A stretch of 61,815 nucleotides of DNA, the filler included, from Streblomastix strix (lineage: Eukaryota): the NCBI GenBank assembly GCA_008636045.1. It is 4 parts of 4 records of this genome, joined end to end, with 100 filler letters (N's around TTAATTAATTAA, not from the genome) between each part and the next. Parts side by side here need not be neighbours in the genome. Positions count along the whole stretch, not along the records: positions 30,988 to 46,352 come from SNRW01000996.1; 3 more parts are not named here. One strand, written 5' to 3'. Within the stretch, counting starts at the first letter, position 1. Each line of letters opens with the position of its first letter. The notes below the pieces were generated by a model. The model had not been told where the DNA came from and searched no databases. It saw only the letters and a list, made by a program, of their open reading frames with translations. Positions 1 through 61,815 of this stretch are shown here, piece after piece. A program made the translations under genes and the position numbers.

Positions 1-312
1 TAAGGTTCTTTAGTTTTGCATAGCAGCGATATCGTTTATATTAGTGCATATCTTCATTGGACATCATAAGGTGGTTCTACTAACATTCCCGTAATAGTGA
101 GGTACTTTGATGATGAATTTATTCCTAAATTTTCTGGGCTAATAACAATGTAGCATTTAGCAGCATCATCAGCAAATATAAATTAATATCTCGATTGCGT
201 AATCAATCAGCGGAGCGAAGTTGTTATAAATTCCAATTCTCTTATAATTTTAGTTTTACCATTAAATGTGGAAATTAATGGCACATATTTCATTAATTTC
301 GATGCAAATTGA
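1..312 (+). CDS. 3' part of a viral hypothetical protein (beta-rich, possibly a fibre/head domain)
   Basis: Frame 1 is open with TAR=Gln: QGSLVLHSSDIVYISAYLHW...VEINGTYFINFDAN, TGA at 310-312. Confidence 0.55.
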
Positions 313-331
313 AAATTTTAAAAATATGTAA

Positions 332-457
332 ATGGAAGGCTTTAATGAGACAGTTATTTATGTCCTTGATTAATTAAATATAAATTGGCATGCTATATTT
401 AAAACAATTTAGGAAGCGGCAATTAAATACGCTTGCGAAATGAAAATTTGTCGTTGA
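332..457 (+). CDS. Small viral hypothetical protein (41 aa)
   Basis: TAAATG start; MEGFNETVIYVLDQLNINWHAIFKTIQEAAIKYACEMKICR then TGA. Confidence 0.3.
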
Positions 458-505
458 AAAATTATTTTTTTTATCAAAAAAATGCCGAGAAGCAACTATT
501 TTTGT

Positions 506-2446
506 TCAGCCATTGCGGATCATTAAGCCCTCATCTCTCCAATCACCTCCAAACTAAGAACTTATGGGTCAGGATTATCATCAAACATTATCCGCACCAT
601 AGCATCACAAAGATAATGGGTAATCAGTGTCAGTCCAACCTGTACAGGGTCAGGATATGAACGGGTGCTTATAAAATAATTAAAATCATTTTATTATTAT
701 TTATCAAATATATCCATGGTTTCATTAATTCTTCTTACTAAATTACCATGTAAAATAACCTACATATTTGTTCTCGCACTTATTTTTGAAGAGTTATATC
801 CTCGCATAAATGAATCATTAATGGCCAATTTCCAAGCTAGCATATATTTATTTGGATATAATGTTTTAGTTTCTTTTGTCCCATCATATAATGTAGTAGC
901 ATAAAACATATTAGAGGAGCCTGCCGTGGTTCCATCAGTATAGCCATAAAATTTTTTTAATCATTTATGTTTGAGTTCGCAAACGTAAGAGAATGATACA
1001 AATCAGAGGGGGCACTAATTGCATCCTAATCAACGAAACAATCAAACATCTATCCATTTACGGATTGGGTCAATGCTTCGTATGGTTATGGTATTACATG
1101 GCGCTAATCAATGACTAAATCGAAGTTGTGGAATAGGACAGGGAAAAACCACGTTGGATACTGGGGCTTGGCAAAAGTCATAAACATAGCTTTAGTATTT
1201 GAGAAGGACATAATACTTTAAAGACTTCCACTATTAACGCTAAAATTATTAAATGGAAAATTGGAAGATTATGACCTTAATATTTATGTTAAAAAATTAG
1301 TAATTTTTTGGCTTTGGATAAGTTAAATTATAGCGTCTTCATTTTCTATATTGAAGTATACATTTTATATCTCTAATTTTGTGAATGATGCATCTTTAAT
1401 TTAGCTAATGGTGTTCTATGGCACTTTAGCGTTAGCTGCTTCACCTTTCATATTGACAATTCGGGCGCTAAATTTACCATAACTATAAATATTTGCGGCA
1501 GCTGATTTTAATAAATATATCATATCTGGCTTCTCTGGGGGTATCATTTGGTAAGCTAAATGTCTATTTGCTACTATATCAGTTTTATTTAGCCATACAA
1601 CTTTTAAGTCTTAAAGGAAATCCTGCATCCAGAGCTATAAATACAATGATGCGTAATTTCTTGTTTGCACAGGAAACGAATTAAATATAGGGTTCAACTG
1701 ATTCAGGTCTAATACTCCACTAAACACAATATCTTATGGTATTTGATAATAATACTGCGTAGTGGCAGCTGCGATCTCAATTGCTGCCATAGGCACATCT
1801 ATAAATACGCCACAATGATGTTTTCCTGCTATAATACTTTCTAGTGGTGAAACACTAACTGAGTTATTAGTGCATAAATCACTAAATGAATTCGCTGATA
1901 TTACGGCTTCTTCTCTTGTATAAATCGATGTATCCCATTACTTCGTGCTATGTTTACAAATTGCAAATTAATTAAATGGCTCGCAGGCAGTAGAAAATCC
2001 AAGCCAAAACCGAATTTCTTCTCCAACAGATTAGTGTTAAGAGGCTATAGGCATTGCAAGCTAGGGCTATGTTATATCTTCATTTGCGTTAAAATTAACT
2101 GCAGATCTTGCTGTATGATCTCCAGCAACAAGTGCATATGATACTCTATTTAATTATATAGCCAATGTATTCGCCGGTATTTTATAGTCCAATTTACCTA
2201 GCAAGTTTAAACTATTGAGCAAGTAGCAGAACCTCTTGCTGCTAGTGGAGCACGGGTATATTTTACTCTTTTGGAATTTAATTAAGTAAGCTGCTGGTCA
2301 AAAAATTCTTATTTTGATATGGTGAAAGATTAAGGATGCATGCTCATGGTTTTCAATACCCCACCCATCGCCATATAGCCATTAATGTAGTCCGAGTGTT
2401 GCATTTTTGTCAATCTACTTAAATAATCGTTTGAGCTGAATGAAAT
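506..2446 (-). pseudogene. Probable major capsid protein (double jelly-roll), frameshifted, start codon apparently decayed
   Basis: About 640 codons of beta-rich sequence: FWLGFSTACEPFNQFAICK, VLDLNQLNPIF, SFSNTKAMFMTF, FDLVIDQRHVIP, YMLAWKLAINDSFMRGYNSSK, HYLCDAMVRIMFD. Size and context (ATPase, pPolB) fit an MCP. Frameshifts near 2360, 2180 and 525. Confidence 0.7.
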
Positions 2447-2489
2447 TTTAAATAAATAAAAATAAATAATATAAACGATTATATTAATG

Positions 2490-2757
2490 ATTATAATTAA
2501 TGAAACTACTATTTTTATTTTAAAGTAAATGGGTTTCTTCAGTAAGATAGCAAATTTTGGATCGAAAATTTTAGGTAGCGTAAAACATGCTGCGTAATGG
2601 ATAGCTCCAACTCTCCATAAAGTTCTTTCAACGGTAGCAGGACTAGTAGGAATGATCCATCCGGGCATTGGTGGCGCATTGGGTGCAGGTGCTAATCTTG
2701 CGGGGGCAGTGGATCGGCTGGAAAATAAACGCTGACAGATCCGTTTATGATATCCAT
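2490..2757 (-). pseudogene. Small Pro-rich viral protein upstream of the MCP (one frameshift; 3' end approximate)
   Basis: MDIINGSVSVYFPADPLPPQ / LAPAPNAPPMPGWIIPTSPATVERTLWRVGAIHYAACF; locally higher GC. Confidence 0.4.
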
Positions 2758-2792
2758 TAATGTATTTTGTTAATTATTTTTATTTTATATAA

Positions 2793-5035
2793 ATGCAACG
2801 ATATAATAATTCACTTTCATAATAATAGATCCGAACAGTTCGATAATTAATCACTAATGAAATAACTTATTATATTCAATACTCGAAACGCGGTGGTTCA
2901 TACGCTAGTGGCCATTTGCAAAATGAAGATTATTAATTGTTTACATATAACGATAACGCTTTAGTTTATGCGGCTAGTAATTAAATCGTTGATGGCTAAG
3001 CATCAGATTTTGCATTAAAAATAGTCGCTGATGGTTTGCTAACGATTAAGAATTTAAAGGTTCTAAATTTTGATTTCGTTGCCTAAATTAATCAGTAAAT
3101 TAATGAAGTAAATTAATTATAGTCTGCTGTCGGATCTATTGACGCTGATAGTATTGGGGTAAAAAATGATATAATAACCATTTAGTAAGAGCTTGCGCGA
3201 TAGCAGCATTTTAGGGGATACTATTTATTGAACACAGATATTTAAAATTTACCAAATTCTGTTGATGGATATTTTGCATTCAGTGCGGAGAGTGGGACCG
3301 TATGGATGTATGATACTAATTGGTTCAATAGCGGATAAGTAGTTCTTGATTAAGTTTCACCCGCAAGCGATGCGGTGACATTGGTTGATAACGATGTGAG
3401 CACTGCCGGAATCAGTACTGAATACGCAAGAGGGGACCATTAGCATCCTCTATAAGTATCCTCTGTCTTGCCCCAGTCAGATACTGCCCAAGGAGAGGCG
3501 GGCACTGCAAATACTTATGCTAGGTCTGACAATACCCATCATGTAAATCTAAATAATGATGTACCTCTAAAAAATTCAGAGACAGGAACAGCAGGCACCA
3601 CAAATATATATGCTAATGCCACGCATTAATACCCCCTTAATGTTGATCTCAGTGATGCTAAGGTGCCACTGGTAAATGTCACCGCAGAAGCAGGGGGTAC
3701 CAGTGATTATTACTGTAGAAATGACCATGTTCATCCTCAATAATTAACATATGATGGGAACATTACAGCGACTAAATTTATTAAGACTGGCGGAACAGTT
3801 AATGACATATTACTAGCGAATGGAGATACTAAAAAAAAATCAGTATTATCAAGCAAATTTTATCAAATTATTGAATAACCTCTATATATTAAATTATATA
3901 CGTTTATTGCTTTAAATTTTTCTGCTGATAATTCAATAAAATTCAAAATAGATACTAGAAGCAGGTTCGGAAAAATATAATTTAATTAACATTGGAGTAA
4001 TGGCATAGGTATAAATAATTATTACTATTAGTTTATCCCATCGTTATCATCTGGTTTGAGTAGTGCATGGATAATATATTTTGGAACTGGTATAAATAGA
4101 TATGGCGAATTATGGTGCTGAATTGATGATTTTACTTATAATACATTTATATATTAAACAGATTTAAGCGTTTTTTAGGGTAATATTACTGATATATTAA
4201 CCACTGACGTACAATCAGCATTGTCTACAGGGTAAAGTGGCATATATTAATTATTTCCAAATACATAAAATGGATCTGTATAAATTAATCCAATTGGTGA
4301 TGCTCAAGGTGTATCATATAATTAAGACATAAGAATATCAGATTCAATTTATAATACAGCTAGTGGAATATGCTTCAGATGTGATAAAAATAATATTAAT
4401 AATACAAATGAAAAATAATGGAGCGTTATAACAAATGATAATGGAATTGTAATAGGCGTACATAATTAACCATAATATTTTAATTAAGGATTGTATATAT
4501 CAGCTGACGGATAAACATTAACATTTAACTGTAATGGATTCGTTGATATACCAACTGATTAAACAATCACAGGTATAAAAAAACATTCGGAAAATTAATA
4601 TATGTTAATTCAAAAATTAATGGAACGTTTAACGAAGGGATAAGAATAAGTAGGCACTAGACCATCCAATGAAGTAATATATAATTTGGTTGTGATTCAA
4701 ATTCAAATTCTGGTTTTATTGATAATTAATGGATGATAGGAACAATAGGAAATAATGATCAAAATCCACTTGGCTTTACCATAGTAAAAGTAGGATAAGA
4801 AGGTTAGGTTGATAGAGGATTGTGTATAAGTGCTGATGGACACACCTTAACTTTCAATGGATAAATTATTGCAGGAACTGGTGCCGCTAATGCGTCAGTT
4901 AATTATTCATAAGGCAATCTAATCGTATAGGGTGTAAATAGTCCTGGAACAGATAGCGGTTTCTATAGCAATGGAACTAATATATTCTGGAGCTCCCATG
5001 CATTATAATTTGATCCGTACTACTAAGAACAATGA
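2793..5035 (+). pseudogene. Phage-tail-fibre-like virion fibre protein
   Basis: TATATAAATG start, then a coiled coil and four repeats (YARGDHQHP, YARSDNTHH, YANATHQYP, YCRNDHVHP), FIKTGGTVNDILLANG, and two GLxISADGxTLTFN modules. Internal TGA at 4119 and ~4670, frameshift ~4580. Confidence 0.7.
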
Positions 5036-5061
5036 TGGTTTAGATTTTAATTTTTATATAA

Positions 5062-5613
5062 ATGTCTTTCGCTTCGCTCATCTCTTCAGTTCCAGCAAAT
5101 CATCAGGGATTGTATAAGCCAATAAAATAACTTTTTAATGAACTTGTTAAATGTCACTTTGAAAATGAGGATACGATTAGGGTAGAAATCGATGCACTAA
5201 AGAATTTATTTATCAAAGAAGCCAAAGAGCCACAGCACTCACTTTTGAAAGAATTACAGAGGATAAATAAACAATTTCTAAATTTATAAAATAAATTATA
5301 AAGCATAAAATAATATGTCGATGAAAAAGAATATAAAAATAAATTATTTAATGATAAAGAGAAATATTTTAAAAATAAATGTAATTAAATTAAAAATAAT
5401 TGGACTAAAATAATTAGCCCCTGTAAATCAAAAAATATATAATCTCTGAAGCTAATGAAACAGAGAAATAAATATATACTGATTTTATAAGTGTTGCATA
5501 AAATAGTAGCTTGGTCAATTATTATCAGCTTAATTTAACTTAATAAGTAAATTTAATTAATGCAAATAGTCAATGATTTCTATTGTTTTATCCCCGAGAG
5601 ATTCAACGAATGA
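5062..5613 (+). CDS. Viral hypothetical coiled-coil protein (3' end uncertain, overlaps next gene)
   Basis: TATATAAATG start; MSFASLISSVPANHQGLYKPIKQLFNELVKCHFENED..., open to TGA 5611-5613. Confidence 0.55.
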
Positions 5614-5763
5614 ATAATGATTTTTGAATTACTGATAGGTTTATTTTTCCTCTTCATTTAAATTATTATTTTCTATTAATGCTTCAAATATTTTATATAT
5701 CTCATAATCCGTTGCGCTATATTATAGGCCGATGTTTGTTGCCAATTAATAAATTTGGTTCAT
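5515..5763 (-). CDS. Small viral hypothetical protein (82 aa)
   Basis: TATATAAATG start; MNQIYQLATNIGLQYSATDYEIYKIFEALIENN...QADNN then TGA. Confidence 0.5.
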
Positions 5764-6385
5764 TTATATAAAATAAAAATAAATATTTTTCATATCCCAT
5801 TAGATTCATCTATGTATCCGTTTATGGCTTCATTGCTGGTTCCGTTGGCCTTCTTCTTATGATTTGATTAAATGATTTGTTTTATGCCTGTTTTCTATTC
5901 ATTATTATTTGTATCATTAACGAATATATATTTCTCATTATATTTCCTATATCATTTTAATTTTCTATAATATGTATAATCGTTATTCTTAGCTTTGGAT
6001 AATTGATAAAATTATAGTTTCCATAAGCGGAGTTCATTAAATTATATGCCGTTGATTTACTCGATTAGTTGCCCGTCTTTCTTTACTTGGTCTTGACTGA
6101 GATAGAATTCGAGTTTTTCAAATTGATTAGTCATATTATATCAGATAAAAAAATATAAATAAATAAAATGAAATTAATTTCAAACTTGACATTTATCAAG
6201 CTGAGGTGAATTCAACATCTTCAAATATAAAATGCATCGCCAGTGCTCAGCTAATTCGGCATCCTTTTATTGTATCGCATCTTATAAATATTACTCAATT
6301 TATTTCTCTGTTAATTTATTCCAATGAATTACTTTTTAATTTTTATGCATTTTCCTTCCATAAAAATTTTATTATATAAATTGTT

Positions 6386-7583
6386 ATGTTCAATGGAACC
6401 AATACTATATCTAAATATCCCCATAATTATTTGATTAAATTAACTGTGTCGGTTAATTTATCATGTACCGATACAGATAATATAGATATAATAAAATTGA
6501 AGCCATAAAACATATAGTTCATCACGCCCATAATCAAATTCAAAATGTTCATTTTGTCCCCTATTAAAATAACACTTTCAAATTTACAAAATATTTAATT
6601 TGCAAACTATGATTTATTGAACGAATATAAAACGCGCCCTTTTACAAAAAATTCATTGTTTTTAATTAATGCGAACTATTATATAGTTGTGGCTGTTGGC
6701 TCAGGTAAAACAACGCTTATATCTAAGCTGATTGTTATGTATAAGAAAATCATTGAGCCATATATTATTTGTTTCTCTAATTTTGGAGCAGATGAAACTA
6801 TGACCTTAAATTTAAATAGCAAAGGAATATAAATAGTGAATATAACATATGGCGAGGCTATAATTTTTTTGCCAGAATTTGATGAGGTAAAATACAGAAC
6901 AAAAGAAGTATATACTTATTATAAGCTAAAAGAATAAAATTATGATTACAATAGCGATTTTATTAAGCGAATGAAATAGAAAATAATAGAAGCAAATCCA
7001 ATAAAGAAAGAAGAAAAGCCTCCATTATATGCTGAAAGAATTGCCGAACTATTTTAATCTACAATAATTGGGACCATAAATAAATATTCATAACCTTTTG
7101 AAATCCTGCAGTTCAAAATTCCAGCGTTAATTTAGAACGTAAGCTATCAAAAGAAATTAAAAGTTATTGACGATAAATAAACAGCAGACATAAAATATTA
7201 AAAATTCCTATTCATAAAGATGCTTAACTATTAAATACTTTGATATAGTTTGATGATATAGGTTCCAATGCCGATATACAAAGATTTTCGTCTTCATTAT
7301 CTAAGACCATTACCCATTTAGTTAGTGATTCACGCCATAGTAAAAATATAATATTCTTTACAGATTAAAGGCCCAGTTATTTATTTAAGACTGCGCGCAT
7401 TCTATCGCACGTCATTTGTCTCGGGGTTAATCTGGGCGAGAGTGATTTAAAATACGTTTATGAGGAGAATTCAATTTAAGATTTAGACTTTGAAGAATTT
7501 TATTATTATATGGAACATTAAATAAATATGAATTTATGGTTTTAAATAAATGGCTCGGAAAATTTGAGATACTAAGAAATTGA
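6386..7583 (+). pseudogene. A32/FtsK-HerA-like genome packaging ATPase
   Basis: Walker A VAVGSGKTT (~6688-6714), Walker B LIQFDDIG (~7240-7263), arginine-finger SRH and downstream FTDQRP. Frameshifts near 7080, 7205 and 7515. Confidence 0.85.
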
Positions 7584-7764
7584 AAAGAATTATCGTCCGC
7601 TCAATTTCGAGCACACGCAATAATCGATGGATTTTCATTTATGGTCTCCTATAGTAGGTCGAGGGTTGAATTGAAAATCATAAAAAATTGAGTTCTTGCA
7701 ATATTGCAACCACCGACAAATAACTTTTATTTTTTTTATTTTTATTATTTTATCTGGATATAAA

Positions 7765-8337
7765 ATGGCATAGGAAATAAACGAATGGCAAATATTAGTG
7801 GTTGATAATGATTATGAAATATTGGTAGAAGAGCCGCACGGAATCAGAAGAAGAGATAATAAATATATTCCAAAAATTTCAATTAATAATTGCGGATATT
7901 AAACAATTTCCTTAAACTAAATTTTATATTAATATCATCGTGTTTCAGAAATATAATTTATACCAAATCCTATAAATTTTTATGAATGAGATTATATGGA
8001 TAGAAACAAATTGAACAATAGTTTAAATAATTTACGCTGAGTATTATCATCGGATAATAACAAAAATAGGTCGCACAAAGGAAATTTAATATATAATTAT
8101 TTAGATGAATTATCAGATGATGCAATTGTAGTAAATAAGTATTGAAAATACGAATTTGAATTTCTTTATTTTAATAACAATAATTTTTACACTTATAACG
8201 GATTATAATATCGCCAGCTTTATATAAATGAACATAAAAAAACTGGCTTATTATTTTTAAGTGTTAATGATATAGATAATAAATAATGCAAAATTTATCT
8301 TAATAAATTTAAACGATTATTTGATATTGCATTTTGA
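7765..8337 (+). pseudogene. HNH homing-endonuclease-like protein
   Basis: EWQILVVDNDYEI...GYQTISLN...YHRV...FIPNP...DYMDRNKLNNSLNNLR*V...NNKN; three in-frame TGA codons. Confidence 0.8.
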
Positions 8338-8437
8338 AAAGTATTATTTTTGAACCCGAATAAAAGTAAGCGAGCTGATATGGCTAAAAGTAGCTATACA
8401 TAATAATCGAGGGGGAAAAATTACGCTCTCAACTTTT

Positions 8438-8468
8438 AAGGGGCTGGTTCAAATTGAGCTGACCCCTT
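8438..8468. terminator. Imperfect GC-rich hairpin between the convergent HNH and pPolB genes
   Basis: AAGGGGCTGGTTCAA-A-TTGAGCTGACCCCTT can pair 14 of 15 positions, three by G-U; it ends 4 nt from the pPolB stop. Function inferred only. Confidence 0.3.
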
Positions 8469-8472
8469 TCAT

Positions 8473-11400
8473 TCAATCAATAATATAATCATTAGCTTTT
8501 AAGCCCAAGATGTAAGGACAACAGCTTTAATCTCGTAATACTATAGCCTTAGTGTGGATGCCAATAATGCTGTTCTTTTGTGTAGCTATTTTTGACATAA
8601 TATAATTCTTTTGGCCTAGTATAATATTTGTCGCTTTTGTTATGGTTCCACTATTAATATTATCCGCTATGTTTTATTTATTTATTTTTGTTGTCTTCTA
8701 ATTGACACCTTTTAATTTTATCTTTTCCTTTTCTCCTACTTTTATATAATAATTCTTAGGAGCTAATGCAATAATTTCGGTTCCTTCATTTTCAATAGCT
8801 AAACCAAGTATTTTCTTCTCGTCAAATAAATCCCTATCGATTGTTGGGAAGAAATATTTTGCATTATCATCATAAAATTATTTATCTTTAATTACGAAGT
8901 TAAATTATTATTAATATCCAGCGTCTGATGAGCCCCTAACCGCCCAATAAGCCTAGTCAGTATCGCCTTCCACGAAATGAAGTTTCATCATGACAAAAGC
9001 CTTATGCATAAAATTATATATGAAATTTACATAATGATATTTTGCATTATCCAATACAAAATAGGCTTCTTAAATTGGGGTCTTACATGTGCAAGTTTCA
9101 GGGTTTAATTATACCGCGTAAGCATTATCTGATAATTATTGTTCATCCATAAATGTATTTGACAAATGAGATTTTAGTGCTACCTTTTAATCCATGACTT
9201 TTATTTCTATATATTTTTCTGTGTTCATTCCATCGGAACCATATGATTAGTTCATCTTTATTTTACAAAATTATTCTAGTTCTTTATTTCCTTCTATTTT
9301 CGCTTAAATTCTCTTGCCTATAAATTCCTTGACGAATGGATTAAATCCTTCATGCTTATTAAATAAAATCAATTGCTTTACATCATCAATAATAAAATAG
9401 CAGTAATCAATCAAGAACCATAAATAGTAAGAGCTGAAGGACATGAACACGCCCATTGTAGATAATAAGTTTATTAATTTTCGCAATTATTTTTGTTCTG
9501 TTTTAATGTTGCTATTTTTCATATGATTATTCATGTAGGAGCCAATCGTATCCTCGTTAGTGGTAAATGTATAATTTCTTAAAATAGGGGGAAAATTAAT
9601 AAAATCATTGATATATTTTTCGTCGATATGTCCTTTAATTTCTGCGATAAATAATTAATCTCTGCAGTTAATTATATCCCAGATCTTAGTCTTATCATCA
9701 AATCGGCCAATGATAGAACCAGCCATATACATTTTTCCACCAGTATATTTTATAAATTTATGTGGCTCGGATGACATAACGCTTGGATATAATGAATTGA
9801 AATCAACACTGACGATATGAGAAATTATATTATTTGAAGTTTGAACATGAACTTTCTTATTTTCGTTATCATAAATAAATTATTTTATTGTGTCTTTGCC
9901 TGCTATATTTTCCCTATGCATTACATTTGATAAGCCGTCAGTTCTTCCATTGCGAATCAGTTTATAATCTTCAATATTTGTTAAATTAGTAGAGAGATAA
10001 TTCAGCGTGCAATACCTGCGAAGTTAAATAATTAATTGATTTATTTATTTTTATTTTTATTTGAACAGTATTTATTACAATATAAGCAGCACGGTTATAC
10101 ATTATCTTTTGTGTATGGTAGATTATTATTTATTCTATCTAATGTTTGCTTATTATTCACTGTAAATTTATCACCGCAAATGGAACATACTGACGATTCG
10201 AGTAATTGCTTAAAATATACGAAGTCATTAACTGATACATTATATGATGGGTCTCTATGTTTTATTTGGTCTTGGAATCTATAACTTTCTATTTTATATT
10301 TCCAATAATTAGGATATAAAATGAACTTGTAAGAGTTATCAATACAGGGGGGATAATTAGCATTTAGATCGAAGTTCTTATAAGCTAATGCGTATTTGAT
10401 AGCGTTTGCACATGCGGCCATGGACATAAAGCTAAACATTTCAATTTTATACTCCATCTTCATTTATATTAAATTGTCTATTGGTGCTATCATTATTGTT
10501 GCATCTTGTTTATTATAATACTATTAATATTCCTGACGATTTTTAAATTATTTTACATCCTTTAAATAAATTTTATATTCGTTTTCGCTCATTGATGAAT
10601 TCCTTAATGTTGAATTGAATGCTTCAATGGGGAATGGCTCACTGCTATTGAGGACATCATTAAAATTATCAGTATTAGTATATTCATATGGAAATACCCC
10701 CTTTTCGAGTAGTTTTAAACATTCTTTCGAAATCTCTTGCATTTATTTCATGGCTTCCTCTCCAAAATTTTTTGCAAAATCCTTCAAAGTCATCGGTTGA
10801 ACATAGACCATAATATCACAGAATTTCAATTTGATTTCTGAGTGCTTATGTTAAACAATGATTGATTTGGCTTATGATGAACTGCCAATATAGCTTTTAA
10901 TTTCCCAGTCTTAAGATTATAGATTTTTAAATATCAATGCAAAATCGAACTTCGTGCTATTGAATCCAATGATGAAAATTCAACGGTTCAGTCAATAGTT
11001 CTATCAATGGAGCTGTCAGGTCGGTCTCCGACCTCCGCCTCGCAGCTGGTTCCATATTAATTGTCTTCTTATATTTATTTCGCTTCTTTGAATGTTTATT
11101 TTAGCTATTAATTAATAAAATCGGTGCCAATTCACTTGTCAAAATAAATTGATTTTATACTTTATTTATTCTTAATTGTTGAGGCTATAGAAAGAGGTAC
11201 CAATTGTGAAATATGTATGCTTGATTTGCCAAAATCTTTACTGATTATTTTCTCCACTGTTTCAAAATCATAAGTGATATAGTAGCTCGTGGGTTTAAAT
11301 TCGTTTTCTCTATTATTTGCCAGTAAATATGCATAATGTTTTGTTCTGCATTATATGCGGACAAAATGGCATTTGAGCAGCGTCCGGTTTAATCTCCTTT

Positions 11401-12867
11401 ATTATCTTTCCTTCGTTAATTTTGCATTTCTTGATGTGCTTCTCGTAATCTCTTTCAAATTGAAAATGACGGGGATCGAATGCTCTAGACTTGCAGAATG
11501 GGCAAAATTTCAATCCTATTAATGATTCATTATTTGAGATATATAAGGAATGGGTTTCCATTTATTCAGACGAGGCAATTAATACGTTAAACTCGGAAAC
11601 ACTGACGGTTTCGTTTTCGGATCCGTTACTGAATTCATCTGTGGCTTCTTCGTTAAATTTATATGCCTTTGATTGATAATATATTTTTTGCTCAGTATCA
11701 TAATCATAAATATTTATATTAATTTTCTCGTCTTAAATGAACTTGTCAATCTCCCCGTCAATATCGAATTCTTTATAATTTTAAAGTCGAGTTTATAATT
11801 ATTAGGTGGATATTTTATAATATTTCATCATATGCTCCTTAGCCATATGCTCGCGTGAGTGTTCTCTGATTCTTTATAGGGGTGAATCTGGGAATTTAAA
11901 TAGATTGTATGCGTAGAACCAGCATATATTATATTTGCATCTTGTCGTTCTCAAACAGTTCTTATGGCCCTATAAATAAAAATCTATCAGTTCACCCAGG
12001 CTACTGCCCCCTACGCGAAACAGATTAGGAAGTGCAAACGTTTTAATCATCATCGAATAAATGGCAATGAACCGCTATTTTGTGCTATCCAAATTAAAGT
12101 TCTGTATCTCTATAATTTCCAATTTAACATATTCCTTGTATTCTTCTATGTCTTATTCGGTGATTATCGACTTAGGAATATGTTTTTATGTTCTGGCTTC
12201 TTGATGTAAAATATAATCGTATGACACTGATAGATGTTCCTGCTTGTCTGTGTTTTGTTATTCATAAATAACGCCAAAATTAAATGTAATTTAAAATGGT
12301 TTATGATTCTGTTTTTAAAATACCGAGTCAATAAATTTATTTATCTCTTCTAATGAATAAATCAAATTATTATAATATGTGCAGCTAAACTCTCCCTCAA
12401 TATCTTTCTAAAACTGATAGCCTTAACGTGCACTATCAGCTGTATTGATAAATTTATCCATGTCAGCGGGTTAGAAATAAAGCAAAGTATCAGAGAAATC
12501 ATTTTGAATTTCATTGACTTATTCATTGCTATATTTATTAATTTTATCGCTAATCTCTTCATTCTATATAATGACAATATAAAGCTGATGTAATACGAAA
12601 GCGTTTTTCGTCTCTTAAAGTTCTGGAGCTTAGTTAATTATTTAGTCTCATTTAAAAAATGCTTTTGGATTTCTTGCTCCTGTTCAATTCGTTTATTTTA
12701 GGCATTACTGAATTTATTTAGAGTATTAAAATTATTCCTTCCTCTCTTGGAGAAATTAAAAGTATCTAGTTTTTGATCACGTTATTATTTTAGTTAATTT
12801 CTTTTAATTTGCTTTTTTCATTTGAACCTATTAATTTGATGATTTCGCTTTTCTTTAAGTAAAACAT
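8473..12867 (-). pseudogene. polB: Protein-primed family B DNA polymerase polyprotein
   Basis: ExoI YDFETVE, ExoII IGFNSTKFD, KGVFPYE, ExoIII YYNKQD, motif A VDFNSLYPSVM, motif B KIKMNQSYG, motif C HFVEGDTD. Several frameshifts. Confidence 0.93.
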
Positions 12868-12938
12868 ATTTATTATAAATTAAAAAAATAAAAAATTTAT
12901 AAATAAATTTAGTTAGGATAAAATAAATATAAACTAAA

Positions 12939-13271
12939 TCACTTATCAAATATAAATTCCAAGTTTATTATATCAAATTCATTTTTCAATTCTGGATAAG
13001 TTTAATATAAAACGTCGATGGTTTCTTTATTTTAATATAGCTTTTATTTGTATAATTTTATTTAATTTTACGCTTCATCAATAATTTCATTAATGGGAAC
13101 ATCTACTGTTTATAATGGTTATGATTTACTAAGAAATACCCTCATTATCTATTTTGAATATTATTGAGGGTGAGTTATTTAATCCTAATATTGATTTATC
13201 TTTTTGATACAAATCGAGTATTCTATTGCTGCTGTTTAATAGTAATTGATTTTTTTATATAATTTGTCCAT
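12939..13271 (-). CDS. Viral hypothetical protein (110 aa)
   Basis: TAAATG start; MDKLYKKINYYQTAAIEYSICIKKINQY...LEFIFDK then TGA; intact under TAR=Gln. Confidence 0.55.
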
Positions 13272-13296
13272 TTATGAAAGATAAAAATAAAATAAT

Positions 13297-14758
13297 TCAT
13301 TAAAATTATATCTCGTGCAGTAAATTATTATACATGTCGCCAAATTATGTAGATATCTTACGGCCAAACTTACCATATAATGTAAATACTACTGATTTAT
13401 TCTAACGAATAAAACACTCTTAAGACATCATGTTCTAACCCCATAAAGTAGGAGCATCAACCAAGTTTTATTTGAAGCATACATTATTAAACCCATTACC
13501 TCCGACTATCTCCATCGTTATACCCTTTAATTAATTATCAACGCAAATAATTAAAATCTATGGATATTCTATAAAATTACCTATAAATGGATCAAATTTC
13601 GGTATATCAGGAATCAAACTATTGGCTTAAAATTTGGTCCTATAAAACCATGTTTCCAAATCAATTTGTTTAATTGATGATGCGAAATTAACCAATTAAT
13701 TTGCTTTATTTTCATTTATTCCATCATATAAATACAAAGCCCCAACAAGTTAAGCATAAAAATTTGGTGATAATAATATTATTTTAGCGAACCAATTAAT
13801 ATGCTCAACTGCTGACCATTCGCTAACAACTTCCGCGATGAATTACCCATAGAAACCAGTCCTTCCAACCGCTGCATAAACATCCGTCCATTCTTAGGAA
13901 GTAAAAGCAGGTAGTGAGCATATTATTCGCATGGGAAAGGTATTTATATTATTGATTATTTATTACATGGTCTATTATTAAATACCAATTGGTTAATCGT
14001 CTAATGTTGCAATTGCCCCCGCTGAACTAATATTTATCCTCTTGCCGAATAAATAACGTACCGATAATCCGTTCGGTGCTAGAGGTTCAACCGAAGTTAT
14101 AAAATTATTTGTAGTTGGACAATATATGCCGATTAAACCAATAGCTCTATAAGCGACGCCAGTACTGTAATCCATTATCCAATAATGATAAAGAAACGCA
14201 TCAATTCTTAAATTTATATAATTCACTGCAGAACTTACAATATCCCCGCCCCAGTTTGTATTTAATGAAAAATGGTTATTTACTAATTTTTATGTATGTT
14301 CATTCTAGGGGTTATTGAAGCAAATAGTCCCTCGATTTGTTGTTGTTTATTATTTGAAATATTTTTCTTATCCGTCAATAAAATTATTAAAGCTGGGAAT
14401 TTAAAGAGCAAGCAATTACGGCACATATTTATATCCTTAATTATCTTGGTCATCAACATATTAGTTATTTATAGCCGAATTTAAATTCAATTTGATAGGT
14501 GGAAGCTCTGTTAAAGCTTATAATGAAAAGGTATTATTTCCGTTTTCTTGTTAATAGTATATTTTTTCTATTCGGCGTTGAAATTATATTATGTTAAATA
14601 TCTATGCAATCACTGTTCAAAAAATAGGTTAAATTTATCGGTATATTATTTATGCTATTCACTTAAAAGGAATTATAGCCCGAGGGTATTGTTGTCTTCC
14701 ATGATACGAAGTACTCATCTGAATCAGAGCTAATGATTTATAAGCCAATGTTTGACAT
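13297..14758 (-). pseudogene. Probable minor capsid (penton, single jelly-roll) protein
   Basis: N-terminus MSNIGLQIISSDSDEYFVSWKTTIPSGYNSFQVNSINNIP and C-terminus VVFTLYGKFGRKI...MYNNLLHEIQF resemble penton termini. About 480 codons with about three frameshifts. Confidence 0.45.
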
Positions 14759-14781
14759 TTATTTAAAGTAAAAATAAAGAA

Positions 14782-15009
14782 TCATTTGCTTCTTTCGTTC
14801 AATAATTCCATTAATTTTATTATTGCATTTTAACTATTTTCTTAGGCTATCGATATAATTTCTTTTAGCTCTTCCATCCTCAGGCGCTTATTAAATTATC
14901 TCAATAAAAATCTAAGTTCAATTTCTGGGTCTGATTTTGTGGCTAAAGAAACTAGAGAACTTAGGAATGAATTATAAACCATGAACTCCTCACATGACAT
15001 TTTAATCAT
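14782..15009 (-). CDS. Small viral hypothetical protein (75 aa)
   Basis: TATATAAATG start; MIKMSCEEFMVYNSFLSSLVSLATKSDPEIELRFLLRQF...ERSK then TGA. Confidence 0.55.
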
Positions 15010-15168
15010 TTATATAAAATAAAAATAATTTTTAATTTATGATTTATGGCTAAAATTTGAGTCGTGAGAAGAATCAGACTAGATATAAAAATTATAATAT
15101 TGATGGCTTCCATTTGTTTCAAATTAAAAAATTATATTATCATTAAATTATTTTTAAAATCAAATAAA

Positions 15169-15401
15169 ATGCCGCCAAAAAAAGAATCGGATGGAAAACC
15201 CATTTATAAAGGAACTGTATTAAATCCTGAACATTATATAAAGGAGATGTAAATAATTCATGATAAGAAATATGGCTAGACTGTAAAAGCACCAATGGCT
15301 AAACGTACTAAAAGCCGTATTAAAAGAATCATACAGTAAGCATATTCTGATATAAATTCGCAGGAAGTAAGCGTAGGTATATAATTATATAAGGGAAGCA
15401 A
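15169..15401 (+). CDS. Basic viral hypothetical protein, 3' truncated by contig end
   Basis: MPPKKESDGKPIYKGTVLNPEHYIKEMQIIHDKKYGQTVKAPMAKRTKSRIKR..., open to the contig end. Confidence 0.5.
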
Positions 15402-15501
15402 NNNNNNNNNNNNNNNNNNNNNNNNNNNNNNNNNNNNNNNNNNNNTTAATTAATTAANNNNNNNNNNNNNNNNNNNNNNNNNNNNNNNNNNNNNNNNNNN
15501 N
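15402..15501. other. Artificial contig linker
   Basis: 44 N + TTAATTAATTAA + 44 N. Confidence 0.98.
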
Positions 15502-15502
15502 T

Positions 15503-18500
15503 ATTCGCGAAGGTGGAAAGATAACAATTTCGGAATCAACTGTTTTCCAAAATTGCTAAAGCATTTCAGGAAACGGGGGTGGAATATATATTGATATTGA
15601 TTTAATTATTGGAAGTTACATCAAAATTATTGATTCGTTATTTTAATCTTGTTTATCAAGTAAATAAGTGAATGATGGAATAAGAAGAGGATATGGATCT
15701 GGAATATTCATGAAAGTTAATAATTGGATGAATGATTAAAGCGGAATTGATTTGAGAGGAGCGGAATATATAAATTGTGAATCAGATTAAGGAGATGAAG
15801 GATTATTTATTGTGATGAATGAACTTCGAGAATTATGTTAATTTGGAAATCCTAAAGGATAATATGTTCGAAGTGTAGAATATTAAGATTTAATCTCTAA
15901 TAAATTACTTCTTATGGGATTTCTTGGATAAATATCAATATTTGAATCAATTTCATCATCAGATGATGATCTTTAAGATCGAATAAGTGCACTTGAAGCT
16001 CACTGGAGAGATTTGAACAACGAAAGATATATTTCTAATATAAATAACAAAAATAACAACATTGCATGCGGATTTATAGATTATCCGTGTAAAACAATAA
16101 CATATTTAATAAATTTAGATACAACTATATATATTGGCCAATAAATTCCAAATGGAGATGTTGTAACTATGATTCTATTAGAAAATGATTTATTAGAAAC
16201 AGAAATCAATGTGAATGCAGGAACAATTCTTGGTTAGGATGTTGCGATCAAATCATTAGGAGGAGGAAAAGGATTAAGTGCGCCATAAAATCTTTATAAG
16301 ATTTCAAGTGAAGGATAATTAAATACATTATTCAGCGTTAGTGGAATTGGAACCAAACTCGGATTATATCATTTCAAAATGGATAATCTTTCAATATCAT
16401 CAACTTCACCACTAATATTAATAACAGGAAATTCAGGAAATTCTAATGGTGCATAACTTGAAATCGAAGGATGCATTTTTGAACAAAGTGGAATTGGAAC
16501 ACTTCCTTCACTTAGTCATTCGCTGATTTCTATATAAGGAGGAAAAACAACAATGAAAAAAGTGACAATATCATAATATTCATTCAGTAATGGAAATAAT
16601 GTTATTAATATAGATAGTATACAAAGTACTAAAGAATGCATATTCATAATGAGTGGAACATCAATATCGAAAATAAATCAATAAGGAAATGGCGGAGGAA
16701 GTTGCATTAAATGCACGATTAGTTTAGGAAGTTCGATCCAAATTGAAGACCAATGTTTGTTTTAAGAATGCATAAGTGAACTTGGAAATGGTAGCGCTTT
16801 AAATATTTAGCTTAAAGGAGGAATTTTAAATATTATTGAAACTACTATGAAAAATTGCATAGCTTCAAATGGAGGCGCTATTTATATTTCAATTTCCTCT
16901 TTAGAATAATTTCTAATTGATAATGAAGTTTATTTTGAAGAATGCGAAGCTGTTGGCTAAGGAAATGAATATGGCCGAGGAGGAGGAATGTATATTAATA
17001 TTGAAGAAAATGCTCCTTATAAATTCAAAATTGGAAAAGAAACGCATTTTATCAAGAATGAAGCAAGCAAAGTTGGAAGAGATATATTTGTTTATTGTGA
17101 AAATATTTTTGATTTGAATCCAGGCATTCGATTTTTATTTGATATTTCTGAAGAAACATATAATTAAGAAAATGCTTTATATGGAACTGAATATGAAATG
17201 AATCTTGGAAGAGAATAATTAGTTGACTACGATTTGCTTTAACTGATGATTCAATATATAAATGACACGATTTATATTTCAGAAGATAATGAAATTGCTT
17301 CAGATTAAAAAAGTTGCGGAAGAGTTAATTTGCCATGTTTAACACTATCTTATGGAAGATAGCAAATATTAACACCAGAATGGAATGCACAAACTGTATT
17401 ATTAGGAAAGGATGAAAGTTTATCAGTCAATCATACATTTGTTATCTTCAAAGAAGTTGAAATTAATGAATAATTTGAAACGGAAGCAGATAATGTCATA
17501 ATTCGCGGAGCTATAACTGAAGAATATTAATAAGCAATTTAATATGCAAATTTGAAATTTGATATTTAAGGTCAAATTGTTTGTTCTGATTTAGCTTAAT
17601 GGTAACAACAAGGTTAAACAGATCTCAAAGGAATTGATTAGAAATTATTAATTAAATTTATAAACTTTGTTCTTCCTACACAATTAGACCTGAAAAGTAT
17701 ATTGAAAATCATTGGGAGTTCTTCAAATAAAAACTTAGGAAGAAATGTTGAGTTATAGATTGAAGATTGCAAAGTGAGTTAAGAAACTCCTTAATAAGAT
17801 ATTAATTGGGGATTTTTGAAGGCTGAACCATTTTTAACCGAATAAATCCATATATCTCTTGTAAATGTAATTGCTGAAGATATTTAGCTGAAAGATTCAA
17901 CGTTAATTGATTTGAAATTCAAACCAGAGATTATTTCACTTGATAATTTGCTTAATATTTAATAATGTTCATTCAACAGTATTTAAAGTTCAATTTCATC
18001 ATTTGCACTTGGATAAGAAGAAGAAAAATATAATTTGAATGGAAATCATATTAGCACAGCTTCTATTTTGAATATTTGTGGTTCAAATGCAATATTACTT
18101 CCAATTCATATTTCAGAATCAGTATTTAAGAGTTGCATATGTAGTATAAATATTCCCATATCAGAAGAAATACAAATTAGTGTAGGCGGTGCAGTATCAT
18201 TCATTGGACGAAACTTGCATATCAGCCTCGAATATGTACGATTTTTAGATTGTGTTACAAAAATTACTATTGTAAGTTCAGCATAAATTTCTTCCTTAGC
18301 AAATAATGATATTATTTAATAAAAGTAACAGTAATTTGAATAATATCCTTCTCTACACAATATTTCTTCATATCCTTAAAATTTAGGCAAAAAATCTTCA
18401 ATATTCAAATCTTCATTAAATTCGAATCGAAAAAATAATTATTAAATCTAAGCTTGTGGTGGAATATTTATAGGAATATTAGAAAGCAGTAGTGAATGGA

Positions 18501-21500
18501 GATTCATTGTATAAGAATATCTGACAAAATTAATACAAGAATAAGAAGAAGAAATTGAAAATATTTCTCGAAAAGTCAACACTTTATCTTATCCTTCAAT
18601 TAATTTTGACATTTGTGTGATGAAAGGATGTAAAACAATAAAATCTGGTATAAGCACTTCACAGGCAATACTTGAATCTGGCGGAATTATTTTACATAGC
18701 GAAAAATCGTGTACAAGATGCAACTTCCACTCTAGTATCTTCAAAGATTGCTAAACCTCATCATCATCTTCTTTATCTTCAACAAATTTAGCTCCAAATG
18801 ATCCGAATCTGGCTGATTAACCTGCTTTTTAACCACTTTGGCTGCGTGAGAAAGAAATTGGATAAGATGGAAGTGGATTGATAATTTCTTATGGAAGAAC
18901 AGTTCCAACAATCAGAGCTGATGGAACACAATTTATTGATTGCGATTCTAAAATAATGGATATGTATTCATCTTTCAATTCTGGGAGCAAAATAAATGCT
19001 AAGGAAATATAATATTAAAATAGATAAATTAAAGAAAAACAGTAAACCAACAAAATAAACTAATAAATAACAGGAAATATTATTAAATTCAATTTTTCAT
19101 TAATCTCAAATCCTCCTCCAGGGAGAGACATTTCACATCTTTTCTCCCATATTAATTCAGACAATGCTAATACTCGCTCCTAAATAAGATTGAAATCTGG
19201 ACGATTTTCATCATAAAATATTTAACTTCATAGTGTGAATATATTTTATTTTTATTTGTATAAATTCATTTTTTCAATAATTTATTTATTATAAATATAG
19301 AAACTAAACTTATATTAACTGGAAAAGGAGAAAATTAAACTTCAATTGCCTAATAAGATTAAATTCATAATCTTTTCATACTTGAAAACAGCATATTAAA
19401 TACCTCTTAAATGAGTGCAGTTATTTATGGTGCAAATTCAGCATTGATTAGATCTGAAGGGAAAGACATGAGCATCATTAATGGATTAAGAGTGAATGGA
19501 AATAGATTTGAAGGTGAATATGCATGTTCTCCAGTGTTTGAAGTTGTAAGAGGAGAATTGAGTTTGATTGATGTAATAATTAAAAATATGCTACTATTCG
19601 GAAATATTATCGATAATCATTATGAAAATAAAGAGAAAATAAATCTAAAAGGTTTAATTGAAATGAAAGAAAATGCATAATTACTGATATTTGAATAATT
19701 CTAGATAACAAACATATCTCTCTTAAACATAAATAAAGGATAAATGGTGAGTTCAATAGTAATGAATACAGGTAAAAATGCTCGGCTGATCATTAGAGAT
19801 GGAACTTTCCTGCAATAAGAATGCACTTCATTTGGGACTGCAATTCACATAACTGCAACAGAAGAGAGCAATGTTAATGTAGAAGGAGTTCTTTTCAAAG
19901 GATAAGGAGCAGGAGTTGGAACAAATGGTGGAGCAGTATACATCGATATGAGACAATATGATGTATAGCTCTCGTTTAAGAGATGCATATTCATTGGAAA
20001 CAAAGCTGATTATGGAGTCAATGTCTTCATTCGATATTCAAGATCACCTTAGAGGATAGATAGAAACTCATTTAGTGGATGTACAGCAATTGTTAGGAAT
20101 ATACTCGAACAAGATTTAAGTTTTTGTTATTCAGTTGGAGATAATGATGATGAAATATTTATTGATGAGCGAGATTTGTTACACTCTTCATGGTAACGAT
20201 AGAAAAGCGAAGGAGTTGTTCGTTTCATCGCAAATTCTGATGCAGATCATCATTTCGATCCAAAAGTGAAATGTGGAGATCCTTTAAACCCTTGTGACAC
20301 ATTCTCAACTTTGACTAATTATTTACTGTCTGAATAATAAAGTGCGGATGGATCTACAGGCAGAGTTGAAACATTAATATTCTGTTAGGGCTAATTCATT
20401 TCAACATTTATCCATCTTTAAGCTGCACGAGCATAAACTGTGAATTTTGTGGGATTTGGTCAGCACGAAACTGAGATAGTTGCACACCCTAATATTCTGA
20501 ATGTTATTATTGAAGGAGGAGTTGGATAGAGTGTTGTAATTGAAAGACTTTGCATATCAATGTCTCCTGCCTCTCCTTTAGTTGGCTTTGTCAGAACACA
20601 CGGCGCAGAAGCAGGACTTGTGTTGTAGGACATCAGAGTTCAAGGATATAATGAAATGAGTCCAGAAAGCACAGTATTGGAGCCTGCGTATTTATTTAGC
20701 ATTGAAGGATTTGCGATGATGAAGGATGTTATCGTAGAGCATATCTATCTGCGGAAGGGGACGATTTTGCATGTTGAAGGGTTGAGAAGAACTTATGGGG
20801 ATAGTAGAATGGAATGGCTTGGGAAGACATCTATTGGATTATATAGTTGCATATTTGATGATATCACATCGAATGAAACTGCTCTTATTACTTTAAATGA
20901 GAAGAATTTGCAGAAAAACTTTGAGAATGTTGAAATGAAAGAATTATAAAGCAGCAAATAAGCAAATAGTGCAAAAACTACTAAATTCATTATAGAAGAC
21001 ACTGTATTCTCAAATTGTGCAACATCACTAAATTTAGTACATTTAGACAGCAATGATTCAAAAGGTGGACTTATACACATCAACTCATAGAAAGTGCGAA
21101 TATAAATATCAAAATGCAAATTCGAAAATATTCTAATTAAAGCACGAAATATGATATATTTAGGTTGGTCTGGAAATGATCTAAGCTTAAATAAGAATAA
21201 TATACTTACAATCACTGAATCAATATATTCAAACTGCTCTTCAGCAATTCCTGGCATGAAAGCTAAAATAGATGTAGAAAATGAACATCAAGATCAGCTA
21301 TCATAATTTATTTCTCTTGCGAATGCTAATACTATATCTTAGACAAATGAGCTTTATGCAAATGGATCATTAACTTATGATAGTATTCACAATCATGGAT
21401 TGATTTTTGTTAATAACATTAGTAAAAGTACTACCATTCAAAACCTTGCAACTGTTGATATATCAGGAATATTTGTTGCAGGATGTCATAGTGCTGTAGG

Positions 21501-24411
21501 TTCTGCTCTTACAATTACTAAATTAATATTAGATATATCAGAGTCTGTATTTATGGAACCGATGTGCTATGGAAATATAATATACTTAAATAAAACCTAA
21601 TCTTTTATAAGTAATTGCTATTTTAAAGGATACAATAATTCATATTCTGATTTATTTGAAGGAACAATAACAGAATAAACAGATAAAAACTCTTGGGGTC
21701 TGTGTCCTAATGAACCACTATACTATTCGTCAACTTCATATGCATTGATATTCATTAGTAATGGAATATTTATTGGAGAAAGTAATACATTTGAAGATAC
21801 ACGAATTGGAGCCATTAAATTAGATTATGCTTATGTAGAGCTAATTAGCAGCACTTTCAATGATCCTTGGGAAGAAAGAAGTTAATTGGATGGCGCAAAA
21901 GTTATGATCACTTGTAGTGGAAATTCAAATTTAAAGATTACGTAACCTATTGTAAACTAAATGACAGAAGAATAATGCAAGATGATTAATTAGTAATATT
22001 AATACCAACTTTCCAAGTATTCTAATGAAAATGAATGCAAAATAGGTATAGCATTTGATGATATTTGCTAATATGATCTTTCTGATGCCTGGAAAATTCC
22101 AGATATGCCAATACCTCTCGTTCTAAGTGCTAAAGTCATTGTAAATGTAAATTCAAAAGAAGAACCTTTACAATTTTATATTGAAGGAGAAAAGTTAGTG
22201 CTTGCCCTATTTATGGTCAAGATAATAGAAGAGAAAGACAAAACAAATGAAGAGATCAAAATTGAATAAGATGAAAATAAAATATTAGGAGATAAATATT
22301 ATTAATCAAAAAGTGACAGAAGATAATAAAAAATCAACATAATGAAAACAAAAAACGAGAAAAAAATAGACCTTATTTAGAACTATAATTACAGAAAGAT
22401 TCATCATTAGAATGATGAAGAAGAGCTTCCTAGAGACGATCGTGGATATATAATATGGCCTTTAGACAATGCAACCGAACTGCCAATATATACCCATGGG
22501 CAAGTACGTAATAATTAGAAAGCCATGTTTTCAATGAAAGATTACAGCTGGATTGACTCAAGAAGGAAATGGTATGGAGTCCTTGTTTCAAACGATGAAA
22601 CACACTATTTTGGAGCTAATGGAATTGAAGGAGAATCTATCAGACTAAAAATTGAAGTTGTAGATGGAGAACAGTTTATTAATTATATAATGTTCAGACT
22701 TGCTGATTGGAAAGCGTTCTTAATTCCACCGATAGTTGTTTTCTTCATTACAATTATAGTATCTGGAATTGTCTACAAAATTTGGAAAATGCAATATGAA
22801 AAAAAGAAATTGATAGAACATTTAATTTGGGTTGAAAACCGTAGAAATGCTCAATAAGTTTAATTAGAAAATGCAGATCAAGATATGGCTGAATAATATG
22901 AATAGAATTAAGTATAAGTTTTGGTCCCTTATGAGGAGGATTAAATTATGACGCCGACTAAATCTGATATTAATATCACTGATACATAAATACCCATTCA
23001 TTTTTCTAGATTTAAAAATTCATCATCATCATCTTCTTCTGCTTATAATACGTAATAATCGCAAAGATAAAGTTTAACATAACCATTATCCAATGGAATT
23101 GATTAAAATCATACGTAATATTCACAATAATACTAAATTATGGAAGAAAAAGATTTATTTGCGAATATGGTACAAAAATAATCAATACAATCTCCACCTC
23201 TAAATATATAAACCAGATTATTGTCTGCACATCGCTATTCTGAATAAAATTCTCAAAAATTATCATTAACACCATAAAGCAACAATGTTCAATAGTCTAA
23301 TATGATAAATCACAAATCAGCAGATTAATAATAAGCCGAGTTATATTCAGATTTATCTTAGATTCCTTTAGTAACGCCATCATCTCCATCATACTTATAA
23401 TCATATTAATCTCAACCATTATATTAACCTGCTCCATTACGATAATAAACATACTTACTATCCCCATCAAATGCAGTCATGTCACCACCATTATAAAAAT
23501 CACTATTTGTGCCTTAGGTGCCTTTTTCTCCTACAGGATTATCTTCTTCATCATCATCTTCTTCTTCTTCTTCCCAATCAACAGTTAGAACTAATGTATC
23601 TGCGTCTTCTGTTCTCTCGCATTATAAAAAGATTCCATAGTCTTCATAAATATAACTAATATAGAATATTGATAATATTGAAAAGAAAGTAGTTGAACTA
23701 GAAAGTTAGAAAAAGTTCGAAGAATAACCTCGTTCATTTGTGAGTGAATACGAGCTTGCAGCAATTGCCAATAACTAAATTACAAATTCTGGCTCATATA
23801 TAAGCGTTAAAAGTAATAAAAGCGTTAAAAGTAACAAAAGCTTAATTGGCAGCCCAACTTTCTTATCGCATTCTAGCCCAAATTATACCACTGTTCAAAG
23901 TCCGCCTCTTAAGAAAGAAAATAAACCACTTCACCAAAATAGCAGGAAAATATCTTCAGTTGCTGAATACCTTTCCAATTTAAATGAAGCTCCGCCCATT
24001 GATTTTTCTCTGATGCCAATAAACTCACCCGAACTGCAGGGAGTTAATTGGGGGAATGCAATGGCACCATCAACACTTGGATTATCACAGCATGGTATTC
24101 TTGCTCCACCAATAGACATACTTAGACTGCAAGATAGATAGGATAGTCTGTTTAGTCCTGTTGGGTCATCATCATATTAGTAATAATAATTGCAACCAGT
24201 TATTAAGAATAAGACCCCTGATTAGATTTTGAAGATATAACATTTCTAAACATTAGAAGAAGAAGAATTATTTGAAAAAGAATAACTAACTACGAAACTA
24301 ATGAATGAGAGTTATGTGCTTAATAGAAAAGAAAACTTTGATATGTCATAGCTTATGTTATCTAAGATAGATGATCCACTTTCTCAGCTAGAAGAAGAAG
24401 ATCTTGAATGA
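15503..24411 (+). CDS. Giant (>2900 aa, 5'-partial) beta-helix repeat type I membrane protein
   Basis: Open under TAR=Gln with an intron at 19233-19300. Repeated C-x3-(G)NGG(A/G)(I/V)Y motifs and CG-x4-PC motifs; TM segment FLIPPIVVFFITIIVSGIVY (~22717-22776); long Q/S/P-rich tail; TGA at 24409. Confidence 0.85.
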
Positions 24412-24828
24412 TTTTAATATTGCAATAATTTTTAATTTTCACTCATTAAATTCTTTAATACTTTATTTGAGTCTTAATTTTTTTAAATATAGCCTTGTAA
24501 TTTTCATAATAATCTTTATTAACTTCACATAATAAATATACGAATAAATAAAAAACGATTATTTAAATTTTTTTGGCAATGGGGTCGTAGAAAATTCGAT
24601 TTTCAACACATTCACGTGATTTTCAAAATGTATGTGCATTATAAAATATATGAATAATATAAGCTGATATATTGATTTTGAAGTGATTTTGAGTGGGAAA
24701 ACTATTTTTTAACTAAAATTCCATTTACTCCTGAATAATTTAATTAATTACACTAATTATTAATTATTCTTGATAAACATGTTACTCTAAATACAATTAA
24801 TATAGACCGACTCAATTTAATAATATCT

Positions 24829-25913
24829 ATGTTTAATTCATTTCAATTAATTTTCCGAAGCATTTTTTCACCACTTATTGATTATTTCAATGTATATATT
24901 TTAGGTCTTTCAATATTTTTTTGGTTGCCTTCGGTCTTGTAGCACTACAGAATGCGATGGCTCCCCTTAAAAACGCTGATATTGAGCAGTTCAGAAAATA
25001 CATCTTTGACAGTGGAGTGTTGCAGCCTTAAGGGACATACTTTGATGTTATTGTTGAAGATCAGGGAAGATTCGGAAGTGTAAATGACGAATAATTCAGC
25101 GTGTTGCCTAATCCCTTGAACCTTGACCAACTTAAATGGAAAACAAGTGCAGTTTTTGACCAGTCTTCAAAAGGCGCAAAGCAGTATAGTACCGAGATGT
25201 TTTATGATTTTCAAGCATCTGTGCTTTACGCATACAAGAAATTGAATATAGCACCCTCATATTGGCATATGTATGAGTGCTAACCGAAAACAGAATAGTC
25301 AGGAGATGCATTATTCAACAGTGATGGAACAGTCAAAGAATGGTCTAAGATTACATTCTAATCCGGAGTATGTGATGAATCTTGCTACGGGAAATAAGCA
25401 TCCATAAATGGGAAATGCAGAACAACATGCAAGAAATCAACTTATGGTAATGACATATTGATTAAAGAAGGAAACTCTCTCGATGCAAATTAATTGAAAT
25501 AAAGACTTGTTAACTTTGGACCTGTTCTTACATCATCTCTAACTGAGGGAACAAGAGTTTACTATGGATGGAATGCAGATGGGTTTATGTATCTGACTCG
25601 TGATGCAGAAGGTGTATTGAAACAGGAGTAAGAAGAAACACTCGGATCTTTCACCAAATACATTTTAGCATATTAGTTCATTGACTGCTAAAAAGACCTG
25701 AAAGCAACAACAGCAAAAGAAGACTGTCCATGTCCTGAAACTTAAGACAAGGAATACAAAACAGATCCCAGAACTAAAGAAGGAGGAATTTGCGCAGTGA
25801 AACCACCAACACCCGTACCAGGACCAGTTGTTGTTGGTGCTTCTGGATCAATAAGAGCTTTTTGGGCTGTGATTGCAACTGCGCTTTTGCTTCCTCTTCT
25901 GACAACTTTTTGA
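24829..25913 (+). CDS. Secreted, probably GPI-anchored, papain-fold-like protein lacking the catalytic motif
   Basis: Predicted intron 24831-24904 splits the ATG and gives signal peptide MSFNIFLVAFGLVALQNA. LKQRLVNFGPV and VYYGWN recall cathepsin GPV/GW motifs. Cys-rich CPCP...DPR...C module and hydrophobic C-terminus. Confidence 0.65.
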
Positions 25914-26323
25914 AGCGTTGATATTGATATGATGATTCTAGATGAGGGTTGTTGAGGTTGATTATATCTGATAGAAACAAAATATTTTTATTTTTGTTTG
26001 CGATCTATTTGATAAGATGCATATTTTAACATTCGAAATTTATATTTTAATATATTCCATTAGTTTTATATTTTACTTAACACTTAAATCTTACAAATAC
26101 TTTTGTCTTCTTTAACTTTAGATCTTTTACTAAATTTCGGCATTTTTTACTTAAATTTCTTTTATTTTATAAATGTCATTGATCAAATACAAAATCCAAG
26201 GAATTAAAGACAATTCAGATAAATTATATTTATAATATTATATAAATCAAATTTTACGTGATTACATCATTTCTTTAAGCACAGGAAAAGAGTTAAAGTT
26301 TTTTTGCAAAGAGCATTGGGGAA

Positions 26324-29300
26324 ATGTTCACACTCACAATTCTCCTCGCTGTGAGCTTCGCGCTCGGTGTAACCACAGGTATTCGAATAATTATAAATAT
26401 ATGGGGTTTTAGAAACATTCAATAAACACATAATCTATTATTGGAAGAGAACCGTGAATTATTAAAACTATCAGTTTTTCTGTGCTTTCAACTTTATAAA
26501 TTCATTAATTTCTACATTTTCGAATATATTTACTCATTGAATATATTTATGCACAAATTATTAAACTCTTTCTATTCACTATATGGATAAACAAAACTGA
26601 ATTTTTATTACATTTTTTTTCTAACTTATATATCAATTTTGAACTTATTAGAATATGCATTCGAATATAATTTATATTTTAATACTTCTTTTTATAATTA
26701 ACCAGATTCAAATTAGCAGAACGACGAATATGTTTTCTATGTTGGCAAAAATGGAACAAGACTTGACGACTGTTTATTTGAATTCCGTCCTTGTGATAAA
26801 ATTTAAACGGTGATTTTTAAATATGACGATTTAAGCAGCTATTTAATCAAACTTGATAACTCTATGCATGATTTAGATCTTGGATATATAATAGAAAATA
26901 TAAAAAGTCTGTATTAGTTTTTCTTAATTTGTTATTTTATTAATTTTTGTTATAGATTATTAATTTTAAACACCAGTTAAAATTGCATTGCATGGCACTG
27001 AAAAAACTGTTCTTAAACTCTTCAATGATACATAGCTATTAGAAAATATATAAATAAAAGCTCATGATCTTACATTAGATATAACTGATGTTAAATTAGA
27101 AAACTTTCTGCGTGGAAGTTATAATGAACTAACAAATGTTAAGATTGTGAGAGGTGAAGGTCAAACTGCTATTAATTAGATTTCTATTATAAGTGGTATA
27201 GATTTCAAGACATTATTAGATAAAGTTACAATAGATGGAGAATTGAAAGATGGATTAGAACCTTTATTCTAAATAGGAAAATTAACTTAATTCACTCTTA
27301 ATAACTCATTAATCAAGAATATAAGGATTATTGGATAAGAATATGATCAAGCGATTATGCGTATAGACAATCTCAATTCAGATTCATTAGTCACAATAGA
27401 AAACACAGTTATTTCAGATACTTAATCAGATTCTCCAAATTCTCAACTTATTTTAGTTCAATTCAGTAATCCTATTGTAATTACACCAACGACTAAACCA
27501 GTTCTCATAATCAAAGGATCTACATTCCAGAATAGTAATCATTTATCTTCAATAGATAACATTAATGCAGTTGTGAAACTTGTTGATGTCAAACCCGAAC
27601 TTTTCAAATTCATAAACAACACATTCAACAATGTGAAATCAATTGAAGAAAATGAAAAAGATTATGAAATAATGATCTATCTTACATAAGGTTACACAGC
27701 TGGTGATGTTATCCCTCGATTTGCTGGCTTTCTGTATAATCATAATATAAAACCTATAATTATCTACGAGTTTGGATCAACTATTCCCAAATTCATTTTC
27801 CCAGGAAGTTATGAATATTTGACAATTAATTCGAACAGTGGTACAATTAGTTGCACCAAATATGATGAAGATTACAATGATGAAATCAAAACTCTTAGTT
27901 GTGCAATGATTATTATTAGAGGACAAGATTCAATTGATTAACTTAGATTATCAAAAAGAAGTATTGAAATTGAAGGAGAATTTTCTGAAATTGATTTGAG
28001 AACTGATGGTTTATATTAAATATTAAATATTTTTAGATTATTTAAATATTTTTTTTAATATTTTATTATATATTATTATACATTTAGGTTAATTAATTAC
28101 TTTCCTTGGTAGTAACCATATAGCTGCATCAAATTAAATCACTTTCAGACCATCAGTTGGAAGTCAACCAAATGATTCTCTCTTCCGAGTCACAAATGGT
28201 GGAGAACTCAATCTTGATTCCATTCAAGTCACCAGGATTCGTTCATTCATTGGTGCAGAAGAAATCCCAATTGTATCTGTTGTTCCAGAATCTGGGAAAT
28301 ATGGATAAATTACCTCAATTCCAGGTATTCTGATTCTAACAAACAGTATTATCAGTGGAACAGGCTCATTTTCTGAGAAATGGAGTGGGAAAGGAATTAA
28401 TGAAATCTGCAATTTGAATTATGCACCTCTTATTGTAGGATCATCAACTGGCACAGTTACATTGATTGGAACTACAGTTACTCAATCTGAAGGAGCTGGA
28501 ATCTATGTTTATGGTGGAGCATAATTATCTATCGATTCAACTAGCACACTTATTTCAAACGGAGAACGAGTTGGATCATCACTTTCTGGAATGCAAACTC
28601 ATGTTGTTTGTAATGGAATCGATGCGAGTGGATATCCAATAACTACATCAGTTGAAATCAATTCCAATGCACTCCCAAGTTATTCAACAAATTAAGAGAC
28701 TTGGGTATTTGCAGATTCATTTAAAGAATGCAATTCAATTATTATAACACCTGGAGGTAATATTGTTGGTCGTATTGCACCATAAGCTACTTCAGGAAGT
28801 ATCACAATTAAATCAAATGAATCAGGATCAAAGACAGTTTAAACAACCGTAACAGGAAATAATCTCAATCCATGTGATAGAATATTATTCCTTGAAGTCA
28901 GAAATCAATATGGATAAACTATTTTATCTCAGAATCTGAATGAATCATCATCAAATGCAGCAGGTGCATAATGGGAAGGTATTGACAAATTTTCGCTTGA
29001 ACTTCCAAGTTCTTCATTCACAGATGCAACAAGTGAATCGAAATTCAGTTTGAGAGTTGTTGAATATAGAAAAGAAAGTTAATATGATTGGGTTGATGCA
29101 TCTTTGAATTTTGATGAATAAGCATCTCCAACAGAAGAAGAATAATAATCTAATTCATCTGGTCTTTCATTAAAATGGAGAATTGGACTTGCAATGGGGA
29201 TTTCAACATTAGCTATTATTATTGCAGCGATTATAATCATTTGTGTTGAATATAATTTAAATAGAAAAAAAGAGATGAAGAAAAAAGAATCCGAAATAAG

Positions 29301-30059
29301 GAAAGAAAATGAGAAATAAAATTGGAAAGAAAATTAAAAAGATAATGAAAATTAAATTTATAAAAAGTAAGTGAAAATTAAAAAGAATGAAAAGTCGAAT
29401 AATATTCGAAAATAAGAATATATAGAAAATCTGAATAATAATGTGAAAGAGAATATTATTAGCGATCAGAAAGAGCATATTGAAGAAAGTCAAATTAATT
29501 ATGAAGATAAATAATATATTGAAGAAATGGCAAATATTAAATCTTAGATTCCAAAAGCAACAAATAAGAATATAAGAAACAAAGAGAAAATAAAGAAATC
29601 AAAAAATAAGACTGAAATATCTAAAGAAAAATTGACACCTAAGGGAAATAAAATAGAAAATAGAAATAATTCAATAGCATAAGACAGGTTTTACAATATA
29701 AATTATTTAGTATTAAATTTTATTTTTATTTATTTATAATATGTAATTTATTATATATTATTAATAGGGGTAAATTAATGATTGATTAAACATCGAGATA
29801 ATCAAAATAAAGTGAAGGTTAAATTGAAAACGAGGAGAATAAAGAAGAGATCATTTTTGGAGATAACGAAGAGCATTCTTATTTGAAGGAAAAAGAAAAA
29901 TATGAATAAAATGAAGATTGTCTCTCCAACAATATTGTTGTATCATCCTTTCTTAGGACAGTAACGTCATTTTTTCCAGAAAACAATTATTATTCATCAT
30001 AAAACTAACTTTATTCTTCATCCAATTAAAAAATTTCAACAAATAAAGATGTAAAATGA
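26324..30059 (+). CDS. Multi-exon type I membrane surface protein (beta-helix-like ectodomain, K/E/N-rich tail)
   Basis: Signal peptide MFTLTILLAVSFALGVTT; probable introns 26379-26705, ~26911-26954, ~28010-28088, ~29688-29767; TM IGLAMGISTLAIIIAAIIIICV (~29182-29247). Confidence 0.75.
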
Positions 30060-30887
30060 AATTAAATTTCTGATGCAAATGAAAGATTAAAATCAGAAAT
30101 TCACAATCTATGTTTATACACCACATATAGTATGTGTAATATTTGTTCTTGTTTTTTGAAGCAATAGAATGATGATTGCTCAGATTTATGTAATAAATAA
30201 ACATAATAAATTATTAATTGAACTGAGAAAAATATAGTAAAAAAAATAACTTTTGTTTTATCATCAGATCCTGGAAATCCAAATGATCCGATTGAATCCT
30301 CCAAAATATTGAGCATAATTTCAATGTTCATAGAAAGATGAGAAAAAGAATCAATCACAATTTGTATCACTTTCTTGTCTGATAATTGTTGCAGATATAA
30401 AATCCAACATTGTCCATGAAACAAATTAAACAACTCTAGAATCATTATAGAAACCATCAAGTTCGATTAAAATACTGAATTAACTTTAGATATAATATAA
30501 AATGTTAAATAAAGAAGGTTTTGTATTATATAATAGTGAATGTATATTACAAAGGCTAAAATTTAGAGTTACTGAAATAAATATAAGTGTTAATGAAAAT
30601 TAAATATTCAGTTTAAATTAAAATTAAAACTAGTTTATCTCATTTTCAATATTTTGGAAATTAAAGAATATTATAAGAAAAATTTATGAAAAATTAGATT
30701 AAACATAAAACTATTAGTGTTAAAATGCTAAAACAATACTTATGCACTAAAAAAATTAAGAATAATTGTATGAAAAAATTAAAATAATAAAATAGTTCAT
30801 TTTGAAATTAATACTCAAGATATTTTTATCATTAACAAATGATTATCATCTTTCATCATTTCTTAATCATCTGCTAATTTAATAAAA

Positions 30888-30987
30888 NNNNNNNNNNNNN
30901 NNNNNNNNNNNNNNNNNNNNNNNNNNNNNNNTTAATTAATTAANNNNNNNNNNNNNNNNNNNNNNNNNNNNNNNNNNNNNNNNNNNN
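30888..30987. other. Artificial contig linker
   Basis: 44 N + TTAATTAATTAA + 44 N. Confidence 0.98.
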
Positions 30988-30988
30988 C

Positions 30989-31582
30989 TTGGGTACTGCG
31001 AGAGATCTAATGAGGAGAACTATAGGGTTGATGGTGGCTTTCTCAGCCACGAGAATGGTCGAACTTGCCAAAATTACCAGGAATGACATCTTATTCCGAG
31101 ATGAAATAATGATTATCAAAACCGTCGTGAAGAAGTATAAGAAACCCAAGCAGTTTGAAATTACATTCAACAAAAGATAGATTCCTTGCTGTCCGGTCGA
31201 TGCGATGAAATCGTGGTTATCTACAGAAGAATGTACAAAGAAACTAGATGAAGGAATATGGAGGTATTATGAAAGAAAGAAGAAATTGGGAGGAATTGGG
31301 TGCAGCAGAGAGCTGAGGCTTCTCCTCGATGAAATCGGTATAGATAAAGAATATGCAGGTTCTACAGTTCGCCATGCGAAGATGACGAAACTACGAGATG
31401 AAGGTGCAACATAGGAAGAGGTAAATGAGGCTACTAGACTTACCACAGGATCGAACGCATGTGACACGTTCTATTATAAACCAATTGCTAGGGACATCGG
31501 TGCACTTATTTTGAAAGACTTTGAGGTTTAAAATATTGTTAATTAATCTATGATTAATATTAATTTTATATATGCTATATGA
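30989..31582 (+). mobile_element. Tyrosine recombinase C-terminal domain of a DIRS-type retroelement (5'-truncated by contig end)
   Basis: FSATRMVEL (catalytic R), CCPVDAMKSW, STVRHA (xxxR), distal FYYKP (catalytic Y); purine-rich composition like the RT element at 41306. Confidence 0.85.
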
Positions 31583-31806
31583 ATAAATGTATATGAGAGA
31601 GAGGAGAGTAAAGAGAAAGGGTGAATGATAGAAAAATAATAATTAAATTTTATTAAATTAAGTAAATATTAATGAATTACATTAAATTACATTAAATTAC
31701 ATTGAATTATTTAATAAAAACATTAAATTAAATTAAATAAAACTAAATTAAATTAGATAGAATTATACTAGATTAAGTTAAATTATAATTTAAATTGTAA
31801 ACATAC

Positions 31807-33474
31807 ATCCTATTTTTAAATGAATTTGATAGTTAATAAAAATAATAAATTAACAATAATAAATGATGTAAAAATTATTAAATATTGCCATAAATTCATT
31901 TCTATTCTTATTATTTAAGCATACTGTCTGAAATTTCAGTTAGGTATAGATGTAGAAGCAAAAATTAATTTAAAAATAATATAAATGCATGAGTTTACAT
32001 TTCTGTTTCATACTATCTGATTTTTTATAGAATCAAAATATATTATATAATATTTTAAAAAAATAAAAAATTGATAAAATAGAAATAAAATTAACTTTAT
32101 TTAAGTAAAATATACCTCCTATGAAAAGATAAAAATTATCATTATATAAATGAATTTGATGTGATTATATTATAAAAATATTAAGATAGATTTAGTAATA
32201 TTTATAATAAAAGTTAATTTTTTTAATATAAAATAATAAATTTATAATATTATCACACGAGCTATTCCATTATATTAGTTAAATTATTAATGTGTTTATA
32301 TTAAGCAATCAATGATAATAGTATAGAAAATATATATAATATTATTAAATATAAAACTGGTTAATATTAAGTTGTATTGTAAAATAAATGTTTATTTTAT
32401 ATATTTAAAAATTAATTGCATACTTCCTTATTTTCAATGAAATTCAAAAATGACATTATAAAAAAAATTTATTAAAAAAATTATTAATTGATAAAAATAA
32501 GATAGAAATTGAATTTAAATTAATAAATTATTTTTAAAATAATATAAATTTTAATAAAAATATAGTTAATACCTCCTAAAATAGTTATGATATATAATTT
32601 TTTAAAAAATTTATAATTAGTAGAGTAAATTTCAATTTTTAACAAATATTTTTCATTATATATACCAGCTAACATTAAATCAGAGTAAAAGATTCAATGA
32701 GCATTTTATGAAAAAATTAAACATATATAATTAAAGTAAAATATTCATATTTTATTTTAATTATGAAATAAATAATAAGAAAATAATTTTTTCTTTCATT
32801 ATATTATAAAGTATTATACAAACGTGCTGATAATAGAATTAATCAGTAACAATATTATTAACATTGGAGATTAATTTTCAAGTTAAATATACAACAAAAA
32901 TAAATAAATAATATAAATATATAAAATATTAAATAATTAAGAAATAATATGTAAAACACAAATATTAATATTTGATTCATACTTACTGGTTTATATTTAA
33001 AGAGAAATTTTTAAAAAATAAAAAAAATTATAATCATAATTAATATATAAACAAATAATATAAATATGATTATAAAAATTAAATAACATTTAAAATATAA
33101 ACTAAAAAAATTAAAAATTAAATCATACTTACTAATACAGAGAATTCAAAAATTAATTAAAATTAATAAAATTAATCAATATGGATTCATATTTTTAACA
33201 TATAGTTAAATAATATTTACTATTTCCTTTCAAAAATTTAAAATAATATGTTTATACTAACTAATTTATTAAATAAAAGAAATATAATAAAAGAAATATA
33301 ATAAAAAAATAATAAATTTATTAGTGCTATATTTATTTTTATATATTTATCATACTCCCTGGAATTTCAAACGAATATCAATGATAAATCAATAATAATA
33401 ATAATAATAATTATATAAATATTACAAAATTAGTTTTTATTAATTTTTATTATTAATTGTTTATTGCATACGAT
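31807..33474 (-). other. Array of 14 tandem 3-nt micro-exons
   Basis: In transcript order: ATC 33472-4, GGA 33356-8, TTA 33258-60, TAA 33129-31, TAA 32983-5, CAC 32824-6, CTG 32666-8, GAG 32573-5, GAA 32424-6, CTC 32259-61, GAG 32116-8, ATA 32014-6, ACA 31925-7, GAT 31807-9. Acceptors are YAG in 13 of 14; donors are GTAT in 12 of 14. Confidence 0.85.
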
Positions 33475-33913
33475 CTAAAAGGTTAATTTATGGATATATA
33501 ACATATTTATTGTAAAAAAATATAAAATTAATATTTAATATATTAAAATATAAAAAATAAATACGTCCTTCAGGTTCATCAGAGTTAGTTCCAAATTCTT
33601 TAGAAGTTTCACATATTCCAAAGCCTATTACAATTATAAAAATATATTATTAACCGTGAAAATATAATTATTTATTTAAATCATTTTATTTTTAATTCAT
33701 TAATTATATTATCATACAGAATTATTCTCCTTCATGTCCTTTGAACAAAACTTCAAATAATGTTATACCATCGTTGACAGCAGGATCAGCAGTGATTGTT
33801 CTCTTACGATCATTTTCTAATGAACAAATATATTCAATTTCTACACGATTCGTATCCCCTAATGGAACGTTAACAGATGGAACAATTGCTGGAACACGGA
33901 AAAGATTTGCCAT
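31807..33913 (-). CDS. SPRY/B30.2-like domain gene (3'-incomplete): two normal exons followed by 14 three-nucleotide micro-exons
   Basis: Exon 1 33718-33913 MANLFRVPAIVP...RTITADPAVNDGITLFEVLFKGHEGEQF; exon 2 33565-33624 CFGICETSKEFGTNSDEPEG (SPRY-like G-x3-FEV...FGI pattern); then 14 AG|NNN|GT units. Confidence 0.75.
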
Positions 33914-34738
33914 CTAATTATATATAAAATTATAAAAAACAAATAAAAATTAATAAAATCGTTAAAAATCGTTAAAATTCGTTAAAAAAATGAAAAAATA
34001 ACAAATAATATTAGAATAATCTACTATATGATATATAAAATTGTATCATAAGATATATTATATAAATTAAATATAGTTATATTTCTCAAAAATCAACTAC
34101 GAAACAAAAAATTTTAAAATTATTTTTTGAGAGCGAATATTTTGTAAAATATAAAGAATGATTTATATAATTATCTATACAAAATATCTCTTAAAAATAA
34201 TAATTATTCTTAGATATTTAAAATTATGAATCTACGCCAAAAAATCGATTTTTATAAATTATTTGAAAAATTGACGGGGAAGAAGTTATATTACTATTTT
34301 TATTTCAAAAAGGTTTAATTTAACTATTTCATTATTAAATAAAATAACGAAAATAGTAGTGAACAAGCAGGTAATTAAAAAAGCGTTCTGAAACTATACA
34401 AAGCTTTATATAGTTTTTTATTTATATTTTTTATTTTATTTTGGAATACTCACAAATATTATTACAAAATTATTCTCATATAAGCCTTTACGGGCAAACG
34501 AACATTACGGCCGCTGTTTTCTAATATCCAAAGTGCAAATATTACCTCTATTTCAATATTTTATCATAAATTAATATTTAAAACAGTTTTAATGAATTTT
34601 ATTATAATTTACACATTTATTTCAAGACGAAATATGAGATTGATTTTTTCATTTTATTTGCCATTTTTCTTTCTTATTACTATTTAAATATTATTATAGT
34701 ATTATTATTCGGATTTACAACTTTGTTGAAGTTAGATT

Positions 34739-37706
34739 ATGAGCAAGAAAAGACAAAAATGACTCATAACGGCTAAGGTATGCTAGTTTATTTTTCAATT
34801 TTTTATATTACAACTTATTTTCTTACAACGCACTATTTAGAAAGATGAAAAATCACCAGATTATGAGGATGAAATTGTAGATGAAGAAGAATGTATACCA
34901 ATATATTTAATTATTAACTATTTCATTCTGATTATTTTACAGAAAATATAGTTAATGATGAAGCAACTATAGAAAAAGATAAAAAAAATTGCTCCTATTA
35001 CATCTCGAAATGATGCTAAAGAAGAAATCGATAATAATTTGAAATAAGAATAAAGTTTAATTCCAATTACAGATGCTGAAATGGATAAAGATCAAATTAA
35101 CAGAAAAGAATTTGAAGATTGAATTCTAATAAATAAGTTGAATAAGGAAATATCAAGAAAAGGAAAAAATGAATAAAATATTGAGTATTAACTGGCTCAT
35201 AAATAAGTTGAATAAGGAAATAAGATAGAAAATGTAGAAACGCTTGAATATATACGAACTAAATCCCGGTATAATTATCATAATTTCAGATTTGATAAGA
35301 AAATATTTGAAAGAATTACAGAGATTAATTTGAGAGAAGATTTGACAGATTAATAAAAAGAATAAACAAAAGAAGATATCAGAAAGCAGAATAATTGAGA
35401 AATGGAGGTGAATATTAAGATCAGTACAGTATACCCAGTTTAAAGAATGATCTGGAAGAAGATGCTAATAATAAAGGAAAATAATAAAAGAAAGAAAAAT
35501 CAGAAACGAATAAAAAAGATTTTGATTGCTCATTTGATAAAGTTCAGATTAATCGAGGAATGAAAGATGATAAAAAAGAAGACGATATTAATGATTCTTA
35601 ATAAGAAATATCATATGGAGAATTGAATTAAGAAGAAGAAATTGAATTGTAAAGATTTGAATAGAAAGAAAAAGATTAATTATTGAAAGATAAGAAATTA
35701 TCAGGAAAATAAAAAGCTGATAAAGTATCAGGAAGAGAATAAAGAATCAGGAAGAGAATAAAGGAATAAAGAAGAATTAGGAATATTTTGAAGATATATA
35801 AAAGAAACGAATGGAATTATCAATGTTTCAGTAAAGAAATGATTTTTTAGATTTACTTGAAGAAAACCAAGTTGTAACTGTTGTTAGTGACATTTGATCT
35901 AAAAATACAAAACAACTTCCACAGTATTGTGTTGAAGCGAACTATCATATGAACAACACTAAACGTATAGCATGCGCATAACCCAGAAGAGTAGCAGCAA
36001 TGTCTGTTGCATCTCATGTTGCAGAAGAACAAGGTGTATCTTTGGGTGGTGAATTTGGATATACGATTCTATTTGAAGACTGTACAAGTGAGAGAACAAT
36101 CATTCAATATATGACAGATAGAATGTTACTTAGAGCTTTCTTAGCTGAACCAGATTTGAGTTGTTATTCTGTGATCATGTTTGATGAAGCACATGAACGA
36201 ACAATTGATACTGATATCTTACTTGGAATGCTGAAAGATCTTTGTAGATTGAGAAAGAGTGATTTGAGATTGATTGTTTCATCAGCAGCGATGAATTCCC
36301 AGAAACTTTCATAATCCTTTGACAATGCTCCAATATTGAATGTATCAGATCGAATGTATGATGTTGAGATTCTTTATTTGAAACAACCATGTTTTGACTT
36401 TGTTGGAGAAACTATTGAGACAATATTGAATATTCATTAAGAGAATCTAGCAGATGGAGATATCTTAGTTATTCTTTCTGGATAAGAAGATATTGAAGAT
36501 GTTAATTTTAGATTAGAAAGATCTATGCAGAAGAAGTTGAATGAATAAGCAGCTATTAAAGATTGATAGAAAAGTGCGATGTAAAGACTGAATAAAGAAT
36601 AAAGAATATAAATTGGGGATAATTTGAATAAGAATAATATTTTGGAGATGATGATATATCCAATATACTCAGAATTAGCATCAGAATTATAATCTAAGAT
36701 ATTTTAGTGGATAACATTTGGAGCTCGACAAGTTTTAGTTGTTATGAACAATGCTGAGACATCAGATACAATTGAATAGATCAAATATACAATTGACTAT
36801 AGATAATATAAAGTTAAGAAATATCAACCAAAATAAGGATTTGAAGCATTAGTTGTTGAACGAGTATCAAAATCGAGTGCATTATTAAGGAAGGGAAGAA
36901 CATAAACAGGGAAATGTTACAGATTATATACTGAACACTAAAATAATAAAACATATTAATAAAATATATCTGAGATCTAAAGAGCAACTTTATCACATAT
37001 TATTCAGCTTCTGAAGGTTATCAAATAATATTTATTTATTTATCTTAATCTAATATCTATTTTATTTTATTAAATTATTTCAGTCACTAGAATTAGACAA
37101 TCTCATTATTTTTGATTTTATTGATCCACCTGAAACTGAATCTATTATGCGAACAGTTGAATAACAATTTTCATTGGGAACACTAAACTCTCGAGGTGAA
37201 TTAATTAAACCTGATCAAAGAATAGCTGAATTTCCAGTTGATCCATAATCGGCTAAATCTATTCTTACAGGAATAAATTTTGGAGCTACAAAAGAGATAC
37301 TTTCAATTTCATATGTGAAATCAATAGATGGAGAAATATTTAATCGATTAAGAAGATCAGGAAAAGAGAAAGATAATATTTATATTAATAAAAATTGTGA
37401 TGAAACTGGATAGAATAAAAAGAATATTGAAAACAGTCTCATAAGATGATATCATTTATGAGATCACTTCATGAATTCTCTTCTCCATTTGGTGATCATA
37501 TTGGAAAATTGAGAAAGTACTAATTATATGAAGAGAATGAATATGATGAAAGTTGGGCTCGAACTAATTTCTTATAACCAAAAACAATGAGACGAGCTCA
37601 AAATATCAGAGAGTAACTTACAAGGTTATGTGTGAATGCTGGAGTTATTATGAAGAGTAATCAGAATAATGATGTGCTTAAATACATGGACAATGTAAGA
37701 AAGTAA
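34739..37706 (+). pseudogene. DEAH-box spliceosomal RNA helicase (Prp2/DHX16-like) pseudogene; ends approximate
   Basis: [34 protein letters not shown] and DILVILSGQEDI are present, but Walker A is destroyed (VSDI*SKNTKQLPQY), SAT is SAA, and there are multiple TGAs and frameshifts. Confidence 0.85.
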
Positions 37707-37847
37707 AATAAATATGACAACATTATAAATATTTGAATTTAAAATGCCTTTTTATTTTAAATATTTAATTAATAATGTGAGATAATTATGTTATATATTA
37801 AGTGAATGAATTTAAAATATATATTAAGTCTGTATTTTCATAATTTA

Positions 37848-40456
37848 TCAAGCATATTAAATATTCGTCACTCTGGTAGGATCATAGATCACGTATTCTG
37901 GGTAATTGAGGTTCGTATTCATATATTTAGCTGGGAAGAAGACACTATCAAATCCTTATTTCTTGAGTTCTTCTCCAGTTAATTACGGTTCCATCTACTT
38001 CATGATCTTGCAACTTCCAACATCAACTTGGCATTCAAGAATAACTCCTTTTTGATGAGCTTTCCTTTCAGTATCCTCTTTAGTGAGTGCGAAATATATC
38101 CCACCTCCTGCAATGCCACGATTCCCTGGTCTGAATCCAGTCTGTATGATTGATCTTGCAGCTTAAGCTGATGTTTAATGAAACCCTGTAATATTATTAA
38201 TTGGCTTCTATTATTATTCTAATTATTATCTTCTTTATTACTCTTAATAAATTTTTTAATCTTTTTCATGTATAATTCTGTTTTTATAATCTTAATTTTA
38301 TTTTTCTTATTCTTATTACATTTCTATCTATTATTATAATTATTATATTTATTATTATTCTTATTAAATTTTCGTTTCTTAAGCTTATGAATTTCTTCTT
38401 TGTTGTTATATATAAATATTCACTTATTACTCATTTCTTTTTCTTTGCTATTCTTTTTCTTCTTCGATTTATCTTCTTTGTTCTTCTAATGCTTTTCTTC
38501 TTTATTCTTCTTCTTATTTTCTTCTCTATTCTTCTAATTCATTTTTTCTTCTTTACTCAATTTCGTTTTTTTCAATTAATTACATTGTCATTTCAATATT
38601 ATGAAGAAGAAGATCGTATTATTGTTGACAGTTTGCAATGTGACTGTTGATTATATGATTTCTTAATTAAGATGAATCAATTAATATTTAACAATAAGGG
38701 CATAAGATTAATCTTCCTTATTTAATTGCATTTCCACCAAATTGAGAAATTGTCTACTGCTTTATTGTTTATGCTATAGCAAACATATCTTTATACAACT
38801 TTTCCTCTGATGGATGCCACATATGTATGTGATTTGAAATATTTGATGCAAATATCTCATTCTTGCAAAATATACAAAGAACTTTCCCCTATTTATACAG
38901 TCTAGATTCTAATTCATTTAATCTATTTTATTCTTCTTGTTCTAATTTTAATGCAGTTTATCTATTCTCTTCTTCAATTTATCGTTTATATTCTTTATCA
39001 CGAATTATTCTTTATTCTTATTAAAGAATTTTTACTTGGTCTTCTAATGATCTTCTTATTTATTCTTGCTCTTATGATTTTCTTCTTTATCCTTCTTCTT
39101 CTATAGCTTTTCTTCTTTATTCTTATTAAAGCATTTTTACTTGGTCTTCTAATGATTTTCTTATTTATTATTCTTCTTATGTTTTTCTTCTTTATTCTTA
39201 TTAAAGAATTTTTACTTGGTCTTCTAATGATCTTCTTATTTATTCTTGTTCTTATGATTTTCTTATTTATTCTTCTTCCAATGCTTTTCTTTCTAATTCT
39301 TCTTCTAATGCTTTTCTTTCTAATTCTTCTTCTAATGCTTTTCTTCTTAATTCTTCTTCTAATGCTTTTCTTCTTTATTCTTCTTCTAATGCTTTTCTTC
39401 TTTATTCTTCTTCCAATGCTTTTCTTCTTTATTCTTCTTCTAATGCTTTTCTTCTTAATTCTTCTTCTAATGCTTTTCTTCTTAATTCTTCTTCTAATGC
39501 TTTTCTTCTTTATTCTTCTTCTAATGCTTTTCTTTCTAATTCTTCTTCTAATGCTTTTCTTCTTAATTCTTCTTCTAATGCTTTTCTTCTTTATTCTTCT
39601 TCTAATGCTTTTCTTCTTTATTCTTCTTCTAATGCTTTTCTTCTTTATTCTTCTTCTAATGCTTTTCTTCTTTCTTATTCTTCCAATGATTTTCTTTATT
39701 ATTCTTCTTCTTCATCTTTTCTTCTTTATTCTTCTTCTAATGATTTTCTTTATTATTCTTCTTCATCTTTTCTTTTCATTTCTTCTTCTAATGATTTTCT
39801 TTTTTGTTCTTCTTCTTATTATTTTATTTTTTATTCTTCTTCTAACGTTTTTCTTTATTATTCTTCTTCATCTTTTCTTCTTTATTCTTTTTCTAATGCT
39901 TTTCTTATTCATTCTTCTTCTAATGATTTTCTTCTTTCTTATTCTTCTAATGATTTTCTTTATTGTTCTTCTTCTTATGCTTTTCTTCTTTGTTCTAATT
40001 TATCATCGTTATCAAAATTTTGAGTGTTATATTCAATAATATGCTTAGAAAAATCATGTGCATTATGTTTGGCTGTTTGAAATGCAATATGTACATCCTT
40101 TTTCAGAGCTTTTATATTCTGAATAAAATAGAAATAAAAAAGAAAATGTATTTAAATATATAAAAATATAAGAAAATGAAATTAACCTTACTAGTGAAAT
40201 ATTTTACAATGAAATCTTTTGCGTTTTTAGCAACTTACCTGAAAGAATTCTGTTTTGTATCTGAGGTTTAACCTTCCTATTTAAACTAATCAATTTGATT
40301 TTACTCTGCTCTAAACTATGGCTATGTTTGTTGATCTTCACTTAATCTATCAGATACTTAGAAGTTATTCATCTTGAATTGTAAATCAATATGCTCTTAG
40401 GGGTGCGTTTCCGAAGAGCGAAATGCTCGTGCAAAATTACTCAAAGATTAACTCAT
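37848..40456 (-). CDS. Coiled-coil repeat + two C2H2 zinc fingers + C-terminal Gig2/PARP-like ADP-ribosyltransferase domain
   Basis: One intron ~40119-40187; CIFCKNE...HIHMWH and CPYCQIL...HIINSH; C-terminal GFHQTS...GGGIYFA...GFDSV...PEYVIYD giving an H-Y-E triad. Confidence 0.8.
39255..39990 (-). repeat. 27-bp coding tandem repeat (RRKALEEE[Q/L])n
   Basis: Plus-strand unit TTCTTCTTTATTCTTCTTCTAATGCTT repeated near-perfectly ~39270-39670 and degenerately on both sides. Confidence 0.9.
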
Positions 40457-41305
40457 GGCTGAATAGATTTAAATAATAATAAAAAAATTATTAAATATAC
40501 TAGAAAATAATGAATATAAGAAGAAAATTATAAATATAATGAATAATTTAATATGTATAGCTTGAAATTCTTGAATAAAAAATCTGAATTTATAAATTAT
40601 ATTTTGCGGTAACGGAATTTGTAAAAATTAGTACATTTATAATTAATATTATTACAATGACATTTATCAAAATAACTAAAACTTAAAAAAAAAATTTATT
40701 CTTGCAGTCACTTTGCTTTTCTAGGTCACATAATCCTGAACTTTTATTACAAACAGACAAGTACTTTTTGACCTTTTCAGACACTTTATTTTTACATATC
40801 AAATAAAATCTTAGTTGATTTAATTAATAATGTGTTTGAAAGAATTTGAAATGAAAATATTCAAGAATAAAAAACAGCAAAAATAGAATTTTGATTAAAA
40901 CTGTGTAAGATTCCTGTTTATTCTAATTAATTGTTGTACTTATTCTTAATTAGTGTGAAAGAAACAAATTAAATAGAATTTTTGAAAAATGTATTATTTA
41001 AGTCCACATAAATTTTTAATTAAAATTTCATCATCATTTGATCTCAATTGTCGTATAAATTCTGTAATTGCACCAAATAAGCCAATCTATATAAATATAA
41101 TTATATATGTTTACTTAAACATTAAAATCATTTATTCTCTTTTTAATACTAACATCTTCATCTTTTTTATTAATAATCAGGTTATTGAATTGTAAAATCC
41201 AATAACCCTACATTTCATTTCGGATTATGTCACCCACCTTGCATAAGGCGAGCTGACCTCTTTATTGCACATAGGCTCACTCAATGGGGCCCAGATCGCT
41301 CAAAA

Positions 41306-43985
41306 ATGACTGAGTCCCAAGGTTCCGACACGCAAATAAATACGCAAACCGAACTATTAGCTAAAAAAGGTATCGAATACGCATAAAATATGATGGCGAT
41401 GACGCGGGAGCGAGTGAAGCTGCTGTTCGACGCGGAAATACAAGTTATGCTTGCTGAGAGCCCATTTCCCACATCAACATTTACCATACATGAGGAGGAC
41501 TACGAAGCAAAGATGAGGTATCTATGCAGGCGTATATTAGACAACGATATGAAGGCGGCGAGGCGGGAGGACCCGGAAGATTTGTTCGTGAAAAAAGAGA
41601 AAAGGAGCCACGAAACGGAAGATATAAAGCCGCTGCAATCGTAGAAGAGTGCGCGAGGTGAGAATGGAGAGCATGTGTAAAAGACGGTGATCGATTTAGA
41701 GCAGGGGGACGGTGACGAAGGCTGGGATGAGCCCTTCCAACGATTTCCAGATAGGCTGAACGAACCGCGTAAATAGTAAGGTGGAAGGTCAGGAAGGTTG
41801 AATAACAGCTAATAAAGCTAAAGAACACATGACAGGACGCGCTAGAGCCCGGGAAAGCAGATGGCGGAAATTTTGAGCAAGAAAATGGCAGTGCAAGCAG
41901 CATCGTTCAAGCCGCTGGGCTATTCCGATAGAGCATTTATATTTAGAGACCTGGGCAAATTTAGATATGTGGGATCAGATTGGAAGGTGGTAACGCCAAA
42001 GGGCAGGACAAGGCTAGAATAAGGTGATTAATACGCAGATGCGATGACTGGGCTCATAGACGCATAATAGGCTTTGTTGGTTGCAATGGAGAGTGGAATA
42101 GGTGGACATAGTAATATAGAGCAGATAGCGCATGCATATGCAATGCTGTGTGTGGGTGCAAACGCGGTAGCGCAGTTGAGAGAACTGGCAAATGCGCCAA
42201 GAGAGCTGAGGGGAGTAGTGGGAGGTAGTATTCTGCCTGCAGATATATTCTCGGATGATAGTATTGAGAACATCAAAAGGTATCTGGAGCTGAAGAGGGT
42301 GGACTAGATGCATTTTCCATATCAATAAGGGCTGTTTTAATACCCACAATCTCAGATCCAGCAACCGTAGTGGCTGCAGCACTTGTACCAGCCGTTCCAA
42401 CAGTTCTAACCGTTCCAGCCGTTTGGAATGTAGCAAACACCGTATACTGCGAATCAGTTTGGCTATGGAAGAGGAGCAGCAGCAGGAAGAGGCTTCCAAT
42501 CAAGGGGACGCGGGGGAAGAGGAAGGGGAGCTTTTGGCTCCAATTTTATACCATTAGGAGGGTAGTGAGTGAGTGTGGAGTTGAGTGTATAGAGTGGGAG
42601 TAGTGAGGGGATGAATGATAGTGGGGAGTAGGGAGTTTTAAAGAGTGAGAGAAAGAGTGTTGAGGATGAGGAGTCGTTGGGGTGAGGGTTTTAACAGTAC
42701 AATAAACCGTACCCCAACACAAATATGATTGGAGCCCGTTTATTACTTTATAGCAGAGTATACGAAAAAATAAGCATGGACAAAACAATTAAGATTGGAT
42801 GCTGCGCGAGATGGAAAAGCCAAGAGAGCAGGGTAATATTAGCATAGTAGAGAAGAGTAATCTATTTTAGTGGGAACGAGGAATAGGCAGAGTAAATGGA
42901 TCAATTAATAAAGGAAGAATTAGAATAAGGAATAATTAAAGTGATGAATTAATAGGAAATTCTATTGTGGAACAGAACATTTGTAATAAAGAAACCGGGA
43001 GGAGGATTGAGGAGAATAATGGATTGTCGGCCGTTGAATACATAGCTAAAATCCCAACATTTTACAATGAACGATCTGAATAAGGTACTGGAAATGTGGA
43101 AATAAAACGATTGGGCATGCCTGATGGACATCAAATCAGCGTTTAACCATGTAGCAGTAACGGGCGAACTGGAGAAATACCTTGCATTCACACACAGAGG
43201 AATTCATTATACACAAGTGGGAATGCCATTTGGGATCTCGATAGCACCGAGGACGTTCGCAAAGACAATACAGATAGTAATAGATAGGGTGAGGAATAAG
43301 AGCCCAGTTCGTATAATAAATTACGCAGACGACATTCTGTTTCTAATGAAGGATCGGGAATAACTAGAGAAGGAAATATAATGAATAGTAGAGGAGTTTA
43401 AGAAATATGGATGGGTAATTAACGAGAAGAAGAGCAGGCTGAAACCGGAGTAACAGTTTGTATTCCTGGGATGGATGTTCAATTCAATAACAATGAAGAT
43501 TTAATTGACTAGCGAGAAAAGGAAGGAATTGAAAGCACTAGTTTAAAAAACAGATAAAGCTAATAATGGAAGAAAGAATACAAAAGATCAAAAGCGTGGC
43601 AAGTTTGGTTGGTAAGCTTAGGTTTTCCACTCCATAATTCAAACGAGGAGGACTGCATCTATAGCAAATAAACAAATAAATCAGTAAAGCAGCGAGAGTA
43701 TTGGGATGGACAAGCGAGATGATAGTATCAAGGAGATGCCTGACAGAACTATATTGGTGGGTGACATAATTGGAGAACAATAAACCAAGGATGATAGATA
43801 AGAGACAGAGCGAGATAATAATTTAGACAGATGCATCAATAATTGGATGGGGAGCGAGTGTGATTAAGAATAACACAAGGATTAGGAGGATATACGGATA
43901 ATGGGAAGCGAACATGGAGAATTCCAATCTGAGAGAAATACTAGCAATATGTAGATCAATACAATCCCTTAAGGAATATATGGAG
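41306..43985 (+). mobile_element. DIRS-type retrotransposon fragment: gag-like ORF, reverse transcriptase, RNase H (degraded, 3'-truncated)
   Basis: GC/purine-rich island; RT motifs RRIMDCRPLN, MDIKSAFNHV, GMPFGISIAPRTF, YADD (43322-43333); RNase H QTDAS..GWG and SNLREILA; in-frame TGAs. Confidence 0.9.
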
Positions 43986-44759
43986 TTGGCTTTTTTAATT
44001 GAGGAAAAACGGCAAATTTCACGAACTAGAAGATTTGATAATATTTTTAAAGTACATATTATTAGTGTAGAAACAAAATAATGTTCATATGTTTGAAGAA
44101 GTTCTCTTCATGGTTTTATGCAAAAAATCGAATTTTTCTAATTAAAATTAATTCTGCATATGTTCATTAAAATTGCTTGTATTTGTTTTAAATAAATTAG
44201 AATTATTAAATGTTATTTCTTTTTTTTATATTTATATAGTTTCTCATTTGCATACTCCACAAATTTTGCTATTTAAAAATATTATTGGTTTAGAGAGTTT
44301 CAATTAACAAATATTCATTTAAAATATGACACCATAAAATAGTTTAATTATTTCATTAAAATTCTTTATTATATTAATAAAAAAGGTTAAATTTAGCCTA
44401 ATTTTCCAGAATATACATTTTTTGTAATAAAACACTTTTCCTAAGCTAAAATTAGATTTATTTTGTCATTAAATTTAATAATATCAACTAATATTTATAA
44501 TTATGACATAATTATTTACAAATTTTGCAATATTTCAAAACATAACTAAAATTTGATAAATCGATTAAAATGAAATTCTTCATATTCTGAAACAATTGTA
44601 CTATTATTTTTCATCGAACTAATTAAATTAATATTTTCTTACTGATTTTTTATTTTTTTATAGTTCATACAACAAAAATATTACTACTTGTTATAAATTA
44701 ACAAAATTTTTTATTATTTTATTTTATTTTTATTATATTTAATATATTATACAAAATTC

Positions 44760-45276
44760 AATTGAAAATAAAGACTATTTTATGAACTTGAAGATGCATT
44801 ACTTCAAGTGATCAAAAAATTAAATAAATATTTTTTCGATGGTGTATGTTTATCAGTTTTTATTCTAAATTTTATTTTATTTTATTTCTTTTCGTTAAAG
44901 GAAGCTCAATTACGTGGTTATTCACGACTTCTTTAAACATTAATTTGTTTTCTTCGATATGAATGCATATTAATGCAAGAAACTTATAAGTATGCCATTT
45001 TAATCATTTTCTTTATTAGAAATTAATAATATTTTATGATCATAACTTATTATTATTTTTATTTAGTTATTATTCAGCTTACTCGAAGATGAATTAAGAG
45101 ATATATACTCTTAATTCTGAACTCGACGATATAAACAATGAATTAAGATATTATGAATAGAGAGTTGCAGATAGAAAAGCTGCAATTAAAGCTGCAAAGG
45201 AATAAACCGAGACTTAGAATTTTGAACTGGATCGAAGAATCAACTTACCAACACTTTATGATAAAAAAGGTCGCTG
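44760..45276 (+). CDS. Multi-exon hypothetical coiled-coil protein (start not resolved)
   Basis: Exons ELEDALLQVIKKLNKYFFDG / EAQLRGYSRLLQTLICFLRYE / YSKMNQEIYTLNSELDDINNEL...KKGR then TGA, separated by GTATG...AG introns. Confidence 0.45.
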
Positions 45277-45472
45277 ATTGACAGCTAAGAAAAAGAAATT
45301 AATTGCCATAAATTATTTTTATTTTATTTTAAGTTACAATTTTGTATGTGAATAAATTGTGAATGTCTATTAAAAATTGAATGTCTTTAACAACTCTCGA
45401 ATGTAATATAAATTAAAAAAAAATGAATTAACAATCCACCTTTATACTAATATAGTATAAACCTCTTCATTC

Positions 45473-45795
45473 AATAGTTACATCTATCAACCTCTTCCAT
45501 TTCGTTCTATACACCACCTGCTGCATCACCTCCTGTTGATTCAAGTGGAGGAAGATCTGCTGCAATATCTCAAATGTCATCAATTGAAAGTACTAGTTTA
45601 ATCATTCGATATATTCTAGCTGAGAATGATGCTGAATCTTCAAGTGAGAAATCTGATATGAGAAGAGCTGTTTCATATTACATCATATTTAAGTCCTTTA
45701 ATGTAGCATCGGCTGGATTAACACACTTTTTACATAATTCTGCAATGATAGCATTATCCGGATTAGTTTACATTGTTTTCTTTGATTGCATGTAT
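45473..45795 (-). pseudogene. hsp90: Cytosolic Hsp90 C-terminal fragment, degraded
   Basis: YMQSKKTMQTNPDN...KDL...YETALLISDFSLED...RIYRMIKL...DLPPLE...MEEVD; internal TGA; no upstream part recognised. Confidence 0.88.
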
Positions 45796-46352
45796 TAGAA
45801 TAAAGATGTTTGAAAAAAAATGAGTACAAATAATAATAATGGATAATATATCAATATTTAAAAATAATAATATAAAAATTTTAAGAATTGATGCAATAGA
45901 TGGTCTGGAATTTTTCATTTTATTTTTAATAATTTTTAAGATAGCCAAGTAAAATATAAATTTAGTAAAGAATTACATAAAGATTTAAAGTAATGAAAAA
46001 TTAAATTAAATTTGATTATATTAAAAAATATAAATGAGTGAATCGAGCAGGATGTTTGTTTTATTGAAATAAAAACTAAACATTTCGTTTGCTTTATGCG
46101 CTTCACAATTTACAGTATTTAAGTGATAATTAGAATAAAGAGATATAAAAAGATAAAATTAATGTATAAATTTTGTATTATTTATATTAATTAAGAAGTA
46201 GAACTTTCTGAATTTCCATGAGATGTTTCTCCATAACGCTCTATAGGAATTTTTTATTATTTTAAAATTAAATGTATCATGTTGCCTTAAATGTATATTT
46301 ATATGTCATATTTCTGGTTAACGTCGCATCTAAAGCCATTTTGAAAAAAATA

Positions 46353-46452
46353 NNNNNNNNNNNNNNNNNNNNNNNNNNNNNNNNNNNNNNNNNNNNTTAA
46401 TTAATTAANNNNNNNNNNNNNNNNNNNNNNNNNNNNNNNNNNNNNNNNNNNN
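46353..46452. other. Artificial contig linker
   Basis: 44 N + TTAATTAATTAA + 44 N. Confidence 0.98.
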
Positions 46453-47285
46453 CTTCAATAGATGCTGTTATTAGACGTAATGCTTCAACAAGATCTCCAT
46501 TACTCTATGCTTCAACTGCTTATGCCTTTAATTCAGATGCTTTCTCATAATCTGGTTCTTCCTTTGGTTCAGGAATTGGAAGAGCAACATCTTCATCACT
46601 TGGTTCAACTATTGGGAGATTAGGATTTTCAAGAAGAATTGGTTCTTCTTCATCTTCTACTTATTCTTCTTTCTTTTCTTATTATTATTCTTTATATTTT
46701 TCTTTCTTTTCTTCTTCTTTTTCTTTTAATTTTTATTTCTTTTCATGTTCTTATTCTTTAGATTCTTCTTTCTTTTCGTATTCTTTTTCTTTTAATTCTT
46801 CTTTCTTTTCAGTTTCTTTTTCTTTTAATTCTTCTTTCTTTTCAGGTTCTTTTTCTTTTGGTTCTTCTTTCTTTTCAGGTTCTTTTTCTTTTGGTTCTTC
46901 TTTCTATTCAATTTCTTTTTCTTTTGGTTCTTCTTAATCTTTTTTCTATTCATTAGGCAAAGATTATTCAATTTTTATATCCTCTTTTGTTTCAGACTCG
47001 GGTTTCTTAGGTTCTTAAGCAATAAGTGGTTCAGGTACAATATCTAAAAAATAATATTATAAACAAACACATTAAAGATGGCAAGTATACCCTATTGCAA
47101 TTCAGATACTTTATTAACCCACTCTAAAATAAAATAAAGAGAAAATAATATAAAAAAAACAAAAATAATGGTACACTGATGATAAATTCCCTGAAAAAAT
47201 CAAGATTAGGGTGATGAATTAGTTCTGGATTTTTATCGAGTTCTGCAATAAAAAGGCGCAACTCAGCTATCTTGTTTTCTTCCAT
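46453..47285 (-). CDS. ST13: Hsc70-interacting protein (Hip/ST13)-like, 3'-truncated
   Basis: MEENKIAELRLFIAELDKNPELIHHPNLDFFREF (Hip N-terminal dimerisation domain), KEEPKEKEPE repeats, start of a TPR (KASELKAQAVEA...EALRLITASI); two introns. Confidence 0.75.
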
Positions 47286-47873
47286 ATAACTAAACAAAAA
47301 AATGATTAGTAAAAAATAAAATAAAGGCAATCGAATTATGCAAAAAACTGACATTTTGATGAAAATATTTAAAAGTGAGTTTTTCTTGTCGTGTTTTATC
47401 TAAATATTCATTTGTAAGCTTGAATAATTGCAATATAGATACAAAGGACAAATGAGAATTTAATTAGAAAAAATAATGATTTTTGGGCGCTGGAAAATGA
47501 ATTTTAGATTTTGTAAGTGTTTGATTCGCAGTGAATTTAGCAAGAAAAAATACCTCTTATATTCAAAAGAATGCATATTTATTCTTAAAATGTGATATTA
47601 CAATTAGCAAACAAAGTTCGCGGTAAGACAATATTTTTTTTTCAATAAACAGGAATATGTTTTTCAATAGCTATACATTTAAAATTATTTAATTCATTAG
47701 TGATATTTAATTATTTGGTTGAAAAAATACAAGTGTTTAAAATATTTGTACATATTCAAGAGTTTATTATTAATTGTGCTTGATATATCAAGAGATATAT
47801 GTAAAAAGAGCATTTAAATTAAAACAAGACCTATTTGCTATTATTTTGATTGTTTATTTCATTTAATTTCTAT

Positions 47874-50800
47874 TCATACAGATGATTAATTTGAATTTTA
47901 TATCTATTCATCAGTGTTTGTGTTAGTAGATGTGTGAGATGTGTATTAGAATGGTGATGAAAATGATGTTTATTATAAGACTGGTGCATCTTATTATACT
48001 GTATTAATATTGATTTGAGATTGTAATGGTATAGAAGATTAAGTTTATGATTATCCAATTCCATTAATTCCACCCATATTAATTTATTCAGGTAACTCCC
48101 CATTATCTATTGAATCTACTTATTATTAGTTTAAAGAGTTTGTATTTCGAGCTGTTGAAGAAGAAGAAGGTTAAATAGATTGAGAATTTCTTTGTTTTAA
48201 TTATATTTTAGATTTAGATTGTTTTTATGAAGTCTTTTTACCTATTTTTTGATTCAATGTTTTATTATTCTATTAATTAGTCTAACCAACTGGATGAAGA
48301 GGATGAGCTCCACTAATTCCAGTGTCTCCAGATTTTCTTGATGTTTGCCTCCTTTCAAACATTATATCCATTTCATCAAATCTTTTATCATTTAAAGGAT
48401 CAATCATTACTTGTGGACTTGGAGAGAATCCACCATTTGATGACTGTGTTATAAGTGAGGGTAATTAGGCATTAAAAATATTAATATCAGATCCAAGTCT
48501 CTGAGAAATAATTGAAGATTAATTTGAAGTATTTGATATATTTGCATTCATTGCATTAGGAGCGATATTTGGTTAAGATGTTACTCTCCCATATTTAACT
48601 GGAATTTATGTTGATGATCTATTGCTAATTGAATTACCATTCTATTATCCAATATTAGAAAGAATATTTATATTGAGTCCAGATGAATAAGTATATGGCG
48701 ATGGAGTAACTGCAGCCAATACTTAGAATGGAGAGGGTTATTGGGATGTAAGAATAAGCTTCTAAGGTCCAATAATATTTTATTATCCAATTATTGGTTA
48801 TTAAACAATTGAAATTTATACTTAATTATTAGTCTAATTAACTGGTATTTAAGATTGTTGATTATTTGGAGTAGAGCTAGGAAGAGATTTAAAACCAATA
48901 TTTCTATCAATCTGAGGAGATTTAAGCTAATTCATGAATTATCCATGATGTTATTCATCATTTATTTCCTCTTATTAATCTTCAATTCCATCAGAGAGTT
49001 AATTAAAATTGATATTATTGTTATTGCTATCTATTCCATTTAGTGAAACCTTTTCATTCAACCCAACATTATTTGATTGAATATTCATACTAATGTTATT
49101 GGATCCTTAATATCCATTTGTTCCAATACTATTTGCTGCATTTAATGTTTATCCTTATTAAATATTTGATGAATTCAATTATGTTTAAATACCCGAAAAT
49201 TAAACATTGTTGTTAGAAGGAATTTATGAACCAGTGTAGAATTAATTTATAGAATATATTGCATTATGGGATCCTAATTGATTTGGATAATATTCAGATT
49301 AAGATTATGATTATGATTACAATGTTGGCTGATTTTGTTACTATCTTGTAGATATATTATTTAATTATTAATTCTAAGCAGATATTGTAAGTTGTTTTGT
49401 TTGAGAATTAATATTTGAATTGAGAGAAGTCTAAGATATACCATTAAATTATTATATCATTGTATTATATCTTCTTTCATTCCCAACTTCATATCCTGTA
49501 TCTGAAGAATCTTTTAATTTCTTCTTCTTTCTCTGTTTCTACTTCTTCTTCTTGTTTAATAAGGAATTTCCTGATGTAAACTGATTTGCACTATCAATTG
49601 ATCCAAATTAATTATAGAAGGATTAATTTCCATTTAGTTGAGATGAGTTTGAATCTGAAAATGCGCTATCTCCATCTTCTTCAAATGAATATTCATCATT
49701 ATAGTCATCATTAATTAGTGATAAACTATTTCTGGGTTGATCCAGTGTCTAAGGTGTAGATGTTGGCATTGTTGGCATATATTGATTATTAATTCCATTG
49801 TCACTAATTAATTAATTATAATTACTTATTCCTGATTGTTAATTAATGGGAGAAAAGAAGTCAGAATTTGGAGTTGATGAAATAGATTGAGTGTATGTTG
49901 GTTGAATGTTTGATTGCTTTGAGATTGGAGTTGAAGGTTAATTTGATGATAAAGGAAATTATTAAGTAACTTTGTTTATATTTAAATTCTCATTTTTATT
50001 CTCCAAAGTATTAATTCCTTAATGAGGCTAAGTAATATTTTATTATTTAGTGTTAGATGTATGTGATGGTAGTGGGGGCATATAAAAGAATGGAGATACT
50101 TATTAGAAGACTGTTTATGCAGCATCTGGGAGATCTATAAGATCAGGTTGTGCATTCATCATACTCTTCATTCTCATTCCAATTGCAGCTGTTTCTTCAG
50201 CTTCAAGAATTCCACCATTTTCTGTATTCTTTTCACTAACTATATTTAATCCATTCAAATCTTTATTCATTTCAGTATCTCCATTATCATGAGCATGAAG
50301 TGTGTATATATGTTGAGGGTTAATATATGATGTACTATACTCTGTTGCTGTATGAAGTGCACATAGAGCAAGCATTTGCATATCAAGCTGGTGAGAATGA
50401 GGTTATTAAGCACGTATTGTTTCTTCTACAGAATCTTCATATGCTTTCCATGATTATTATATTTAATCGTTATTAATTGTTGTATAAAGTTTTTTAACTA
50501 TTTCAGCTGACTTAACATCATTAGCTGCAAATGGAAAGCGAATTATTGGAACTTGATCAGAAGATGAAGATTCCTATTCAAATAAAGATCCTCTTATATA
50601 TAACGGTTATTATATAAAGTATGACTATGATAAAGGTAGTTATTGTATTGGAGGTTATATTAATGGTTATTGAACTGTAGATGAATGAATATGAGTGTGT
50701 CTATGTCTTTCTGGTTTCTCAGCAAGACATTCATCAATACGATCTTATAGAACTTTAATAATTTATTTGGCACAGTCTATATTAAAAGTAATAATAAATG

Positions 50801-53800
50801 AATTAATAATAATATAGATAAAAATAATAATAAAACATTTGATGGTGTGTAATACAATGAACCAAACCATATTCGTCTTCTAAATCTTTAATCTCTTTTT
50901 GAAGGACTGTTTCTTCTTAACTTGGAAATATAGCTCCAACATCAAAGAAAAAAGGTTCAGGTTAATTTATTTCTTATTTCTTCTTTTCTGTTTATTTTCT
51001 GTCTTAATTTGCATCATCAGTCAATTCACCTTCATTTTAACTAAGCTTATTATCTTCATTAGGCCATGGGACAGTATAAATATGGTTGTATGTTCCTCCA
51101 AGAAGTGCAGAATCAACCCATTCTTACAATTCAATATCCACATTCTCATACAAATAATCACTATCAACACTATTCCCTCTTTAATACTTCTAATTGCTTC
51201 CTTTTATTCTTTACTATTATAAATCCATTTAATCAATACGATTTATGATCTTCTTCCTCTTACCATAATCATAATGAATTGTACTTGGTCTTAATTTCTG
51301 CCTCATTCCCAATCTTAATTCATCTTCTCTATCCCATTTCTTATCATTAAATTAACTCCTCAGTATCATAGATCTTTATTTCTTACTTATTCCATCTTTT
51401 GAATCTGAATGATCTTCATCTTCGCTTTCTTCTTCAATGTCTTCTTTATTCTATATTTATTATTATTATTATTATTATTCAATCTCTTATTTATCTTAAT
51501 TATTATCATTCATTACCTTCTACTTCTTAATTCCTTTCTTTTATTTCAATATTTTCTCTTAATCTGAAATATTACTATCATTATTGCTACTACTTTAATT
51601 ATCATTTGAATTCTCTTCTATATTAACCATTTCCACAGGAATCTTCCTTCCTTTCTTCTTCTTTTTCTTCTTCTTCTTTGAAGGTGATACAATAATATCA
51701 TTATCTTCTTCGCTTATATTTTCACTCTCTTTTCTTTCCACAATTATTTCTTCATCATTTTGTTTCTCTTCATCAACTTCTTAGTTTGACATATTTTCAT
51801 TCTATTCAACATCTACTTTCTTTATTATCTAACTGACTTTCATTGTATTCTTCTTTTCTTTCTTTATTAGACTACTTTAAGAATTACTTTACTATTGATC
51901 CTGTACAACTATTTGAGGTGATCCAACAGTTGAGTGAATATGTCTCTGTCTCTTATCTGAATTAGAAGAGAACTCAAATGAGCCTCTTCCCCACCCAGGA
52001 CCTCCAGATAGAAGATGCTTCAATTCACTCATTCCTCTCATCCATTTAGATTTGCCTCTCTAATTGAGTGGTGTTGAATTAATAGAAGAATCTGGAGACA
52101 TCGGTGGAGACAATTCTTATTATTATTGATATGAATATTATTATATATCTAAATTATTCAATATCAAATCTTAAATAACATCACTATTTATTATTACATG
52201 ATCTTATTCTTCTTGTTTATCTGATTCAATATCTTTAATCATTATATTATTATCTTCAATGACATCTTATATTTCATCGTTGACTTCTTAGTTTAGATTT
52301 AGTTATTCATTATCTTCAATTTCAATATCCTTATCTGCAATCATTTACCTTTCATTATTTTGTTAATCATTTAAATTATGGTTATTTTCATCAACTTTCA
52401 TTTCAATGTCTTCTTTGTCCATTGGTATTCTTGTTTCAACTGATGTTTATTCCAATTTAATTTCATTGTTATTGTTCTCATTAATCTCTTATTCAACATC
52501 TTTAATCATCTCACAATTTGTTTATTCTTTTATTCTTTCATTCATATTCTATTATGAGTTTATTTCACACAAACTTTGATTGTTATCTTCCTTCTCAAGT
52601 TCAGAAATATTCACTTTGCTAATGTTTGCATTTTCATTTTCATATGAATTCAATAATTTTGGTTCATCAACAATCTTTTCCATTGCAGATTCTTTATCCT
52701 CATTTCTCTCTTTGTCAACAACATTCAAATCATCCTTCATTCTTTCATCTCTTTTATTTGATCCTCTTCTTCTTCCTCTTCCTCTTGAATATCCCGTTGT
52801 GTGTTTTGAGGTTGAATGAATGAAGTCAAGATTATTCATAAGTTTGCTGTTCTACTTTGGAATACTGAGAAATACAACACTTCCAGGTTCAGACAATGAA
52901 GAATATGACTAATTATGGAGTGGAGATTATGTTGAAATGAATTAGTGATATTAAGCTGAAGGTGTTGATGATGATGAATTTGTATTAGATGGTAAATTCT
53001 TAATCAATTTCTTAGGAGTAACATATAAAGTCTTGTTTTCAAATAGAAGTTCTTTTTCATCATCAGATATTAATGAAACAGATCTCGAGATTGGACGTGA
53101 ATCAGATTAAATGAATGAATGATGCTATTCTGTTTATTAGTTTATAATTATTGGCTGTTATTATTTCATCATTGGATTCTCTCCTCCAATGTCAATGCCA
53201 TCCATTGATAGACGTTAGAATGTATGAGTATATATCTTCTCTTATGTATCATCAAATTCTGTATAGTCTTCAATATATAATTCATTTTAATCAATACTAA
53301 GGAAATCTATTGCAAATGAGCATATCCTTTCTGAAAGTATAACATAATATATATAATAATGAATTTATAATAATAATTATTAAAATTATGCTCGTAATAA
53401 ATAAATTGAATAACCTTATTTCTTTTCAATCCATTAATAAAGAGTACAACTGCTTGAGAGAGAGAAGAACATCCTTTAATGAGGATGAAACTTAATGTCT
53501 GTGACTCCAGCAGTTGACCCAGGTTTCAATACAATTGCAGCACATTATCCATCTTCCCCATTAAATCCATTAACCTCAGCAGTGGTATCAAATAGAATAA
53601 TGCATCCACCTCCTCGTGCACTTATAGCTCCAGCTATTATACTTCCATCTGAACTTATTCCTACACTTCCAAACTGTGCATTCCGAGTAGGACTATCAAA
53701 TTGCCATAATGGAGTCTACCATTGAACATTAAATACTCGAATTGTACAATCTGTGAATGAAGCAGCAAGAAGTTATCCATGATGACCAATTGGTGAATAA

Positions 53801-54585
53801 GATAATTTCTTAACAATCGACTATTAATCTGGATCATCAATCAATCCATATGCTCTTAGTTTCTAATTCTGCTTCTTAATCGATGATTCACTGGCATCAA
53901 TAAGATAAAGTTGACCATTTGTGGTTCCTATTGCCAATATATGCTACTCTGGATGCCATAATGTAACACAAGGTTCAGAAGGAGAGAAATTAAGAGATGA
54001 GTTTTCATAGTCAGAATTCTGAAAGGTTATCGGAATTTTCTTCAATTTATCAAGTTTTATGAAGTTTTCGAAGATTTTAGAATTGTCAATTCGATAGATT
54101 GCTTGTGAATTATCATCAAGTTAAGCAAAAAACTGACATCTAAATAAAATAAGGATATAAATAAGATAAGCAAATTATAACATACGGTGGGATAGGATCA
54201 ATTTAACAGTTAATAATTTATCCATCATATTAAATAATAAGCTCAGGTTCAGTAGTTTCAATTCTCCAGAAAACAATATGACCATTTTTATGTGCTGAGA
54301 ATATGAATTTCTTGAAGAATCTGGTAACAAATATTAAAATAGTACATTATTTATAATACACATATATAAACAAAATAAAATTTCCTTATACCCAAATGAA
54401 ATTATTGTATCAAAACGATAATCATTGAAACGACGATGTGGTCTTTTAGACTTCAATGCACCAATGTCCCATAGAAGAAGACTTCCATCCTTACAAGATG
54501 TCAGAAGGTAAGCACCTCCTTAGTCAATACAACAGGAGATAATATCATATCCTGATATCAGAGTTGACAGACGGAATTCTGACAT
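47874..54585 (-). CDS. RBBP5: RbBP5/Swd1-like WD40 protein with a very long low-complexity C-terminal region
   Basis: WD repeats (GAYLLTSCKDGSLLLWD, DCTIRVF, VTDIKFHP) followed by SFAIDFLSIDQNELYIEDYTEFDD, resembling the RbBP5 SAFAPDF...ENVEYEERESEFD hinge; multiple introns. Confidence 0.65.
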
Positions 54586-55430
54586 CAAGAGCTTAATAAA
54601 ATATATTTGAAATAAATTTTGTAATTTAATGTTAAATAAATTTTGTAATTTAATGTTAAATAAATAAATAAATAAAAAAGGTTTTAAATGTGCTTTTAAA
54701 GAATATTTATAGATTCTGAACGTTCTGATTTACCAGAACTATCTTTTTGAATCAGTTTCAAATATATGTTTTAAATCATTAGAGGTGAATAAGAAGTATA
54801 ATTTGATGATTTAAGAATGTTAATTTCATTGTTTAATTAAGTTGGATATTTTTCATTAGTTTGGATGATTTGATGAGGGAAATTATCATGTTTAAAGTTG
54901 TTTTTAAAATGAAAATAGATTATTATTAAGGATTATTTCTAATGTCTTTTTATTTAGATACTAGTTAATATTATTCATTTTTTTATGATATGAGCAATAA
55001 ATATAATTTAATAATATAATATATTCTTTTCACTGTATTGAAGCTGGTTTTCTGTAATAACATTTATTCTGTGCTGTTACGATAGTAAATATTGTTATTA
55101 GAATCATTATGTGCTGATAAATGCTGCACGCACGAAATATTATTAGAAATAGCAATATATATAAAAGAGAAAGAGCAGAAAAGTTAAAATAGAATATCTC
55201 TATAGAGGAGGTGTACATGAGGTTATTATAATAAAATTTGGATTATAAATATATTTATAAATAATTTTAATATAATAAAAATACCAATGATATTTTATGT
55301 CTTTAGGAATCAGCAATTGAATAATTGAACATTATTTTTTGAACAAAGGTACTTATGAAAAATCGCAATGAAAATTTGCAATAAAATAATTAAATTAATA
55401 TTTATTTTACATTCCATTTCGCACAAACAT

Positions 55431-57887
55431 TCACGGGTTTGATGGAGATGAGAATGTAGAAAAGAAGGGATTCTATGAAGGTGTTTCTTATGTAAATGGA
55501 GGTGTGAGTGGTTGTGAAGAGTGATAATTTGGAGCAGAAATTATGTTACCTTCGTTTTAATGTTAATTTGGAGGTGGATTTGTTTGTGAAAGGGAAAGTG
55601 AAAGTGATTATTGAAGCATAGGAACTGATTAATTCTATAATTATTCATGTTATTATTATTGTTAGTTATGCAGATTATAATTAGAAAGAGTAGGTTAAAT
55701 AGAATATTATTTATTATTAATTAGTTATTTCAATTAATTATTTAATCCAGTGGGTATTTCTGATCCTGCTTATTAATTAGACAATGCTATTGCAGACAGA
55801 GCTTAAGTGAGTAATGCTTAATTAGCTTATATTGAATTAAGAGTCGGTTATATTTATAGTTATTACTTTGTATTGATTTCTTATTTTCTTTATTATTGTT
55901 TCACTTTTGAAGAATTAATTTTCATTTTAGGTTTATCTTTAAATTAATTCAATATTTTATTGTTTTTGTTGATCATTTTAGTTAATTTTCTTTGTTGTGA
56001 ATAATCAACATCTGCAACATCATCAGAATCAACAATTAAATCCTCACTTTCATCTTCTTATTTATATTATATATTCTTTTCTTAATCAGTATCATTATCA
56101 TCTTATAAGGAATTTAGTTTTATTTATGTTTATGCTATTTTCTTCCATTATTATGATTCTTATTTCCTCTTTTCAATTAATGAATTAATCTTTGATATCA
56201 TTAATTATTTTTCCTTTCTCTTCTTATTAACTGCAGATCTAAGTTATTCAACTGCTCTTCTATTATCTTATAATTTCTATTACATATCAGCAGATGCAAC
56301 ACGTTCAGTATTTTTAAGATCTATAATCTATTATAACTACAATTGAAGGATACGTAATTCATTCTCTAATTTCTACTTCTATTATGCAGCTTCTCTTCTT
56401 GATGCTCTGGCAGCTGCAACTTCACCAGAAGCCAACCATAATGCACGTCTTAGAATAGAAGCTGTATTACTCAATGGTTCAGAGTATATATCATAAATAG
56501 ATAATGGTACTGAATGAGATCTTATATTCTATTATTATTATTATTATTATTATTATTTGAATGGAGGATAATAATTCATATTAATATTATGCATTGATGG
56601 AACAGGAGGAGATGCAGCAAATGATTTCTATGAAGATGGACCTGTAGGAATCCACCATGTTCGATTCTTCTCATTTGGAGATGTTATTATAGGAATTGAA
56701 TTAAGTGGTATTTAATATGCATTTGGATTAGGAGAAGATTATTATATTTATGAATATATTGGATATTAGCTTCCTGTAAATATCATATTATTTCTTCCTA
56801 ATGGACTATTATCCCTATGTTTTTATTGGATATCAAATTAATTCAGTTGATATGAATTTGGAATTCTACCAATATTAGGTGAAGTGAATTATTAATATAA
56901 AGATGAATCTTTAATTAGATGCTAATCAAGATTATGAACTGGAATACTCTTATTATCATATTTCTTTTTTCTTATTTATGTTTTCATTTATTATTTTTAA
57001 GATCCAATGTTCTATTTTATGGTATATAATATATTTTCAATTATATTTGAAGCTTCAACATTAATATCCTTCTGTTTTCTTTATCTTTTCTTTTTCTTTT
57101 ATTATGGGATTTATTTTTTTATATTATCATTTTATTTTATTTCATTCTTTTATTCTTATTAATTATCTCTTAAAACTTCATTCAACATTTCAATCATTTA
57201 TTTTATACGGTCAGATTTAATTTATTTAGTTTATGATGATTTATCATCTTTATTTGGAGATTAACTCTAACTATGGCTTTATTTATGTTTATAATGTGTT
57301 TTAATCTTAACATTATCATTATGAATACGATGATTGCTGTTACTGCTATGGTATTATACCTTTTTCTATTTATCAAGTTAATTTGATATTTTAATATTTT
57401 CTTTTCTTTTATTAATAAACTAATTTTAATCTGAATAAGCATCTATATTTGATTGATATGAAGATCCTGAATGTGAATTAGAATGATTTGATGAATGTGA
57501 ATGGTGTCTTCCTCTCTTTTCCAAAGATTTCTTGTATCTAATAACCTCTTCATGAACAACACCTTTTAATGCACTTAATATGGATCATACACTTCCATCT
57601 TCTATTTCATCTTCATTATTTCTATTAGAGTCATTTTATTCATATTTTAATTTATATTATTTATAGTCCTTCTAATCTTATTGGATTGGTTGTGCATTAT
57701 TTGACATAATTGGTGAAAGTGCATCAGCGCCAATAGTTAGTTTTTCAGATGTTCCCTATTAGTGGCTTGATTATGATTGACGTTCCGATGAAATAGGACT
57801 TTATCCCCGTGGATACAAATCATAAAGTGGATCTGGTGCTACAGGCGATTAATTAGCTATTCCTTCTTCTGTCATTATTCTTAACAT
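55431..57887 (-). CDS. Hypothetical Q/S/P-rich coiled-coil protein (~818 aa)
   Basis: Start and stop are in frame and the sampled segments read open under TAR=Gln; no recognisable domain. Confidence 0.65.
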
Positions 57888-58353
57888 TGAATTAGTGAAA
57901 ATGTCATTAATTTAAAAATTTAAAATTTTAATAAATTATATTATAGAAAATTAAACAATATAAAGCAATTTTTTCACTGTAATGAGATAATTTTCAATTT
58001 AAAAAGAAATTTTTTTTCTCTGGCTGTGTGTTTTTAATACTGTAATGCAAAACAATAATAATTAGTAAATTATGGAAATAAATTAATAGATTGGATATTT
58101 AGAGATCTTACTGTGGAGGAATAAGGAATTTAAGTTGCAAGTTAAATTATTCAGTAAATATAAGTCTGAATATGTTATTTAATACTATAATTCATATATA
58201 GATCTTTGATAAAATCCGTCAAAGTGAAATGTTTTATAAATTAAATTTGTGGCAGACGAGATAATCGGATTCTTTGAAATATTCGATTAGAATGGATTTT
58301 CGAATAATTATTATTTTATTGCAGTAAAATCAGTATTCATATTAATCAAATGA

Positions 58354-61300
58354 TCAGAAGAATGATCCCGCATCACCATCGAGTAACCACCTCTCAATTG
58401 CATTCATATCGAAAGAATTATTTGAATTATCTTCTGTTCCACTTGTTGGCGAGGATTTCTAATTCTTTTTTAATTTCTTTAATTTTTCTTTTTTAAAGTC
58501 ATTGTCAATATCCATAGCTTTACTCTTTCTCCCGGTCATTTCTTTAAGAATTTGATCCATATTGTTCGTCATTTCTCCATCATAATTCTTAGTATCTGCT
58601 TTTCCATTTTAAATTGAACAACCCATTCCTCGCATAATGTCAATAATATTTTTTTCTTCTTTTTCCATTGTTTACACAGCTTCTTTATACTCAGCAAGTG
58701 TTTTAATTGTCTTTTTTCTCAACTCATTTGTTTCTTTAGTGTATTAGTTTTATGAATATTGTTAAAAATTCAAATAAACTACCTTTAAATTGATCAAATG
58801 TAATATTTTTATATAATATGTAATAGAAAAGATGCTTTATTTTTAAAAATATCAATATATATTCATTTGACAACTTCATTTTCTGTGTTATCACTCAAAA
58901 TCCAGTCAAAAGATCGATTGAAAAGTTCAAAGCGCTGTTTTTTAATGAAACTTTCCATGTTTGGGAACACTTCCTATTTAAAAATTATATATAACAAATG
59001 AAAACATGTAATATAATAGCATACTGATATAAGATCAAGAGCTGTGTCAGCTAATTTTGAAAGATGTGCATCATCTGCATCATAAAGAACTGATAGATAG
59101 TATCTTACAAGTAAATTAGTTTAAGAAATTTAATCCCTAGTCTCAGGTGCAAGAATAAAGTTATAGAAAAGATAAAGGCATTATACAACAATCTGAGGAT
59201 CGTGTGCTTTCTCTATTAAAATAATTAATCAAAAAATATATGAAAATCTAAAATTCATTCTATAATCATTCCATACCTTTTAAAATGCTCATCATAAGCT
59301 CTGGAAACTTTTTCTGTGCAAAGCGTATCATCAATTCTGGATAAGTAGACAATCTCCCAGATAATCCAACTATTGCAGCAATTATCCAATCACGATCTTC
59401 ATCAATAGGAGTTTAACTCCCATTGAGAGCATTTACATTAACAATACTTTATAGCATTTGACCAAGAAGACCAATAAGATCACTGCTACTGGCAAGTGCA
59501 CACATATCAATACCTTCTGTATATATGCATGCTAGAATACCAAGAGCTTCACCTATTATTGATGATGTAATAACAGGTCCAGTAGTTTATTATATGATCT
59601 ATTTAGCAAATGACACTATTGATGGAATAATCTTCTCAAATCTTTTAATATATTAAATAACATTTGGAGGTTTTATTTCCTTCTTTTTAGGTGAGCTTTG
59701 TGTGTTAATATCAATTCCCTATTCATTATTACTTAAATGGGCAGCAAGGGCATGTAATAATCTAAAAGAAGGAATCTACATATATTTAATTCCATTATCA
59801 CACAATCTCTCCAAACCACATTATTCTCCTTAATCAGCCCAATTTGCAATTAGATTTGCACATATAAGTGATCTAGATAAAATAATAAGAATAGAGAATA
59901 CATCATTGAGGGAATCTGGTGGAATATTGTCTTATTATGGACTTGAATCAGAATTACTTTTTCCTTTTAAAGAATCATTAATATTCTAATTAGGATTATG
60001 AAGTACAATTGTCATAAGAATATCAATAAGCCTTGAACAATTCATTCCAATTTCATCTCCTGCATTTGGTGCATGAGCTAAATTGAAGAGAATATCTAAT
60101 GAGAGACGAAACATTTGAGGTTTACTAATATTTTATTTCAAGGTGTTATTTATTTATTTGATTTATCTAAACTTAATACCATAATTAGATGCTCCATGTT
60201 CAATGATTAGAGAAATATGCTCCAGAAAATCTCTCTTTCTAACAAGAACTTCACTCAGAGCTGTTTGAAATGAAAGTGTCAAGAATAATTCTAATGATTC
60301 TTCTCCACCAAAAATAAGATTAGCCATTAAAGGAGCTAATGTTGTTGATGTTTTCTAAGGAGTAGTTTTGGAATTTGATTCATTATTTGAGAAGTAAGGA
60401 ATAATTCTACTTATAATACCATTGCCCAAAAGAATTATTTAACCCTCATCAGACGCAGCGAGTTTCTATAAGATTTGAAGTGAGGATGTTGCCAAATCAA
60501 TGTTACCAAGTTCAATCAGAGCAAATAAAGAGATTTGAAATGAGTTCCCTTCAACTCTCGTTATTTCTTATTGTATCAAATTGATCCCATCTTATGATGT
60601 TACTCTTCTCAATGCTTTAATTTACACAGATGGAATATTAGAAAGTAAATTAAATAGTTGAAGAGATGCATATAAAAGAGTATTCAGCTCTTCTATTTAT
60701 TCATTTAATTATTATTCTGATTATGTATTTTACTATTCTATTTGTTTTGGCTTATTTATGTCCTTCTTTATTTCTCCTGACGTTTTATCTGCAATATTTG
60801 ATTTTTATTGTAATTTTTATTAATTTGAGTATAATTTTTAACTTAATGGAAGTACATCTTCAATAATAGCCATAATAAGATCATCCACACCTCGAGGAAG
60901 AATAATCTCATTTATGAATAACTCATCCATCATACAATAAAGAGTAAATATAATATTTGCATTCAATTTATAATTTCTTATTGGTTTCTATCGAAGTAAT
61001 CGAAGCATAGCAGTTATTAGTAGTGCATTCTATCGAAGAATGTTAATATTAGTTGGAGATTGAGCAAGTTGCAATATTAAAGCCATTCCTTTATTTTATA
61101 TATTTCCATTATCATCATATATTAATTCTACATAGTCATTTATCTTTTCTATTTTAGCTGTTTCACGACTTATTGAATCATAAGCGAGGATTGGAGATTA
61201 ACGCAAGAAATTCTATATTTTTATATTATTAGATTTATTACCATCTTCTTTCCCTGATTTTAATTAAATCAATTCTTTAATACGAAGTTCAAGAAGTGGT

Positions 61301-61700
61301 ATTTTATCTCTTGTAATTATATCATATTCACTGGCTATCTAACGTGCAATTTGAGGAGCACAATTAGCAGAATGTAATGCACCAAGTGGTATTCTAAATT
61401 CAAAAGTATATAATAAGTTTAGTATAATAACATTGTAACATACTTTGTACTATGAGGTCTTCTTTCAACATGAGCTGTACGGCCCAAATCTCCAAATGAT
61501 ATTTCAACCGTTGAAAGAAGAATAATAGCAGAATCTGGCACTGATATAGCAATGTCATAGAGATCCTCTCGTCTTTGCATTGGTGAAATAGTTGTTCTAA
61601 AAACAATGACAGAGATAAAAAAAATATTATGAACATAATTAAATAAAATTAAAACTAGGTGATAAAAAAAACTTATGTGAATTGAAATAAGTGGATTCAT
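58354..61700 (-). CDS. KIFAP3: Kinesin-II associated protein KAP3/FLA3 (armadillo repeats); start approximate
   Basis: KINDYVELIYDD...KGMALILQLAQSPTN...AMLRLLR...NIIF, ILFNLAH, and DPQIVVQCLYLFYNF...LADTALDLISE...KKQRFELFN match recalled KAP motifs; several introns. Confidence 0.85.
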
Positions 61701-61815
61701 TTAGTGTATATGAAATATTGTATAAAATAATTATCTCTATAAGAGCAGTAATGATGTTCAATACATGATTTATAGATTAGAAACAAAGCGGAAATTGTAT
61801 TGCAGTGACGGGAAA

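What the first reader, a model, noticed from the sequence alone, without database searches (positions are those of the whole stretch)
31807..33913. SPRY-like gene with 14 consecutive 3-nt micro-exons: candidate splicing-based diversity generator
Seen: after two normal exons, 1.7 kb of extremely AT-rich sequence is punctuated every 86-162 nt by the minus-strand pattern AG|NNN|GT, 14 times, always with exactly 3 nt between acceptor and donor (ATC, GGA, TTA, TAA, TAA, CAC, CTG, GAG, GAA, CTC, GAG, ATA, ACA, GAT). Spacers match intron 1 of the gene (93 nt) in size and splice signals, and are not sequence repeats. Known: SPRY/B30.2 domains bind ligands through variable loops (TRIM5, pyrin), and Schistosoma micro-exon genes and Dscam diversify proteins by splicing. 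Inference: every unit preserves frame, so skipping could give up to 2^14 = 16,384 loop variants after ...NSDEPEG. That would be a codon-by-codon receptor diversifier in a protist. I know of no description of this, but cannot search the literature.
Basis: partly seen in the sequence, partly recalled or inferred. Interest (0 to 1): 0.96.

Follow-up and report, generated by a model that had tools for sequence, protein, structure and literature searches.

The report
Fourteen one-codon exons spliced in series
A gene of a termite-gut protist has at least fourteen consecutive exons only three bases long, and a cDNA-like contig shows the first ten joined in order with none skipped, so the structure is real; occasional skipping would likely vary one segment of its predicted SPRY binding domain, as reported for truffle immune receptors, but no skipped form was seen here.

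Summary
The array is real: 14 AG|NNN|GT units on the minus strand (33474-31807) against 0.88 in shuffles (largest 6 of 5000). The contig belongs to the oxymonad Streblomastix strix; the public gene model misses the array. A 782-nt cDNA-like contig splices exon 1 to exon 2 and continues with 30 letters identical to micro-exons 1-10 in genomic order. So the units are exons, and the main transcript includes them all. Corrections: the exons are in phase 1, each straddling two codons; all skip subsets give 5,519 products, not 16,384; about 450 transcript bases lie beyond the contig. Exons 1-2 are the front of a SPRY-like domain, shown through paralogues. The micro-exon peptide does not align with those paralogues. 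Free combinatorial skipping is unlikely; minority skipping is untested. The kind is known: truffle NACHT-ankyrin receptors are reported to be diversified by alternative splicing of codon-sized exons. I found no report for a protist or a SPRY gene in ten searches. A second nine-exon array turned up in an unrelated metagenome contig. Verdict: new variant of a known kind.

The parts
34379..34389 (-). likely 5' untranslated first exon (11 nt); the window reads TT, not GT, at its 3' edge
   Evidence: the 5' loose end of the X3 contig matches this place; junction not explained
33718..33913 (-). coding exon 1 (196 nt, ATG start, one TAA read as Gln), front of a SPRY-like domain
33625..33717 (-). intron 1, 93 nt, GT-AG, phase 1
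   Evidence: skipped in the X3 contig (table 5)
33565..33624 (-). coding exon 2 (60 nt), ends in phase 1
33472..33474 (-). micro-exon 1
   Evidence: sequence; in the cDNA-like contig
33356..33358 (-). micro-exon 2
33258..33260 (-). micro-exon 3
33129..33131 (-). micro-exon 4
32983..32985 (-). micro-exon 5
32824..32826 (-). micro-exon 6
32666..32668 (-). micro-exon 7
32573..32575 (-). micro-exon 8
32424..32426 (-). micro-exon 9
32259..32261 (-). micro-exon 10
32116..32118 (-). micro-exon 11 (inclusion inferred)
   Evidence: splice signals only; beyond the 30 letters shown
32014..32016 (-). micro-exon 12 (inclusion inferred)
   Evidence: splice signals only
31925..31927 (-). micro-exon 13 (inclusion inferred); the public model reads through here into the intron
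31807..31809 (-). micro-exon 14 (inclusion inferred), followed by a GTATG donor
30988..31806 (-). start of the next intron, running off the contig end; no downstream SPRY exon found in the window
30989..31543 (+). tyrosine-recombinase reading frame (Pfam PF00589, E 2e-5, under the curated cut-off), likely the end of a mobile element lying antisense in that intron

Best explanation
This is a Streblomastix strix gene in which a run of at least 14 three-base exons, each between ordinary GT-AG introns, is spliced in series (the first ten are seen joined in order in a cDNA-like contig) into the middle of a predicted SPRY-like domain, and the all-included form is likely the main product, with skipping likely giving a minority of shortened variants. 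Shown: the array, the exon 1-2 junction, inclusion of units 1-10, phase 1, homology of exons 1-2 to SPRY-fold paralogues. Inferred: units 11-14 are included too; each short AT-rich intron is recognised on its own (intron definition, from general knowledge, since a 3-nt exon cannot be recognised across); the uniform length of 3 is kept because a missed exon leaves the frame intact; single skips remove one residue (9 of 13) or remove one and create a new one (4 of 13), altering one segment of a likely ligand-binding domain, as reported for Tuber nank receptors.
For: 14 units against 0.88 by chance. The X3 contig skips intron 1 and continues with 30 of 30 letters equal to units 1-10. The middle base of the triplets, codon position 3 in phase 1, is G/C in 2 of 14, against 14 of 28 for the other two (Fisher p 0.04); codon position 3 is 16% G/C in exons 1-2 and 18% in 8 long reading frames of the window. 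Donors fit the A, U, G at +3 to +5 described for Streblomastix (PMC1501061, passages). The array holds no exon of another small size, which a frame constraint explains and random intron gain does not. The joined segment adds no alignment score against the two full-length paralogues, as expected of a fast-changing or newly built segment. Precedent for skipping of codon-sized exons in Tuber.
Against: No skipped form was seen; only one contig, of one run not on record as RNA, covers exon 2. Freedom from stop codons under skipping is no sign of selection: 3889 of 6930 ordinary 15-codon windows have it too. The 3' half of the protein was not seen. No Pfam SPRY hit on this protein or on 9 paralogues. 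Whether the segment is a surface loop could not be read from the model (pLDDT under 50 at paralogue residues 173-232). Earlier unchecked notes on similar arrays report only all-in splicing.
Confidence: 0.52

Rival explanations
1. Purely constitutive array: all micro-exons are always included, skipping is only noise, and the structure is a by-product of local intron gain or of repeated duplication of an exon-plus-intron unit, with no diversifying role.
For: The only transcript contig is all-in for units 1-10. No signature of selection for skip safety. Five earlier unchecked notes describe similar arrays, four of them with RNA support for serial inclusion. A 7-mer is shared by 4 of 14 introns against 0.17 expected (picked as the top word, so not a clean test), a faint hint of duplication.
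Against: It does not by itself explain why all 14 exons are exactly 3 nt unless they arose by unit duplication, and the introns are not detectably copies (adjacent pairs mean z 0.12). The published Tuber case is reported as extensively alternatively spliced.
Confidence: 0.31
2. Full combinatorial diversifier: exons are skipped freely, no isoform dominates, and cells carry thousands of variants.
For: All exons are symmetric and no subset makes a stop. SPRY-like host gene. Tuber precedent.
Against: One unbroken all-in contig at depth 26; with independent skipping the chance of seeing that path twice is 0.0003 at inclusion 0.5, 0.011 at 0.6 and 0.17 at 0.7 (the two-copy threshold is recalled, and amplification would weaken the sum). 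Distinct products number 5,519 at most.
Confidence: 0.12
3. The transcript comes from another allele or copy that lacks these introns, and the array is an unspliced relic or an assembly artefact.
For: The contig differs from the window at one base (33780) and at the donor of the 5' untranslated exon; it is from another sample than the best DNA holder.
Against: 255 of 256 exon letters are identical; the array keeps the triplets in exact order, with 15 of 15 acceptors and 16 of 16 donors intact; DNA run X1 holds 0.88 of the words of the stretch, though it may be the window's own source.
Confidence: 0.04
4. Mutually exclusive choice of one unit, as in Dscam.
For: An array of equal-sized cassettes.
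Against: Ten units are joined in one contig.
Confidence: 0.01

Closest known systems
Tuber melanosporum nank (NACHT-ankyrin) NLR genes with codon-sized micro-exons (Iotti et al. 2012, PMID 22289772; not held, seen only through passages of PMC4986451, PMC13449251 and PMC10197012)
   Same: Runs of many 3-nt exons in a gene for a likely recognition protein of an expanded family.
   Different: Ascomycete fungus against a metamonad protist; NACHT-ankyrin against SPRY-like; extensive alternative splicing reported there, only the all-in form seen here; family-wide there, shown for one gene here.
Schistosoma micro-exon genes (MEGs; review PMC8293314, passages)
   Same: Many short symmetric exons that can be dropped without breaking the frame.
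   Different: MEGs are mainly micro-exons of up to 36 nt, carry a signal peptide and have no homologues outside schistosomes according to the review; here a uniform 3-nt run sits inside a folded domain of a widespread fold, and the start aligns with the domain front rather than a leader.
Isolated plant micro-exons of 1-15 nt (PMC8831610, passages)
   Same: Mostly included, missed by annotation, giving wrong protein models.
   Different: Single exons or adjacent pairs in the passages read, not runs of 14.
SPRY/B30.2 domains; Streblomastix kinase-coiled coil-SPRY-like family (e.g. KAA6372275.1, KAA6398004.1)
   Same: Exons 1-2 are 46% and 44% identical to the domain front of these two proteins.
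   Different: This gene starts directly at the domain; the micro-exon segment does not align with the paralogues' continuation, which their public models give as ordinary coding sequence.

Membership tests
SPRY/B30.2 domain | Pfam PF00622 match | tested here: not met
   No SPRY family at E 1-5 for the window protein, its public model or 9 paralogues
SPRY/B30.2 domain | SPRY beta-sandwich fold | tested here: met
   For paralogue P0010 only: Atlas model aligns to SPRY proteins at TM 0.67-0.74 and the feature search gives SPRY or Neuralized clusters at 0.94-0.96; Foldseek's top 9 PDB rows are SPRY proteins or a complex holding one, best E 5e-4, from a low-confidence model
SPRY/B30.2 domain | Homology of this gene to the SPRY-fold paralogues | tested here: met
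   phmmer E 1e-5 to 5e-4 in 1.8 billion proteins for three paralogues; tblastn of P0010 on the window 46% identity, E 1e-12
SPRY/B30.2 domain | Whole domain present in this gene | not testable with these tools
   About 450 transcript bases beyond unit 14 were not shown and are not in the window; the length would fit the roughly 100 residues left in the paralogues
Tuber nank-type codon-sized micro-exon genes | Many consecutive 3-nt exons that are spliced | tested here: met
Tuber nank-type codon-sized micro-exon genes | Extensive alternative splicing of those exons | tested here: inconclusive
   One all-in contig; contigs drop rare variants
Tuber nank-type codon-sized micro-exon genes | NACHT plus ankyrin architecture | tested here: not met
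   No such family in exons 1-2; the transcript contig of 782 nt is too short for one
Tuber nank-type codon-sized micro-exon genes | Architecture shared across an expanded family | not testable with these tools
   No genome held; 4 of 9 paralogue models stop or derail where the array starts, 2 of them marked partial
Schistosoma MEG | Coding region mainly of symmetric exons up to 36 nt | tested here: inconclusive
   14 of 16 coding exons seen, but 42 of 298 coding bases seen; 3' part unknown
Schistosoma MEG | No homologues outside the genus; secreted with a signal peptide | tested here: not met
   Widespread SPRY fold in paralogues; the N-terminus aligns with the domain front from about residue 10; no signal-peptide predictor was run
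Dscam-type mutually exclusive cassette | One cassette per transcript | tested here: not met
   Ten units in one contig

The most novel reading that the evidence does not exclude
Streblomastix, a single-celled protist living among gut bacteria, has independently evolved the codon-sized-exon device of truffle NLRs and uses it across a family of SPRY and kinase-SPRY proteins: regulated skipping of single triplets rewrites a ligand-binding segment residue by residue, giving a splicing-based receptor repertoire in a protist. The paralogue models that stop where the array starts would be further members, and arrays such as L049 would mark a recurrent class of genes that annotation misses.
Probability: 0.2. 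Interest if true: 0.9.

Novelty: new variant of a known kind. Interest (0 to 1): 0.72.

Why it matters
A spliceosome that joins ten or more 3-nt exons in a row without loss cannot be using exon definition, so the gene is a natural test substrate for how short introns are recognised and in what order they are removed. It extends codon-sized exon arrays from a truffle to a distant eukaryotic supergroup and to another type of binding domain, which suggests convergence. It also shows an annotation blind spot: the public model (KAA6398258.1) ends in a false exon, and a simple spaced-motif scan finds such arrays. If skipping proves regulated, it is a residue-level diversifier of a recognition domain in a single cell.

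Tried and rejected
No whole genome was held, so no genome-wide scan. No RNA holder was listed among the 4 runs; X3 is of unknown kind and is read as cDNA from its content. X2 (share 0.09) gave only short chance pieces on exons 1-2. Word-based protein searches with the window protein found nothing. No relative in metagenome contigs: 344 pattern matches, 0 confirmed. No sequence match to solved structures. No Rfam match in 30990-34600. P0003 is a bacterial-type Calx-beta repeat protein and was dropped as a chance hit. A visual alignment of the micro-exon peptide to the paralogues' next strand was rejected: no added score, and all 5000 permutations scored as high or higher. Skip safety as a sign of selection was rejected. 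No second array in the rest of the window. The record behind L049 could not be searched. Papers not held: Iotti 2012, DeMarco 2010, the S. strix genome paper.

Full report
Setting. The window is four contigs joined by spacers. Long reading frames appear only with TAA and TAG read as Gln. The contig that holds the finding spans 30988-46352 (15,365 nt). A public protein from a contig of that length, KAA6398258.1 of Streblomastix strix, is identical to exons 1-2 and then ends in 12 residues that run through unit 13 into its intron (and the sequence). S. strix is an oxymonad that reads TAA and TAG as Gln and has 46-229 nt AT-rich introns with A, U, G at donor positions +3 to +5 (PMC1501061, passages).

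Observation. Fourteen AG|NNN|GT units lie on the minus strand from 33474 to 31807. Shuffles give 0.88 on average and at most 6 of 5000. The spacers are 86-162 nt and carry canonical donors and acceptors. They are not clear copies of each other: 5 of 105 pairs exceed z 3, adjacent pairs average z 0.12. No other such chain lies in the window.

The units are exons. Of 4 runs listed, none is on record as RNA. Run X3, of unknown kind, has one 782-nt contig of depth 26 that covers exon 1, skips the 93-nt intron at GT-AG ends, covers exon 2 and then leaves the genome. The 30 letters shown of that loose end equal, 30 of 30, micro-exons 1-10 joined in genomic order. Its other end carries letters that I recall as a template-switch oligo, then 11 letters matching 34389-34379. 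I therefore read it as cDNA. Units 11-14 lie beyond the letters shown; their inclusion is inferred. The contig has 492 letters beyond exon 2, so about 450 lie past unit 14. They are not in the window: the next intron runs into a tyrosine-recombinase frame on the other strand and the contig ends. Fourteen is a minimum.

Reading frame. Exon 1 is 196 nt and exon 2 is 60 nt, so the array is entered in phase 1 and each triplet supplies positions 2 and 3 of one codon and position 1 of the next. The middle bases are G/C in 2 of 14, like third codon positions in exons 1-2 (16%) and in 8 long frames of the window (18%). The all-in reading adds 14 residues without a stop. All 16,384 subsets are stop-free and give 5,519 distinct products; of the 13 single skips tested, 9 delete a residue and 4 also create a new one. 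Stop-freedom is no sign of selection, as 56% of ordinary windows share it.

The protein. Pfam finds no SPRY match. A full HMMER scan found 5 proteins: the exon-1 product itself, three S. strix proteins and one chance hit. A profile search found 9 S. strix proteins, 6 with a kinase domain. Two of the 9 have a complete C-terminal domain; for one of them, P0010, the Atlas and Foldseek both point to the SPRY fold, the latter from a low-confidence model. Exons 1-2 match its front at 46% identity. The micro-exon segment adds no alignment score against either full-length paralogue, so it is either much diverged or newly built, and I could not place it on the fold. Four of the 9 paralogue models stop or derail within one residue of where the array begins; two are marked partial, so this is only a lead.

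How much skipping. Only one X3 contig covers exon 2, and it is all-in for ten units. With independent skipping and depth 26, an inclusion rate of 0.5 or 0.6 per exon is nearly excluded, 0.7 is marginal and 0.8 or more fits (rough, with a recalled assembly threshold). Minority isoforms would be invisible in contigs. The uniform 3-nt length still needs a cause: either missed exons occur and must keep the frame, or the array grew by duplication of one exon-plus-intron unit. I favour the first with a dominant all-in form (0.52) over a purely constitutive array (0.31) and free combinatorial skipping (0.12).

Elsewhere. By my cut-offs 100 are repeats; of the other 7, only L049 is a real array: nine 3-nt units with strong donors and 45-118 nt spacers, against 0.1 in shuffles (largest 3 of 3000; three of the nine were selected by the pattern). 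Its organism and gene are unknown and no RNA was checked. Earlier unchecked notes of this scan list similar arrays in fungi, Trichoplax and unidentified eukaryotes; they are leads and show that the structure recurs.

Literature. Ten searches found no micro-exon report for oxymonads or SPRY genes. 'Codon-sized' exons appeared in 3 listings, and the passages I read in two of them refer to Tuber melanosporum nank NLRs, diversified by alternative splicing of tens of codon-sized exons (PMC4986451, PMC13449251, passages; also PMC10197012). The primary paper was not held, so I do not know its phases or skipping rates. Schistosoma MEGs were read from a review (PMC8293314, passages), plant micro-exons from PMC8831610 (passages). 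Term look-ups in PMC10703272, PMC6759080, PMC3778014 and PMC5658179 showed nothing on micro-exons. Subscription papers and supplements were not seen and may bear on the novelty claim.

Verdict. A real, transcript-supported run of at least 14 phase-1 three-base exons inside a SPRY-like gene of a metamonad. It works like the Tuber nank arrays in structure but is not a member of that family; diversification is plausible and untested. New variant of a known kind; interest 0.72.

Noticed in passing
L049:304-934 (+): Second array of nine 3-nt exons with GTAAGT, GTATGT, GTGAGT-type donors and unique 45-118 nt introns in a metagenome contig of another eukaryote, fungus-like by its splice sites; phase 1 contains stops, phases 0 and 2 are open; host gene not identified.
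   Followed up: partly
window 34379-34389 and 33914-34378 (-): The cDNA-like contig joins an 11-nt leader directly to the ATG across 465 nt, but the window has TT rather than GT at that donor: another allele, an assembly error at a T run, or a non-canonical intron.
   Followed up: partly
window 33780: One base differs between the X3 contig and the window and changes an amino acid in exon 1.
   Followed up: no
window 30989-31543 (+): Tyrosine-recombinase frame inside the intron after unit 14; a reading frame that looks by eye like reverse transcriptase lies at about 42686-44100 (+) on the same contig, together suggesting DIRS-like elements (label recalled, not tested).
   Followed up: partly
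proteins P0005, P0006, P0008, P0009: Four S. strix kinase-SPRY-like models end or derail at the boundary where this gene's array starts; they may hide further arrays.
   Followed up: partly
window 6101-14616: Frames that look by eye like a packaging ATPase, a protein-primed DNA polymerase and a capsid protein on the first contig, suggesting a Polinton-like element; not tested.
   Followed up: no
L004, L016, L039 and many others of L001-L107: A 19-nt satellite-like repeat family mimics the micro-exon pattern; any scan for such arrays must mask tandem repeats.
   Followed up: partly
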